A DNA stretch of 64,000 nt from a virus, in the IMG/VR virus record IMGVR_UViG_3300028666_000002, one strand, 5' to 3'. Below the pieces are notes generated by a model. The model was given only the letters and a program-made list of their open reading frames with translations. It searched no databases and was not told the origin of the DNA. Below, one piece after another: positions 1 to 64,000 of this stretch. The position numbers were made by a program, and so were the translations under genes. Each line of letters begins with the position of its first letter. Position 1 is the first letter of the stretch.

Positions 1-348
1 TCCTTTACAGCTGCAGCTAATCAAGTCACCACTTTTAGTTATACGCTTACAGCCGCCACGTATCTCAAGGGCGGTGTCTTATATGTTACCCCTGGAACCA
101 TGGGAGACCAACTAACTGTACAAATTGTAGATGTCAATAATGTGTTAGGCTATGGGGCTAATTTTGTTGTAGCTACCTATGTAAATGGTTGGTATGTGAT
201 ACCTAGTTTGCAAAATACTATAGAAGATATTTCTGTTAGCGCGTTGATTCCTGCAGGATTATGTGTAAATTTTCTTTACGCTAATGTTTCTACTACTCAG
301 GCCACACAAGTAGTTGTCAACCTTCTTTCATATACAGGTACAGTCTAA
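1..348 (+). CDS. Virion-type hypothetical protein, 5'-truncated by the window edge
   Basis: Frame 1 is open from base 1 through the listed 100..348 ORF; T/V/Y-rich and charge-poor like the neighbouring structural genes. Confidence 0.6.
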   Translation, partial: SFTAAANQVTTFSYTLTAATYLKGGVLYVTPGTMGDQLTVQIVDVNNVLGYGANFVVATYVNGWYVIPSLQNTIEDISVSALIPAGLCVNFLYANVSTTQATQVVVNLLSYTGTV

Positions 349-875
349 TGAACTATGGATATGTTTGTTTCGCTTACTCCAATATCTGGTATGACTGGTG
401 TATAGCCAAAGTTACTGGATCAAAATGGTCTCATACTTTTATCACTATTCCTTCTATAGTAGGCAGACAAATGGTTCTAGAGGCAGTGTCTGATGGTGTA
501 TCTGCTAGCCCATTCGATATAGCCTATCGTACTAAGGCCAACGTAACCTATGAGGTTTATCGTTTTAACTGTGATCCTACTAAAATAGATGCCGCCATAT
601 CTCAATGCATGAACAGATTAGAAACATCTTATGGATACCTAGAATATCCCTGGTTATTATGGCGTTACATTAACAGTTGGTTCGGCAGGGATATAAAATC
701 CCACAACAATTGGTGTCAACAGGGTACCGTATGCTCTGGTTTAGTTCGCGCCTATTTGGAGTCATGTGGGTGTAGCTTCTTTGATGGGTTTGGAAAAGAT
801 GCCGTTACTCCTTCAGATGCCTATAAAGTAGTCAAAACAAACCCCACTTTATTTGAATTGATAGAGTCAAAATAA
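348..875 (+). CDS. Permuted papain-like NlpC/P60 (YiiX/YebB-like) amidase/peptidase
   Basis: N-terminal 'SKWSHTFI' His motif, 'VLEA', 'Y..L' and C-terminal 'VCSGLV...Y' Cys plus 'VTPSD', the permuted His-before-Cys order. Confidence 0.8.
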   Translation: MNYGYVCFAYSNIWYDWCIAKVTGSKWSHTFITIPSIVGRQMVLEAVSDGVSASPFDIAYRTKANVTYEVYRFNCDPTKIDAAISQCMNRLETSYGYLEYPWLLWRYINSWFGRDIKSHNNWCQQGTVCSGLVRAYLESCGCSFFDGFGKDAVTPSDAYKVVKTNPTLFELIESK

Positions 876-951
876 ACCTAACTAATGAATATTACAAATA
901 AAATAAGCAATAATTGTAGAGAATAATAATCTTATAGACAGAGGATATCAT

Positions 952-1188
952 ATGATTTCTAACCGTACCCGAAAAATACTGGTTGTAGCGATGGCAGATG
1001 CCCCATCAGCAAATGAATTGATAAATACTATCGATGAACTTACTAATACTGTTAGTGAACTCACCACAGCATTGAATCAACTAATCGTGGCCTATTCAGC
1101 CTTAGCTGCTCAGCTAGATACTGATTCAGGCGTAGCAGACAATACATATGGTACCGGAGCCGAAACTCCTCCAACCCTCGTTCCCTAA
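952..1188 (+). CDS. Small virion protein (coiled coil)
   Basis: GAGG RBS, preceded by the AATCTTA late motif; amphipathic helix. Confidence 0.55.
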   Translation: MISNRTRKILVVAMADAPSANELINTIDELTNTVSELTTALNQLIVAYSALAAQLDTDSGVADNTYGTGAETPPTLVP

Positions 1189-1197
1189 GGAATAACT

Positions 1198-4170
1198 ATG
1201 TCATATAAATTAACTTTTCAAGGTTCTCAAGCTACACAAAAGGTCGTCGGTCTAGTAGAAAGCAATTTCACCAGTGGCGATGTTAGCTCGACTGCTTCTG
1301 CATCTGCTGGTTCTACTACTGGCTTTACCTTAAATGCTCCGATGGCTCCTGCAAATCCTAATGTGGCATTCAGTTATACTGGCCAAGTATTGATGGGTCC
1401 AAACAATTCCTCGGCAAGCGGTACGACAGGGTATACTGTAACTTTTACTAGCGGCGCGAACAATGGCCTTAGTTATAGTGCCACCTATTACAATCCAACT
1501 GGAGGAGTAAATGTTTCAAGCAGTTATTTCTATTTGGCTTCTGCTCCTGCTTCAGCACCTGCGATTAACGATACCTATACTGTAACTGGTCCTGGTATTA
1601 GTGGATCTGCAACTGGTACTGTTGGTGAAGATTCAAATGGGAATTGGTACTATCCATTCTTGTTAGCCTCTACACCCGTAGGATGGGTAGCGCAAACTAC
1701 CAATACTGCAGTTATATCTAGCGGCTCTTCTTATGGTGCTTCAGCCAATTTCTCCTATTATAATTTTTCTAGTGTAAATATTGCATTACTTCAAGTTCCA
1801 AGGGGAATTACACCGAATCCATTTGGGAATACTGGTACTTTGATTACTCTCCCTGCTTTTGACCAAGCTGGTTACCAAAACTATCAATGGTATATGCCTC
1901 CTTCGATGCCAACTGCCGCAGGCATGTACGGGTCATGGGATGGAGTAAATAATTTTGGTGGATGGTTAGCATTTGTAAATAGTTTTTCTACCGGGACGGA
2001 CTCTACCGGTGTTACTGGAGTAAATTGGCCGCAGTGGTATGGTCTCAACAATGATGCGGTTACCAATCCTATAATTGCTCTCCAACAAACTTTTAATGGA
2101 ATTACCTTTAACTTTTTAGTTACTCAGGCGCCAGATACTACCAATGGTCCATTTGCAATGTTTGGGGTAGAAGTTCTTCCATCTGGCACTGTTGCCGGTG
2201 ACTTAGCAATCATACAAACATATTTGAATCTTTGCGCTCAAAATTATAATTTATTCAATGGTGCTATAGTAGTATCAGATCCTGGTGGTTCAACACCTGA
2301 TGCAGATGTCGCTACTTATCTTGCCAGCGGACCAACTGCTCAGCCTTTTCCTGCTAGTTTCTTGGCTGCTCAACCTGAAGTTTCGATAGCGTCAGTTACA
2401 TCAACACCTATTTTGGGTGGTGGATTAAATATTATTTTCACATTAGCGAGTGTCCCTGCTGGTTTTACCGATGGAACACAGACGTGCATGATTGTAGATG
2501 GTAGCAATGCGGGTACAACACTAACTGGGCAATTCGAAACTGCTAACTTAACGTTTACATATCAAACCCAATTACATTTCAACGGTTTTTTGGATGCAAC
2601 TCTATTGATTGCCTATCCTACTTGGTTTACTACCACTATTTCTGGAAATTCATTGGTAATTACCTTGAATCCAGCATTCCCAAATGTGATGGGAACTGTT
2701 GCTGGCTCTATATATCCATATTTACTCATGGGAACTGCTCCAAATCTAACTCAATCTGGAACTGACAATGCTAATTATACAGTTTATGGAGTTGAAAATT
2801 CATTAAATGATGTAAAATCTGGAGCTTCTTCTCCAGGCGCATCAGCGTATGGATTTTTAACTGGTATTTTGTTTGATTCTACAGGGAATTTACAAACACA
2901 GCCCGTTATAACTTCTGGTCATGTTGCTTCGGTTAACACAAATGATCGAAATGATATTTCCATTGATAATGGAACTAAAAATGCAATGCAGGCTGCTGGT
3001 TTCTATTCAGGACTTGATAATATTACACTTACGTGGCTGCCGAATAGTATTACCGCTTCTGCTAATGCTACAGTTAAAAAAGCTCAAGGAAATACGTTGC
3101 AACTTAGTTCGGCAAATATGGCTGCACTAAGTGCCGTTGGAATCACTCCAGTATCTCAAGTTAGTGTATTGGTTACAAGTGGACACTACACGGGAAAAAC
3201 TTATAATGGAACACTAACTGGAGGAGTAAATCTCTCCATATTTGGACCATCTTTAGCGACAGGAACAACGCTAACAATTAGCGCTCCTCAATCTGATAAA
3301 ACTTTGAATACAGGTACTTGGTCTGGTGGTAGATGGAATGGTAATTCAACCATCTCATTTGATAACTGTTATCTTCCGCATGGAACAAAAGTCTCCGTAT
3401 TAAGCCAAAACTTTAACTTGAGTCAAATTGTTGGTGGTAATAAAGGAACATATCAAGTTACTCTATATGATTCTACCATGAGCAAACAATCAGCTATTAG
3501 TGTAAGTGGTAAATTGGATTTGGATAATGATAGAGATGATCTTTTTAATCCTCCACCGCTTGTACAGGTTAGAGTCGATAGTACCTATGGATATGACAGC
3601 CAAACAGGTAAACAATTGTATCCAGCATTACTATCCAATCAACAGGATTACAATGCATCTTTGACCTTGAGTTCTGGGTCAACACTATCTGGCTCGATAA
3701 TAACTCTCACTGCAGCAGACAATGCGGCTATGTGGACTGCTGGATTTCAACCATATTCGAATGTTAAAACTTCTCGCAATGCAATTAATTGTGGTGACCA
3801 TCATGGACATCACGGCTTAACAAGTATTTGGGATGGTAATGGAACCATTACACTTGATAGCACTCCCCCTGGTGGATTTACCGGACCATTTACAATGAAT
3901 CAGAATGTAAGGCCAGATCCACACAGAATAATGCTTGCACTTAATCCAGCACAATATGCTACTGGAATGCTAAAGATCGTTTATTCTGGTACTATTAATA
4001 AAACAGTTAATAGTCAAATGATCACTAGTCCGACAGTTGCTGACGCTTTTAATTGGCCTGCAGCTGATGAAACGCTAGAAAGTGCTGCTACAACTTCTGC
4101 TTTTGAAGTTGGACTGAACGGTCACGGAAATATCACAATTACGATTCCTTTTACGATTACGTCTGTTTAA
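1198..4170 (+). CDS. Large virion structural or fibre/receptor-binding protein (990 aa)
   Basis: Long ORF very rich in T/S/G/N/A with few charged residues; AAGGA RBS; structural context. Confidence 0.6.
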   Translation: MSYKLTFQGSQATQKVVGLVESNFTSGDVSSTASASAGSTTGFTLNAPMAPANPNVAFSYTGQVLMGPNNSSASGTTGYTVTFTSGANNGLSYSATYYNPTGGVNVSSSYFYLASAPASAPAINDTYTVTGPGISGSATGTVGEDSNGNWYYPFLLASTPVGWVAQTTNTAVISSGSSYGASANFSYYNFSSVNIALLQVPRGITPNPFGNTGTLITLPAFDQAGYQNYQWYMPPSMPTAAGMYGSWDGVNNFGGWLAFVNSFSTGTDSTGVTGVNWPQWYGLNNDAVTNPIIALQQTFNGITFNFLVTQAPDTTNGPFAMFGVEVLPSGTVAGDLAIIQTYLNLCAQNYNLFNGAIVVSDPGGSTPDADVATYLASGPTAQPFPASFLAAQPEVSIASVTSTPILGGGLNIIFTLASVPAGFTDGTQTCMIVDGSNAGTTLTGQFETANLTFTYQTQLHFNGFLDATLLIAYPTWFTTTISGNSLVITLNPAFPNVMGTVAGSIYPYLLMGTAPNLTQSGTDNANYTVYGVENSLNDVKSGASSPGASAYGFLTGILFDSTGNLQTQPVITSGHVASVNTNDRNDISIDNGTKNAMQAAGFYSGLDNITLTWLPNSITASANATVKKAQGNTLQLSSANMAALSAVGITPVSQVSVLVTSGHYTGKTYNGTLTGGVNLSIFGPSLATGTTLTISAPQSDKTLNTGTWSGGRWNGNSTISFDNCYLPHGTKVSVLSQNFNLSQIVGGNKGTYQVTLYDSTMSKQSAISVSGKLDLDNDRDDLFNPPPLVQVRVDSTYGYDSQTGKQLYPALLSNQQDYNASLTLSSGSTLSGSIITLTAADNAAMWTAGFQPYSNVKTSRNAINCGDHHGHHGLTSIWDGNGTITLDSTPPGGFTGPFTMNQNVRPDPHRIMLALNPAQYATGMLKIVYSGTINKTVNSQMITSPTVADAFNWPAADETLESAATTSAFEVGLNGHGNITITIPFTITSV

Positions 4171-4180
4171 GGAGAATAAA

Positions 4181-4468
4181 ATGGATATTAAACCTAAACC
4201 AAAAGTTCTTAGTTTTAATCCCAACGATTTTTCTAGGGATGCACAATTTGTTTTTTGTGAACATCAACGTGCTCTTAAAATTGTTACCGCAAAACTGGCC
4301 GCACTTCAGGCTTCTATTAATGCCCTAACTTCTAATGGGGTAACCGCCAATAGGCCAACTGGGTTAACTACTGCTAATGCTGGATATCCATATTTTGATA
4401 CCACGCTTGGTAAACCTGTTTGGTGGAATGGAACAGCTTGGGTGGATTCTACCGGAACTCCTGCTTAA
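4181..4468 (+). CDS. Small tail-fibre-associated protein
   Basis: C-terminal 'TANRPT...GYPYFDTTLGKPVWWNGTAWVDSTG' module common at phage fibre termini; AGGAG RBS. Confidence 0.65.
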   Translation: MDIKPKPKVLSFNPNDFSRDAQFVFCEHQRALKIVTAKLAALQASINALTSNGVTANRPTGLTTANAGYPYFDTTLGKPVWWNGTAWVDSTGTPA

Positions 4469-4484
4469 ACGTGATATATCCTAT

Positions 4485-4838
4485 TTATGGATATTTTACT
4501 TTCAACGCTTCAACAGTTTCTTTGGGTAATTGCCTGTACTCCCATGGTACTCCCGCAGCTTCTGCTCTTTCTACCCCTTGTTTCATTCCATTGGAAATGC
4601 CGAAATCATCGTAAATAACTACAAGATCTGCTACGTATGTCCAAACCCAACCTGCAGCCATTCCAAGTTGGCGCTGTTCTTTATCGTTATCATCCAGCAA
4701 TCCAGGTTGTGTCCACAAAAGATGAGATGCTATTGGAGCCTCATGTCTCTTAAGGCAATCCAACAAGCAAGCCTTGGCATAAGCTATATTACGGGGAATG
4801 TTTCCCGCGAAAGGCGATTCTAAGATGACTCTTTTCAT
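4485..4838 (-). CDS. DUF7768/DUF4406-like (nucleoside deoxyribosyltransferase-like fold) protein
   Basis: 'VILESPFAG...RNIAYA...EAPIASHLLWTQ..LDD....R..G....DLVV.Y.D.GIS.GM..G' signature. Confidence 0.75.
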   Translation of the reverse strand: MKRVILESPFAGNIPRNIAYAKACLLDCLKRHEAPIASHLLWTQPGLLDDNDKEQRQLGMAAGWVWTYVADLVVIYDDFGISNGMKQGVERAEAAGVPWEYRQLPKETVEALKVKYP

Positions 4839-4841
4839 AAT

Positions 4842-5144
4842 TTACTTATATAGAAAATAAGTTAAGAACCAAACAAAAGTTAACCCACCATATGCTCTGG
4901 CCAACAAGGCACCTAAATTTGTTGTATCTTGCTTGTACATGTGTCCACCGATATGCAATGCATTAAAAATGCAAACCAAGGCATATGATTGCCACATAGA
5001 AGTTATGGGAGTTAGGTGCAGGATAGGACTAACGAAATTCCACACTTTCAATATAACAAACATTTGATAGAAAAATAATCCAACGAATGCGACTATTGCG
5101 CCAATTCCAGAAAAAACCGCTTCTGTAGTAGTTTTTTTATCCAT
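4842..5144 (-). CDS. Membrane protein
   Basis: Three hydrophobic segments; AGGAG RBS. Confidence 0.6.
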   Translation of the reverse strand: MDKKTTTEAVFSGIGAIVAFVGLFFYQMFVILKVWNFVSPILHLTPITSMWQSYALVCIFNALHIGGHMYKQDTTNLGALLARAYGGLTFVWFLTYFLYK

Positions 5145-5153
5145 TATAAACTC

Positions 5154-5555
5154 CTAGTTATGAATCAGCTTTGCCGCCACATATCCAGCCGCAAGCATGG
5201 TAAGGGCACCAAGACCGAAGTCTAGCCATTCGTTCTTCTTTTCCAGACTATCCATTTTCTGAACTCGATCTTCTAATTTGCTGCTGGTGCCCATCCAAAG
5301 ATCTGCTCGCTTATCGGAAGCTTGAATCGCTAGATCTTTCATCGAGATTGCACTTGTGAGATCAGTTATCTGTTGGGCCTTCACCTGATTGTCTTGTACT
5401 AAAGCGCCAACACATAAATGTAGCTGTTCAGAATATGTATACGTGCCATCTTCATTCTTTTTAATAGTAGTCCAATCGCAATCCCCGAATGATGTGGTAC
5501 TGACAAAAGAAAGTACGGTTAACACATACAAAAACTTACTTCTTGTTCCAATCAT
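5154..5555 (-). CDS. Exported coiled-coil protein with C-terminal TM helix, spanin-like
   Basis: Start moved to ATG 5555 (GGAGG RBS); signal peptide, coiled coil, C-terminal TM; overlaps the upstream i-spanin-like gene. Confidence 0.5.
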   Translation of the reverse strand: MIGTRSKFLYVLTVLSFVSTTSFGDCDWTTIKKNEDGTYTYSEQLHLCVGALVQDNQVKAQQITDLTSAISMKDLAIQASDKRADLWMGTSSKLEDRVQKMDSLEKKNEWLDFGLGALTMLAAGYVAAKLIHN

Positions 5556-5838
5556 CTGTAATTCCTCCTTCAGTACTAGGAAGCTTCTGAGCATCACTTA
5601 CGAGCTTATCGGCTGCGGTATTGGCAGCATTTTCTTGCTTGGAAAGGACAGCATCTTGTTTGACCGCGCTATTTTCAATGCTCTTAGAATCAGCCACAAT
5701 TAGGCTCATCAAAAGATCATGAAACTTGATAATCAAGATAACAACGCCGAACAGAATGACAAAAATCTTACTGCTAGCCCAAAGTTCGCTAATATCAGTA
5801 TTCAGTTTGGCCCACAATGCCTTTAGTTTAGCTTCCAC
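5536..5838 (-). CDS. Inner-membrane spanin-like protein
   Basis: Single N-terminal TM helix then Ala-rich helix; directly downstream of the holin-like gene. Confidence 0.45.
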   Translation of the reverse strand: MEAKLKALWAKLNTDISELWASSKIFVILFGVVILIIKFHDLLMSLIVADSKSIENSAVKQDAVLSKQENAANTAADKLVSDAQKLPSTEGGITDDWNKK

Positions 5839-6094
5839 TTGGTCCTCCTTGTGTAGGGGTAGGTGGAGTATTAGAATTGCTTTTAAAGTACTGCCTAACC
5901 GTTAAGGATGCATGCTCGAAACCGTTGGCTGCAAAAAAGCTAATCATGGTTCCCTTCATCAAATCGACGAAGTTGCTGCCACTAATATAGCCTTTGAGGG
6001 TAAAAACAATAGCCACCAAAAATAACAGTAACATCATGATAAACTTACGAAATCCGAATGCTACTTCTACGACATCTGATTCTTCTTGATTCAT
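5828..6094 (-). CDS. Putative holin
   Basis: 88 aa, 'GFRKF' followed by two TM helices ending 'AAN..EH', a common small phage holin pattern. Confidence 0.6.
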   Translation of the reverse strand: MNQEESDVVEVAFGFRKFIMMLLLFLVAIVFTLKGYISGSNFVDLMKGTMISFFAANGFEHASLTVRQYFKSNSNTPPTPTQGGPSGS

Positions 6095-6152
6095 ATCAAT
6101 CTCCTTCTAAGCCTATCCTATCACAAACAATCTTTAAAGGATAGAGGTTTCT

Positions 6153-6524
6153 ATGGGTATTGCTATTACAACACTATCGGCCATTGCTGGGGCACTTACT
6201 GTGTTTCTTACATTATATATGAAAATACGTAAAATTACTAAGGAACATGAGAAAAATAAGAAGGAAATGCTAGCCGGTGTGCTCCAGGACGCTAAGGAGA
6301 TGGATGATACCTTGAAAGCCAAGCTAGAGTCCAGAATAGAAGCCATGAAGGCCGAACTGAAGAATTTAGAGCTAAATGTTAATAAAGATATAGTATTCCT
6401 TAAAGAATCTTATAAATCTGATATAAAAGTGCTCGGTGATAAGATTGAGGACTTGCGAAAACAGTTAGATTCTCAACATTCTCAACTACTTACAGTACTT
6501 ACTAACCTGATTAATAAGGATTAG
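6153..6524 (+). CDS. Membrane-anchored coiled-coil protein (lysis/late)
   Basis: N-terminal TM plus long coiled coil; preceded by the CAATCTTTA late motif. Confidence 0.55.
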   Translation: MGIAITTLSAIAGALTVFLTLYMKIRKITKEHEKNKKEMLAGVLQDAKEMDDTLKAKLESRIEAMKAELKNLELNVNKDIVFLKESYKSDIKVLGDKIEDLRKQLDSQHSQLLTVLTNLINKD

Positions 6525-6528
6525 AAAA

Positions 6529-6909
6529 TTAATCAAATTTATTAGATTTTTTGGAATTATTAGACTCTGTTTTAGCATTCACAATACCAGGATTGGCCTT
6601 AACATATTCAGCTTGAGCGGCTTTTGCTTCGGGAGTTTTAGCATATTCAATATGATAAGCTTTTTGTTTTGAAGTTTTATTATATTCAGCACTATATTTT
6701 GCATGATAAACTTTTCCTTTAGGAGAATTTCTACGCTCAGCATTGTAGGCTATTCGTTCGGGAGTTTTTTCATATTTAACACCATACTTAGCCTGAGAGG
6801 CTTTGTATTCAGGTGTTTTTCGATATTCAACCCTGTAAGCCTTATGGCACTCAGGACATTGTTTTAATTTCTTAGAGTATTCGTGCAATTTTTTCTTGCA
6901 GTATTTCAA
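6529..6909 (-). pseudogene. HNH endonuclease derivative with the catalytic core deleted in frame
   Basis: Zn-finger start (C..KLH..QCPEC), 'Y.KTP' repeats, and 'ANPGIVNAKT' joined directly to 'ESNNSKKSNKF', which are the two flanks of the HVDH...N core in this HNH family. Confidence 0.6.
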
Positions 6910-6917
6910 ATAATCCT

Positions 6918-7196
6918 CTAGGGCAATAAATATGTGCCTACAGCAACCTCAAGTGTTTCCAAATCCAACAAAGAAATGTGCAACTCTAGATTGGTTTGGT
7001 CGATCATCAAAACGTTGACCTTTCTTAATTCAATACCGTCAACGGTTAGAGCAGTATCGTAGCTAGCAACAACTACCTGTACTCCACCTGGAGCTATCGT
7101 AATTCTAGTTTTGGTTATTTCTTCAGACTCTTTTCCATCTTCTTCTTCGTGGCCATAATTAACTAACGTCAAAACTCTAATATTCACATTTTCCAT
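6918..7196 (-). CDS. Hypothetical protein
   Basis: ORF with GAGGG RBS in a tight operon. Confidence 0.6.
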   Translation of the reverse strand: MENVNIRVLTLVNYGHEEEDGKESEEITKTRITIAPGGVQVVVASYDTALTVDGIELRKVNVLMIDQTNLELHISLLDLETLEVAVGTYLLP

Positions 7197-7204
7197 ATTA
7201 CCCT

Positions 7205-7441
7205 CTATAGGGAATATATCGTACCCGCTACTAATAAAAACGAAATAATTACAACAGCTAGAAATATGAGGCTATCTTTTCTCTGCCTTCGTACACATTT
7301 TAGACAGCCACAGTTAAATCCATAGCAAATGCCCTTTTCAATACGTTCTCCAAATCTATCAAATTTTTGTTGCAACTCTTCACGATTCTTAGCAAAATCT
7401 ACTTTTATCAATTCGCCCATGTTTACCTCTTTAAGCGCCAC
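7205..7441 (-). CDS. Hypothetical membrane protein
   Basis: C-terminal TM; CxCxxC. Confidence 0.5.
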   Translation of the reverse strand: MALKEVNMGELIKVDFAKNREELQQKFDRFGERIEKGICYGFNCGCLKCVRRQRKDSLIFLAVVIISFLLVAGTIYSL

Positions 7442-7782
7442 TCCGCCAATGTACCAGTAAAACTATAGCCAGAATTACCGTATACATCTTCTGCTTGCCA
7501 TTCTATAGCTGATTTTCTGTTTGTGATAGTGAAAATTTCCAATTTAATCTTAGAACAATTCCACTCAACCCTAAATGGGCATGTACTGCCAGCATCAACA
7601 AAACACTCTTGAATGGTACGCCATGAATTAGGTAAAACATTACTCCAAGGAATAATATCGATACCTTGAAAAACTCCAGTTGTATCTTGTTTAGGTTTCT
7701 TTTCACACTCTCGACAATGCCACACATCGTGAATCAAAAGTTTAATGAGAACCATAGGTTGTTTACAATTTGGGCAATTCAT
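7423..7782 (-). CDS. Zn-ribbon protein, paralog of 21306..21674
   Basis: CxxC...WxCxxCE and a shared 'WRT...CFVDAGS..PF..E'. Confidence 0.65.
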   Translation of the reverse strand: MNCPNCKQPMVLIKLLIHDVWHCRECEKKPKQDTTGVFQGIDIIPWSNVLPNSWRTIQECFVDAGSTCPFRVEWNCSKIKLEIFTITNRKSAIEWQAEDVYGNSGYSFTGTLAEWRLKR

Positions 7783-7920
7783 TCTCTTTTATCTCCACAT
7801 AAGCTAACAAAATAAAGACAGCCAATACGCCAGTGACTATAGAATAGGGATTCTCACTGACAGCCAGTATTAAAGTACCAGTGACAAGAAAAAGAAAGCA
7901 ACCACTAAATAGTAGCTTCA

Positions 7921-8190
7921 TTAACTGACCCGCCTATAGGTGACGCTTCTATTCTCACTATAAAGGAAACCTCCATATCTACCGAAACACCCAACATTAT
8001 GGCCATGATTGCACATCTCCGTTATAGACAACTCGATTTCATTGATGCTGAATTTATAGAGAAGTACAGCATAAGCAACTACTTGGGCGAATGTGCCGGA
8101 AAGTTCCCTATCATCTCGTTCATCATCAGCTAGGATTTCGAGCGTGAAATAATCAGTTTCTAGTTGGATCAAATTAAAGCCGGATAACAT
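7921..8190 (-). CDS. Hypothetical protein
   Basis: AGGAGG RBS; first gene of a leftward unit. Confidence 0.6.
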   Translation of the reverse strand: MLSGFNLIQLETDYFTLEILADDERDDRELSGTFAQVVAYAVLLYKFSINEIELSITEMCNHGHNVGCFGRYGGFLYSENRSVTYRRVS

Positions 8191-8383
8191 AAATCGTTAC
8201 CTCCTGATATTGAATATAGCATGTTTTGTGAGAAATAAAAAATATTTTACGATTTCTTCAAAATGCTTTCTGCGCTGTGATATATGAGAGACGTAAGTCG
8301 GCGGTCGTTCGTTCTTTTATATAATATATATTGTTTTAGAATCCCTTCCCCTATGGTTTTGGAGAATATGATATACTTTGGTT

Positions 8384-8869
8384 ATGAAGAAAAAAGAATT
8401 TAGCGCTTACTTGAAGCGAAAAGACATTACAATAGAAGGTTCTACGGCTACCTGGGAGTTGGCAGCACAAGGCGACATTATGGGTCTTTACACAGGCCAG
8501 TTTAAGTTTCGTTGTTATCTAACCCCAACCCAGAAGCTAGCCGCAGGAAGACTATATCGCACCCTTTTGGGCGACCATCCCACTACAGCACTTACGCACG
8601 AAGATAATATGTCTTTTACATTAGCTCAATTAAAATATAGAGTTATCTCTGGTCCACCCTTTTGGGAAAGCGCTATCGGATTAGACGGCATAGTCGGCGA
8701 CATTCCAGATGAAAAGATCTTAGACATCATTTTTGAAGCCGCTGTTGCGTCGGAACTTAAATATCTTGCCACTCTTCAACAAAAGAAAACTGAACTTATT
8801 GAAAAAGCTAAGAAATCTGCCGAAAAACTTTTAAAAGATGAAGATGAAGAAGAACCAGAAGGTGAATAA
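8384..8869 (+). CDS. Putative tail assembly chaperone
   Basis: 'G.F.FRC.LT.....A.R....LLG...LAQL..RVI.GP.FW' resembles myovirus tail chaperones; likely leaderless ATG 6 nt after TGATATACT. Confidence 0.5.
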   Translation: MKKKEFSAYLKRKDITIEGSTATWELAAQGDIMGLYTGQFKFRCYLTPTQKLAAGRLYRTLLGDHPTTALTHEDNMSFTLAQLKYRVISGPPFWESAIGLDGIVGDIPDEKILDIIFEAAVASELKYLATLQQKKTELIEKAKKSAEKLLKDEDEEEPEGE

Positions 8870-9295
8870 ATGGTATTCACCGAACTCGTGAAATATTGCC
8901 AAGTTAAAGCTATTGCTGACACCCTCTATCCTACTTATGATTCTTTCTATAGGTCTGTTTGCCGCTCCTACAGTCGCAACTTTCATGTCCCCCTACCCCA
9001 AGTAGAACAACTCGATCCCGAACATGTCCTGACCGCTTATTTCGAAAATGAGATGGAAGGCATTGACCTAGAAGAGCATCTCCCCGATTTACTTGAGAAG
9101 CTTTACACTATCGAAGACCCCGATTATATAAAGAAGCAAGATGAGGACTTAGAAGATGTGGCTGCCATGGTAGAGAGGCGAGAACAAGAACGACTCACCA
9201 AAAAAACACTTTCCAAAAAGGATAAGCCTGATGAAGAAAAACGCACTGGGGGCAGACTCAGCTTTAGTGATTTAGATGAAAAGCTGGAAAAGTAA
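8870..9295 (+). CDS. Putative second tail assembly chaperone
   Basis: Abuts the previous gene (TAA ATG); 'R.YSR.F..PL..VE.L' pattern; acidic. Confidence 0.45.
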   Translation: MVFTELVKYCQVKAIADTLYPTYDSFYRSVCRSYSRNFHVPLPQVEQLDPEHVLTAYFENEMEGIDLEEHLPDLLEKLYTIEDPDYIKKQDEDLEDVAAMVERREQERLTKKTLSKKDKPDEEKRTGGRLSFSDLDEKLEK

Positions 9296-9309
9296 TTAGT
9301 ATTTTATTT

Positions 9310-10562
9310 TTATATAAATAGATCGAAAAACCATCCAGCCACCAACAACGGCCATAGAAAGGCCATCATTAGCCTAGCCAATAGGCTTACAACTGGTGGA
9401 CTACTCATCACGCTGCTTCTAGCCTCTTTGTTTATGTGAAGGTCCATCTCTCCAACAATAAGGCCTATAACAAGATAAGTAGTGAATGTCATGAGCTTGA
9501 CCATTCTTCAACAGAAATAGTAGTTTTAAACAAAGTTATACATTCGCAGTTCGGACATGACTGTGTGTGAACCCTTATTCCTTTTTTGACTTTAATCTTT
9601 CCATGAAAATCACAGTTAGAACAATGTACCATTACTTCATAAAAGCTTTGTGCCATTTTTTCTATTTCTTCTTTTACCTTATCCATATTTATTCCTCAAA
9701 AAGAAAGGTTTTGCCCTTTTCATCAATGAAATCTACAATAAGAATACCCCTGAGAAATTCCTTATTGGTTTTCTGTGCATTTTCTAAATCTATAAAGTTC
9801 TTCCACTCTTCTCTGCTTATACGTTCTCCTCCAGAATAATATTCTGCTCCTGGAATCTTTCTAATATCTATCCATCGTGTTTCCTCAAGCTCCGCTGCGC
9901 GTTTGGTAAATATATCCATTTTGATGTAAGCACCAGCATCAGGAATAGGATCGCCTTCCCATGTCTTATAGCCACAACTTTCCACATAAGAAAGTGTTCG
10001 CTTCAACTCATTGTTTATCTCATGGCAAATCATTGGGCTTACTTTGCCCCTATTGTACTTCTTTAAGACTGACACGACACATCTGTAAAAGTACTTTGCG
10101 CCACTTTCATCTTTCTTCTTTTGAGGAAAGAGCGGGGGTGGCATAGTAATATTAACAAACGGTATCATGGCTTAGCCTTGTTAATAGCATCAGAAATCTT
10201 CTTTTGAGCATCTTGGGTATCTCTAAGATTTCCAATAATAGCTTCCTTGTGTTCGCCTTCTTTTTTATCAATAGCACGACTGTCTAAGCGTTCAACTCTT
10301 TCATCAAGAGCAATGTGAATTTGGTCTGCCTCTTTTTCATTTAATTCAACAAATACCTTTTTCATTTTACTCTCCTTTTGTCTAAAGATTGAATACCAAA
10401 TTTAAATTTTTCTATTATCTCCAAACCCGTTGGTGTCCTAAGTTTTATTTCCTCTATAACTTCCGAATGAGTAAGTTCTCTTTTTTGGTCAAAAGAGTAA
10501 ATTCCAGAAGGCTTGGACAGGATAGTTCTTAGATAGTAATCTCTGAATCCTTTATTTGTCAT
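9310..10562 (-). CDS. Run of five small hypothetical genes (9310-9504, 9489-9686 Zn-ribbon, 9689-10168, 10165-10365, 10362-10562)
   Basis: Overlapping stop/start junctions and purine-rich RBSs. Confidence 0.55.
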
Positions 10563-11403
10563 CGCCAGTATCCTTCCATGCTATCGGAATTCTACTTCTG
10601 AGGAACTCTCTGTCTTGGGTAAAAATGGGTGTCTCCGGCAGCCCGTTAGCCCCGGTATAAGAAACCCAGGTTGCTCTGGTTACGGTAGCATCAATAGTAG
10701 CGCCTGGCCACGACACCGCAATCTGGTGAAGTTGTTTCACAATAGCTCTGCCACGCTTCTCACCGCTAGTATAGTCATTCCAGTTAACACCTCTTTGGTG
10801 TAGTAGCTCCTGCAATTGACTGTTGTTCTTGTTGTTACACACTGCATGAGGATAGAGAGCCCTAGCTGCCATCTGTACACTATTCCTCGAAGCGTCTTGT
10901 TGTCTCCAAATAAAATAATTGAAAACCTCCACATGGTCTGGAATCGTGAAGACACGAGAGTCAAACAATGCAGTTTTCACTTCTCCGTTTTTGGTTAGGA
11001 ACTTTTCTAAATCAGACCCATGGTTCAAAGGATTCTCTCTGTGTTTCTGCACTGCTGTGTTGAATGCTGCGGTAGCCATAGATGCAGAGACGGAGGCGAT
11101 CTTTTGGATATTACCGTCAAACCAGGCATCGGTTGTAGGACTAGAAAAGTCCGTCAAGAGTATGGAGATCTCGTCTGATTGGGTATATGCCAATACGGCG
11201 CCCTGGATGCCCTTACATAGGGCGATTGTGGTTTGATCCATGATATTGGATAGGTCTTTATCAAAAGGACGATCAAAACCACGAGTAAGCGTGTGGAATG
11301 CCTTACCATCGATTCGAATGATGGTGTAAGTACGACGCGGAAGCTTCACGAGTGTTCTTTGTTCGTAATTTTCTTTCATCCGTTTACCTAGTTCGTCGTT
11401 CAT
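10552..11403 (-). CDS. thg1: tRNA(His) guanylyltransferase Thg1-like protein (3'-5' polymerase)
   Basis: 'RMKENYE', 'IIRIDGKAFHTLT', 'YTQSDEISIL', 'FDGNIQK', 'FDSRVF', 'YFIWRQQDASRNS', 'KRG'. Confidence 0.95.
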   Translation of the reverse strand: MNDELGKRMKENYEQRTLVKLPRRTYTIIRIDGKAFHTLTRGFDRPFDKDLSNIMDQTTIALCKGIQGAVLAYTQSDEISILLTDFSSPTTDAWFDGNIQKIASVSASMATAAFNTAVQKHRENPLNHGSDLEKFLTKNGEVKTALFDSRVFTIPDHVEVFNYFIWRQQDASRNSVQMAARALYPHAVCNNKNNSQLQELLHQRGVNWNDYTSGEKRGRAIVKQLHQIAVSWPGATIDATVTRATWVSYTGANGLPETPIFTQDREFLRSRIPIAWKDTGDDK

Positions 11404-11521
11404 AATTTATCCTATAAAGTCAATTTTTCTGTAATGAGATAACTATGCTACCAAATACTGCACCGTACCTATTAAAGAACTGCGACTTTTCCATCTCGTA
11501 TTACTTTTTGCATATCGCCTC

Positions 11522-12079
11522 CTAAAATCTAATACCAACTCCCAAGAGCACAGTGCCGTTCACAGTAGCCTCAACGGTCCCTCTGATATATGAAAAATCA
11601 TGTTGGTACATGAGACCAAAATCAGGTTCATAAAAAGTCTTAGCAGTAAAAGAAGTCGGCCCTGTCTGTGTTGCACTAAGCCCAGTCTGACTTGCCCCAC
11701 CGACAATCGAAAAAGCATTATTGCCTTTTTCTGCTTTCTTTTCTCGATAGAAAACTTCATGCGATTTAACTACATAATTTCTATACACAGAAAGATCATG
11801 TGCTCGCAAACCCTTCAGCTTTTCATTTTCCGCCGATTCAGCTAGCAATTTTTTCTGAAGGTCAACGATATCAGCTTTAAACTGTGCTACTTGAGCCTCC
11901 AATTCCTTAACCTTATCTTCTTGCTGCTTTGTGCGATAAATAATCGTAGGCTTACAATGCACATGCACCGTACCACAGTTCAGATTGTTTGCCGATGCTC
12001 CCGCAGAAACATTGGAATTTGATTGCTCAGCCATTGCCATCGTCGAAACTGCCAGAATCATCATAGTAAGTGTTTTCAT
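11522..12079 (-). CDS. Secreted protein with coiled coil and a C-terminal four-strand outer-membrane beta-barrel segment
   Basis: Signal peptide (AMA-E), coiled coil, amphipathic strands ending 'LLGVGIRF' with terminal Phe. Confidence 0.6.
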   Translation of the reverse strand: MKTLTMMILAVSTMAMAEQSNSNVSAGASANNLNCGTVHVHCKPTIIYRTKQQEDKVKELEAQVAQFKADIVDLQKKLLAESAENEKLKGLRAHDLSVYRNYVVKSHEVFYREKKAEKGNNAFSIVGGASQTGLSATQTGPTSFTAKTFYEPDFGLMYQHDFSYIRGTVEATVNGTVLLGVGIRF

Positions 12080-12094
12080 GTTATCTCCTTTAAA

Positions 12095-13180
12095 TTAATG
12101 TGTAAATGCACTAGCCGGGACAATTGAAGTAGTTCCAAGCCCAGCGTTAGCAGGACCCTTCCATTGCAACGTCAATCCCACATTGGTATTAGGGCCTTGA
12201 AAATATTCGAGATTTAGTTTATGCTCGCCAGAGAACAGAAATTTACTTCCAGAAGTCTGAGTTGCATAAGGTTGAATCTGTGGGATGTTAATGAGCACGG
12301 TGTTGTCAATAGCAAGCTCAGAACCATCGTCACTACCCAAGGTAAACGTGTAATTGCCGCTTTCTGGAATGTTTATCTTACCACTACAGTCAGCTGCCCA
12401 ATTTGTGTCTCCAATCAACGCTTGCTGAGCAGGCGTAAAACCTGTGAACAACACAGTGTCGGATTCATTAGGCACCGCAAAGTTTGCAAGAACCGTCGTG
12501 AATTTGAGAGTACCATCCCCAAACAGCGTAGCCCAATTGACTGTGCTGGCCCAATCGCTAGGAAGAATAGAATAAACACCACACTGCAAGCCAGAACTTA
12601 CTCCTGAAGTTCCAGGCTGACCCTGCGGCCCTTGAGCACCTGTCGCTCCAGTTGCTCCCGTTTCACCCTTAGGACCAATAGCTCCTGTAGCACCAATTGC
12701 GCCCTGAGCACCTGTAGCTCCAGTCGCCCCTGTCTCACCCTTAGGACCAGCAACCCCAGCCAATCCTGTCGGTCCCTGAAGCCCCGCAGGCCCCTGTGGC
12801 CCAGTTGCACCAGTAAGTCCAGTTGCACCAGTAAGTCCAGTGGCTCCTGTTTTACCCACAGCACCCGCTGCGCCAGCAGGCCCAGTTGCGCCAGTAGCAC
12901 CCGTTTTACCTGCGGCACCAGGAGCGCCAGTCAATCCTGTCAAACCCATCGGACCTTGTGGTCCCATGAATCCTTGAAGACCTTGTGGGCCAGTCAACCC
13001 GATAGGGCCTTGTGGACCCTCTGCACCCTGTGGTCCAGCCGGACCTTGTGGCCCAACAGCGCCAGTTTCTCCAATAGAGCTACCCGTTCCCTGTGAACTA
13101 GGTTGGTCTCCCTGAAAGGTCTCTTGCTTACAAGAAGCCAACATAAAAGCCATCAACAGAATTAGAATTTTTGTTTTCAT
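12095..13180 (-). CDS. Lipoprotein with collagen triple-helix repeats and C-terminal PA14 domain
   Basis: Lipobox LASC; about 52 Gly-X-Y triplets; PA14 motif '[25 protein letters not shown]...G.H.LNLEYFQ...GLTLQWKGP....IVP'. Confidence 0.9.
12605..13072 (-). repeat. Collagen-coding 9-bp periodic repeat
   Basis: GC-rich Gly-X-Y codons, e.g. duplicated ccagttgcaccagtaagt. Confidence 0.85.
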
Positions 13181-13234
13181 AACTTCTCCTATTAGTTTTA
13201 TACCGCAGCGAGTTGCTGCTGTCCAGCAAATTAT

Positions 13235-13483
13235 TTAAAGTCTTTCTGGTTTTGGAATCGCCTTTGGCCCATCTTCTGGTCCACTTTTTGCATGAGCTTC
13301 AAAATCATTAAACAACTTCTTATGTTCATCAGACTGTTCAGAAATTATTTGCAATTTCGAATACCATTCGGCACCATCTCGATATTCTTGTCCATCATCG
13401 CGAGATTGCCATAGCCAATCATGCGAATTGAGCATGTCGTAGAATTCACCTACATCTATGGGAGGTATTGAAATGTCAGTCAT
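13235..13483 (-). CDS. Hypothetical phage protein
   Basis: 'L.SHDW.W..RDD...YR.G' motif seen in small phage proteins. Confidence 0.55.
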   Translation of the reverse strand: MTDISIPPIDVGEFYDMLNSHDWLWQSRDDGQEYRDGAEWYSKLQIISEQSDEHKKLFNDFEAHAKSGPEDGPKAIPKPERL

Positions 13484-13670
13484 AGTACCCTTCCGTCGCA
13501 GTAAAACCTATAACTAACGATAAAACAATAAACACCATAATACTTCCAAGCACTGGATATTCAGTAATGAGATAATAGCCTCCAGCTAAGCTTCCCCACA
13601 AAATTGCCACCATCAGAATCATCATTCCTAAGATAGATGCCCCTACGGCTAGAATTTTAAAGATAATCAT
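13476..13670 (-). CDS. Small membrane protein
   Basis: Two TM helices. Confidence 0.55.
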   Translation of the reverse strand: MIIFKILAVGASILGMMILMVAILWGSLAGGYYLITEYPVLGSIMVFIVLSLVIGFTATEGYYD

Positions 13671-14014
13671 TTTTCTTCCTCGCTTCCCTTCGCTCCGAGC
13701 GCGGCTTCACTCGTGACTAACGCTCGCTGAGCATATTCTTTATAAAAGCACATACCGTCTTTACAAGGCCCCCGCACCTGTTTCTCTATTGGATGGGCAT
13801 ACCAAATAGCTGGAGTTGACTTATTTTCTAATTCTTCTAATTCTTTCAATTCTTGTTCAATCATTTTTGGCCTCTTTATAGGGAATAAGAACACCAAATT
13901 CTTTGGCTATCTCCCTTATAATCTCTTTCTCTGTCAATCCTTCAGGATGTTTTTCCAAAATAAGAACGATAAGCTCTTCGATATCATCATCGTCAAGCGG
14001 CGCAACGTGTGAAC

Positions 14015-14398
14015 TCATGATTTATCTCCATAAAGTTTATCGATTACTACCTGCATTCTCTTACGACCTACCGGATTGCTCGAAACTATCATAATCTTTT
14101 CAGGAAGATACTGTGGATATTCTTCCAAGAAGCACATGATGTCATATCCGGTTTTCTCTCTCCCATTCTCATCATAACAACCCAAATCATGATCCAAATA
14201 GAGTAGTTGCCATTTTTCACTTTTCAAAGCCGACAACCCTTCATCGTAGGTTCGACATACCAGGGTAGCCTTGATATTCCTCTTATCGTCAATCAAGAGC
14301 ACCCTAGGCCTTGTAGCTCTATACATAATGAGAAGCCACAAGCTAAAGAGAAGAGGAATGATAGTCAGCTTAAGAAGTGGTGTAAAAAGTATGACCAT
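14015..14398 (-). CDS. Cyclic-phosphate-processing receiver (cREC) domain protein with N-terminal hydrophobic segment
   Basis: 'LLIDD.R', 'RTYDE', 'LYLDHDLG', 'KTGYD', 'SSNPVGR..M'. Confidence 0.85.
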   Translation of the reverse strand: MVILFTPLLKLTIIPLLFSLWLLIMYRATRPRVLLIDDKRNIKATLVCRTYDEGLSALKSEKWQLLYLDHDLGCYDENGREKTGYDIMCFLEEYPQYLPEKIMIVSSNPVGRKRMQVVIDKLYGDKS

Positions 14399-14575
14399 TT
14401 ACCATCCCTCTTCATCGTCCGCTTCTTCAGCAGTGAAGTCCAGAATATCATCGCCTTCATCGTCTGCATCAATAGCTTCTTGCAGAGCTTCCTTTACGGC
14501 TTCTTTGATATCTTCCTCATCATCGCTGGGAGAAAGAATATTTTGTAAATGTATGATAACATTATACTTCTTCAT
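14399..14575 (-). CDS. Small very acidic protein (58 aa, below the ORF-track cutoff)
   Basis: MKKYNVIIHLQNILSPSDDEEDIKEAVKEALQEAIDADDEGDDILDFTAEEADDEEGW*; AGGAGG RBS. Confidence 0.7.
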   Translation of the reverse strand: MKKYNVIIHLQNILSPSDDEEDIKEAVKEALQEAIDADDEGDDILDFTAEEADDEEGW

Positions 14576-14583
14576 AATTCCTC

Positions 14584-14817
14584 CTATCGAGAAAGCTCTA
14601 CGATAATATGTTGCATTACCCCAATTTTCACTTTTGGGTTTACGCCAACCTTAATCAGTCCACTCAATAGGGTGGTCGTGGTTACATCCACAAAGGTCTT
14701 ATGGGTAATAACCCGAAAGCTACCTAAGGGAAACGTAAGAATCTCCTCAATCGTAACGTAACGTGACAGTTCCTTATCATACAACTTTCGATTAGAATAC
14801 TTTATAATATTTTTCAT
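14584..14817 (-). CDS. PhaR-type (PHB_acc_N) DNA-binding domain protein
   Basis: 'IIKYSNRKLYDKELSRYVTIEEI...FRVI..KT..DVT..TL'; start at ATG 14817 with AGGAG RBS. Confidence 0.85.
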   Translation of the reverse strand: MKNIIKYSNRKLYDKELSRYVTIEEILTFPLGSFRVITHKTFVDVTTTTLLSGLIKVGVNPKVKIGVMQHIIVELSR

Positions 14818-14830
14818 ATTTACTCCTTTG

Positions 14831-15190
14831 TTACAGCTTTTTATAATTCTTTTCAATCCAAGTAGCAATCGCTCTAAAACTAGCACCGCCATCATTGGCT
14901 TCAGCTAGACTATCAAATCCAAAATATCCCTTGCCGCGTCTAACTTTTACGCTTCCTTCATTTGGTGCGCCAAGGCAATCCTTAACATCACATGCGGAGA
15001 ATTCTTCTCCACTCAAATCTTCATTAGTACCAATTACATCTTCCTCTATTTTACAGATAGTGGCCAGCACACCCAAGCAACAATATTCCACCTTACCATC
15101 ATCAGTTTCCTTTCGAAGCTGTTCTTTATTCTGTTTGAATTTACCAGACCTAAGAGCTTTTACCCATTTCATTGCAAGTTTCTTTTCCAT
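14831..15190 (-). CDS. Conserved phage hypothetical protein
   Basis: 'KWVKALRSG.FKQ...L.....YCCLGVL...LA.AND.G.SF..IA.WIE' family. Confidence 0.7.
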   Translation of the reverse strand: MEKKLAMKWVKALRSGKFKQNKEQLRKETDDGKVEYCCLGVLATICKIEEDVIGTNEDLSGEEFSACDVKDCLGAPNEGSVKVRRGKGYFGFDSLAEANDGGASFRAIATWIEKNYKKL

Positions 15191-15202
15191 ATATCCTCCT
15201 AA

Positions 15203-16054
15203 TTAAACTTCTTCAGTGTGTTCATGTCCACATTCTGGACAGAAGTTATGAAAGTCATCTTTATCCGCAGAACAATTCTCACAAATATAATCTTCAAATT
15301 CTTGTTCTTCTTCAGGCTCTTCCTTTGCTTCTTCCGGTACTTCTGCAGTCTCAGGCCTACCATAAAGCGCCTCTGTGCGAAGCTTCTCGCCCACGGCAAC
15401 CACTTCAAAACGGCAAGTCCTCATTTTTGTGCCTGAGTAATCTGTAGGTACGCAAACAACATCCTTTGGATTGACCTTAACTTCAACCAATTGCGGACCA
15501 AAACCTTTCGCATAATCAAAACATGCAACATGCAAACCAGAAGAGCAGGTTTCATTTGGATTATCATTTACTTGCTCTCTAGGCATCTCACATACTGCAC
15601 CGACACTGTTGTCAAAGGTTCCGGTATGTTTATCTTTAAATTCTGCCGTAACCCCCCTGTACGCTATGAAAAATCCATCCTCCGTAATCGGGTGGCCATT
15701 ATGTGAGAGGAAGGCAAACAATTGAGCCCTAGAGTTATAAGAAGGATTCTGCTTGAGATTCTCCCAAAATTTCAACAGTGGCTCATAAGGAAGTCCCAAA
15801 TCCTTATATTTGAGGATACGAGCATTCAACTCTGATGGAATAGGTTGACCGTCCGTATAGAGTAAACCATCCTTAAGCTCCAGTCCAGTTCCTTCGAAAC
15901 CCTTTTCGACTTCCACAATTGCTGGAATGCTATCCAAATCGCCATTGCGAATACATTCGAGAACATCTTCGAATCGCGAATCTCCCTTAGAGACCACAAC
16001 GGTCTTTCCGAGATAGTTTAGGACAATACTTTGTTCCAATACATGATAGTGCAT
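15203..16054 (-). CDS. rIIB: rIIB-like protein
   Basis: 'FWENL.QNPS', 'PITEDG.FIAYRGV', 'D.HTG.FDNSVG...MPR..V.D.P..TCSSGLHV', 'VKVNPKDVV.VP.DY...KMR.CR'. Confidence 0.9.
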   Translation of the reverse strand: MHYHVLEQSIVLNYLGKTVVVSKGDSRFEDVLECIRNGDLDSIPAIVEVEKGFEGTGLELKDGLLYTDGQPIPSELNARILKYKDLGLPYEPLLKFWENLKQNPSYNSRAQLFAFLSHNGHPITEDGFFIAYRGVTAEFKDKHTGTFDNSVGAVCEMPREQVNDNPNETCSSGLHVACFDYAKGFGPQLVEVKVNPKDVVCVPTDYSGTKMRTCRFEVVAVGEKLRTEALYGRPETAEVPEEAKEEPEEEQEFEDYICENCSADKDDFHNFCPECGHEHTEEV

Positions 16055-16071
16055 ATAATCTCCTTATATTT

Positions 16072-16100
16072 AAGATATCAAATCTGACACATAGTGTCAA
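16072..16100 (-). promoter_or_regulatory. sigma70-type promoter for rIIB
   Basis: TTGACA-17 nt-TATCTT with extended TG. Confidence 0.75.
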
Positions 16101-16102
16101 TA

Positions 16103-16579
16103 CTAAAGTCCAACTTTTTTCAAATCACGAGCAATTTGACGCATTTGAAGCTTAAATCGACGCCGATTTCTTTTGTTGTATTGAACAACGCGCCTATAAT
16201 CTTTGAAATTTCCAGGTAAGGTGACGCCCATCTCTCTCGCTGCGGCGAAGAGAAGTCCCCGCCTAAGGCAATTAAGTGCATACAGTTTTTGGGTTGTCTC
16301 TTGGTCAAATTCGATATTGTCACTAAAACATTCACCGAAGGGATCGACAGGGACATAAGTCTTATCTTTATCTAACCCTAAGGTATTGCTGATTACACTA
16401 CCGGCAAAACAAACGGCACACTGTTTAGTTTGGTTTCCAAATGTGCCAACAGCCCCGGAAGCAGAATGCCATACATTCATATCAATTCGATAATCCTTTC
16501 GCTTTTCAACCTTGGAAAGGTCTTTCACGGCTAACAGCAATAAAGTACTCATTTTCTTGGGCAACTTAGTTTTCTTCAT
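16103..16579 (-). CDS. Hypothetical phage protein
   Basis: 'IDM..WH...CAVCFAG'; inserted between rIIA and rIIB. Confidence 0.6.
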   Translation of the reverse strand: MKKTKLPKKMSTLLLLAVKDLSKVEKRKDYRIDMNVWHSASGAVGTFGNQTKQCAVCFAGSVISNTLGLDKDKTYVPVDPFGECFSDNIEFDQETTQKLYALNCLRRGLLFAAAREMGVTLPGNFKDYRRVVQYNKRNRRRFKLQMRQIARDLKKVGL

Positions 16580-18600
16580 GGTTTCTCCTCGTATTTTGCA
16601 TTCACGTAATATACTAGTTCCTGTACCTTTGAATTGTAGGGAGTGTAATCCCCAACCAAAGGATACTTTGTCTTGATTAGGTTTTCAATCTTTTTATCCT
16701 GCGCTGCGAAATCTTTTACCTCTTTTTCCTTCCTTGCAATGGTCATAAGTGCATTAGGAATATGGTCAGCAGATGTCACATGGCTGAATTCTTTGTATTC
16801 TGCAATGATATCCACCAATTCCTTATCTTTGATGCCTTTCAGCTTTTCTAAAACCTGGACAATCTCACGATTTTTTGATTCCATATATTTAGCATATCTA
16901 ATCTCTTCTTTATTGGGCTTATACTTATCAAGATACGTCTTAAGAGGAGCAAAGTTAGGGTCGCCCTTAATCATTGAAAGAGACCGCTTTGCAACGCCGC
17001 AGATGCGAGTGCCAGTAGTTCTCAAGTAATCGTCTAGCCCTTCTAAAGTATTCCTATTCCAGCCTGCAGGCATTTCCCAACCGGAAACACCAATGGGCAC
17101 ATAGAACCACTTCTGAGTATTTGTAGAGAGAGTAGTGTGATGAAACCTACCCCCATACCTAAGTGTATGCAGGCAGAACTCTTGCTTATCCCTTGATACC
17201 ACAACCCTTGCAGCCTTAGGCAGGACAACAAATGTAAGCGTTTGGAAGTCCTTGGCATTAACATCCCTGATAACTTGAGAGAATTCGGGATTAGCTGGAA
17301 TTTCCTCAATGAGAATCATCTTTGTGTGCTTCTCGAAGTGCGTCTTGATGCGCTTGTTTTGAGTAATTTTGTTTTCGTTCACATTATTGAAGAAAACGTG
17401 CTCAAGCAATTCCAAGGGAATTCGTTTGTGCTTATCCACCAAATCAACCTTGGTAATTTTTTCAACTCTACGACGACCTCTACCGAGACAATGAATCTCA
17501 GTCATTTTAACCTTTTGAAATAAATCACTTTCTAGGTTACTGCCGTTGATTTGATAGTTACCGTATTTAGCAAACCCACTTTCAACATCGAAATAAGCAT
17601 CCATCTCTTGGTAAGTCTTTACAAACTCACCAGATGTCTTAACAGATTTAAATCTATCAGAAATATGCTTTTTAACTTGCTGTGCTGCTTTTTGTCCAAT
17701 TTGCTCTAGAGCCTTAATACTTCTCTCAGAATCGGCAATAGATTCACGACTAGCCGCTACCTCTACTACACCGTTGCCCAAATGAATCAGCATCTTTTGC
17801 TTAGAAAAGCCCTTTAACTTGTAAAGTGTAGGACACTTGCTCAAAAGCCCATAATCAATCGGATAAGGAATTCCCGAAATGATTGCCAACGCTTCGGTAC
17901 CATATCTTTCATCTACATAAGACGGGATAAGCTGCGAGTTAATAAACTCTACATCGCCAACCCTATAACCCTTTACCAGCGTAGGAACATCCGTAACTCC
18001 CTTGAGATTGGGCTTTTGTTCCCAAAAATAAATAGCTCGCATTACAGCATCGCGAAACTTATTAACATCATAAGGTTTCACTGCGATTTGAATTTCGGTA
18101 CCGTTTTCTTCTTTGGTTTCCTCCACGGCAACCAAATCAAGTCTACCTTGATTATTAGCTCCAATGTGAGCAACGTAACTTCGCTTAGTACCGTCAACAA
18201 AGGTAACAATAGAGAACGAATCGGAATAAGAAAATGCACTTTTTGCGCCTAGACCTAGTCCGCCGATTTCATTATTGTTTTCGCGTTTTGTTGAACTGCC
18301 ATACATGATAAAAACTTGGCTCATTCTCTGGGGATTAACACCGGGACCGTAATCGCGAATCTTCAAAACAGGATTCAACGCAGTCGGCACGGTAATGTCA
18401 AACTTATTATCTTTCTTACCCAACTCAACGTGCGAGTCAAAAGCGTTGGAAATATATTCCTGGGTAAGTGTGCGAATTTTATGAGAATAAATCTTATTTC
18501 TAAGAATTTCTATGATGACACTGCAATCCTGAATACCAAACGATTGAGTTTCACCGACGACATTAGTATCCAAAGTTTTAACATGTTCAAAAAGCTTCAT
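16576..18600 (-). CDS. rIIA: rIIA-like protein (GHKL ATPase N-terminus)
   Basis: 'L..KIYS.KI....EYISNAFDSH', 'IRDYGPG', 'YGSSTKR.NN..IGGLGLGAKSAFSY.DSF', 'SRESI'; start moved to ATG 18600 (AGGAG RBS). Confidence 0.9.
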   Translation of the reverse strand: MKLFEHVKTLDTNVVGETQSFGIQDCSVIIEILRNKIYSHKIRTLTQEYISNAFDSHVELGKKDNKFDITVPTALNPVLKIRDYGPGVNPQRMSQVFIMYGSSTKRENNNEIGGLGLGAKSAFSYSDSFSIVTFVDGTKRSYVAHIGANNQGRLDLVAVEETKEENGTEIQIAVKPYDVNKFRDAVMRAIYFWEQKPNLKGVTDVPTLVKGYRVGDVEFINSQLIPSYVDERYGTEALAIISGIPYPIDYGLLSKCPTLYKLKGFSKQKMLIHLGNGVVEVAASRESIADSERSIKALEQIGQKAAQQVKKHISDRFKSVKTSGEFVKTYQEMDAYFDVESGFAKYGNYQINGSNLESDLFQKVKMTEIHCLGRGRRRVEKITKVDLVDKHKRIPLELLEHVFFNNVNENKITQNKRIKTHFEKHTKMILIEEIPANPEFSQVIRDVNAKDFQTLTFVVLPKAARVVVSRDKQEFCLHTLRYGGRFHHTTLSTNTQKWFYVPIGVSGWEMPAGWNRNTLEGLDDYLRTTGTRICGVAKRSLSMIKGDPNFAPLKTYLDKYKPNKEEIRYAKYMESKNREIVQVLEKLKGIKDKELVDIIAEYKEFSHVTSADHIPNALMTIARKEKEVKDFAAQDKKIENLIKTKYPLVGDYTPYNSKVQELVYYVNAKYEEKP

Positions 18601-18622
18601 TTGTAATCTCCTTATATTGAGA

Positions 18623-19101
18623 TTAACTGATTTGCTGCAGCGTGTCAATATCTTTTAAAAACTTTTCCAACCAAACCTTGTATTCTTCAAAATTCCCAGG
18701 AATATCATGTACCAATAAGGTGTGTCGGGTAGCTAACCATGTTTGAGAAGTGTCATCCTCAATAGCCAAATCCATTATGGGCTTATCCTCTTCTTTAGCA
18801 TCATATATGCTGTACTTACTCTCGGCTGTGGCTATAATACCGTGAGCCTCAAGTTTCTTTACCCATTCGGTTGTAAATGAAAACAAGCTAGACCAAACTA
18901 TCTCAATCATTCCCATTCCTTTTTGGTTTCAGGCGTATATTTAATTAACACATTCTTTTCTGCCGCATCAACTGCTTCGCAAAGCTTTAAATACGTTGTG
19001 TAGTACTTACCGTTGCTTTGTGCCTGCAGTCGCAACTTCTCTGTAAGCCTAACTAACTTCTTCATATGTTTAGCGTATCGAATTTTCACTTTTCCTCCCA
19101 A
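18623..19101 (-). CDS. Two hypothetical genes (18623-18916, 18907-about 19090)
   Basis: Tightly packed ORFs on the coding strand. Confidence 0.5.
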
Positions 19102-19168
19102 GGGTTAGTGGCTAGGATGGTCGTTTCGGAATGCTCAGAGTAGAGCACGCCACCCTAGCCACCAGATA

Positions 19169-19657
19169 TTAAGCAGCGGCCCTGGATAGATTGGCCGGGA
19201 TAGGATTACTGATAGCCAAATCCGTAACCCTCTTAGCAAGCCTTACCCCTGCGGTAAAATCACCCTTGCCAGCATTGGTTTCAATAGTAACAGCCTTACC
19301 AAGCCTGTGCTTGAGAGTTACCAAGCAAGCCGTGATCACCACATCATATGGGAGCCCATATGTAGCAACAAAGATGCCAGAGTAGAGAACTGAGGGAGAG
19401 AGAAAGTTCTGCCGAAAGTGTTCAGGCAAAGAAAACAAATCGCCCCTCTCATCGCCCGCACCATTGACTTCCAATCCACCATATTGCCCAAGCTTCGTGT
19501 GAGCACTAAAGCCTGACAATCCACCCTTAGAGCGATAGTAAGCTTTGATAATTCTTTGGCAATCCCTGAGAGCGAGAAGGTATTGCTTCTCCAACTTCTC
19601 TGCCGTTCCCTTTGGTCCCTTCAGATTGTGAAAAACAATTGAGTGTCCGTAGTCCAT
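19169..19657 (-). CDS. Hypothetical protein, paralog of 29263..29739
   Basis: Start at ATG 19657 (AAGGAG); shared 'LSG..AHTK.G.YGG.E.NG.GD', 'PYD.VI.ACL..LK.RLG.A.T', 'I.NP'. Confidence 0.75.
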   Translation of the reverse strand: MDYGHSIVFHNLKGPKGTAEKLEKQYLLALRDCQRIIKAYYRSKGGLSGFSAHTKLGQYGGLEVNGAGDERGDLFSLPEHFRQNFLSPSVLYSGIFVATYGLPYDVVITACLVTLKHRLGKAVTIETNAGKGDFTAGVRLAKRVTDLAISNPIPANLSRAAA

Positions 19658-19936
19658 AAGTGTCTCCTTTTTAAAATAAAAAAACAGTCGCAAAAGCAAC
19701 CACGATTGCGGCAATCCCAAGGCCATGCTGGCCGCCTAAACAATAACCTGCTAAGAGCACGCAACCAGTAAAAATAGCATCAGTCATACGCTCTCCCTTT
19801 AAAGAAATTGAATAAAAGTAATTATAACCGCAGCAATACCAAGCCCAATGTGGCCACCAAAACAATATCCCGCTATCAGCATACAGGGAATAGTAACAAG
19901 CGTCTTTATATTAATTCTCATATTGCCTCCATCTTT

Positions 19937-19965
19937 AAGATATCAAAGATAACTCATCGTGTCAA
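19937..19965 (-). promoter_or_regulatory. sigma70-type promoter
   Basis: TTGACA-17-TATCTT, same TTTGATATCTT core as at 16072. Confidence 0.75.
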
Positions 19966-20813
19966 GCAGTATCTCTTTCCTCATCTTCTTCTACTACAAA
20001 GCCAGTAGACTTGCAGCAATTGTGTGCTTGCAAATCTTCTTCACAATCAAAGCATGCGTAACGATGACAGCTCTCACACTGGTCCAATTCATCTTGGTCC
20101 TTAGGCTTCTGACAAAAATAACACTTAGCGAACATTACTTTCCTCCTCACGAAATGAATCCTCTAATTCTACCAAATCCTCAATACCAAAAACTAATTCG
20201 TACAAAACTCTAATATCATTCCAAATGTGCCCTTCCTTTTGGAATCGTCCGCCAGCATTCTCGCACTCATCCACAGCTACGTAGCTTACCAATGCTGTCA
20301 ATGCTTTAACCTGTTCTTCATTCAGTTTCATAAATTCTCCTTGGCCTAGGGGATAGAGAGCACGACCATCTTATAGCTCCCTATCCCCAATTATTAGGCG
20401 ACCCTCGCTCCACACCACTTAGCGTTTGCTAAGACCTCTATAAAGTATCAAGTTTGATTCAACGCGTCAAGTCTTTCTTTTTCTTCTTTCAACCAACGGA
20501 TAACACCAGCTTTAATACCCGAACCATCAGTGCTGTCTTTTCCAAGCCTATCGTTAACTCGCCAAAAGTAATAAATCTCACCCTCCTCCTCAATATCTCT
20601 GTGCCAATATTGGGCGCCTTGATTATTACGATAGATATTCTCTAGTGCATTAGCCTCTTCTGTTTTGGTCCACCTACCTCCCGCTTCTCTAATGCCACAA
20701 TGTCCTAATGCACAATAAGTATCATTGGAAGCATCGTAGACAACTCCTCTGGTCCACTTCTCTGCCGGAATAGCCTCAAACTTATCAATGAAATATTGGA
20801 TATCGTATTTCAT
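19962..20813 (-). CDS. Small early genes (19962-20150 Cys-rich, 20125-20331, 20448-20813 'FIDKFEAIP..KW...YCALGHCG')
   Basis: ORFs with AGGAG-type RBSs downstream of sigma70-like promoters. Confidence 0.6.
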
Positions 20814-20972
20814 TCGTCCTCCTATGGAATGTCCATCACAATAGCATCAATAACTTCGCCAAAATTCTTAGAATTTACCGCCATTAGCAATCCAGCCATA
20901 GCAGCAACGAGAACTAATACCATCAATACGTTTGTTGTCCACTTGAGTAACCTCATTTGTTCTCCTAAATTA

Positions 20973-21001
20973 AAGATATCAAATATAACTTGCTGCGTCA
21001 A
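20973..21001 (-). promoter_or_regulatory. sigma70-type promoter
   Basis: TTGACG-17-TATCTT. Confidence 0.7.
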
Positions 21002-21003
21002 TC

Positions 21004-21309
21004 CTAAAACTTAAATAGCACAATTGTAGCATCAGAGCCTACAACGCCTATAGCATTCTCCAGCATTGGTCTACGCCAATCCAATACTTCGGGCTCACCA
21101 AACTTATACAACGCACCCACAGCCAACGTAGCCGCTGCAGACACGATAAAAGCGGCTGACTTGCTCATCCCCATCTTAGTAGATACCCCATAAACAATAG
21201 TGTTTATGATATAGGACGCACCGACGTGCGCAGTCAAATGTAAGATATCATTCTCATTCGCTTTAGCCTGCGAGCACAGCATTAGAAGTATGAGCAATCG
21301 AAATTTCAC
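21004..21309 (-). CDS. Exported hydrophobic protein, YfiM/DUF2279-like
   Basis: Signal peptide (AKA-N); 'AH.GASY', 'ATLAVG..YK', 'N.IG' helices. Confidence 0.45.
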   Translation of the reverse strand: MKFRLLILLMLCSQAKANENDILHLTAHVGASYIINTIVYGVSTKMGMSKSAAFIVSAAATLAVGALYKFGEPEVLDWRRPMLENAIGVVGSDATIVLFKF

Positions 21310-21674
21310 TTTTCACCTTTATATAGGCGAAATTGATTGCTTATTTCCTGCCAAAAACAATTTGATTGAGATTTCCATTGCATACCATCCTTGGAAATTA
21401 TTGTCAAATCCTCCAATGTGTAACACTTTAAATTATTTCTATTATATATAGTAGAAGCAAGCCGATATTCTATTTCGAAAGGAAATTGACTACCAGCATC
21501 GACAAAACACTTTTCAAGTGTGCGCCAAGGATTCGTATCGCTACCACCAACAACGTTGTACCAAACGGTATACGCGGGTGGACCAACCCCTACTTCACAT
21601 GGCTTACAAATCCACTCTTCAAATTGAAAGAGCAGAATTTTACTTTTGGGATTGCCACACTTTTCGCAGTTCAT
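21306..21674 (-). CDS. Zn-ribbon protein, paralog of 7423..7782
   Basis: CxxC...WxCxxCE; 'WRTLEKCFVDAGSQFPF'. Confidence 0.65.
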   Translation of the reverse strand: MNCEKCGNPKSKILLFQFEEWICKPCEVGVGPPAYTVWYNVVGGSDTNPWRTLEKCFVDAGSQFPFEIEYRLASTIYNRNNLKCYTLEDLTIISKDGMQWKSQSNCFWQEISNQFRLYKGEK

Positions 21675-22655
21675 TTGCCCTCCAAGGCGACACTAGCTAT
21701 GTGGCTCGTGCAACTAACAGAATGTACATACTTAATTGGTACACCGTGAATAGTTAGTATTGGTTTTTCACAATTGCACACTTCTTTTAGAACATTCAAA
21801 GCTTTTCTAAGCTTAGCAATCTCAGTTTCCTGAATAGCAATGCGGGCCTGAAGCATATCTACCATAGCGATTTTCCACTTAGCAAGTTTCTCATTGGCTG
21901 CATTGGCAGCCTGATATGCGTTTAACAAGCCCTCGCCTTGACTATGGAAATCCTGAATTGTGTATATGAGTTTCATATTGTTTTTAAATTTATGAGGGAA
22001 GTTTTTAGCGTCGTATCCCCCTCGACCTCGACGGCAACGCATTATTTATTGACCACCCATTCACCCAAGGCCGGAAAAGGATTCTCACGATTGGGAGAAT
22101 TGCGCAGTCGATAGTATCCAGCTTCATGGATTTGCACGATTGAACCATTAAAAAGGCTCTGGTACGTCTTCACCACATTCTTCTTGCCGAATTTGGGAAC
22201 ATCCACGATGAGCACAATACCCAGGTACTCGTAACCGTGGCCGAAGGGATCGTTGACAACTTCTTGGTCTAGCATTTGTTTTCCTTTAGTATTCTCTCTA
22301 CTTCACCAAACCTATGGTGTTGCTTCGAGAAGTCCATCTGTTCTAAGAATACCAGAATTGACCTAATGCGTCAATCCTCTTTCTTAAATCCTTCTACCTT
22401 AGCTACAGTCTCGCTATAACGGTCCTCCACGCAATCATCGCATAGGCCTAATAGCATGTTAGTTTCTCCAGCGAAAAACGTTTCTCCATCATGAAGAGTT
22501 ATCAAAAGCAAATCAGATTCATCTTGTAACTCATTAATTTGATCGCAATAATTTCCGTTGTCGTTATCCTCATTCTCATCATTTAAACCATAATAATCAA
22601 ATTTACCCTTTGGCAATACAACTTCACCTATCTTAATGAATTTAATGCTTTTCAT
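21671..22655 (-). CDS. Small hypothetical genes (21671-22042, 22042-22275, 22371-22655)
   Basis: Contiguous minus-strand ORFs. Confidence 0.5.
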
Positions 22656-22656
22656 A

Positions 22657-22998
22657 CTAATCCTCTACGTTTTCGTTAATCCAGGTCTTGAGAGCCTCTC
22701 GAACATCGGTACCGCCAGGGTTTCTATCGTGTACAAGCTGCAAAGCCTCAAGCCCATCTACTGGCAACGGCACGCGGTCTACGAGAATAGGAAAATTGTT
22801 GATTAAGCCCGTTGCACTCAAGCACTCCATATTATCGCTATACACTTCATCAGGAATAAAACAACCTACAGCACAAGCATTATTTTTGTCTCCGCGATAG
22901 GCGCAGTACCCATTTTTAGAGGAACGAAAGCCGTCGTTGCCCTTATAAATCTGTTCAATGATTTTACTTTTGGTCCATCCATTAATTGCTTTGTACAT
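22657..22998 (-). CDS. Hypothetical protein, paralog of 24318..24692
   Basis: 'MYK.INGWTK.K.IEQI', 'C.YRG..NNACAVGCFIPDE.Y', 'WINENVED'. Confidence 0.75.
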   Translation of the reverse strand: MYKAINGWTKSKIIEQIYKGNDGFRSSKNGYCAYRGDKNNACAVGCFIPDEVYSDNMECLSATGLINNFPILVDRVPLPVDGLEALQLVHDRNPGGTDVREALKTWINENVED

Positions 22999-23027
22999 AA
23001 AATTCACTCCTGAGTTTTACTTTTGGT

Positions 23028-23573
23028 CTATTGACATGCTGTGATAATACCATTAGTCAAAGTCAAATTCACCAAGTAATTTGTAACATACTTCTGTTTT
23101 GTTGGTGCGTAGGTCGCAGTCAATCCAATCTGTGCTTGTTGTGTTGAAACAGTTGTCGTAACCGTTGTAGAGCCGTCCCCATTATCTCTACTGCATGGAC
23201 TGATAGTCGTTTGTGCGTTGGGTACTACCGTAGTCGTAGTAGATTGTACCACTGGAGAGCCTATAGAAGCTAAGGTAATGCCGGTTACGTTAAGTCCCGT
23301 TGCAATATTAGAGCCCACAGCCAGCAAGTTAGCACCGTTAGACAGCTTAATAGCTGGCGTAGTAGCAAATGATTGTACAGTAGCACTACAGGCCGCCAAA
23401 TTCAATAAGTTTTGCGTTACATTAGCCTGCGTTGAGGTTAGCAATTGTTTACGTTGCACCGTTGCTTGTTGCTTAAAAGCTACAGTAAACATTGACATCA
23501 TTCCCTGCATAATGATGCCCATCAATGCCACCGATACCAATACCGAGATTAGAGATTGTCCTTTGTTATTCAT
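23028..23573 (-). CDS. Type IV pilin/pseudopilin-like protein
   Basis: Class III signal 'MNNKG/QSLISVLVSVALMGIIM' then a helix with 'L....ACSAT' and a C-terminal Cys. Confidence 0.75.
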   Translation of the reverse strand: MNNKGQSLISVLVSVALMGIIMQGMMSMFTVAFKQQATVQRKQLLTSTQANVTQNLLNLAACSATVQSFATTPAIKLSNGANLLAVGSNIATGLNVTGITLASIGSPVVQSTTTTVVPNAQTTISPCSRDNGDGSTTVTTTVSTQQAQIGLTATYAPTKQKYVTNYLVNLTLTNGIITACQ

Positions 23574-23575
23574 AA

Positions 23576-24316
23576 TTAATCCTTTCTAATCATTCCATTA
23601 AGAGCCAAACACAATGCGATTAGCTTAGCGTTAACTTTATCCTCCAGAGCCACCAAAGTCGCTCCGCAGAACGTACATCTCCCATGCTTAAGGCAAGCCC
23701 TGGTATTTCGATTATTGCACTTGGGACACCGAGTTACCTTACTCATGCTGCGTCCTTCCAAGCCTGCGAATGCATAGAAGCATACCGCGTCACAGCCAAC
23801 GATTGCAAGTCAGTCAAGCCAGCTTCGCGAAGCATTCCAATGCAATCGGTATAGGAATGCTCAAGCGACCACAGATAGAAAGACTTAGCGTGCATTTCGA
23901 ACTGTTCGAGCGTCAACTTAGATACTTTTACTTTCATCACAATTGCCTCTAAATCTGTTCGTCGTTGTCCGTCTGTGAATATCAATACCGACATCTAGCC
24001 TCCTGTTTGGTTACACTTAAACTATATTGCAATCTCAATGCCAAGAGTTTTGTGCCTAGCTAATTGTGAAAACTAGCATATCTTTTGGTCATTAGTATGT
24101 GTCGTAGCCATTAGACTTTAGTAGCCTCATATCAACACTATACTCGCTTACCCGATGATTAACGTTTGGCCTAAGCTTTTCTCTCACAATTACAATTTCC
24201 TCTTCAATACTAACAACTAATCCCTCTACGTATAATCCTCCATAATAGCTCTCATCTTCTCTGTTCGTTAGTTCGACAATATCGCCAACTTGGTATTTAT
24301 TATAGTGTTTATTCAT
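23576..24316 (-). CDS. Small hypothetical genes (23576-23761 Zn finger, 23743-23994, 24092-24316)
   Basis: ORFs downstream of a sigma54 box or with AGGAGG RBS. Confidence 0.55.
24028..24043 (-). promoter_or_regulatory. sigma54 (-24/-12) promoter
   Basis: TGGCA-TTGAGA-TTGCA; upstream ~30 nt shared with the copy at 26356. Confidence 0.75.
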
Positions 24317-24317
24317 A

Positions 24318-24692
24318 CTAATCCTCCACGTTTTCGTTAATCCACGCAGTCAATCTTTCGACCACATTTAGTTGAGGATAACGATAGCGAGTTTGCGTAT
24401 CCCCTGCGTTATAATCGTGAATGTTTTGCATAGCCGCAAGACCGTATGGGTCTAGCGGCATAGAATCTCTAATATTAATAAATTCGCGAACTAATGAGCG
24501 AGCAGGATAGCCCTTCTCCATTCTGGGAACATACAATTCATCCGGTATAAAGCAACCAACTGCACAGGCATTATTGTTAGGGCCACGGTACATACAAAAT
24601 CCACTTTCTTCCATTGATTTTGTACTATTATTTCGAAGCTTTATCTGTTCAATCATCTTAGCTTTGGTCCAACCGTTAATAGTTTTGTACAT
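24318..24692 (-). CDS. Hypothetical protein, paralog of 22657..22998
   Basis: Same motifs as its paralog; start at ATG 24692. Confidence 0.75.
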   Translation of the reverse strand: MYKTINGWTKAKMIEQIKLRNNSTKSMEESGFCMYRGPNNNACAVGCFIPDELYVPRMEKGYPARSLVREFINIRDSMPLDPYGLAAMQNIHDYNAGDTQTRYRYPQLNVVERLTAWINENVED

Positions 24693-24693
24693 A

Positions 24694-27092
24694 TCAATCA
24701 TCTCCCATAAAGTCAGCACGCCCTATCTGGTGTTCATACCAAGCCTCGTGCAGCGTGTCTGGGTAGTCCTCTGTTAGCTCTTCAAGTACTTCATCGGGCA
24801 CTATAGCCTTATCATCGTCAGTCTCATCTAGGTACACTGCAGCGGCTATAAACGTGTCTACGCTATCGCCTGAGGAATAGTCAATCTCTGTGATTTCAAC
24901 TTTCTTTCCTTCGCGTGTCGTGAGTATCATTCGTTTTCCCTTTCTAGTATTTCCTGTGCTCGTGTCAATAGAACCACATCCTCTACTGGCTCGTAACCAT
25001 TATCGATTAACTCAGTGTTAACATGGGTAGGTATTCCAGTACCGAACGCTAAAGCTGCGTTAATCAGCCTGTCAATATAACTTTGGCTGGCTTTCATATA
25101 ACTCCTTATTTACACTTACATTTATACCAAAACTGTTTACATCTGTGACACCATTGGCCTACTGGCGTTGTCCATCTTATCTGCATGCTTATCGTCCTTT
25201 CTCTGCATATGCGCCCATGAAAAAGCCAGCCGCGAAATGTCCGCATACCAATCCCAGTGCTGGCAAAAATCCCCAACTTACTGCACCTACTAATCCCGCA
25301 AGCATTAGCATTCCTAAAGTCATTTCGATGATTGCGTATATTGCACAAATAGTTGCATTTTTTGTGTTATGATGATTCATAAAATTCACTTCTCACTTTC
25401 CTTTGGTCTACTAAAATAGGATTCACCAGGGATATAGCAATCAAAGATGAATTCTTTCTCACATCAACGCAATCATAGCGACCAAATCATAGGCAGCACT
25501 TATTGGGTGGGTTTGCAGTTCAATAACGTATAACACGCCAAACACACAACCTGTTAAGAATGTTAAGATATTCATATCACACCTTAAGTTTGCAGATATA
25601 CTGCGTTAATTTCATTTCGAGTTTACACAATAGTTTAAGCATGGTTTGCCTCCGCGCATGCGTCAATAGCAATACCAATAGTTGTCAGGATATCCCAGAA
25701 TTCTTCTTGGATATAGAAACCGTCAAGCTGTTCTGAGATGAGGAATAGCGCGTTTAGGTCTAGTATATCAGCCTCGTTTGCCTGTGTAACCCTTTCCAAC
25801 GCTTGCTTAACCTCTGGGTTACGTGCCTTGCGTGTTTGAGACATTAGCCGCCACGTTTGATAAGTAGAGAGTTTCATTAAATTTCTCCTTCTGTTTCGAG
25901 GAATAGAGAGAGCAACATAATTCTAATACCTTTGTGTTCTTCTCTGTCCTTATTGTACTCACTCATTCCGTCCAGATAGGTTTTATCTTCAAAATAAAAC
26001 AAATAATTATATTGTTGATAAAACTGACGATATTTCGTTGCTAGCTCGTTGCTCCCCTCTTTTTTCAGGGCTGAGCAAGAGTAAGAATAAGGGGTGAAAC
26101 ACTCTTCGTTGGCATAAATTTTGCTTATAGCTCTGACAACTGCCGATTTTTCTTTTTTAGTCAATTTCATTTGGCTTCCTCCATCTTAGTTTCGATAAGA
26201 AAGTATGGGCTAAACGGTGCTTGTAAACACGTCCCATCTGGCACAATAACAAGGTGCCAGCGCTTGATATTACTATCCGCGTAATCATAATCATCCCAAG
26301 GTGTATACTTAAAACCCATGTATTCGAACTGTGTGTTACTCATACTAAACTACATTGCAATTTGGTTGCCAAGAGTTTTGTGCCTAGCTAATTGTGAAAT
26401 TGTGTATAACTTTCAAAAAGTGTTTAGTTCTCATACATAGGGTTATGCTCAATAATTTCTTCTAGTTCTCGTTGTGCCTCTTGTAATTTGACTACTGCGC
26501 GTCCATAATGCGTTTCCTCGTGGCTGCCCTTTTCCAATCGATAAGCAGACATATACTGTCGCAATCGACGAGTTTGGTCAATAAATTCAGAGAGTAAATT
26601 AGCAGTTAATTGTTGTTTTGACATACTATCCTCTCAGTTAAAATGGAATGCACAAAGCCAATGCCGTCAAGAACACTAGAACAATATAACCATAACGCAT
26701 AACTATTCCTTTCCATGTGTTGGACAGCATCGCATTGGTGGACCAATGCATATACAATCGTTAGATGGCATCTGTCAAATCAAACTCTTCGGCTGCCCAC
26801 GTAGATAGGTCTTCTGCGTTGTCGGCATTTAGCGGGTTGCTTTCTAGGTATTGTTTAACCTTGTATTCCATACCTATCCTTTCATCACTATAACGTTAAG
26901 GTACCAAGTCCAATGAGAGCCTTGCCAAACCTCAGGACGCAATAGGTCGCTAGGCGGACACACACTAGAGGCATTCTGGACTAATTCGTTAACATAATTC
27001 GTATTAGACTTATAATATGCCCGCGCCATGTTTAGACACTTAACCACGTCTTTCGATGGATTGTCCCAGAATGATATAGGCTTGGTAAACAT
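24694..27092 (-). CDS. Run of very small early genes (24694-24930 acidic, 25189-25389 membrane, 25635-25877, 25877-26170, 26424-26624, 26874-27092 and several under 60 aa)
   Basis: Dense short ORFs with RBSs on the minus strand; no recognisable domains. Confidence 0.5.
26356..26371 (-). promoter_or_regulatory. sigma54 promoter
   Basis: TGGCA-ACCAAA-TTGCA. Confidence 0.75.
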
Positions 27093-27104
27093 ACTAATCT
27101 ATAC

Positions 27105-27120
27105 TGCAATCGGCTTGCCA
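27105..27120 (-). promoter_or_regulatory. sigma54 promoter
   Basis: TGGCA-AGCCGA-TTGCA. Confidence 0.75.
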
Positions 27121-27214
27121 ATAGTTTGTGCTCACATAACCAATCGTAAATTCACTTTTGTGTATAACTATTGGCTATCGCTATTCTACAACTCCCCCCA
27201 TAACTATGTAACCA

Positions 27215-27324
27215 ATCAAGAAAACACTTCTGTATAATAAACAATCAAGTTTTCACTTTTCGACACTGGGGGTACCTATCAAGAAAACACTTCTGGGTAT
27301 TGAGCATCGAAAAAACACTTTTCA
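27215..27324. repeat. Four iteron-like repeats ATCRA.WWWCACTT
   Basis: Copies at 27215, 27244, 27278 and 27307; copies 1 and 3 are identical over 18 nt (ATCAAGAAAACACTTCTG). Confidence 0.65.
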
Positions 27325-27397
27325 CTATCCCCTCCCCTAAAGCGAAAAATTGACTACCCCCTTGACTGTACCGTTTTGTTTTGGCATACTCATCATT

Positions 27398-27751
27398 ATG
27401 AAACAACAGTACCTAGCTTGGGTAATTAGATATTCGTCAGCATTCATCACCGTCTATTATGGTGATAATGATAAGCCACCAACAGCGGGAGAGATATCAA
27501 ATGCCGAAGAAGTTTGGCGTGGTGGAATGATAAGCAAGCATAAAACTCCATATTTAATAGGATATCCTGCTCTGCTAACACAGCAAGATGTACATAATTG
27601 TACTCGGTTAGGCTTAAACTGTTCTGGCTGGATGGTCGAATCTACTGTAAAATCTATCGATTGGTCCGCGCCAGCCCACGGTTACAAGCCAGAGCCCGAA
27701 GCCTGCATATGCGTATTCGGTCGTTCGCGTTACTGTCCAGTCTGCAAGTAG
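27398..27751 (+). CDS. Hypothetical protein with C-terminal CxC...CxxC, opposite in orientation to its neighbours
   Basis: ATG 7 nt after a TTGACT-17-CATACT promoter (leaderless). Confidence 0.55.
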   Translation: MKQQYLAWVIRYSSAFITVYYGDNDKPPTAGEISNAEEVWRGGMISKHKTPYLIGYPALLTQQDVHNCTRLGLNCSGWMVESTVKSIDWSAPAHGYKPEPEACICVFGRSRYCPVCK

Positions 27752-27786
27752 TGCCGGTTTTCCGTCATACCTAACTGCCCAAATTT

Positions 27787-27909
27787 CGGCACCCTTCTCG
27801 CTGCCGGATTTCCGGCATAGCGTTTTGGGTGGCATGGAATATGCATGCATTCTATGGCATACTAATTGCAATTGCAATGCGTGCCAAACATTCCGGCATA
27901 GACCTTGCA
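27787..27909 (+). promoter_or_regulatory. Tandem cluster of sigma54-like boxes
   Basis: CGGCACCCTTCTCGCT (27787), TGGCATGGAATATGCA (27830), TGGCATACTAATTGCA (27855), CGGCATAGACCTTGCA (27894). Confidence 0.6.
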
Positions 27910-27926
27910 ATATGCAAGCTATGCCA

Positions 27927-28340
27927 CTATAGCAACGTCTAGCCTAGCGCGGTCTCCCTGCTAGGTCTCCCTGCGTTGCGGTCTGCTAGGTCTCCCTGCT
28001 AGGTCTCCCGATAACCCTAGGCCAAAGCCTAGCCTTGACGCTAGCAACGCGCCTAGACCGCGCCTAGCGGCATAGCGTCGCGTGTTCTGCATCGTTATCC
28101 CGGAATATAACGTCTAGGCGTTCAAACCTAGCAAGGCTAGACTGCGTGCCTAGCGCCTGATAACGTGTCAAGGCTAGGTCTCGGATATGCCTTAACCTTT
28201 GAATGATAACCGTGGCTTTGCCTAGATCGTTTGAATTCATTCTAGTTGAACAATATAGAGACCGTCGTTATAGCGTTGCATGTTAACTCCCTGCGTGGCA
28301 AAGGGGTTAACCCGCACTATGCAGGATAACCTCTAGACCG
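27927..28340. repeat. Non-coding low-vocabulary repeat block (GGTCTCCCTGCTA units, CTAG-rich)
   Basis: GGTCTCCC at 27951, 27964, 27989 and 28002; words shared with 31100-31330. Confidence 0.75.
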
Positions 28341-28345
28341 TTAAG

Positions 28346-29170
28346 CTATGCGGCCTTTGCAAGCTTTGGCATAGCCTTAAGAATGCGGACAAAGCCTGTT
28401 TTGTCCTGTTTTGCTTTGCCTTTGGCTTTGAGACCAACTATAACCCCTTTGTTATCAGTAAACCTTAAGTCGTCGTTATCCCCGTTAATAACCGTTATGC
28501 CTTGATATGATTCGGGAATATAGTTGAATACCATAGCGACGTTATAACCTAGCGACAAAGCAAGCTTGCAATCTGCATCGTTTGATTCGCTTGCCGAGAA
28601 TGTTAAGGAATAGTTTGGCAAAGCAAGCGCCTTAAGAGACGCTAGGCGGAATGTTAACTTTGTATAATCATAGAATGTTATGCCTTTGAACGTCTCAAAC
28701 ACATTCAGACCGTTAACCCGCTTATTCTCCCATGCAATGTCACTAGTGCCGTTAAGACGAACGACGGGAGTTAACCCCAGTCTAGCGGCCTTTGCTTGCA
28801 GCTTGCTTAGTTCACTCCATAGCCGCGTTAAGAACAGACCGTTAAGCTTAACATAGTATAGCGTTTTGCGAATGCGTGCGTTTTGCGTGTCGCTGAATCT
28901 GCCACGTCCTGCGGTATTCAAACACGCGGCCTTGCAACCGAGCGACGCTGCAGGACACATATTATAACCCGACACGCTAGCAGGCGCTAGGTGCAGAATG
29001 AAGCTTAGATAACCTTTGCCTTCATTCTTTGCAGTCTTTGCATTCGCTTTGGCAGGGGTTAACAGGGTTAACCCGCTTAATTCACTTTGCAAGGTCTCCC
29101 TTTGCGTTGCGTCTAGTGAATCAAAGCGCCTTAATAGTTCAATATGTTCAAACACTTTGGGGTTTCGCAT
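28346..29170 (-). CDS. GP88-like Cys-motif (radical-SAM-like fold) phage protein
   Basis: 'LHLAPA..SG.N.CP.AS.GC..ACLNTAGRG', 'VRLNGTSDI.WE', 'FYDYTK', 'NY.LTFS..E.N', 'GD..DLRF.D', 'VGLKAKG.AK'; GAGG RBS before ATG 29170. Confidence 0.75.
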   Translation of the reverse strand: MRNPKVFEHIELLRRFDSLDATQRETLQSELSGLTLLTPAKANAKTAKNEGKGYLSFILHLAPASVSGYNMCPAASLGCKAACLNTAGRGRFSDTQNARIRKTLYYVKLNGLFLTRLWSELSKLQAKAARLGLTPVVRLNGTSDIAWENKRVNGLNVFETFKGITFYDYTKLTFRLASLKALALPNYSLTFSASESNDADCKLALSLGYNVAMVFNYIPESYQGITVINGDNDDLRFTDNKGVIVGLKAKGKAKQDKTGFVRILKAMPKLAKAA

Positions 29171-29244
29171 AATAACCTCTATATAACACGCATGGGATAT
29201 GTTCAGCCCTATGCCAAACATATCCCTAGCGTTGCTTATTAAGA

Positions 29245-29260
29245 TGCAATGTGTATGCCA
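29245..29260 (-). promoter_or_regulatory. sigma54 promoter upstream of the GP88-like gene
   Basis: TGGCA-TACACA-TTGCA. Confidence 0.7.
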
Positions 29261-29262
29261 AA

Positions 29263-29739
29263 CTATGCAGCTTGCTTAACTTTGCCTTGCAAGGGGTTTG
29301 GAATGTTCAACCGCAAAGCTGAACATGCAAGCTTAGTGCCGTATTCCCAGTCTATAGCTTTGCCGTCACTAGACACGGTTATAGCGTCTCCCAGTCTATA
29401 CTTAAGCAAAGCCAAACATGCAACGATAACGGCATCATAGGGTTTGCGTGCGGTTTTGCAGAATGAAGCTTCATTCTCGGCAAAGTGTTCACGCAGGTTG
29501 AATGATTCGTGCGCGTTATCCCCTTTGCCGTTCAATTCAATACCGCCGTATTCACCGGGTTTTGTATGCGCAGTATAACCGGATAACCTAGATTCGTCGT
29601 CTCCCGAATGTTTGCAATATTCATTCCAGAATAATGCAATTATAGCACATTCCTTAATTGCAGACCGATAACGTCGCTCTATATCCTTTGCCTTAACTCC
29701 CTTTGGCTTTGAGAATGCGAAATAGTGAGTATATCCCAT
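29263..29739 (-). CDS. Conserved phage early protein ('MGYTHY...FCKTARKPYD...VSSDG' family)
   Basis: Family motifs present; GAGG RBS; paralog at 19169..19657. Confidence 0.75.
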   Translation of the reverse strand: MGYTHYFAFSKPKGVKAKDIERRYRSAIKECAIIALFWNEYCKHSGDDESRLSGYTAHTKPGEYGGIELNGKGDNAHESFNLREHFAENEASFCKTARKPYDAVIVACLALLKYRLGDAITVSSDGKAIDWEYGTKLACSALRLNIPNPLQGKVKQAA

Positions 29740-29766
29740 AACATAACCTCTATAACAAAGGGTTAA

Positions 29767-29793
29767 CCGGGGATAACACTATGTTATCCCCGG
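29767..29793 (-). terminator. Perfect 12-bp hairpin after DUF932 (terminator or processing site)
   Basis: CCGGGGATAACA-cta-TGTTATCCCCGG; only a weak U-tail on the minus strand. Confidence 0.5.
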
Positions 29794-29803
29794 CATATTC
29801 CTG

Positions 29804-30619
29804 TTAAGCCTTAAGCAACGTCTCGACTGCAATCTGCCAAAGCTTTGTATTGACGTTCACTTTGTCTCTAATTGCAGTTAATTCACGGGCTTTGCGTCCT
29901 GGAATGTTTTGACCCTTGACGATGCCTTGACGTGGCATATCATATTGTGCCTGTTCAACCGTCCGATAACCGCCACGGATAACAGATTCTTGAACACGGT
30001 TGAACACATTCCACGCGTTATTCTCGGTCTGTTCTCTATGCTGAACGCGTTGCAGGTCTATAACGGCAAACGGTCTAGCGTCTCTTAATTCAACCGCTTG
30101 CTTAAGGAATTCCGCACCTGATTCAGGGGATACGTCGCGTTGCTTCATCTGTTCAACCGTTTGCAGGGTTGAATCAAATTGAGACCGCACTAGGGTTAAC
30201 GCGTCCTGAACTTTGTCTAGTGCATAGCCACGGTGAATAACCTTTGCATTCTCTTTACTTTGCCACGCAACGAGACCGTTTGAACAGACCTGCACTAATA
30301 TCTGAATATAGAGACGGAACGCGCTAGTGCCGTTATGGGAGTTTGTCGCTAGAAACCTCATTTCGAGACCGTCAATCTTTGGCATATCAGCGTGGCTGAA
30401 TGTCATAGAATGCATTCCGAGACCGCGCCTAGGCGCGCTAGTGCGGTCTAGTGTATAACCGAAGCTTTGAACGTCCTGAATGAATTGCGCAGTCGAAATG
30501 AACGCATATCGTTCAGTAACATGTTCAAGGCTAGGCATAGTAGTAGTGAACGGGTTATTCTGATTCGCCTTAACCGTTTGCGGGTTAATAGTATTGATAA
30601 CCTTAATAAGCGTATTCAT
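29804..30619 (-). CDS. DUF932 (DUF945)-family protein
   Basis: 'ERY.FIST', 'NSHNGTSAF.L......VCSNGLV', 'V.HRG', 'W.VFNRVQE..IRGG', 'N.KLW'. Confidence 0.85.
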   Translation of the reverse strand: MNTLIKVINTINPQTVKANQNNPFTTTMPSLEHVTERYAFISTAQFIQDVQSFGYTLDRTSAPRRGLGMHSMTFSHADMPKIDGLEMRFLATNSHNGTSAFRLYIQILVQVCSNGLVAWQSKENAKVIHRGYALDKVQDALTLVRSQFDSTLQTVEQMKQRDVSPESGAEFLKQAVELRDARPFAVIDLQRVQHREQTENNAWNVFNRVQESVIRGGYRTVEQAQYDMPRQGIVKGQNIPGRKARELTAIRDKVNVNTKLWQIAVETLLKA

Positions 30620-30662
30620 TTGTATTCTCCCTTTGGGTTATTTGTTTGTTACTAGACTATAT

Positions 30663-30678
30663 TGCAAGCGGTATGCCA
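30663..30678 (-). promoter_or_regulatory. sigma54 promoter upstream of DUF932
   Basis: TGGCA-TACCGC-TTGCA followed by ATATAGT. Confidence 0.75.
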
Positions 30679-30679
30679 C

Positions 30680-31330
30680 GTTATCTAGGCGTGTCTGCAT
30701 TCTCCCTGCGTTAACATGTTTGTATAGGTTATAGGCGTTATATTCCTTTGGCTTTGTATTCAGGCACGCACTAGGCACTATGTTAAGGTTATAGACGCTT
30801 TGCAAAGGTTATACGGTTAAGCCTAGCAGGTTGAACGCTATGCAATCTTAATACCGTATAGTGCGGTCTCTATAGACTGCGTTAACCGTTGCGTGCCTAG
30901 AATGCGACGTAACATAGCGTGAATAGGTTAAGTAGCTGAATTCATTAGCTTTGTTTCAAAGTTTGGCTTAAGCCTGCTAGGTCTCTTAAGCCTTGAACAC
31001 GGGTTATCCCGCGTCACTCAAACGACGCTATGTGTTTTGCAACCGTTGCATAGCCGCAACGGTATTCGTGCGTCTAACTCCTTGATATGATTCAATATTC
31101 GGTTTTGAGACGTTGCTATACTAGACCGCGCCTAGCGTCTCTATAGAGCGTTGCGACGTTGCCGGTTGACGTTGCAGGGAGACCGCCACTATGTAGAGCG
31201 CCTGTTAAGCGGTCTGCGTTGCGTCTATAGAGCGTTGCGACGTTGCAGGGAGACCTAGCAGGTTAACGACGCGGTTAATACGCAATGCGTTGCTAGCGCG
31301 TCAATCTAGCTTGCAACGTCTCCCCTCATT
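30680..31330. repeat. Non-coding low-vocabulary repeat block
   Basis: Direct repeat CTATAGAGCGTTGCGACGTTGC (about 31141 and 31225); shares CTAGACCGCGCCTAGCG and inverted GGGAGACCTAGCAGG with the left block. Confidence 0.75.
31075..31087 (-). promoter_or_regulatory. IHF consensus site
   Basis: TATCAAGGAGTTA matches WATCAANNNNTTR; near-matches at about 31401 and 31497. Confidence 0.55.
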
Positions 31331-32089
31331 ATATAGCCGCGCCTTGACCCCATGCATACAAACCGCGCACGCGTATAGGCACGCGTTTTGCCAATCGACC
31401 TAACTACGTGATATAGCTACGTCTTTCGGCCTGAACTGTATAGGTGTCAATCCAATGACAGGCAGGTGTATAGGCATCAATCTTGCAGTACATACGTAAC
31501 TAGTTGAATTCGTTCTATAATTCCGGGGTATCGGGGTCTATTGGGGTATGGTCAGGTAAACCCTGGGAACTAGGAGGTGCAAATATTTCCAAAATTTTTT
31601 CCTAAAATTAGTAGGCCAACCTATCGAAAATTTTTTCCATAATAATTTCATATACTTAAGTCTTATTACAGGGGTTCCGGCTTTTTTTCGGAACCTACCT
31701 TAATGTTTATAAACATCGGTATCTACGGTGCTACCAATATGCTCTTATTAGCCCCATATACCCCTCTAATTGCCCTATCACTAGCCGCTTGCCCCATACA
31801 CCTATTGAGTAGCCCCAGATAACCACAGTGAGTACCGTATAGTCATTAGGAGATAATTAGGAGATATACCCGATAGAGTATAAAACTGATCTATACGCTC
31901 CAAAGTATACCTGGACGGGTATAATACCTTGCTACGGTGAACAGTTCGTGGTATTCTCAAAAAGTCAGTAGCGGCGTGGAAGGACACGCGGTCTAGCCCT
32001 GGTGCTAGGTCCAATCAGCAATGGTTGGTATGCGAATAGAAAACCAGGAGTCGGAATCAAGCCCCGACCCATTGATATTAAAGGATTTT

Positions 32090-35000
32090 ATGAGTAAATT
32101 CGAAGAAAAATACGGTAAGCTGTCCGAGAAAGAACGCGCCCTTCTTCCAAAAGATGAGTACGATCTTTATTGGAAGCTTTATAGGGAAGAAGAAGAGGAA
32201 GAGTTACACAACGTAGACCTAACTGAATATATGTCATTGTCTGCTGAAGAGGTACATGAAATATTGTGTGATTTATTTGATTCTGCCGAATGGGCTACAC
32301 TTCCCAATGGTATGGTTTGGACAAAATGTCGATAAGGAAAATAAAATGAGCCGAAGCAATAAAGGTAAGAAAGGCCCCGGTTACGAATATTGGTCTAGGC
32401 GTCCTGGTAATAAGACGGGTGGAATTCCTGGCAAGGAAACTAAGAAGAAGACCCATAGGCTAGAGCGCCTCGAATCTAAGAAGATTATCAGGAAGGAGTC
32501 AGAAGAATGACCACACAAGAGATAGTAAAACTGCTAAAAGAATCCAATCATCACATTTTGAGTAAGAATTATCATGACGGCTGCGGGAGACAATATTGGC
32601 TCCGAGATGAGGATCAAAAAGATGTCGCAACCCTAGATAAGAAAAAATTCGAAAAAGTTGCTAAAGCTATATCTCTTAGAACTATTCCGGTCATTTCTTC
32701 TGATGAAGCATACCTATACGAGGCAGAATAATGAATTTTTTCGATAATAGTATCCTAAGCCTTTTCCCTAAGTTTAAGGCTACCCATCTTCCAAAACTTG
32801 CCTATTCAACCAAATGTTTAATCAGAGGTGGTAGGGCTAGTCTTTATAGTTGTACCGTCACTTTAGTGCCTGATGCTAAATATTGGCTCAGAGTTCCTGG
32901 CAGACCAACTTGTGGTTGTGGACACTCTGATGAATGGCACTCCTATCTATTGGATGAAAATGGTAGTATAATTACAGAAGTCCCAGAAGGGATGAAACCT
33001 GAAGTTATCGCAGTTGTTAGGCTGGAGGAAGAATGAAAACAGTAATGATGTTTGTCGTAGTAATGATGATTTACAATAATAGCCCTGAAAAGCTATACAT
33101 AGCGGAAACTGTTGGTAAATGCAGAAAAATAGACGCTATACATGCCATAGATTGGTTTAGTATTCATTTTAATAGAAATGGACTTCAATTTATAGATGGG
33201 TATGTTAGAGAGGAAAGAGTGTCGGTAAAAAAATATAATGAGCATTGCTGTATCGATAGCTTTTCTGGAGCCATAATCTACGAAGACCAGATGTTGATTT
33301 TGCCTAATTTACATCAATTGAACTCTTGTACTTTTGGAGGCAAAGATGAGTAAATTTGAATTTAAACCTGAAGATTTTCACGGTTGCGGATTAGAAGTGT
33401 GGAATGAGCCAGCGGAACGGTATGAGAACGCAGCGGCCAGAGCCAATGCCCGCCTACAAGAAATGTTAGCAGAATGTCCTATGGTCTCCTACGATGAAGA
33501 ATGCCAGAGTTGGGGCGAGGGAATGGTTTGCGAATATCGAGGTCGGAATGGTCGAATAGTAGTTCTCAATGAGGGATGGGACAAGAAATGAAAAAATTCA
33601 TGCCCGTAGACTTCTGTGAAAAGCCAAGCGATAAAGATTGTCCCCACGGAGTTGGGGCAGATTGGTGCTGCGGAGATTTCTGGGCAAAGAAGGCTAACGA
33701 ACGTCTTGCCGAAATGTTAGCTGAAGCACCCTATGACTATTGTGAGCCGGGAAGTTTACTACATCAACCAGAATATAACGCTGAATATGATAATTACTAT
33801 TGCAAGCTATGTCGTAAAGGAATGGGCAATGATTACTATAAATTAGCGAGAGAACATGCTGCTCTGAAAGAGAAGCTTAGCACTACAGAAGTCTATTTGC
33901 AAGCAAATAAAGACAAGGTAGACGCTCGCGATATTGAGATCCGGGAATTACAAGACGAAGTGGAGAGTCTTCAATTTAATCTGGAACAGAAAGCTGGAGA
34001 GATCGGTTGCGCAGAACATCGTGGAAATACTGTAAATTATATTTACGATAAATGCGAGTTGTACGGGAAACAATTAATCGAACAACATAACAAGATTACC
34101 TATCTCCAGGAAGAAAATCAAGAAAACGCTTTGTTACTCTTGAAACGAGAACGACTTCATTTTGATGAATTAGCAAGGTTTAGGTCGGCTCTTATGCAAA
34201 TTGCATCCGAAAAACACTATGTAGAAAGCCAATCAACCGGTATGAAGCAATGGTTTCCCATACAGGGAGCCAAAATTGCTAGCGAAGCATTGGTCCGTTG
34301 CAATTCCAGTACCGGCCATTGGGGCGAACCCACTTGTGACTGCGGCGCTATAAGTATTGCCAAAGATGGTGTTGTAACGTTGAATGGAAGAAAGAAATGA
34401 GTGGCCATATATCTGCAGAAGAAGCGGCAGAATTATTTTGGAACCAAGGAGAACTAATGACTGTACAGATGCTTATAGATCAATTAATTCAGTTAGATCC
34501 CGCTAAATCAATTATCACCCAGGTTGTAGCGGCAGACAATACTGCTTGGAATTGTTGGTGCGAAGTAAATGATATTCCTAATACCGACTTAGTTCAATTG
34601 AGAATTTCACACCCAGATCTTAAAACATTACCGAAGGAATAGATGAGAACATTTTTACGCATACTGATAGTATTGGGATATATAACCTTAATAGTAATTG
34701 TTGGAACCATAGCCGCAAACATACCATGTCCAAGTTACTGCTACAACAATCCCATTATGGCCCGTGGGCCTTCGTGTTCAATTTGTAAACATCAAAAACA
34801 ACCTTGAATAGGAGAAAGAAATGAACTTCGGAGATGAGCCAGAAAGTTACTATAATAACCGTATCGAATGGTTAGAGGATGAAATCGTAAAAAAGGACGA
34901 TAAAATACAGAAGCTTACAGAAGCTTTTGAGCGCTACATCGTTCTTATGGAAGCCTCAGATCCTAGACCAGCACTTTCTCCAGTTAACATAGTTGGTGCA

Positions 35001-35454
35001 TTTGATTTTGTTGCTAAACAAACAAAAATATTCAAAGCCAAGCTTGACAAGTTAAATAAATGAAAATAATCAAATTGATAAATAATAAAGAGGACCATCC
35101 TTGCGATAAATAGTCCTATGATATAGTTACCTAAAGAGGGTAATTATGTGTTGCGCATGTGCGGGAGTCTGTAGTCATATTGGACCGTGTTCTTTCTGTT
35201 TTCTTCATGGCGGTGGAGGCTACACTCCCTATCCTCCCCATCAACCATTGCCTTACATTCCATACGTACCCTATACGCCACCGCAACCCCAGCCCCCTAC
35301 GATTACTACCGATTCTAGCGTAATCCTACTTACTACAGAAGCGTTCCTATTACAGCAAATTCTTGAAGAGTTTCGTAAACTTAGGGACGATATGAAGAGA
35401 ATCGATAGGCATGTAGATGAAATTGCTTCAAAATTGAGAATGTCCAAACTGTAA
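32090..35454 (+). CDS. Run of small rightward hypothetical genes (32090-32335, 32346-32510 basic 'KGPGYEYWSRRP', 32507-32731, 32731-33036, 33033-33353, 33346-33591, 33588-34400, 34397-34642, 34821-35063, 35146-35454)
   Basis: Overlapping ATGA/TAATG junctions and RBSs. Confidence 0.6.
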
Positions 35455-35468
35455 GCAATCTTATAGGT

Positions 35469-35855
35469 ATGACTCCACCTAATGCCGCTACGGCCCTTGC
35501 TAACTCTCAGTCAGCCCTGAATACTATTCAGACGGCTGCTGATACTAATTTTATCTCTGATGCTGCTATAGCTATAGCTCAGGCGACCGCTCAGGGTAAG
35601 TATTTCGTGGTTCTGACCACTAATCTAGGTTGTAACATAGTGAATCTTCAGACTTATTTTGAAGGACTGAACTATTCTGTCTTTTTCTTGGACTTACCTA
35701 ACCCTAACGTATCGCCCATGAGCCCAGCGAGTCTATTTGGAGAATTTTGGTTCCAATGGTGGGCTACAGGGGGCCTTCCTGTTCGTGTTCACAACCCCTG
35801 GCGTCTAAGAATCAGCTGGAATCCACCTTCAACAGCACCCTACCCATATCCCTAG
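35469..35855 (+). CDS. Probable virion protein outside the structural cluster
   Basis: Charge-poor A/T/N/P composition; CAATCTTA late motif directly upstream. Confidence 0.55.
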   Translation: MTPPNAATALANSQSALNTIQTAADTNFISDAAIAIAQATAQGKYFVVLTTNLGCNIVNLQTYFEGLNYSVFFLDLPNPNVSPMSPASLFGEFWFQWWATGGLPVRVHNPWRLRISWNPPSTAPYPYP

Positions 35856-35894
35856 CAAAGATCTGATATAATTCATCATATATAGCCATATGGG

Positions 35895-36650
35895 GTGAAA
35901 TCTGTGAAAAATTTAACCAAAAAAGGTCAATACGCATGTTGGTCTGAAAAAGATATAGATTTTTTAAAGAAAAATTATAAAAACATGACTGCTGATGAAC
36001 TGTCGGTAAATATTGGTAAAACCAAAAGTGCAGTCATAAATAAACGTCACAGTTTGCGATTAGAAAAATTTACTCCTGTCGAAATTGGCAAAACATACGG
36101 AAGACTTGTTGTTATAGGTAAAAGTTCAAAGCGAACCGACAGAGGTGGCTTTTTTAATTGCAAATGCGAATGTGGTAAAGAAAAGGAAATAAGAGGAGAC
36201 GCTCTACGTATAGGTGCCACCACCTCTTGCGGATGTTATGCTAAAGAGGCTACGGTTAGTGCTAATATAAAACCTCCTGGCGTTGCTACCTGGACAGAGT
36301 TATTTGGAACCAGTAGGCGTGGTGCTAGGCAAAGAAATTTACCATTCAAGATAACAATTGAAGAATATAAAACTATAGCTTCCCAGAATTGTTATTATTG
36401 TGGCATTTCCCCCAAACCATTCAATCATTATCTATCTGGACACAAAAGGGTATATTCTTCAAAATCTATAGAAAGATCCTGGGTATTAGCAAACGGTATC
36501 GACAGAGTAGACAACAGTTTAGGATACACCACATCCAATTGTGTCGCCTGTTGTTGGCCATGCAACCAAGCGAAAATGAACAAAACCGTAGAAGAATTCC
36601 TAGCTCACTCTAGAAGAATCGTAGAATATCAAGATAGCAAAAAATCATAA
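35895..36650 (+). CDS. HNH homing endonuclease
   Basis: 'GKTYGRLVV...CKCECG...L..G.TTSCGC', 'CYYCG', 'NGIDRVDNSLGY...NCVACCWPCNQAK'. Confidence 0.9.
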   Translation: MKSVKNLTKKGQYACWSEKDIDFLKKNYKNMTADELSVNIGKTKSAVINKRHSLRLEKFTPVEIGKTYGRLVVIGKSSKRTDRGGFFNCKCECGKEKEIRGDALRIGATTSCGCYAKEATVSANIKPPGVATWTELFGTSRRGARQRNLPFKITIEEYKTIASQNCYYCGISPKPFNHYLSGHKRVYSSKSIERSWVLANGIDRVDNSLGYTTSNCVACCWPCNQAKMNKTVEEFLAHSRRIVEYQDSKKS

Positions 36651-36668
36651 AATGTGATATATTAGGGT

Positions 36669-37190
36669 ATGTTCAAGCCCTCAAAAAATCCCATAGTTGA
36701 AGAGCTTACCAAAAATCATAAAGAACGCCGTATAAATCTATCCCATTTAAGGGCAGTTAGGGTAGAATTGCCAGACCAACGCTCGGTACGGTTTTGTTCT
36801 TGGTGTACAGAAGTAAGACTAAATCATGGTAATCAAAAGTATTGTTCTGATAACTGTTCGCAATCGGCTATGGCCTGGGCTAATCCACAAAAAGAAGATG
36901 CCTTAAGGTTTCTTTTGGAAAGACAAGAGTGGAAATGTGCTATATGCCTATACGATTACGCTCCGTTTCTTACTTCCCTGGCTAATGGTATCAAATTTGA
37001 ACATCTTCCTTGGTATTACTTTAAAAGACTCAAAGCTAGGGTTCCACTCGATAAAAAACCAGAAGTAGATCATATACTTGCTATAAGACATGGTGGCCAA
37101 TCTCTTGGACTTTCAAATCACCGCGCCATCTGCACCACCTGCCACAAGACAAAAACCAAAACCGATAATTCTGTCCCTAGAAATAAGTAG
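36669..37190 (+). CDS. HNH endonuclease
   Basis: 'CAIC...EVDHILAIRHGG....LSNHRAICTTCHKTKT'. Confidence 0.85.
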   Translation: MFKPSKNPIVEELTKNHKERRINLSHLRAVRVELPDQRSVRFCSWCTEVRLNHGNQKYCSDNCSQSAMAWANPQKEDALRFLLERQEWKCAICLYDYAPFLTSLANGIKFEHLPWYYFKRLKARVPLDKKPEVDHILAIRHGGQSLGLSNHRAICTTCHKTKTKTDNSVPRNK

Positions 37191-37222
37191 ACAATTAATC
37201 ATTTCCATGCCATACTAAGTAT

Positions 37223-37293
37223 GGTTGCCAGTAGCTCAGCTGGTAGAGTGCCACTTAAGTGGCCGGGCATTACCAACCCGATACTGGCAGCCA
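37223..37293 (+). ncRNA. tRNA-like RNA with a collapsed anticodon loop
   Basis: Terminal stem TGCCAGTA/TACTGGCA plus GCCA; canonical D-arm TAGCTCAGCTGGTAGAG; GCCAC-TTAA-GTGGC; CGGG-CATTACCAA-CCCG; own promoter TAGACA-17-CATACT. Confidence 0.65.
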
Positions 37294-37308
37294 TTTTAAG
37301 GGATAGCT

Positions 37309-39516
37309 ATGACTCATAGGGAATTGCTAGACAAACTTTTCAATGATCAAGACATCTATGAAAACATTGATGTTTCTGATGATTACACCCCAAATGATCG
37401 GGGCGATACCACCATCGCCTTTGGTTTCGAAACTCCTGCTGTTAAGAGAAAGAAGTCCGTTAAAGCTATAGTCGTCTTCACGTTCAATAAAAATGGACGC
37501 CTGATTCAAATGGAAGTTGGTACTCATAAAAAAGGGGATAAGAACTGGCAAGTAGCTACGTCCCCAAAGTTTATCAATTTTCTCTTGAAAGGATTTGTGG
37601 AATAATATGTCTAAACGGGGTGTGATAGGAATCGTTCTCCTGATTATGTTTCTTGCCGTTGCGGGTTACAATATTCGTGGCAGTTTTCAATCATGGGAAG
37701 AATGCAAGGAATGTAATGAGAATGCCTTAAGAGCAGAAGGATGTAAGGCCATGGTATCAGCTTTATTTTCTGATAGTAAAATTAGCTATACATACTATAG
37801 CGATGCTAAACAATGGTGTCACGATAGTTACGAAAGGTAAAATGGGTTACGGATTAATACCAACACAGATGGAAGAATTTCGAAGAAAACATCGTACCCG
37901 TTTGTTTGTTGAGGAACGGCTTTTGGAGATTGTATATATCGTAAGATATTTTCATAATGCCATTTATACGTTATACCGCACATTAGCATTGGCCGTAGGG
38001 TTTACTAAGAAATATATTGGAATTTTGTTGTTTGCTACTCTGGTTACTGCTATGATGCTTTGGTAGGAGGATTTTATGACACTTGGAAAAATCACAGGAA
38101 CAAAGACTTTTGATCAGGCGGCTGGCGAAAAAGAGGAATTTACCGGAATGGATATTACGGCAGAATTCCTTAATGAAAAGGGACGAGTTAGTTTGCTTTC
38201 TTTTCATTACGCACATTATACCAATGACCTTCGCGGGCGAGTAGAGAGTGTACTGCAGACTATTCTAAAGAATAAGCCTGCTCCAAAGAATGTTAGCGAT
38301 GTCGTTGTGAGTGGCAAGGCGTGAAGATAGGATTGAAACATTTCAAAGACTACAGGGCTGTTCAACTAAGGCGAGCTATAAAAGAAGGATTGCCCGAATA
38401 TGAGGCCAATAAAAGAATGAGGGGCCGTTCCACTGCTATGGCGCTTAGGGCAATATCAGAAGCCATGTTAAATCCGGGGCGTCCCATAAAAATAGAAGAT
38501 CATCTTAATTTATACGTTGCACAAGAGCTAGTATATGGGGTTGTAAAAGAAGCTCTAGAAAACCTTGGATTAGAATGCTTTGTCATTGATCATGAAAATA
38601 TGACTATAAAATATACACTAGAGTATGTTTATGCTGGGGAGTGCGGGGGAGTATAGTGGCTTACTATCTTAATTGGTTTCACCTATTCGTTATTCACTTT
38701 GGAATGTGGGTCACATTTATGTTTGGGGCCACGATTATGAAGGGTGAGATTCCTGAACCAGATAAGTTGTGGAAATTGTTCAAATCTGTTGTTATCTTGG
38801 CCACTCTATTGAGTGTGTTTTCATCCCATAGTCATGTACATTATTTGAGCAATTTTTTGAAATAGGAGTAATATGAAGTTATTTAAGAGAGATTATTACG
38901 AAAAAATGTTTATTAAGAGGGGCAAAACTGTACAAGACTATCAATTGCAAATCTTACAAGCCCAAGATAAGATTAAGGAATTGCAAGCTCAATGTGGACA
39001 CCAATTTGTGACTCCAATGATGTATATGTGGCGTCCAGGCGCATTTAATCCCACTTTAGTGTGCAATTCTTGTGGGTCTTGCGTGCCTGGCATTTCAGAA
39101 GAAGATAAGAATGCACTCTGGAAACAATGGGAATTAAACTTGCCAAACAATACAAAGTAAGATATGCTTATCTTGATGAACGATGGGTAGATGTAGAAAA
39201 CACTAATCATGTGCGCCTCCTGCGCGATTGGTGCGAAATCAGTTGGTGGTTTCGGCGGGCGGTCCCTTCGGAAAGGATCGCCCGTTTTATTTTAGGATTA
39301 CAAATGGTTACATATGAACTCACAGACGCATACTTTGACATAGAAGGCAGAGGAAGAGTCTATATAGCCAAACTAACTAGTAATACTAATAGAGACGATT
39401 TGAAATTGTTGCTCGGTACAGAACTGAACGGAAAGACAATTGTTGGCGTAGAATCTTTTGCCCTTCATCATTTACGGAAGGGTTTCCACATAGGATTGTT
39501 GGTGGCATATGATTAA
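37309..39516 (+). CDS. Small hypothetical genes (37309-37605, 37607-37840, 37842-38066, 38076-38324, 38321-38656, 38641-38865, 38873-39160, about 39127-39516)
   Basis: Contiguous plus-strand ORFs; several are membrane proteins. Confidence 0.55.
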
Positions 39517-39949
39517 GTATGTGACGGGTGATCTCTTTAATTCTAAAGCTAACATCATAGCTCATGGCGTAAACTGCGCAGGCGGTTTTGGTTCTGGGAT
39601 TGCAGGTCAAATTGCCAAGTTGCATCCTGAGGCTAGGTCGGCATATCTTACCAAGTTTATCAATGAAGGTTGGGCATTGGGGGATGTGCAATTTGTGTAT
39701 CAAGAAGATGTTATTATTGCCAATTGTGCAACACAGAAAGCCTACCTCCCAAGAACGGCAGTTAATGTCAACTACGATGCAGTGCGTACTACTATGCAAA
39801 AGGTAAAAGAGTTTGCCATGTCTAAGGGCTTGACAGTTGCCGCACCAAAAATTGGTGCAGGTTTGGCTGGTGGGGATTGGCCCACCATAGAAAAGATTTT
39901 GAATGAGGTATTTCAGGACTATGACATTTCTGTATATGTTCTTGAATAG
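39509..39949 (+). CDS. Macrodomain ADP-ribose hydrolase (T4 Tk.4/DarG/TARG1-like)
   Basis: 'GDLF', 'IAHGVNC.GGFGSGIA', 'PKIGAGLAGGDW..I'. Confidence 0.9.
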   Translation: MIKYVTGDLFNSKANIIAHGVNCAGGFGSGIAGQIAKLHPEARSAYLTKFINEGWALGDVQFVYQEDVIIANCATQKAYLPRTAVNVNYDAVRTTMQKVKEFAMSKGLTVAAPKIGAGLAGGDWPTIEKILNEVFQDYDISVYVLE

Positions 39950-40136
39950 TGGTGATGGAATCAGTTAAGCTTACGAAAAGTCAAGTTGGGTTCTTAATGT
40001 CAAAGTTTGGTACAGATGATCCAGATGAAGCGATTGATTTATTTATAGAATTTTTGATTAAAAGCGACGAAGGCAATTTGAGTCCTTCTGATCTAGTAAC
40101 TCATTTGATGAAAATAATGGCCAGAGAGAATAACTA

Positions 40137-40859
40137 ATGCTTATCGTAAGCCCATACCGAGATTTCTACGATCACATCCTGGCTTTTGGGGTGGACAAGA
40201 CCATTGTTTATCAACGCAAAGAGTCAGAGATAAGTATAGAAGTTGACGGAGATTTCCCCAGTTTAAATGGTAGTGGTTTTTTAACCCGATTATATGGTTA
40301 TGATTATGCCTTTCGAGTAATCGGTTTCTGTGGCAAACTATATCCCTTTATTACGGTTGTGCAGCAAGATAGACGAAATAACGATGAAAGTACCAACAAG
40401 AAATGTTTTTACTTGTATTCCGTAGAAGATGTCAAGAAATTTCTTTTAAAATTTAACATAAAAGAGAAGAAAGAGGATCGTGGCTATTTTAGACATACCC
40501 ATTACGGTCTCAGGAATCCAGATGAGTTGGTAAATTTTTTTAAAGAAGATGCTTTTAGATCGCTACTTACTATTTTTAGTAAGCATAACGTGCCTGTATT
40601 TGTTTTATTTGACATCAAGGGTTATATGGATAGAACCGCTAAGGTAAATCTCAATCCTAGGTTGAAAAGTTATGACTTTGTTAAGGCAAAAGACCCTATT
40701 TCAGCCTTTCAAGAGCTTATGAATTACATATCTGGTGTGTTGGGTGTTCCCAACAGACCAATGGTTAAACTTTCGGATAAAGAATTGGCCAAAAAAAGAG
40801 GACATGACGATCCTTATTCCTTTAGAAAAACACCAAAGAGAGGTAAGCGAAATGGATGA
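40137..40859 (+). CDS. Conserved phage hypothetical protein
   Basis: 'DFYD....GVDKTIVY.R', 'IGFCGKLYP', 'NP.LK...F.K..DP..AFQE'. Confidence 0.6.
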   Translation: MLIVSPYRDFYDHILAFGVDKTIVYQRKESEISIEVDGDFPSLNGSGFLTRLYGYDYAFRVIGFCGKLYPFITVVQQDRRNNDESTNKKCFYLYSVEDVKKFLLKFNIKEKKEDRGYFRHTHYGLRNPDELVNFFKEDAFRSLLTIFSKHNVPVFVLFDIKGYMDRTAKVNLNPRLKSYDFVKAKDPISAFQELMNYISGVLGVPNRPMVKLSDKELAKKRGHDDPYSFRKTPKRGKRNG

Positions 40860-41130
40860 ACTTACAAAAGAACAAAAAGAGAAAATAGTTAAGTTAAACA
40901 AACGATTTATTCTTAAGGGGATTTTTTCAAGCTTTCTATACGTGATCTCCCTATTTCTGGCCAATCTTATCATCATTTATGTCGATCATTTCTACGTAAA
41001 TAATCCCCAATTCGTCTCGGTAGCCTCTATCGGCACGGCTCTCGTGGTTTTCTTTGGTTTGCGTGGGACAGTCCACGAACATCATGATATACTTACAGAA
41101 GAGACAGCAAAAATTTTGAACGAAAAGTAA
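40852..41130 (+). CDS. Membrane protein
   Basis: Two TM helices; start MDELT after a GAGG RBS. Confidence 0.55.
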   Translation: MDELTKEQKEKIVKLNKRFILKGIFSSFLYVISLFLANLIIIYVDHFYVNNPQFVSVASIGTALVVFFGLRGTVHEHHDILTEETAKILNEK

Positions 41131-41145
41131 AAGTAAAGGAAAAAT

Positions 41146-43134
41146 ATGTATCGCAGTCCAGCATCTGAATTTGTTTATGTTCGCACCTACTCACGTTGGT
41201 TAGAAAACCTTTCCAGAAGAGAAAATTGGCCAAATACAGTAGACAGATATGTAGATTTTATAGTCAAGATTCATGGTGATAAGATTCCACCAAAGGTTAT
41301 CAAGAAGATAAAACAATATTTGTTGGAATTCTCTGTTATGCCCTCTATGAGATTCTTATGGGCCGCAGGAGCGCCAGCCCAACAAGACAATACCACCATT
41401 TATAACTGCTCATTTGCCGCTGTCGATTACGTAGATGTATTTGCAGAAGCCCTTTACATTCTTATGTGCGGCACTGGATTCGGTTTTTCAGTGGAAAATC
41501 AATATATTGAGAAACTTCCACACGTATCCGCCATCATCACTGAAACGGCTGAAGTGTATGAGGTGGAAGATTCTAAGGAAGGCTGGGCAGATTCAATTAA
41601 ATTCCTAGTAAACGCACTGTACGCGGGTCAAGACCCCACTATTGGATACAATAAGGTGCGTCCTGCGGGTGCTAGACTCAAAACCATGGGTGGCAGATCC
41701 TCTGGTCCTGGCCCACTTGCTCAATTGCACTTTTTTATCAAACAAGTTTTCTATGCAGCCCGTGGAAGACAGCTTAATTCTGTGGAATGTCATGATATTC
41801 TTTGTGAAATTGCTTCAATTGTAGTAGTTGGAGGCGTCAGGAGGTCCAGCGAAATATCTATTTCTGACTTAAATGATGTTTTGATGCGAGACGCCAAGAA
41901 CACTAACTTTCCAGTAAGACGACATATGGCCAATAACTCAGCAGTTTATTATACAAAACCTGATATGGTCACATTTATGAAGGAATGGACGGCTCTAGTA
42001 GCTTCTGGCTCAGGAGAACGTGGTATTTTTAACCTAGAAGCTGCCAGAAAAATGGCTCCTAAACGTAGAAAGGCCGATCTGATCGCAGGAACCAATCCTT
42101 GTGCTGAAATTCAGCTGCGCTCTAGACAATTTTGTAATTTATCAGAAGTTGTGGCTCGTGAAGATGATGATATTGACACCATGCTTGATAAAATTGAAAC
42201 CGCAGTCTGGATGGGCATTATTCAGGCCTGTTTTACATATTTCCCTTACCTTGGATCTGAATGGAAAAGGAACTGTGAAGAAGAAAGATTGCTCGGCGTG
42301 TCAATTACTGGTCAGTTTGACGCCCCCCATGTGTGTACAGAAGAGGCACTGAAGGCTTACAAAGCTAGAACCTTAAAAGTGGCAAAGAAAGCTTCTGAAA
42401 TAATGGGAATTAACATGCCAGCAGCCGTAACTTGCGTTAAACCAAGTGGCACGGTTAGTCAGCTGGTCGATTCTGCATCTGGATTGCACCCTAGATTCTC
42501 TAAGTATTATATTCGTCGCTATAGAATTGCTGCGGTAGATCCATTACTTAAGATGATCAAAGAACAGGGCGTACCGTTGTCCCCAGATACGGGACAAAGA
42601 AAGCAAGATCATTCTAAGGCGATGGTAACGTACAAAGCGTGCCTGGATAGTGGCTTGGAAGAGGCGCTTGCTATGAAACAGGCAAAGTCAACCTGCCCCA
42701 TATTCGATTCTGAAGGTTGGTCAGCAGATCGAGTCAATACCTGGGTGGCATCTTTTCCTGTGGCAGCTCCTAAACATGCCATAACTGTTGAAGATGTTAG
42801 TGCTATTGAACAGCTAGAGTGGTATAAGAAAGTCCAAAAGAATTGGTGTGAACACAATGCATCAATTACCGTCTATGTGCGTCCAGAAGAATGGTTATTG
42901 GTTGGCGATTGGGTATACAAAAATTGGGATATTGTTAACGGGGTTTCCTTTCTTCCTTATCAGGATCACGTTTATGATCAGGCACCATATGAAAAGATTA
43001 CAAAAGAAGAATATGATAAGATGACTAAGGATTTTCCAAAGATTGACTATACTAAACTGAGTGGATATGAACAAGAAGATAACACAGAAGGCGCTAAATC
43101 TTTGGCTTGTGTTTCTGGAATATGTGAGATATAA
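41146..43134 (+). CDS. nrdJ: Class II (adenosylcobalamin-dependent) ribonucleotide reductase
   Basis: 'RTYSRW', 'PSMR', 'YNC', 'VVVGGVRRS', 'GTNPCAEI', 'CVKPSGTVSQL', 'WCEHNAS.T', C-terminal 'ACVSGICEI'. Confidence 0.95.
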   Translation: MYRSPASEFVYVRTYSRWLENLSRRENWPNTVDRYVDFIVKIHGDKIPPKVIKKIKQYLLEFSVMPSMRFLWAAGAPAQQDNTTIYNCSFAAVDYVDVFAEALYILMCGTGFGFSVENQYIEKLPHVSAIITETAEVYEVEDSKEGWADSIKFLVNALYAGQDPTIGYNKVRPAGARLKTMGGRSSGPGPLAQLHFFIKQVFYAARGRQLNSVECHDILCEIASIVVVGGVRRSSEISISDLNDVLMRDAKNTNFPVRRHMANNSAVYYTKPDMVTFMKEWTALVASGSGERGIFNLEAARKMAPKRRKADLIAGTNPCAEIQLRSRQFCNLSEVVAREDDDIDTMLDKIETAVWMGIIQACFTYFPYLGSEWKRNCEEERLLGVSITGQFDAPHVCTEEALKAYKARTLKVAKKASEIMGINMPAAVTCVKPSGTVSQLVDSASGLHPRFSKYYIRRYRIAAVDPLLKMIKEQGVPLSPDTGQRKQDHSKAMVTYKACLDSGLEEALAMKQAKSTCPIFDSEGWSADRVNTWVASFPVAAPKHAITVEDVSAIEQLEWYKKVQKNWCEHNASITVYVRPEEWLLVGDWVYKNWDIVNGVSFLPYQDHVYDQAPYEKITKEEYDKMTKDFPKIDYTKLSGYEQEDNTEGAKSLACVSGICEI

Positions 43135-43152
43135 TGCCCGTAGAGGTGAATT

Positions 43153-43557
43153 ATGAGTAAATTTCTTATGAATCGTTTGGCTAATGCCAATAATCAATTT
43201 CAGGGTAAATATAAGCGTGTTCTATGTGTTTGCAGCGCAGGCCTTTTGCGGTCGCCAACCGCAGCCCTAGTTTTGTCTCAAGAACCATACAATTTCAACA
43301 CTCGCGCAGCCGGTTTGGAAGAAACGTTTGCTCTTATTCCGGTCGATGAAGTCCTTTTGGCTTGGGCCGATGAGATTGTTTGTATGACCGAAGACCAAGC
43401 AGAGCGCTTGGCTGCAAAGGTCCCAAATAAACCTGTTATTTGTCTTCAGATCGAGGATAGTTTCGAATATCGCAATCCAGAACTTGTGAACTTGATTAAA
43501 ACCAATTATGATGCGGCACAAGAGGCAATGAAAGAAGGCGACGATGAAGAAAAGTAA
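43153..43557 (+). CDS. Low-molecular-weight protein tyrosine phosphatase-like protein
   Basis: P-loop 'VCSAGLLRSPTA' (CX5R), 'WADEIVCM', 'I.D.F.Y..PEL'. Confidence 0.85.
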   Translation: MSKFLMNRLANANNQFQGKYKRVLCVCSAGLLRSPTAALVLSQEPYNFNTRAAGLEETFALIPVDEVLLAWADEIVCMTEDQAERLAAKVPNKPVICLQIEDSFEYRNPELVNLIKTNYDAAQEAMKEGDDEEK

Positions 43558-44057
43558 GATGGTTCAAGAAATGACTGAGTTTTGGCTTGCCCTATTTCCC
43601 GATGAAAAAATGTACGACCCCCTTCTTTTCGAAGAAGTAAAAGAAAGAATGGGTGTTTTGTTGACATTTCTTGAGCGTAAAGGAATGAAGCCGCCTGTTG
43701 AAGACGTCTGTCCGGTATTGTTCCAAACTAAGCATGTGTGGGAGCAGGAAAATGATTAACCTTGAAGAGGCATTGCAGGAATTGACATCTAAGACCTATG
43801 CTCAGATTCAAACCGAGACCACCTATAAATGGTTGGGCCGTGCCGCTGCATGTTACGAAACCTGTTCGGAAGAGCAAGAGTTTTCAAAGAAGCTGGTGTG
43901 GTGGACACTTGGCGAAGAATATCTACATGAGGCAATTGAGCACGGTGCTCTAGTAAACGATGATGGTAAGTTGGTAAAGGAAGTTAGGGATACTATCCAT
44001 CTTTATCAAGAGAACGCCTCTCATACTATGGGATCTACCCCAGAGAAAGCGACTTAA
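43544..44057 (+). CDS. Two hypothetical genes (43544-43759, 43752-44057)
   Basis: Overlapping junctions; the first shares 'LE..GM.PP...WE.E' with 45188..45376. Confidence 0.55.
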
Positions 44058-44186
44058 TGTGAAGTCCTACAAAGAAATGATTGAACAAAACAAGCGAGAT
44101 ATTCGTACTAATAATATATTTTTAGCATTTTTAGTCTTTGGGCTTATCATTCAAGGTGCCTGTATTGTTATGGCATTTTTATCAAA

Positions 44187-45191
44187 ATGAATAAAATCAT
44201 CGAGATAAAGTTTGGGTCTTGGCTTTATGGTACTAATACTCCCGAATCCGATTTGGATTTTAAGGGTATTTATCTTCCTACGGCCAGAGAAATTATCCTT
44301 GGTTCCTATAAAGAAACTATCTCTACTTCTAGAAAAAAACAAGAATGCGAGCGCAACACTAAAGACGATGTTGATAGAGAATTTTTCAGTTTAGATCGAT
44401 ATTTGGCTCTCCTAACCGAGGGACAAACCGTTGCGTTGGATATTTTATTTGCTCCTGAATTTAATGCTGTTATAACCGGAATCCCCCATCCTATTTGCTC
44501 TCAAATTTATGACAATAAAGATAAACTTTTAACTCGCAATGTTAATGCTTTTTATGGTTATGCGAAACAACAGGCGGCTCGTTATGGCATCAAAGGCTCC
44601 AGAATGGACGCTCTTAAGCGCGTTGTGGCTATGTTGGAGCCTTTACCCTTATATGACAAGCTGAACCTCCATACAGACAAAATAGATGCTTTGGTTAAAG
44701 AATGTCAAGAACTTATCTCTCTGGAAAAGACTGCCCTCGTAGAAATCCTACAGATCCCAAATGGGGACAAGGCTACATTGATGCCACACCTCCATGTTAA
44801 TGGCAGAAAGTGCCCATTCAACGCTACGGTTAAGGTGGCATTGGGAATGTATTCTAAAATATTGGCAGAATATGGTGGTCGTGCTCAAAAAGCACATCTC
44901 TCAGGCGGAAAAGATTGGAAAGCATTGAGCCATGCTGTAAGAGTAAATAGCGAGGCTATGGAACTTCTAATAAAAGGTTATATTACCTTTCCTCGCCCAG
45001 ACAGAGAACTTTTGGTTAAAATTAAGACCGAACAGATGCCTTATGAAGAAGTGGCTGAAATAATTGAAGAAGGTCTTGTAAAATTGACCGAAGCTCACGA
45101 AACATCTCAGCTTAGAGAGGCGCCGGACCAGGAATGGGTTGACAATTTTATCTACGACATTTATTCTAGTATTGTAAGGGAGAGTAAATGA
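44187..45191 (+). CDS. Pol-beta superfamily nucleotidyltransferase (RlaP/T4 NrdC.11-like)
   Basis: 'FGSWLYGTNTPESDLDFKGIYLP', 'GYA.QQA..YG.KGSR', 'DWKALSHAVR', 'FPRP....L..IK'. Confidence 0.9.
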   Translation: MNKIIEIKFGSWLYGTNTPESDLDFKGIYLPTAREIILGSYKETISTSRKKQECERNTKDDVDREFFSLDRYLALLTEGQTVALDILFAPEFNAVITGIPHPICSQIYDNKDKLLTRNVNAFYGYAKQQAARYGIKGSRMDALKRVVAMLEPLPLYDKLNLHTDKIDALVKECQELISLEKTALVEILQIPNGDKATLMPHLHVNGRKCPFNATVKVALGMYSKILAEYGGRAQKAHLSGGKDWKALSHAVRVNSEAMELLIKGYITFPRPDRELLVKIKTEQMPYEEVAEIIEEGLVKLTEAHETSQLREAPDQEWVDNFIYDIYSSIVRESK

Positions 45192-45368
45192 AACGTTCAC
45201 AAGCGCTAAATATAATTTGGGAAGCCATCAACGAACTTGAGGATGCGAATTATATTTTGAAAAGGCTGGAAGATGCAGGAATGCAACCTCCAGCATACAG
45301 AAAAAGACACGAGAATCCTATTTTTGGCCCTGATTGGTTTGCAGATACATATGAATGGGAGCCAGAAA

Positions 45369-46250
45369 ATGAGTAATCTCATCGTGATGGTTGGCCCGCC
45401 CGGAAGCGGAAAGTCTACCTTTTCTAAGCAATATGTTGCTGAAGGGTTTACCTATATCAATCAAGACTCGCAAGGACGACAGCATTTGGAATTTTTCGAG
45501 GCAGCCATTCTTGCTGGCGAAAACGTGATCGTAGATAGGTTGGGGTTTACCAAACAGCAGCGCTCTCGTTATTTGGATTTGGCTAAGAAGCACAGCTATG
45601 AGACTGAAATTGTCGTGCTGCACCAGCCTCGTGAGGTTTGTTTGCAACGTTGCCTTGCTCGCGTAGGCCATGAAACTATCAAAGAAGAGAAGGCTGCACA
45701 TTCCGCCATCAATATGTTTTTCTCTAAATATGAGCGCGTTACGGATGATGAGGCCACAAAAGTAACTCGTATTTGGCCAGAAGGTTTGAAGCCCTTGGCT
45801 GTGATCGTTGATATTGACGGCACGATAGCTAATATAGAACATAGGCGTCGATTCGTTCGTCCTGATAAACCTCTAGTAGAAGGTGAGAAATTTAAAAAGG
45901 ACTGGAATGGATTCTTTAGTACAATGCACGAGGATAAACCTAATGGGTGGTGCGTTTCTTTAGTTAACCTTTTAAGCAAACAATATTCTATCGTATTTTG
46001 TTCTGGCAGACCAGATAACTATAAAAATATCACCGAGATTTGGCTAGATGGATATGTTAAATATGACAATTTGTTCATGAGACCTAGGAACGATAGTCGC
46101 AAAGACAGCGTAACCAAGGAGATAATTTTGGATTTCGAAATACTTCCTAGATACGTTCCCTATTTTATGATCGATGACAGGCAACAGGTTGTGGATCTCT
46201 GGCGTTCAAGAGGTTATGTTTGTCTTCAGTGCGATAAGGGGGATTTTTAA
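45369..46250 (+). CDS. pseT: Polynucleotide 5'-kinase/3'-phosphatase (T4 PseT-like)
   Basis: P-loop 'GPPGSGKST'; HAD 'DIDGTIA', 'SGRP', 'LFMRP..D.RKD...K', 'DDRQQVVDLWR..G..C.Q...GDF'; start ATG 45369. Confidence 0.92.
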   Translation: MSNLIVMVGPPGSGKSTFSKQYVAEGFTYINQDSQGRQHLEFFEAAILAGENVIVDRLGFTKQQRSRYLDLAKKHSYETEIVVLHQPREVCLQRCLARVGHETIKEEKAAHSAINMFFSKYERVTDDEATKVTRIWPEGLKPLAVIVDIDGTIANIEHRRRFVRPDKPLVEGEKFKKDWNGFFSTMHEDKPNGWCVSLVNLLSKQYSIVFCSGRPDNYKNITEIWLDGYVKYDNLFMRPRNDSRKDSVTKEIILDFEILPRYVPYFMIDDRQQVVDLWRSRGYVCLQCDKGDF

Positions 46251-46768
46251 TGATACTATTGCCCATCCCAGATTTTGAGGGATATTTTGCTGGAGACGAT
46301 GGCAATATCTACTCTAATCGTTTAAAGACTCAACCTTATAGGAAACTTAAGGGACATATATAATCAAACGGTAGATATTTTATTGTACATTTGAGAGTTA
46401 AAAATATGAAGAATAGTTGCTGGCAAAGGGTCCATAGGCTGATTTGCATCGCTTATCATGGTCAGCCACCTTACGAAGCGGTGACGGTTTCTCATTTGGA
46501 TGGGAATTGGAGAAATAATAAACCGGAAAATTTAGCCTGGGAAAGTATGGGCGAAAATCATGACAGAAAAAAAGAGCACGGCACAGACGATATAGGGATT
46601 AAAAACAGTAGAGCATCTATAGATGTGGATACTTTGATTAAAATACGAAAGCTATTGAAGCAATCTTCTTTAACTCATAAAGAGATAGGAGAAAAGTTTG
46701 GGTTAGATAGAGTTTTTATCACAAAAATAGCAAATGGGTATAGGTATAAGAATCAGGGTTTTGTGTGA
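46250..46768 (+). pseudogene. NUMOD4-HNH homing endonuclease with an in-frame stop
   Basis: ATG 46250 MILLPIPDFEGYFAGDDGNIYS...KGHI, TAA at 46361-46363, then the same frame continues SNGRYFIVHL...VHRLIC.AYHG...VSHLDGNWRNNKPENLAW. Confidence 0.8.
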
Positions 46769-46788
46769 TTTAGAAAGGGTAACTTCTA

Positions 46789-46980
46789 ATGACCAAAGAA
46801 GAAACATGGGTTCGTAGCTGTCTCGGCAAGAAGCGATATGGAACCTTGACTTTTGTCGAAAAATTGGTTATAGATATAAAGATGAAGCGTGGGCTTGATC
46901 TATACTTTTATCCGTGTCCAAGCTGTCAGGGATACCACCTTACGAAGCGAAACAAACGATTGGAGATAAGCAATGTTTGA
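46789..46980 (+). CDS. Small Zn-finger phage protein
   Basis: 'C.GKKRY...Y.CP.C.GYHLT'. Confidence 0.65.
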   Translation: MTKEETWVRSCLGKKRYGTLTFVEKLVIDIKMKRGLDLYFYPCPSCQGYHLTKRNKRLEISNV

Positions 46981-48151
46981 ATTCAAACCAAAATGGGAAG
47001 TGGCCATCGCTGAACAGACCATACAGGCCGATGGAAGCATTTACAAAGTTCCATTTACGAAAATTTTGAACGTTCAAAACCACCCCAACGCTGATAGGCT
47101 AGATATTTGTACCGTGTATGGTTTTCAAGTTATCACCCAACGTGATAAATATAAAGTTGGAGATTCAATTATTTACATCCCTATCGACTCGCTATTGCCC
47201 GACTGGCTGTCTGCTATTTTGTTTCCAGAGGGAAGCAAGATCACTATCAAGAATAATCGTGTGCGTCAAATTAAAATAAGAAAATGCGCATCTCAAGGTA
47301 TGGTTGTGGATCTTAAAGACGTATCTTCTAAGGTTAATCCCGAATATCTCACTTTGGAACAGGATTTGGCCGCCATACTCGGTATTACCAAATACGAACC
47401 ACCACAAAGAGTTGGTACCGGAACCAGAATGCAAAAGCCAAGAAATAAACCCTTAGAAAACGGGAGGTTCCACCGTTATGGAGGGATAGACAATGCAAAA
47501 TGGTACCCAAATTACTTTGAAAATCAAGAAGTTATTCTACAAGAAAAATTACACGGAAGCAACTGTCGAGCCTCATATGCGAAGACTGCCGCAAATACCT
47601 TCTGGAAGAAGGTTCTACGATTCTTTGGTAAGTTGCCTAAGTACGAGTATTGTTACGGAAGTAATAACGTTCAACTCCAGGAACGCAAGAATTACACTGG
47701 CTTCTATGAAGGAGATGTTTACGGAGAAGTCCTGAAGAAGGTCGATGCATTCAATAGGCTCAAACCTGGCGAAACGATTTATGGAGAACTTATTGGACCT
47801 GGAATTCAAGGAAATTATGATTATGGCCATACTGAGCACCATTTTGTTCTGTTTGACGTTAAGGTAGAAAGGGAAGATGGTTCTCAAGAGTTTCTTGATC
47901 CGGAACAAGCCGAAGCATTTGCAAAAGAACGTGGATTTGACTTTGTTCCAGTCCTTTATCGTGGTATATTCAATGCAGAGTTAGCCAAGCAACTTTCTAT
48001 GGGACCTAGCATTTACAATGCGAAACAGAAGGTTCGAGAAGGGGTAGTTATAAAGGCTAGAACGGGATATGGCGAGAATTCTAGCAAAAAGGCTTTGAAG
48101 TTGATCTCAGAAGACTATTTGAATGATGATTCGAATACCGACTTCCATTAG
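46973..48151 (+). CDS. RNA ligase, DRB0094 family (N-terminal OB-like domain)
   Basis: 'HPNADRL....V.G.QV', 'YIPIDS.LP', motif I 'QEKLHGSN', 'YGE.IGPGIQ', 'FDV', 'VPVLY.G', 'REGVVIK', 'K.ISEDYL'. Confidence 0.92.
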   Translation: MFEFKPKWEVAIAEQTIQADGSIYKVPFTKILNVQNHPNADRLDICTVYGFQVITQRDKYKVGDSIIYIPIDSLLPDWLSAILFPEGSKITIKNNRVRQIKIRKCASQGMVVDLKDVSSKVNPEYLTLEQDLAAILGITKYEPPQRVGTGTRMQKPRNKPLENGRFHRYGGIDNAKWYPNYFENQEVILQEKLHGSNCRASYAKTAANTFWKKVLRFFGKLPKYEYCYGSNNVQLQERKNYTGFYEGDVYGEVLKKVDAFNRLKPGETIYGELIGPGIQGNYDYGHTEHHFVLFDVKVEREDGSQEFLDPEQAEAFAKERGFDFVPVLYRGIFNAELAKQLSMGPSIYNAKQKVREGVVIKARTGYGENSSKKALKLISEDYLNDDSNTDFH

Positions 48152-48439
48152 GGGTAACTATGTGTGTTGTTTGTACAGATTGGAATAAAGGTAAGATGAC
48201 CGATAAAGAAGCTTTTAGGGCATTGGGCGAGTTGATTAACACGGCTGATGCAAAAAGCAAGGATTTGGAGCATTATCTTGAGGTCTCTGATAAGATTTTG
48301 GACAAGGAATTTCCTGTCAATGGCAATGATGATGAATCGTAATAGAAATTATACATATTTTACCTTGACAATATGGTTTATAGCTTTTGTACTGGTAGTT
48401 ATTAGGCTGTACGAAAGTTTCCCCGGCAAGTGAGGATAA

Positions 48440-49159
48440 ATGAGCAAAATTTTGGTAGAACTACAAGAATCGATGGGCTCAGATGCCTCCATTGCAAACG
48501 CCGCATGGACTTCCACTTACGATAAGGATCGTAGAGAAGACAAGTACGACGATGCGGCTAAGGTAGCAGAGATTGTCCCAAGACTAATCAAAGATGGCCA
48601 TGGAACCCCTATAGAATCGGTCATATTTCGCTTTTGGATCAGAATGCCTATCTACACAGATCGTCAGCACATGACTCATCGCATAGCCTCACACAATGGC
48701 CTTTCCGGACGTTACAGAACAATGCCAGATGATTGGTTTTCCATACCGAGTGATGTGATTACCATTTTAGACAATGCCTTTGATCCCGATGGTGATGAAG
48801 GGTTAGGTTATGGACAGTCAGTCAAAGACGGATTTGATAAAATATGTCAACAGGCAAATGATTGGTATCAAAAACGTATAGAATATTTAAAGAAATGGCA
48901 AAGTGTAGGAAATATCACCAATGCAGAATTCAAGCGTGCTCGCGAAGTGCTTAGAGGAGTATTGCCATTAGCAGGCATGATTGAACGTACAACTATCATG
49001 AATCTTCGCTCTTTTGCTAACTATCAGTTTCAGCGCAATTCTTCCCATGCTCAGCCAGAAATCAAGAGGGTAGCAGAACTTATGTTGGAAGAAGTTAAAA
49101 AGGCCAATGTGGCGCCCATAGCCATCAAAACTCTCGAAGAGATCGGTTGGAAATTGTGA
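48440..49159 (+). CDS. thyX: Flavin-dependent thymidylate synthase
   Basis: 'MGSD.SI.NAA..S', 'H.TP.E', 'RQ..THRIAS.N..SGRY', 'ARE..R..LP', 'NLRS', 'HAQ.EI'. Confidence 0.9.
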   Translation: MSKILVELQESMGSDASIANAAWTSTYDKDRREDKYDDAAKVAEIVPRLIKDGHGTPIESVIFRFWIRMPIYTDRQHMTHRIASHNGLSGRYRTMPDDWFSIPSDVITILDNAFDPDGDEGLGYGQSVKDGFDKICQQANDWYQKRIEYLKKWQSVGNITNAEFKRAREVLRGVLPLAGMIERTTIMNLRSFANYQFQRNSSHAQPEIKRVAELMLEEVKKANVAPIAIKTLEEIGWKL

Positions 49160-49406
49160 TCTTAGACATAGACAGATATGCAGCCAACAAAGAATTCATT
49201 CAGGATTACTATAGAAGTCATAAGAATGAACCTTTAACTAGAATGATTGCCCTACTTTCAACATCCAGTATGGTTCCCTGTGTGGTCGTCTCTTACTATG
49301 TTGGTGAGGTGGCTGGTTGGCCCGAAGAAATAGTTGAAAGTATAAAAAGATTGACAGAATTCTATGATTATGATGAAATTCTGAATAAACCCAAGGGATC
49401 TCCTGT

Positions 49407-49841
49407 ATGAAAGTATTGTTTTTAGATATCGACGGCGTTCTTAATCTTTGGCCTGCGCCTACTAGAAGTGGCGTGTTCCATAAACCCTCCTGTATCAATC
49501 TGGAATATCTTCTTACTAAGGTTCCTGATTTGAAAATTGTCATGTCTAGTGCATGGCGACTTCTTCATACTTTGGAGGAACTTAAGGACATTCTCAAATC
49601 TAATGGAATAGACCCTCGCCGTCTCATTGGCGTTACCGGCACAGAACAGAGTCCTAATTCTGATGATCGTCGAGGATTCCAGATAGAGTGTTGGCTAAAA
49701 AGGCATCCTAAAGTTAAAACGTTTGCGATTGTGGATGACGAAACCGATATGGGATCTTTGAAGAATAAGCTTGTCAAAACCGATAGATACGTCGGCCTCA
49801 CCCAATCAAATGTTGAAAAACTTATAGAGCTTCTCAGCTAA
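49407..49841 (+). CDS. HAD-superfamily protein ('Swiss army knife' RNA-repair HAD type)
   Basis: 'LFLDIDGVLN', 'IV.SS.WR', 'RG..I..WL', 'AIVDD..DM', 'GLT'. Confidence 0.85.
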   Translation: MKVLFLDIDGVLNLWPAPTRSGVFHKPSCINLEYLLTKVPDLKIVMSSAWRLLHTLEELKDILKSNGIDPRRLIGVTGTEQSPNSDDRRGFQIECWLKRHPKVKTFAIVDDETDMGSLKNKLVKTDRYVGLTQSNVEKLIELLS

Positions 49842-49871
49842 CAAATATTGTGGTATACTAATATTAGTTTT

Positions 49872-49945
49872 TGCGCCCAGCCGAACAGGGTGGACGGGAG
49901 TGACTGTTAATCACTACATGGCAGGTTCGATCCCTGCGGGCGCAG
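49872..49945 (+). tRNA. tRNA-Asn (GTT)
   Basis: Acceptor TGCGCCC/GGGCGCA+G; anticodon arm AGTGA-CT GTT AA-TCACT; T arm GCAGG-TTCGATC-CCTGC; no encoded CCA. Confidence 0.88.
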
Positions 49946-49998
49946 GTTTATGGTAAGCCTAACTCGTGTCGAAAGACCGTAGAGGCGACTCCATACTG

Positions 49999-50078
49999 TG
50001 CTGGCGGCGATACTGGCTGGACCAAATCGGGTGGTGCAACTCCACAGTGTATCTAGGGTAGCACCCAAGCCGCCAGCA
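49999..50078 (+). ncRNA. Unclassified structured RNA with a T-loop-like arm
   Basis: 10-bp closing stem TGCTGGCGGC/GCCGCCAGCA; GATAC/GTATC; GTGG-TGCAACT-CCAC; GGGT-AGC-ACCC; GC-rich in an AT-rich genome. Confidence 0.55.
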
Positions 50079-50096
50079 AATTTTTGAAAGGATAAC

Positions 50097-51429
50097 ATGA
50101 AGAAAGTTAAACTTACACCAGAACAGGTATATGATGCCTCTTATGCGGCAGCTAAGAGAGCATGGCCAGAAGACGTGCTTGAGAAGGAAGAATTCAATAA
50201 ACTTCACAGTTCTGAACGTACTATGGTTGATGTTTTGACTAACAATCTCAACGATATTTTGGAAAAGATGTTTGAAACTAGGAGTGAAAATGAAAAAGAA
50301 GAGAAATAAACCTGACTTTTTGTTCAGATTGCCACTGACGATAAAGCATGGGAAACACAAGATCTTCTCATATGAACCCGACGAATTGGTCTATGGATCA
50401 GAAGTATTTGGTGAAGAAATTGAAGAAAAAGAATTGATTGTGAGCAATAAAAAAGGTCATCTAACGTATATATTTTTTGATAAAAAGTATTCAAACGCAA
50501 AAGTACATCTCATTTGTACCCTAAAGGATCTCAAGAAGTTTGTAGCTAGTGTTGAAAAAAGGAGTAAAAAGTTGGGTTCTTGTTGGAATCATTTTAATCC
50601 AGAACTAAGCTTTTTCGTACAAGAAAAGAGTCCTAAAAATGTTAACCGTAAGCGACGAAGATCTTAAAGATCTAGAAGATTTGATCGCCAAGCTCAAACC
50701 AGCACCTTGGAGAGGTCCTGTTTGGACACATCTTCCTAATGAGTCTAAGTTTGTGCAATCAAGCAGAGAATTTGTTCCGCGCTTAATCGAGTCTCTTAGG
50801 GAAAGTAGAAAGATCAATAGGGATATAGCTCAGGAAAATACTATCTTACGCCGAGAGCGAGATAAGGCAGAAATTAAGATAAAGGAGATAAAATGACCAT
50901 ACCTCCAATTCAAAAATATGAGCGAGAAAGAGCTTCCAAACAGGTTATGAAACTTTTTCGTGATTGTCGCAAGGATAAAGAACAGCCCACCCTCAGGGAT
51001 TTGGTTCAACTTGCAAGGAAAATTAAACATGCAGATCCTCATCATTTCTGGGGAGACGAGTTTCCATATTTTGCCGAGGTTGATCAAGCAGCATATGAGA
51101 TTGGTCAGTTTTGTAGAAAATGGGGTCGTATAGGAGTTAGACAGACAAAAGAGAAATATGGTACCGCTCGCGTTTATTGCAGTTTTGGTTGGTATCAACT
51201 TTTCTCTATCACTCATCCCGGTTATGCATATTCCCGTTATCCAAAGTGGTTGTGGGTTCTTGACTGCCGCTATATAAGTAAACTAATCGCACCTCTCAAT
51301 AAGATAGTGGCTCCATATCATGTATTCATCTATCGACTTGCCTACAAGCGTGCCATTAAGAAGTTTCCCTTGATTCGAGAAGAGATTATTTCTGGTGCTG
51401 ATTGGAAGGAACTTTTGGAGGACTTGTGA
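50097..51429 (+). CDS. Hypothetical genes (50097-50309, 50290-50667, 50639-50896, 50893-51429 with a 'Q.KEKYG..R.Y' motif)
   Basis: Contiguous ORFs with overlaps. Confidence 0.55.
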
Positions 51430-51620
51430 GAATAAAACGATTAGAATTTGGCCTATCGAGAATGTACGATAAGGTAGCCTGGCGCTATCCACGCTTTCAT
51501 ATTGGTAAAGAAAATTGTGGATGTTTTATGGGCGAGTTTTGGTGTCTGTACGTTACGTGGCTGGGCGATGAATGTTACTATCCTTGCGGCGATCCATCTT
51601 GCTGCTGTAACAAAGAATAA

Positions 51621-52079
51621 TTACTTGCCGGTGCTACCAAATCCGCCCGATCCACGATCAGTTTCATCTAAAGATTCAACCACTTGTATCTCTGCTTGAA
51701 ATACAGCGCAAATAACTCCTTGAGCAATCCTATCACCCTTCTTAACGGTAACGGTTTGGGTATGATGAAGAGCGGCATTAGCGGAAGGAAAACTAGTATT
51801 TGTCATGATTACGCATACTTCACCACGAAAATCGGAATCCACAGTACCTGGGGCATTGGCCACTCTAAGAGGAGTTTTAAGAGAAAGACCGGATCGTGGA
51901 CGAACCTGAAGTTCATATCCAAAGCTAACATCTACAGAAAGGCCCGTTTTTACTAGTTTAGTTTCTCCTGGGTTCAACTCAACATCTTCGATAGCTACCA
52001 AATCAAAGCCGCTAGAGCCTGTGGTTGCATACTGAGGAATCTGAGCATCTGGATGAAGCTTCTTAATCTTTATTTTCAT
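51621..52079 (-). CDS. dut: Trimeric dUTPase
   Basis: 'GFDL', 'QVRPRSGL', 'GTVDSDFRGE', 'GDRIAQ', 'RGSGGFGSTG'; start ATG 52079 (AGGAG). Confidence 0.97.
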   Translation of the reverse strand: MKIKIKKLHPDAQIPQYATTGSSGFDLVAIEDVELNPGETKLVKTGLSVDVSFGYELQVRPRSGLSLKTPLRVANAPGTVDSDFRGEVCVIMTNTSFPSANAALHHTQTVTVKKGDRIAQGVICAVFQAEIQVVESLDETDRGSGGFGSTGK

Positions 52080-52197
52080 AATTTCTCCTATAAAAGAGTC
52101 TATCACAGGCTCTCCATCAAGACAAGCAAAATAACTCATTGAAATTGTTATCTTAAATGAATCTAAAGATTTGATATAACAATGGTACGGGAGCTGT

Positions 52198-52211
52198 CAA
52201 TCTTAATAGAG
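52198..52211 (+). promoter_or_regulatory. Putative phage late promoter motif (C)AATCTT(T)A...(TAGAG)
   Basis: Same motif upstream of late genes at 928, 6128, 35456, 52198, 57927 and 60696. Confidence 0.65.
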
Positions 52212-52253
52212 TATGGTACTTTTCCCTAATTTTCAATAAATCAAGGTATTTAA

Positions 52254-54587
52254 ATGAAAAAGTCTCTTGAATTCTCAATGCAAATGGATATGTCAGCCTT
52301 TGATAGGTCTATTGCCGATATGCAGCGTAAGCTTAGCAGCCTACAAACTCCCGCTAATATAGCCGTAACCAATGCTCAGAATGCCGCTAGGGCTAATCAA
52401 CTGGGCGCAGGGGTTACCGGACCCACCAGGGCAGCCCAAGAACGTGCTACGATACAGTATCGCAAAGAATTAGATTCTTCCATGAGAATCGAAAATACTA
52501 CGGCTGAGAAGTTGGCAGTATTATATGGAAGAAAATATCAACAATTCGAAGGTTTGGTAAAACAGCAAAAGCAGTTGGCAGCTGGCAGCGCAGAGGAAAT
52601 AATAAATTTACAAAAACAAGAAGGAGTCAAACGCAGCCTTGGCAAACTCGAAAATGGCATAGTTGAAGCACAAAACAGGGGAAATCAGGCGGCTACCGCA
52701 AAACAAGCACTTCAAGATAAAGAAATGGAAAAAACCACTAAAATCGCTAAGATTTTCGGCGGTATCGGTGCTACAGCTATGGTTGCCGCAAAAGCTGTGG
52801 AATATATGTCTGGCGCTCCCATGAGATTGGAGCAAGCACAGGCTACCGCTATTCAGAAAACATACGGCATGGATCTTGCTCAGGTATATTCAGGAAATAC
52901 ACTTCAAGAATCTGCGTTTCTACCAGAAAGAGAAAGGGCCAAAGGAATGGCTGGTGAAAAAGCAGAAGGACAACGCGCCGCCGATGCTCTCAAGGGAGCT
53001 ACCGGAATTGCACTAGTCGCGGCAGCAGCAGCAGCAGTGATTGGCTCAGCCGTAGTAACCGGCGGAGTTAGTCTGGGAGTTCTTGGGGCTGCAGGTGCTA
53101 GCGCCGGTCTTGGTGCTGGCACCTTAATGTCAGACCAAACCAGAGAAAGAATGTGGGGGCTGATTAGTCCGGAACATCAAGAGAAATATGAAAAACTTCT
53201 AGAGGCACAAAAAGAAAGTGACTATAGAGATATTTTAAATATGATGAAACAGGAAGATCCAGGAAAAGTGGAAGCGATTAAGGATTTTCAACAAAATTAT
53301 CAACGTAACCTTAATGTACAAAGAACTCTCGGTTTAACAAATCAAGGTTTTTATGGTGAAAGTGGTTTACAAAAAAGAGCGATAGATGCAGGGTTTCTCC
53401 CTTCTCAGGCTATGGAAATGGGTCAACAAATTGTCGGCGCCGGTGGCTCTGCTAGAATGGGTCAACAAGCTCAGTTCGGTCTGCAAATGCAGCGTGCGGG
53501 AATGACCAATGCTTCGCAGATGTTGGGCGCCGTAGGCGGCGGCATGCAAGATCCTCAAGCCGCCCAAAGAGCAATCATTACTGCCATGGCAGAAGGGGTT
53601 AAGAAGGGTTTTGATTTGGAAGATTTTGTAGAAGAATTTAGACGTTTTACGCAAGCAATCAGCGGAATCCTTGGTAAAACTGGTGCGGTAGACGAGGCAT
53701 CTCAAGACAGATTGTCTCAAATGTTTGGTATGTTTTCTGGAGAAAAGACTGTTGCCGGTGTAAGGGCTGCTGAAGGTGCATACGAAAGATTCCAACAAAG
53801 AGGATCTGAATTAGGTGGCAGACGCGGCGTTATGCGTTTTGCAGAAGCTCGCAAAGATCCCAATCTTGGAAGGCTGTCCACTATGGACTTAACCGAATTG
53901 TTGGCTATGAGGCCGGAAGATTTACAATCCAACAATGCCGTGTTGGCCTATTATACTCAACAAGCTGGTTTTTCGTCAGAAAAGCAACTGCTGGCAAAAG
54001 TAGGGCAGATACAACAGGATACACGATTTCAAATTCCTGCAGTTAGAGAAAAAGCAAAACATGCTGCTGGTGTCATAAATGAATATTTGGCAAAAAATCC
54101 TGGCGGTCTTTCAGAGTTAGCCAAAAAATCTCGTGCCAAAACTCTTCCTATGAGTGTGCAGAGGGCAGTTGGAGAAATGCAAATTGCACTGCGTCAAGAA
54201 GAACAAAGCGGTATAACTCAAGCCGATGTCTTCGCCGACATGGGCGAACAACTTTTTGGTCCTGGTGCGGTTACAGCCAAAAATAAGAAAGCAATGGAAG
54301 CTCTTTTAGGAAAACCAACTGGAAAAGTAGAGGATGCTTATTTGGAAGGACTAGCTAAGAGCGCTGATGTTGTTAGACAAAATTTTCTTATACTTAATGG
54401 CGAAATAAGGCACGCAATCACCAGCATGGGAGGGTTCGCTGCTGCCGCTGGTGCCAAGGCCATGGCAGACAGGGAGGCTAAGTCAGACAAGCGGGGAATG
54501 CCTAATATTGGAGACACCCTAGAATACCTTCGCACTGGCGCTGGAACTCAGCCACAGGGTAAGGCTAATACTAGGAAAGGTAAATAA
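52254..54587 (+). CDS. Tail tape measure-like protein
   Basis: A/G/Q-rich helical protein with hydrophobic Gly/Ala stretches; first gene of the tail-baseplate operon. Confidence 0.7.
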   Translation: MKKSLEFSMQMDMSAFDRSIADMQRKLSSLQTPANIAVTNAQNAARANQLGAGVTGPTRAAQERATIQYRKELDSSMRIENTTAEKLAVLYGRKYQQFEGLVKQQKQLAAGSAEEIINLQKQEGVKRSLGKLENGIVEAQNRGNQAATAKQALQDKEMEKTTKIAKIFGGIGATAMVAAKAVEYMSGAPMRLEQAQATAIQKTYGMDLAQVYSGNTLQESAFLPERERAKGMAGEKAEGQRAADALKGATGIALVAAAAAAVIGSAVVTGGVSLGVLGAAGASAGLGAGTLMSDQTRERMWGLISPEHQEKYEKLLEAQKESDYRDILNMMKQEDPGKVEAIKDFQQNYQRNLNVQRTLGLTNQGFYGESGLQKRAIDAGFLPSQAMEMGQQIVGAGGSARMGQQAQFGLQMQRAGMTNASQMLGAVGGGMQDPQAAQRAIITAMAEGVKKGFDLEDFVEEFRRFTQAISGILGKTGAVDEASQDRLSQMFGMFSGEKTVAGVRAAEGAYERFQQRGSELGGRRGVMRFAEARKDPNLGRLSTMDLTELLAMRPEDLQSNNAVLAYYTQQAGFSSEKQLLAKVGQIQQDTRFQIPAVREKAKHAAGVINEYLAKNPGGLSELAKKSRAKTLPMSVQRAVGEMQIALRQEEQSGITQADVFADMGEQLFGPGAVTAKNKKAMEALLGKPTGKVEDAYLEGLAKSADVVRQNFLILNGEIRHAITSMGGFAAAAGAKAMADREAKSDKRGMPNIGDTLEYLRTGAGTQPQGKANTRKGK

Positions 54588-56488
54588 TGCCAAAAACCAA
54601 TGCATACACAAGGAATATTCTTCCTGTTGGGACTGGTCTAGATGAGAACAATTCTGTTCACGAAGTTAGTCCTGCGTGGGTTTTAACCTTTGTTACTTGG
54701 AATGTAAGGGATACTCTACGTGCCGTAGGGCCTAATGGTTTAAGTCAAACCCTGCTACAAGTCAGAGAGCCCATCGTAGTAGAAAATGACTGTGAACAAG
54801 TTTCTGTTAATGTTAATAAGGCCACTCTAACCGATTCTATGAATGCAATATTGGTAGAAACCGACATTAATTATGCTACCGCCGTTGCCCCTGGAGATTT
54901 TGTATTTGTAAACATGCTTAATTGGGAAGAAGATGCTAGAAGAGTTGCCAATCAAGCTAGAGCCAAACAACCAATCAACGGTATAAACGATGGGTTTAAA
55001 GGTTTTTTTAAAGTTCAAGGCGTAAGAAAGGTAAATCATACGGACCCTATTACTGGGATCAGACGTGTTTTGATAAAAATTAATGGGTTTTGTTTCACAG
55101 AGTTTAATAACTCTATTTATTTTAACCCCTACATTCTAACCGGCAATTCTGGCTCCGATAAAGAAAAAATAGTTTTTGCTACTAATTTGCTAGATAAATA
55201 TTCACAGTTAGTTAGCTCATTCTCCAATCCTACCTGTCAAGATATAATACAGGGTTTAATCCAACTATTCATTGGTCGTGGGGTAGACGATAGGGGGTCT
55301 AGAGAGGTTGACGGCGTACTGATAACTCCGAATGTACAATTTTACATTCCAGCATTAGTAGGACAACTTCTAGGTGTACCAAATGCCATTGCCGCAAAAG
55401 ATATTTACAATTACATGATGGGAATACAGGTTTATTCTTCTTCTCCACATCAGACACTGCAAAGCGGAATGAACTCTGCCTTCAATCAATCTCCGGTGGA
55501 TAGGGTTTATAAAACCGGCTCTTCTTGTAGAGGTCAAACCCTATTTAATGCTGATTACTGGAATAATGTACAGGCTTGGTCCATTATATCTCAATACATT
55601 AACGCTCCACTAAACGAACTGTATACTTGTTTTAGGGTATCTCCTGAGGGCACCATTATGCCCACGGTAGTATATAGACAAACCCCTTTTACTTCAGATT
55701 TGTTTGGGCAAACCCCATTCAAATCAAATTCTTTGGTTACACTTTTTTTAAGTTTGCCACGTTGGAAAATTGATTCTGCTTTGATTTTAAGTTATGACCT
55801 AGGAAGAGATGAGTCTGCTAGAATTAACTTTTTCCAAATGTACACTAAACCACCAGAAATGACCAAGGCTGGTGGTTCACTTTCTTCCCAAACAGCAGAT
55901 ATTAATTACGTGCAAGATGTTAATGATGTTGCCCGTAGCGGCCTGAGACCTTCTATTATAACTACCGCCTTTCAAGATCTAACCGTGATAACAGAACAGG
56001 CAAATAAGGACATCTCAAGAGATTGGGCTATAATAGTCGGCGATGCCCTAATGGGAGGTCACCTAAAATTAAATGGTACCTTAGAAAGTGCAGGAATAGT
56101 AGATCCGATAGCAGTTGGAGATAACCTAGAACATGACGGTACGGTTTATCACATAGAAGAAGTGGTACATCTTGCAGCCCAATCACCCGAAACTGGTATT
56201 AAAAGTTTTCGCACTACATTAAAGTTGAGTGCTGGAGTGTCAGTATCTGACAATAGAAGTGGACTTGCATATCCTGAAATGATCAATACGAACGCGTATA
56301 GAGATAGGGCAAGCAATTTCAATAATGGAGATAAATCGCTTCCTGGTATTTCGGAAGAACAATCCGTCGTAGACAGATCAGGCACGGTACCTACGCAGCA
56401 AAATATAGATAGAGCCAACGCTCCCTTTGCCCAGCCTGGACAGACATTAACTCCTATTAAAAATAATAACAGGAACAACAATGGATAA
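54587..56488 (+). CDS. Baseplate hub-like protein
   Basis: Lies between tape measure and spike; 'NELY', 'R..PF', 'LNGT....G....I.VGDN......YHIEEV.H......F.T.L.L'. Confidence 0.65.
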   Translation: MPKTNAYTRNILPVGTGLDENNSVHEVSPAWVLTFVTWNVRDTLRAVGPNGLSQTLLQVREPIVVENDCEQVSVNVNKATLTDSMNAILVETDINYATAVAPGDFVFVNMLNWEEDARRVANQARAKQPINGINDGFKGFFKVQGVRKVNHTDPITGIRRVLIKINGFCFTEFNNSIYFNPYILTGNSGSDKEKIVFATNLLDKYSQLVSSFSNPTCQDIIQGLIQLFIGRGVDDRGSREVDGVLITPNVQFYIPALVGQLLGVPNAIAAKDIYNYMMGIQVYSSSPHQTLQSGMNSAFNQSPVDRVYKTGSSCRGQTLFNADYWNNVQAWSIISQYINAPLNELYTCFRVSPEGTIMPTVVYRQTPFTSDLFGQTPFKSNSLVTLFLSLPRWKIDSALILSYDLGRDESARINFFQMYTKPPEMTKAGGSLSSQTADINYVQDVNDVARSGLRPSIITTAFQDLTVITEQANKDISRDWAIIVGDALMGGHLKLNGTLESAGIVDPIAVGDNLEHDGTVYHIEEVVHLAAQSPETGIKSFRTTLKLSAGVSVSDNRSGLAYPEMINTNAYRDRASNFNNGDKSLPGISEEQSVVDRSGTVPTQQNIDRANAPFAQPGQTLTPIKNNNRNNNG

Positions 56489-57389
56489 TTTTTTAAGCAA
56501 TGGTGCGGTTTTACCTTCTGGACTTCTAAGCACAGACGATTCTTTTGGAGCTTTTCAGAAGAAATATCAAAATTCTTATCTTAGAACTGGACTAATAACT
56601 GCTACATATGATATTACGGATGCGCGAAATGCAAACAAAGCGGTCCCAGAATACGATGTATTGGTGTCGGAACAAAATGAAGATGGTGGATCTACTCTAT
56701 CCTATTATAGAAACTGCACGGCCTCCACTGGGTTTGGTTCTGTGGCAGATTTTTTTGAAGCTAGACTGCGTGCATTAACAAAGTTAACAGGTCAACAACA
56801 AACTTCCACGCCCGCACCCAATGGACAAAACGGTGCGATAGTTTTACTATTGTGCCTAAATGGTTTCTCTGGCAAGGGTATCATCATAAGCTGTCTACTT
56901 CATCCAGATCGCACCACCACATTGACCGGATCTGGTCCTCACTTAGAAGGTGAGTATAATGGTGTCAATGTAGTAGTCAATACCGATGGAAGTACCGCGT
57001 TAACTTTTAAGGGAGCAACGGATAATAGTGGTAAGGTTATCGACAGTTCTCAAGGCAATACTGTAATTCAAATAGCTAAAGATGGTTCTGTTCAAGTGAA
57101 ACACTCGACCGTCACATTGAGATTGGATCGTAGTGGTGTCGTAACTCTAACTGCTCAGGGAGACGTTAATGTAAATTGTTCTAATGCCAACGTAATCGCA
57201 TCCGATACTGCCACCGTAGATGGTACCACGGTTAAATTGGGAACAAACGCAACAGAAGCAGTTGTTTTGGGTGATATTTTTCAAGCATTATACAATAGTC
57301 ACACTCATCCAACTATTTTTGGACCGACCCTACAGCCATTAGTTCCTATGCCGCCGTCTGCCCTATCCACAAAAGTTATCACAGAATAA
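56481..57389 (+). CDS. Baseplate spike protein (gpV/gp5-like)
   Basis: N-terminal OB-like region, beta-helix repeats ('DGSV.V', 'G.V.L'), tip motif 'YNSHTHP'. Confidence 0.8.
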   Translation: MDNFLSNGAVLPSGLLSTDDSFGAFQKKYQNSYLRTGLITATYDITDARNANKAVPEYDVLVSEQNEDGGSTLSYYRNCTASTGFGSVADFFEARLRALTKLTGQQQTSTPAPNGQNGAIVLLLCLNGFSGKGIIISCLLHPDRTTTLTGSGPHLEGEYNGVNVVVNTDGSTALTFKGATDNSGKVIDSSQGNTVIQIAKDGSVQVKHSTVTLRLDRSGVVTLTAQGDVNVNCSNANVIASDTATVDGTTVKLGTNATEAVVLGDIFQALYNSHTHPTIFGPTLQPLVPMPPSALSTKVITE

Positions 57390-57919
57390 TGCTACCTCCA
57401 GCACAAATTTTAGCAAACGAGATATTGGCTTTACCAGCAGCGCCAGTTCCATTGGTTGGGATTACAAATTTTGTCGGTCTCTTAACTACCTATATGGCAA
57501 ACGTACAGGGCGGCCCAACTGGTCTTCCGGGTATTTTTCTTTTGAATAGTGCTTTGGTTATTGCAGCAATGTCGGCAATGCAACCGGTCGCTGATAATTC
57601 TTGGATTAATAGTTTTGCTGATGCTATGGAAGCGGGCATTCTTGCCGCTATTATTACTCCGGGTACCGTTTCAGAACCTGCGATTTGGCTTCTTTCTGTT
57701 GTTGATGTAGCCACCCTACCCTTAGGGGCCGCTACCATAACCACCATACCGGCAGCCAAGGCTAAGTTGATCTCTGACCTCACTAGTATCACTGCTAGCA
57801 ACAACCCACCCTTACCGTTCGCACAGGCTATTTATGATATGACACTAGAATTTGTCTTTAATTGCATAGGGTTAACTTTACTTTCGGTTCCTGTTCCGTT
57901 TCCAGTATCGGCGGAGTAG
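57389..57919 (+). CDS. Baseplate-associated protein
   Basis: TAATG coupling to the spike gene; hydrophobic, A/P-rich. Confidence 0.5.
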   Translation: MLPPAQILANEILALPAAPVPLVGITNFVGLLTTYMANVQGGPTGLPGIFLLNSALVIAAMSAMQPVADNSWINSFADAMEAGILAAIITPGTVSEPAIWLLSVVDVATLPLGAATITTIPAAKAKLISDLTSITASNNPPLPFAQAIYDMTLEFVFNCIGLTLLSVPVPFPVSAE

Positions 57920-57947
57920 TTAAGGGCAATCTTTACATAGAGGGTAT

Positions 57948-60674
57948 ATGGGCTTTGGCGATTCCATAAATTTAGGCTTAGATCAAGCAGTACAAAACGT
58001 GAAAAGTGCTGCGGGCATCGTTTCGGCCACTGACAATAACGTGGGTGTACTTCCGTTGCCTTGGGAAGTTAGCACCATAAATAGTCAATTTTTTCAATCT
58101 ATTAAGATAGATCCTAGCAGATGGGACCAACTATTTCCTTACAGGTTAATAGTAATAGATTCTACAACAAATTCAGTAGTTTATGGTTCCAAAGGTTCAG
58201 GTGGACCATTAAGTAAGATTTCTAATTCTATAGTTAGCAATATAACGGTCACTCCAGGAACTGGCAGCGCTCTTCTGTCTTTTAACACCTCACAATCTCC
58301 TTGGATTTTTCAGTTGCCTATTACGCCGGAACAGCTAAGTATACAGGACCAATTTGCCATAAACACGAGTGCCACTCTCCGTGGTGTTATGGAAGAACAT
58401 AGTGGTGTACGTTTTAAAATGATTAACGCTCAGGGCACTATGGGTGGTTGGGCACAAAGGTCTAGTATAACTACAGGGCAAAACACACAAACAGCAGGAA
58501 TCGTACAGTCGTTATTTGGTGGCACTCTCACGGCTTTGGGCAGCGTTGTACAACAAGTCAATGGTGTAATAAATTCTGCGACTGGTAATAGCCCCAACAG
58601 TAAGCCTACTTCCCTTCGCCCCGAAACCTCTAAATTTGGCGTGACTAGTACGGGGTACTATCAAGCACTAAAATTGGAACAGTTCTTGGAACAATACGCA
58701 GAAGCCAAGAAAAATCCAGCGTGTGCTACTTGGCGATTAGTGTTTGATATACCTAAGCAAAACCAATCATTAGTGGTCACCCCAGTAGTTTTCGATTGGG
58801 TACAAAGTTCTAGCAAATCGATGCAAATACAATATCGATTTCAGTTAAAAGCATGGAGAAGGGTTGACCTAAATGAACAAGTAAAATCTGTTGCTCCTAG
58901 CAATCAACCTATTAGTCCTGGAATATTGCAACGTGTTTTATCTACAATTGCCCAAGCTAGACAGACTATGAGTTCGGTTGTAAATCTTATAAATGCTGTT
59001 TCGTCTGATGCTCAAAATGTGTTTAGCGTTTTGCAGCAAACATCTTTGTTCGTAAAAGACTTGGCGGGAGCAGCAGTTACAGCAGCAGATCTTCCAGTAC
59101 AGTTGGTATCAGATTTTAACAGTGCAATATCGACTTCTTTGGCCAATGTAGCGCAGTCGGTTGCCACGTTTAATTCCATATCGAATCTTTATTCTCAAAC
59201 ACCAACGGCTGCTACCTCTAATGCGAACAATCAATTAGGGTTCAACTCTACATCGGTAGCCAGCAGTGATACTCAAACCAGGGAGAACCTTACTGCTATT
59301 ACCGCCACGAGGGCTCAAAATGAAGGCCTTTCAATGGCTGCCGTATCTAGCGGTCAAATCGGAAGTGGTGCTGCTATAACACAGTCTTTAAGCACAGTAA
59401 ACAATATTTTCTCTAATCCAGATGCTAATTATGTATTGTTAGATCAGGCACCTCTTTCTAGTTTAACATTAACCAATGCGCAGCAAAATACCGTAAATCA
59501 ATTGATTCAAAATGCCAGAGAGACCACGGTTGCACAATTGAGAGAGTACAGGGCCACCATTTTACAATTAGCCCTACAACTTTCTAATAGTTTCGGGACT
59601 GGATCGGCATATTACGACGATCTTTTTGATTTACCACCACCGACCCCTAGACTTCAGCCCATTACGCTGGACGAGTATGACGTATTAAAAGCACTGTATG
59701 ACACTTTGACATGTTATGATATTCTCACGACTTCTACAGAGGTTGACGACAACAATATTCAGACCGCTATGCAATACGTTGCAGGTTTGGCCACCAATGT
59801 TGATATTCCATTTGACGTACCTTCTAGCAAAACACTAGCACCAGTTCCTTTTGGGCTAACTATAGAAGCAATTTCAGCACGTTATCTGGGCGATCCGAAT
59901 TTATGGATAGAAATAGCTACCTTGAATGGGTTAAAAGAACCATATATAGACGAATCAGGCTTCCAGGTACCCCTATTATCCAACGCTATCGGTAGGCAGG
60001 CGTTCGTAGGAAGCAATACAAACCTGTACATAGGCCAGACGGTCGTCTTTAACAGTACGACGCAGCCTATGTCACCCAGGACCATATTAAACATAGAACA
60101 GTTATCAGAGACTAGCTTCTTGCTAACGCTGGATGGGCTGGCCAATCTCGATAACTTCACTACATCTAACAATGCGTATTTACAAGTTTATTTGCCAGGA
60201 ACGGTCAATTCACAACAAAAGATCTATATACCGAGTGATTTGCCGGTTCCTAACCTATCTAATATTATCCCGCCAGCTATTACATCTGCAGACCCCTTAA
60301 CTGCCCTGTCTAAGGTGGACCTATTGTTGACTGATACCGGAGACTTAGCCGTCAATAATTATGGAGATTGGCGATTTTCGTGGGGAATCACGAACATAAT
60401 ACAAGCGTTACGCATCAAGTTTGGCACCATCGCAGGAACTATCATTACAGATCCAAACTTTGGTCTGGGAGTTAAGGTTGGAACTATTAGTTCTGAACTA
60501 CAGATACAGCAATTATATAATAATATCAATAATTTAGTTGCGCAAGACCCCCGGTTCCAGCAAGTTGTCAATCTTCAGATCACACTCAATGGACCTGTAT
60601 TAGGTATAAGTATGGGAATTACCATACCAAATCAAACTGGAATTTTTCCTGTAAGTTTCGCCCTAACAGGCTAA
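57948..60674 (+). CDS. Multidomain baseplate protein: tube-initiator-like N-terminus, LysM, gp25-like wedge domain
   Basis: 'FQLPITPEQLSI'; LysM 'TIEAISARYLGDPNLWIEIATLNGLKEPYI'; gp25-like 'DLLL...GDL.....GD....G..NIIQA.......G....P.FG...DPRF'. Confidence 0.75.
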   Translation: MGFGDSINLGLDQAVQNVKSAAGIVSATDNNVGVLPLPWEVSTINSQFFQSIKIDPSRWDQLFPYRLIVIDSTTNSVVYGSKGSGGPLSKISNSIVSNITVTPGTGSALLSFNTSQSPWIFQLPITPEQLSIQDQFAINTSATLRGVMEEHSGVRFKMINAQGTMGGWAQRSSITTGQNTQTAGIVQSLFGGTLTALGSVVQQVNGVINSATGNSPNSKPTSLRPETSKFGVTSTGYYQALKLEQFLEQYAEAKKNPACATWRLVFDIPKQNQSLVVTPVVFDWVQSSSKSMQIQYRFQLKAWRRVDLNEQVKSVAPSNQPISPGILQRVLSTIAQARQTMSSVVNLINAVSSDAQNVFSVLQQTSLFVKDLAGAAVTAADLPVQLVSDFNSAISTSLANVAQSVATFNSISNLYSQTPTAATSNANNQLGFNSTSVASSDTQTRENLTAITATRAQNEGLSMAAVSSGQIGSGAAITQSLSTVNNIFSNPDANYVLLDQAPLSSLTLTNAQQNTVNQLIQNARETTVAQLREYRATILQLALQLSNSFGTGSAYYDDLFDLPPPTPRLQPITLDEYDVLKALYDTLTCYDILTTSTEVDDNNIQTAMQYVAGLATNVDIPFDVPSSKTLAPVPFGLTIEAISARYLGDPNLWIEIATLNGLKEPYIDESGFQVPLLSNAIGRQAFVGSNTNLYIGQTVVFNSTTQPMSPRTILNIEQLSETSFLLTLDGLANLDNFTTSNNAYLQVYLPGTVNSQQKIYIPSDLPVPNLSNIIPPAITSADPLTALSKVDLLLTDTGDLAVNNYGDWRFSWGITNIIQALRIKFGTIAGTIITDPNFGLGVKVGTISSELQIQQLYNNINNLVAQDPRFQQVVNLQITLNGPVLGISMGITIPNQTGIFPVSFALTG

Positions 60675-60717
60675 ATATGATATATCTTGTAAGGACAATC
60701 TTTAATTTAGAGTAATT

Positions 60718-63700
60718 ATGGCTAATTTACCCTCAGTACAGTCTTATGAACAACTACTTTCAGATGGATTATCATCCTATGGGTCTGCCCTTGGCATAAA
60801 TGACTATAATCCCAATTCTGTAGTTGTATCTTTTTTCTCAGTGACTGCCTTAATGGTAGCTCGCGCTTCCGGTGACATCTTCCAGATTCTTAAGGATTAC
60901 AGCGTTGATCGCGCAACCGGAGATGCGCTGAAACGTTTGGCCCAAGAATACAATGTTCAGCCAGGAATCGCACAGCCAACAACTGGTAATGTAAATATCA
61001 TTGATGATAGTTTTACTAAAATTTTTACATATGTTTACGCAGGTACTTCAGCACCCAATGTTGGGTCTCTAACTATTAATGTTGGAGATGCCTCTCTCTT
61101 CCCTGCAAGCGGTAGCGTTTACATTGGTCGCGGAACTCCTGATGTTGAGGGTCCATTACCTTACGCTACAGCGCCTGTTCAGGTAGGTTCTTATTGGCAA
61201 ATAACGCTTACTAGTCCAACTGCCAAATTTCATAATATCGGAGAAACAGTCATCTTAGCGCAGGGTGGCAATAGAAATATTCCCATCAACACCACCGTCA
61301 TTTCCTTTGGCACTGGTTCTAATCCCAATATTCTCTACAATACCATAGCCGCAGCTGTCATATTGGACGGCGAAACGGAAGTCGATAATGTTGGCGTAAT
61401 GGCTCAATTGCCAGGCTCTGCTGGTAATGTTCCGGCTGGAGGTATTACCGAATTTTCCTCTGCCCCAGTAGGCCTCACAAATTCTACTGTTACCAATCCA
61501 TTGCCATTTACGACCGGTACCGATGCCGATACTGACGATCAATTAAGGACACGCATTAAAAATTTCCTAGCAGCTACCGGATTGGGAACTGCCACAGTTA
61601 TCAAATCGTCACTTTTAGGCGCTACACCTTCTGATCAAAATGCTACCATCATCAGCGATTCTTTGGTTCTCAATAACGATAGTACCGTAACCGTATACGT
61701 TGATAATGGCAATGGATATGAAGAAATTTCCAATGGGGTTGGTCTAGAATCTATCGTTGATAGTGCTTTGGGTGGAGAATATCTTTTTCAACTTCAGACT
61801 GGTGGAAGACAGGCTCCTGTGGCCAAACCATTTCTGCAATCTATTAATTCGGCTCCATTCGATTTGATTGGCGGCGATACGTTGGCGGTAGTTGTTGGAA
61901 ATACTACTTACCAGCATGTATTTCAAACTACAGATTTCGTTTCTCCTGGTAATGCAACAGCATTCGAAGTTACCGCTTCCATCAATGCAGATCCTTTGAT
62001 TGGTTTTGAAGCATTGACTTCTGACAACGCTACGTATGTTGATATTAGACCTAAAACAGAACTTTCTAACACTATTCACACTGCCATACCTACAACTACG
62101 GGTAGAGATGCCGCGCTATTGTTGGACTTTCCTGCAAGTACATCCGAGACGCTTAGGCTTTACAAAAACAATATTTTGTTGAGCGAGGGTGAGTTTGCAT
62201 CTATATTTAGTAATCCACAATCCCTTTGGTTAAACACAATCGCCAATGGCGATACGCTGATCGTTGAAGTAGATGGTACCGGTCCTGCAATTTACACATT
62301 CTATAATGCGGATTTTATAGCAACCGGTTTATACAATACCGTTTCTAGCCTTAACAGCCTAGCCTCATGGGCACAAGTTTTGACTAATAAGCTCGCTGGA
62401 ATTACGGCCACAGTTAGCGGTGCCGACATAGAACTCACAAGCAACTTAGGCGAAAGCAATACGGCAAAGGTAACATTGCTGCCTTCACTTACCGTACCTG
62501 TTGTAACTACAAGCGGCACCATTACTGTTGGGACAAATCAGATTACCGGCATCCCTTCTACGACAGGAATTGCTATTGGACAGACCATCACGGACTCTCA
62601 AGATGGGATACCGTTTGGAACGACCGTTATTGGTGTTACCGCGACTACAGTAACAATGTCAAACAATGCACTTATTACTGCCCCAACTATTCCACTTCCC
62701 ATTGAAACCATTATTTTTTCAAATGTTTTCACATCTTCTTTAATTACTAAGGGAATGTTTAATAGTTTAGATCTCTCTGCCACTGGCAAGGTTGCAGATT
62801 TTACTTTGGATAGAAATACGGCCCAGATAGAATTGGCCGTACCATTAGTTAAGGGCGATGTGCTTTCCGCAGGTAGTGCTCTAACGGAAGCTTTTATTGA
62901 TAGCACCGTATTTCCTATTAGTAGCAGTGTCGTTTTGACCGCCCCGGCCCACCTCTGGATATCCATAGATACTGCCGGAAAGATTATCCCAACCGGTGTT
63001 ACTTCGAATAGCTTATTGACAGTCACGGCACCTCTTACTAATATTATCAGGTATACTTCCAATACCGCAAATGCATTTTCCAATGTACAATTGGGCGATT
63101 ACGTTATTGTGTGGTCTGCAGAATTACCAGTAGCGGCCCAAATTGAAGGTAGAGTGCGAGCATTTACCGCTACCACATTAGATATTTTGATAACTCCCAC
63201 AGAATACACTGCCCTATTGGCAGCATTACCTTTAAACAATATCGTCTTTGTTAATGGATTTGTTGTTTTTAGAAGTGCATTGGCACCTCAGAAGTTTGAA
63301 ATTCCGACAGGAACATATACGTTGGATCAAGTTGTGGAAGCGCTTCAGCCACAAACAAAGAGTTTAGTTTTCTCAGTATATCAAGAAGAATACTTAGTAG
63401 TTACAACCAATACTCTAGCAAATAATGGCTCTTTGATTGTAGTCACTTCTGATACGCAAGGCAAATTGTTACAATTTACTAGCGGATCTACTAGTAATAG
63501 TCAAGATTCTCTTATAGCATTTCGCGATAGTCAAGGGTATACTGGCGAATTGCCGTTATTTATTCATTCTACGTTTGCCTCTGGAACTGTTGCTTATCCT
63601 CCGGATAGTTACATTACTGCAGTTGTATCATCAATTAGTTTAGCAGGACGAGATCCGAATGAACTTATCTGCATATTGCATCCATATGGTACCGGAAGTG

Positions 63701-64000
63701 AAGAAAGTTCTGGAACTGAAGAAATCAATGATGCCCAACCCTATGGTGAATGCGTACAGGAAAGCGCCATTATTGGCGGCACTACAATTGATATAGCCGA
63801 AGACCCATTTTTACGTAGGGTTCGTTCAATAGATCGTTTTTATATCGCTAATCCTTTGGATTTTGGGAATAATGACACGTTCACTGTCATATTGGATAAC
63901 AATGTAGCAAGTGAAAGTTTTCAGATCCCCCTTTATCGTATAGCGCTTGTCAATAATGGTATAGCCTCTAATCCGTATACTTTTAACGCTTACGATTATT
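60718..64000 (+). CDS. Baseplate J-like wedge protein, 3'-truncated by the window edge (absent from the ORF track)
   Basis: ATG 60718 MANLPSVQSYEQLL...'DRATGDALKRLA', 'GSAGNVPAG.I', 'VTNPLPFTTGTDADTDDQLRTRI'; no stop seen before the window end. Confidence 0.85.
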   Translation, partial: MANLPSVQSYEQLLSDGLSSYGSALGINDYNPNSVVVSFFSVTALMVARASGDIFQILKDYSVDRATGDALKRLAQEYNVQPGIAQPTTGNVNIIDDSFTKIFTYVYAGTSAPNVGSLTINVGDASLFPASGSVYIGRGTPDVEGPLPYATAPVQVGSYWQITLTSPTAKFHNIGETVILAQGGNRNIPINTTVISFGTGSNPNILYNTIAAAVILDGETEVDNVGVMAQLPGSAGNVPAGGITEFSSAPVGLTNSTVTNPLPFTTGTDADTDDQLRTRIKNFLAATGLGTATVIKSSLLGATPSDQNATIISDSLVLNNDSTVTVYVDNGNGYEEISNGVGLESIVDSALGGEYLFQLQTGGRQAPVAKPFLQSINSAPFDLIGGDTLAVVVGNTTYQHVFQTTDFVSPGNATAFEVTASINADPLIGFEALTSDNATYVDIRPKTELSNTIHTAIPTTTGRDAALLLDFPASTSETLRLYKNNILLSEGEFASIFSNPQSLWLNTIANGDTLIVEVDGTGPAIYTFYNADFIATGLYNTVSSLNSLASWAQVLTNKLAGITATVSGADIELTSNLGESNTAKVTLLPSLTVPVVTTSGTITVGTNQITGIPSTTGIAIGQTITDSQDGIPFGTTVIGVTATTVTMSNNALITAPTIPLPIETIIFSNVFTSSLITKGMFNSLDLSATGKVADFTLDRNTAQIELAVPLVKGDVLSAGSALTEAFIDSTVFPISSSVVLTAPAHLWISIDTAGKIIPTGVTSNSLLTVTAPLTNIIRYTSNTANAFSNVQLGDYVIVWSAELPVAAQIEGRVRAFTATTLDILITPTEYTALLAALPLNNIVFVNGFVVFRSALAPQKFEIPTGTYTLDQVVEALQPQTKSLVFSVYQEEYLVVTTNTLANNGSLIVVTSDTQGKLLQFTSGSTSNSQDSLIAFRDSQGYTGELPLFIHSTFASGTVAYPPDSYITAVVSSISLAGRDPNELICILHPYGTGSEESSGTEEINDAQPYGECVQESAIIGGTTIDIAEDPFLRRVRSIDRFYIANPLDFGNNDTFTVILDNNVASESFQIPLYRIALVNNGIASNPYTFNAYDY

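Follow-up and report, generated by a model that had tools for sequence, protein, structure and literature searches.

The pre-early, first-step-transfer region of T5-type phages (left terminal repeat), with its injection stop signal, carries large untranslated repeat regions thought to be essential cis sites (bioRxiv 10.1101/866236). The region is associated with early expression and with thinking about restriction evasion, and its repeat regions are highly conserved among T5-like phages. In T4-type phages, early-gene cassettes are shuffled as modules in hyperplastic regions (PeSL cassettes; PMC2839356, PMC4122927). Cryptically simple sequence in eukaryotic genomes, or concerted evolution of short motifs by slippage, produces scrambled excesses of several short motifs beyond base composition in coding and non-coding DNA, while Chi, uptake sequences and the HIP1 palindrome of cyanobacteria are words, some palindromic and some polar, that are enriched in coding DNA through synonymous choice. 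DUF932 genes, finally, are found in the leading regions of conjugative plasmids, the DNA that enters first.

Here we describe a block of about 3.5 kb (27,890-31,420, minus strand) in a 64,000-nucleotide stretch of virus DNA (IMGVR_UViG_3300028666_000002, hereafter the window), which consists of a long leader, a DUF932 gene, an MGYTHY-family gene, a GP88 gene and a long trailer, and whose genes and spacers alike are built from a small set of repeated short words. Like the T5 region it has long untranslated flanks (0.8 and 0.45 kb) and many repeats (90 of 11 nt or more), but its flanks differ between close relatives, whereas those of T5 are conserved, and the T5 genes are not reported to share the vocabulary of their flanks. 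T5 pre-early homologs were neither looked for nor seen, and nothing places the block in a long terminal repeat, although read depth and virion ends were not examined and positions on the contigs are uninformative. The phage carries rIIA, RNA ligase, polynucleotide kinase and ribonucleotide reductase, and, as in T4-type shuffling, the cassette is replaced between otherwise near-identical backbones and single genes reassort. PeSL shuffling explains this exchange but not a shared oligonucleotide vocabulary; conserved promoter-stem-loop motifs at the junctions were not sought, only one relative covering one junction. As in cryptic simplicity, several short motifs are over-represented beyond base composition in coding and non-coding DNA, and a repeat unit is polymorphic in length. 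In contrast to cryptic simplicity, the effect is confined to a sharply bounded cassette of 2.5-4.5 kb, spans three conserved protein genes without amino-acid repeats and shows no dependence on distance, and a literature search found no phage example. Chi-like words are single words spread over a whole genome, while here many words are confined to one cassette and differ between sister lineages. The plasmid DUF932 genes, whose proteins are only 25-31% identical, show no vocabulary effect (z 1.4-2.5). We found no published description of such a block.

Composition and Boundaries of the Island

The observation made in the earlier note, an abrupt change of composition between 27,927 and 31,330, was confirmed, and all of its word counts were reproduced. 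GTTAAC occurs 12 times in the island (28282, 28306, 28653, 28712, 28770, 29058, 29067, 29762, 30195, 30710, 30881, 31262), out of 28 in the window, GTCTC 16 times and GAGAC 11 times, and CTAG 48 times (14.1/kb against 2.8/kb elsewhere), whereas GATC occurs once (28225) and GTAC not at all, against 2.3 and 2.8 per kb elsewhere. The island is the strongest tetranucleotide outlier of the window, with an L1 distance of 0.55-0.68 against 0.25-0.40 elsewhere, the only other peak, at 12-13.5 kb, being a repeat-protein gene. A 4-mer log-likelihood profile switches sign at about 27,880-27,900 and 31,400-31,450, which places the edges at about 27,890 and 31,420, and similarity to the close relative L073 jumps from 65-70% to 87% at 27,887. 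GC content is 46.5% against 40.9% elsewhere, and CpG is doubled.

It had been proposed beforehand that the skew would be discounted if it vanished after correction for composition and codon usage, which it did not. In the three genes, synonymous-codon permutation gave z 6.3 for CTAG, 4.3 for GTTAAC, 6.6 for GTCTC/GAGAC and 5.4 for TGCA, and in the spacers dinucleotide shuffling gave z 8.3 for CTAG, 7.8 for GTTAAC and 20.6 for GGTCTC/GAGACC. When pairs of repeated 6-mers were counted against synonymous permutation, the DUF932, MGYTHY-family and GP88 genes scored z 13.8, 12.0 and 18.1, while fourteen backbone genes scored -1.3 to +1.3 and the backbone paralog of the MGYTHY gene 1.3. Among 100 control ORFs (600-1000 nt) from the 67 viral loci that carry GP88 relatives, the median was 1.2, 4% exceeded 5 and only one exceeded 8, which was the DUF932 gene of L001, a relative with a homologous cassette. 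The words occur in every reading frame that does not create a stop codon, the strongest 4-mer biases are nearly strand-symmetric, and no spacing or helical periodicity was found. A chimeric assembly, likewise named in advance as a possible refutation, is excluded, since the same sequence occurs in independent assemblies, at 99.98% over 20 kb and at 99.7%.

The depletions are weaker once the island's own composition is allowed for: in coding DNA P = 0.14 for GATC and P = 0.05 for GTAC, in non-coding DNA P < 0.001 for GTAC. Avoidance of GATC is real but not specific to the island, as it extends over the whole early arm of 15.5 kb (16,342-31,888; 4 sites, against about 2.8/kb elsewhere), while the GTAC-free gap (27,600-31,488) is the longest in the window and does coincide with the island.

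Architecture of the Cassette

The block lies at the head of the leftward arm of small genes, next to the divergent intergenic region. The leader (30,620-31,420, minus strand, about 0.8 kb) contains no gene called in two independent assemblies, and its 4-mer usage correlates with that of the cassette's genes (r 0.74). It holds two 39-nt direct repeats (31,140-31,178 and 31,224-31,262, 87% identical). A sigma-54-like box, TGGCAT-N5-TTGCA, lies about 45 nt upstream of DUF932 (30,663-30,678, minus strand) and a second one upstream of GP88 (29,245-29,260, minus strand), both being consensus matches from a pattern scan whose function was not tested. The DUF932 gene (29,804-30,619, 271 aa) is followed by a perfect intergenic hairpin, GGGGATAACA-TAG-TGTTATCCCC (29,767-29,793, with an inverted 12-mer pair at 29,767/29,782), the MGYTHY-family gene (29,263-29,739, 158 aa) and the GP88-family gene (28,346-29,221, 291 aa), all on the minus strand.

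The trailer (27,890-28,345, minus strand, about 0.45 kb), in which no gene was called either, is a concatenation of words (CCTAGC, CTAGGC, GGGAGACC, GCAACG) and uses only 101 of 136 strand-symmetrised 4-mers (H 6.23 bits). It contains repeat units at 27,949-28,015, with 21-nt exact copies at 27,951 and 27,989, and the 38-nt unit varies in copy number between assemblies: one assembly (L076) carries an extra unit at about 28,010. This is the only difference in the island among three near-identical assemblies, which show no base substitutions there. Arms in the leader (31,158-31,262) form inverted repeats with the trailer at 27,949-28,015 (18 nt perfect; 23-27 nt at 78-91%). We considered whether these could be the ends of a transposon: the window has multi-copy inverted repeats 60-160 nt inside the edges, but L117, another relative with a homologous cassette, and L001 have none, which leaves this point undecided, and no transposase or recombinase family was found among the three proteins.

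Within the cassette there are 90 exact repeats of 11 nt or more, which link unrelated genes, leader and trailer, direct and inverted, sometimes in different reading frames. Pairs of 12-mers number 122, against 33 ± 9 under a Markov-4 model.

Homologous Cassettes Use Different Words

A search for the same vocabulary in related phages, suggested in the earlier note, showed that homologous cassettes in related large phages (two on ~160-kb contigs) are equally word-rich but that each uses its own words: GATTC, CCTAGG and GACTAAGC in L117 (z 21.5), CTGCAG, GGTTAGG and GTGACG in L073 (z 9-18), and GTCTCA and GTCCAGCG in L001 (z 10-14). The architecture of leader, genes and trailer is conserved in the window, L117, L073 and L001, while the relative L118, which has no trailer, scores only z 4.6-7, so that the strength of the vocabulary appears highest where trailers exist (z 10-21). 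Raised GC and CpG content is common to all cassettes.

Unrelated gene families within one cassette share 4-mer usage (mean r 0.62, range 0.48-0.70), whereas homologous genes in different cassettes do not (0.35, against a baseline of 0.31), and each cassette's genes match its own trailer (r 0.51-0.65) and not other trailers. All four combinations of two DUF932 clades and two GP88 clades exist, so the genes cannot have inherited the vocabulary. Similarity of vocabulary falls with divergence, from r 0.69 (genes) and 0.41 (trailers) between the window and L117 to 0.40 and 0.18 between the window and L073, which looks like drift. The slot is a replacement hot spot: the backbone is 87-98% identical to L073, while the cassette is 65-70% identical or carries a different GP88 clade.

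Origin of the Vocabulary

We interpret the island as a self-contained, frequently exchanged early-gene cassette of a ~166-kb phage, whose lineage-specific words are imposed on the double-stranded DNA where the cassette sits, after its assembly. What our analyses demonstrate is that the vocabulary is real, lies beyond codon usage, is independent of reading frame, follows the cassette rather than the gene family and is not produced by purging of restriction sites; the mechanism is inferred only. Our tentative best guess, held with low confidence, is local copying of short tracts. In this view the repeat-rich flanks would expand and contract by slippage, as seen directly in the additional trailer unit, and tracts of roughly 5-15 nt would be copied among flanks and genes, in either orientation, during recombination or repair of this often-replaced segment, while purifying selection on the three proteins would let through only synonymous or tolerated copies. 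Common words would thereby become commoner and each lineage would drift to its own set. However, repeated 9-mers show no dependence on distance within the coding block, which simple nearby slippage or template switching would predict, and no enzyme or process is known that would confine copying to a domain of 2.5-4.5 kb with edges sharper than 100 nt. Several non-palindromic words in the trailers are strongly polar (GACTAAGC is 7:0 in L117, GGGAGAC 8:2 in the window), which looks functional rather than neutral, the shared rise in GC and CpG suggests a common constraint rather than pure drift, and the absence of substitutions among the three assemblies means that no ongoing hypermutation is visible.

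Nearly as likely, though equally tentative, is that the words are selected cis-acting sites, the cassette being a dense platform for one or more DNA-binding proteins of the phage or host (loading, coating, decoy or sponge sites), with pure arrays in the flanks, extra sites selected inside the genes, and co-evolution of specificity and sites giving each lineage its own words. The alternative offered in the earlier note, that the words are decoy or loading sites, remains a live rival. The enrichment far beyond neutral expectation in coding and non-coding DNA, the sharply bounded contiguous domain, the even spread of words, the polar arrays, the conserved architecture, the link between trailers and vocabulary strength, and the T5 precedent would fit this view. 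On the other hand, at least 15 different words are enriched and no single motif emerges, spacing is not periodic, no DNA-binding domain was recognized in the three proteins, the words change gradually with lineage as neutral drift would have it, and the long shared tracts of 11-18 nt are heterogeneous in sequence. The note's main interpretation, a pre-early module purged of host restriction or defense motifs and rebuilt from tolerated words, was only partly supported and appears unlikely as an explanation of the vocabulary. The position of the block at the head of the arm, the membership of DUF932 in plasmid leading regions and the scarcity of GATC and GTAC agree with it; L073 and the relative L068 lack GATC over their whole loci, and a further relative, L071, nearly lacks it (0-2 sites per kb) across the ~6.5 kb around its cassette. 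Early-injected regions have been considered in relation to Type I restriction in Autographiviridae (PMC12455610). T5 first-step-transfer DNA lacks EcoRI sites. Yet forbidding all 45 absent 6-bp palindromes plus GATC and GTAC in synonymous shuffles of GP88 left 6-mer repetitiveness at 259, against 253 unconstrained and 637 observed, and forbidding all 208 absent 5-mers raised it to 415, under half of the excess. Only GTAC is absent among 4-mers, the signal being enrichment of many words and not prohibition of many, 6-bp palindromes are more numerous than in the backbone (68 against 44.7 ± 6.8), and L073, on a nearly identical backbone, uses opposite words (CTAG 14.1/kb here and 1.0/kb in L073; TTAA 13.5/kb against 2.3/kb). 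Whether the segment enters first, or is pre-early, was not examined.

Two further possibilities seem very unlikely. Recent horizontal transfer from a donor with a different genome signature, the block not yet having drifted to the phage's composition, would fit the shifted GC and CpG, the abrupt edges, the replacement of the slot between close relatives and the wide occurrence of GP88 and DUF932 families in phages and plasmids, but the signature follows the cassette and not the reassorting gene lineages, repetitiveness of z 12-21 is rare among the control ORFs, no nucleotide match was found in the phage collection searched, and the trailer unit was not found in 185,579 prokaryote genomes. A constraint on the RNA, in which the polycistronic transcript with its leader and trailer would be selected for self-pairing or as a protein sponge and the vocabulary would be a by-product, could account for the complementarity between leader and trailer, the many inverted repeats between flanks and genes, the polar GGGAGA words and local folds slightly more stable than those of synonymous shuffles (z -1.0, -1.8 and -2.1). 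These values are small beside the k-mer z of 12-18, however, direct repeats outnumber inverted ones by 1.2-2.1 to 1, L117 and L001 lack the complementarity, and no Rfam family matches. 

It is also interesting to speculate, although with low confidence, that phages maintain a dedicated "private-language" domain, in which a cassette-bound mechanism (word-specific binding or modification by products such as the radical-SAM-like GP88, or domain-limited copying) actively writes or selects a lineage-specific set of words across 2.5-4.5 kb of early DNA, genes included, that would serve as a self-mark, loading platform or decoy during the first minutes of infection.

Encoded Proteins

The gene content given in the earlier note was correct, but an anti-defense role of the three genes is not supported. 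Searches of Pfam, PHROGs, NCBIfam and the PDB gave no informative hit to a characterized anti-defense family; a PADLOC scan was also blank, but that library holds defense systems rather than anti-defense proteins, and as no dedicated anti-defense library was included, these searches do not settle the matter either way. DUF932 matches PF06067 (E 2.5e-23; 83.5 bits against a cut-off of 23). In an IncF plasmid a DUF932 gene sits beside psiB-psiA-hok and traM, and of the 5,000 best-scoring plasmid records 4,353 are conjugative.

The function of the MGYTHY-family protein is unknown: it has 276 homologs but no Pfam, PHROG, NCBIfam or PADLOC hit, and its structural model (pLDDT 94.9) found no convincing PDB match. 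GP88 matches PF17338 (E 9e-41; 140.7 bits against a cut-off of 24.4) and may form a radical-SAM-like partial barrel, as its structural model (pLDDT 89.8) suggests. The top ~22 structural matches are radical-SAM enzymes, but at Z of only 5-6.8, with rmsd 4.2-5.7 Å over 152-185 aligned residues, which does not decide whether the fold is the partial (beta/alpha)6 barrel of that superfamily. The CxxxCxxC cluster motif after the first strand is lacking, as the three invariant cysteines, C89, C96 and C100, are spaced C-x6-C-x3-C. An Fe-S assembly gene lies two genes downstream in one relative.

Nucleotide composition and word usage of the island

The compositional island described in the earlier note is real, and every count given there was reproduced. 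GTTAAC occurs 12 times at the positions listed by the note (of 28 in the whole window), GTCTC occurs 16 times and GAGAC 11 times, CTAG occurs 48 times (14.1/kb against 2.8/kb elsewhere), GATC occurs once, at 28225, and GTAC not at all. The GC content is 46.5% against 40.9% elsewhere, and CpG is doubled. In a sliding tetranucleotide comparison, as the note had proposed, the block is the strongest outlier of the 64 kb (L1 distance 0.55-0.68 against 0.25-0.40), and a 4-mer log-likelihood profile puts its edges at about 27,890 and 31,420. The only other peak, at 12-13.5 kb, is a repeat-protein gene (12095-13180, minus strand) with collagen/tail-fibre-like repeat hits. A chimeric assembly, which would have argued against the observation, is excluded, since the same sequence is present in independent assemblies, at 99.98% over 20 kb in an ENA contig of 165,678 bp and at 99.7% in a JGI contig. 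Samples that hold this phage are ENA ERZ27245387 and JGI 3300028654.

The note had also named a loss of significance after correction for GC and codon usage as a reason to reject the island, and we tested whether the enrichment exceeds what composition would produce. With the amino-acid sequence and each gene's own codon usage held fixed, synonymous permutation gave z 6.3 for CTAG, 4.3 for GTTAAC, 6.6 for GTCTC/GAGAC, 5.4 for TGCA and 4.2 for TTAA, while dinucleotide shuffles of the spacers gave z 8.3 for CTAG, 7.8 for GTTAAC and 20.6 for GGTCTC/GAGACC. The depletions are weaker once the island's own composition is allowed for. The GTAC-free gap 27,600-31,488 is the longest in the window and does coincide with the island, but GATC scarcity covers the whole leftward arm of small genes (16,342-31,888), with 4 interior sites in 15.5 kb against about 2.8/kb elsewhere.

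As a general measure of repetitiveness we compared the number of strand-symmetrised 6-mer repeat pairs with that in synonymous permutations. The three island genes gave z 13.8 (DUF932), 12.0 (MGYTHY-family gene) and 18.1 (GP88), whereas fourteen backbone genes gave -1.3 to +1.3. A second, backbone copy of the MGYTHY family (19169-19726, minus strand, 39% identical to the cassette copy), which has normal composition and was used as an internal control, gave 1.3, and one hundred control ORFs from the 67 viral loci that carry GP88 relatives had a median of 1.2, with 4% above 5. Codon usage differs only moderately, the words occur in every reading frame that does not create a stop codon, and the main 4-mer biases are close to strand-symmetric, so that the constraint is on DNA and not on codons. 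No helical or other periodicity of the words was found, and a single composite motif such as CTAG..CAACG had too few copies to explain them. Enrichment of off-frame or antisense stop codons (hidden stops) was inconsistent, with total z 0-5 across cassette genes.

Organization of the cassette

All genes of the cassette lie on the minus strand. A leader of ~0.8 kb with two 39-nt direct repeats is followed by DUF932 (30619-29804, PF06067), a perfect hairpin, a 158-aa MGYTHY-family gene without family hit (29739-29263), GP88 (29221-28346, PF17338) and a trailer of ~0.45 kb that is essentially a concatenation of CCTAGC, CTAGGC, GGGAGACC and GCAACG. Gene callers found no genes in the leader or trailer in two assemblies. 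The region holds 90 exact repeats of 11 nt or more, both direct and inverted, which link unrelated genes, leader and trailer, and one 15-mer is used in two different frames, for conserved peptides of GP88 and of the MGYTHY protein. Among three assemblies the only difference in the island is one extra 38-nt trailer unit (GGGAGACCTAGCAGGGAGACCTAGCAGACCGCAACGCA) at about 28010 in L076, the JGI assembly of the same phage, so the copy number of this unit varies.

All six strict matches to the sigma-54 promoter consensus TGGCAY-N5-TTGCW in the 64 kb (at 19379, 24043, 26110, 27855, 29260 and 30678) lie between 19 and 31 kb, and two sigma-54-like boxes (TGGCAT-N5-TTGCA) sit directly upstream of DUF932 and GP88. 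A similar box is found near 109-125 of L117, a related locus whose GP88 is 71% identical. As only two full boxes lie in the island, they were rejected as the source of the TGCA/TTGCA words. Scans for sigma-70 promoters and terminators were not above shuffled sequences, and a search against Rfam returned nothing significant. Downstream of the cassette, about 1.3 kb (26625-27890) has no forward gene called in two assemblies, yet is 87% identical to the relative L073, representing a conserved non-coding region of unknown role.

The window comes from a ~166-kb phage with rIIA, ribonucleotide reductase, RNA ligase, polynucleotide kinase and baseplate genes. Nucleotide searches of the cultured-phage collection with the island and with backbone 20,000-27,900 gave no match, nor did a 24-mer from the flank in viral contigs or a 21-mer from the trailer in prokaryote genomes.

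Homologous cassettes in related phages

Whether related phages carry the same vocabulary had likewise been proposed beforehand as a test, and it is the homologous cassettes that provide the decisive evidence. L073 (JGI, 5,977 bp) shares the backbone at 87-98% nucleotide identity, but its cassette is only 65-70% identical, and the jump lies at window 27,887, the compositional edge. Its cassette is equally word-rich (z 9-18) but uses other words (CTGCAG, GGTTAGG and GTGACG), CTAG and TTAA are depleted there, and a 440-nt trailer is made of L073's own words. L117 has a 1-kb leader and a 700-nt trailer built of CCTAGG, GCAACG, GACTAAGC and GATTC (z 21.5). L001, on a different phage contig, uses GTCTCA/TGAGAC, GTCCAGCG and GGTCTAGAG; this contig is a 50%-complete fragment, so that the near-terminal position of the cassette says nothing about genome ends. 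Four further relatives (L072, L068, L118 and L071) show weaker forms (z 4-11), and the relative L069 shows none. The domain is contiguous in L068 and L118 as well.

Each cassette's genes match its own trailer in 4-mer usage (r 0.51-0.65) and not other trailers (-0.04 to 0.43). Across 15 genes, unrelated families in the same cassette correlate at mean r 0.62 (range 0.48-0.70), while the same family in different cassettes gives 0.35, barely above the 0.31 baseline. The gene lineages also reassort: there are two deep GP88 clades (~25% identity between them) and two DUF932 clades, and all four combinations occur when L117, L118, L073 and L068 are compared with the window. The vocabulary therefore cannot have been inherited with the genes, but is imposed on the cassette where it sits. 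It drifts with divergence, the window against L117 giving r 0.69 (genes) and 0.41 (trailers) and the window against L073 giving 0.40 and 0.18. Plasmid DUF932 genes, from IncF leading regions next to psiB, psiA and hok, lack the effect (z 1.4-2.5). No paper linking DUF932 to leading regions or to a phage function was found in the literature searched.

Low-complexity GC-rich blocks in the relatives L078 (7340-7920), L081 (6985-7450) and L082 (8250-8960 and 9400-10150) were considered as possible trailers, but turned out to be coding pentapeptide-type repeats, encoding tandem hexapeptide-like repeats (GDARVY...), and L069 has genes annotated DUF7666 + Pentapeptide_2. In L071, a neighbouring 286-aa gene (10420-11280) has repetitiveness z 16.1 at ordinary CpG content and aligns with the window's repeat gene at 12.1-12.5 kb; its high z probably comes from amino-acid repeats.

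Avoidance of restriction sites

The interpretation offered in the earlier note, that the island was purged of restriction or defence motifs and rebuilt from a few tolerated words, was not supported. We built synonymous shuffles constrained to contain none of the 45 six-base palindromes absent from the island, nor GATC or GTAC. Repetitiveness stayed at the unconstrained level (for GP88 259 against 253, with 637 observed), and banning all 208 five-mers absent from the island reached only 415. Only one 4-mer is absent. Six-base palindromes are more numerous than in the backbone (68 against 44.7+-6.8) but are concentrated in five words, and sister cassettes on near-identical backbones favour opposite words. 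Purging of restriction sites therefore does not account for the vocabulary. The GATC avoidance over the early arm is nevertheless real and is conserved in relatives: L073 and L068 lack GATC over the whole of the loci examined, and L071 nearly lacks it (0-2 sites per kb) across the ~6.5 kb around its cassette, which looks like motif avoidance at the scale of the early region.

Predicted proteins of the cassette

For none of the three proteins, which the note had put forward as candidate anti-defence genes, was a known function or an anti-defence annotation found in Pfam, PHROGs, NCBIfam or PADLOC, the last of which holds defence systems rather than anti-defence proteins; a dedicated anti-defence library was not searched. 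The MGYTHY protein is predicted to fold confidently (pLDDT 94.9) but has no convincing structural relative, as Foldseek and VIA searches with the model gave no match above Z 5. Profile searches against the PDB with DUF932 and GP88 returned nothing. The model of GP88 (pLDDT 89.8) has radical-SAM enzymes as its best ~22 structural matches, at modest Z 5-6.8, and the protein has three invariant cysteines spaced C-x6-C-x3-C, which is not the canonical motif. In one relative an Fe-S assembly gene (PF01521) lies two genes downstream. We regard the assignment of GP88 as an Fe-S, radical-SAM-like enzyme as a lead and not as a finding.

Possible origin of the vocabulary

The analysis shows that a DNA-level, domain-wide regime is imposed where the cassette sits and yields lineage-specific words, that slippage is active in the trailer, as seen from the extra 38-nt unit in one assembly, and that the slot is a hot spot of replacement. 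The mechanism itself is inferred. Our preferred but tentative reading is concerted evolution of short words, in which tracts would be copied among flanks and genes during recombination or repair, filtered by protein selection. However, repeated 9-mers, although 5.5 times denser than in the backbone, show no distance dependence in the coding block, some trailer words are strongly polar, and all cassettes share raised GC and CpG. These points favour the main rival, which we consider possible and only slightly less likely, namely that the words are selected cis-acting sites for one or more proteins, as the earlier note had suggested in its alternative of decoy or loading sites. The closest precedent is given by the untranslated repeat regions of the T5 first-step-transfer DNA (bioRxiv 10.1101/866236); whether the block described here is a terminal repeat or first-entering DNA was not examined with sequencing reads. 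A restriction purge, a donor signature and selection at the RNA level are each considered unlikely. Local mRNA folding gave z of only -1.0 to -2.1. A transposon was also considered and rejected: multi-copy inverted repeats bracket the cassette in the window (18 nt perfect), but the relatives L117 and L001 have no such bracket, and no transposase was found among the three proteins.

Compositional islands are normally read as foreign DNA, and repeats near phage early genes as regulatory clutter. Here, unrelated genes and their spacers share a private oligonucleotide vocabulary that lies far beyond codon usage, differs between sister phages and re-forms after genes are reshuffled. Compositional islands, cryptic simplicity and repeat-rich pre-early regions are all known, but no description of such cassette-bound vocabularies, and no phage example of cryptic simplicity, was found in the literature searched. 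That a dedicated and so far undescribed mechanism lies behind it is possible, though rather doubtful. The observations point to a strong, local, DNA-level force acting on coding sequence in phages, either a domain-limited copying process or dense selection for short sites inside genes, and either would add a new constraint on synonymous sites in viruses. It would also give a handle on how early-gene cassettes are exchanged, and a cheap sequence signature, repetitiveness against synonymous shuffles, for finding such cassettes. As the module of DUF932, GP88 and the MGYTHY-family gene is widespread and of unknown function, the finding also marks it for experiment.

Gene content outside the cassette

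On the plus strand of the window (44187-48151), a nucleotidyltransferase, a polynucleotide kinase and an RNA ligase lie together, resembling a T4-type tRNA repair set.
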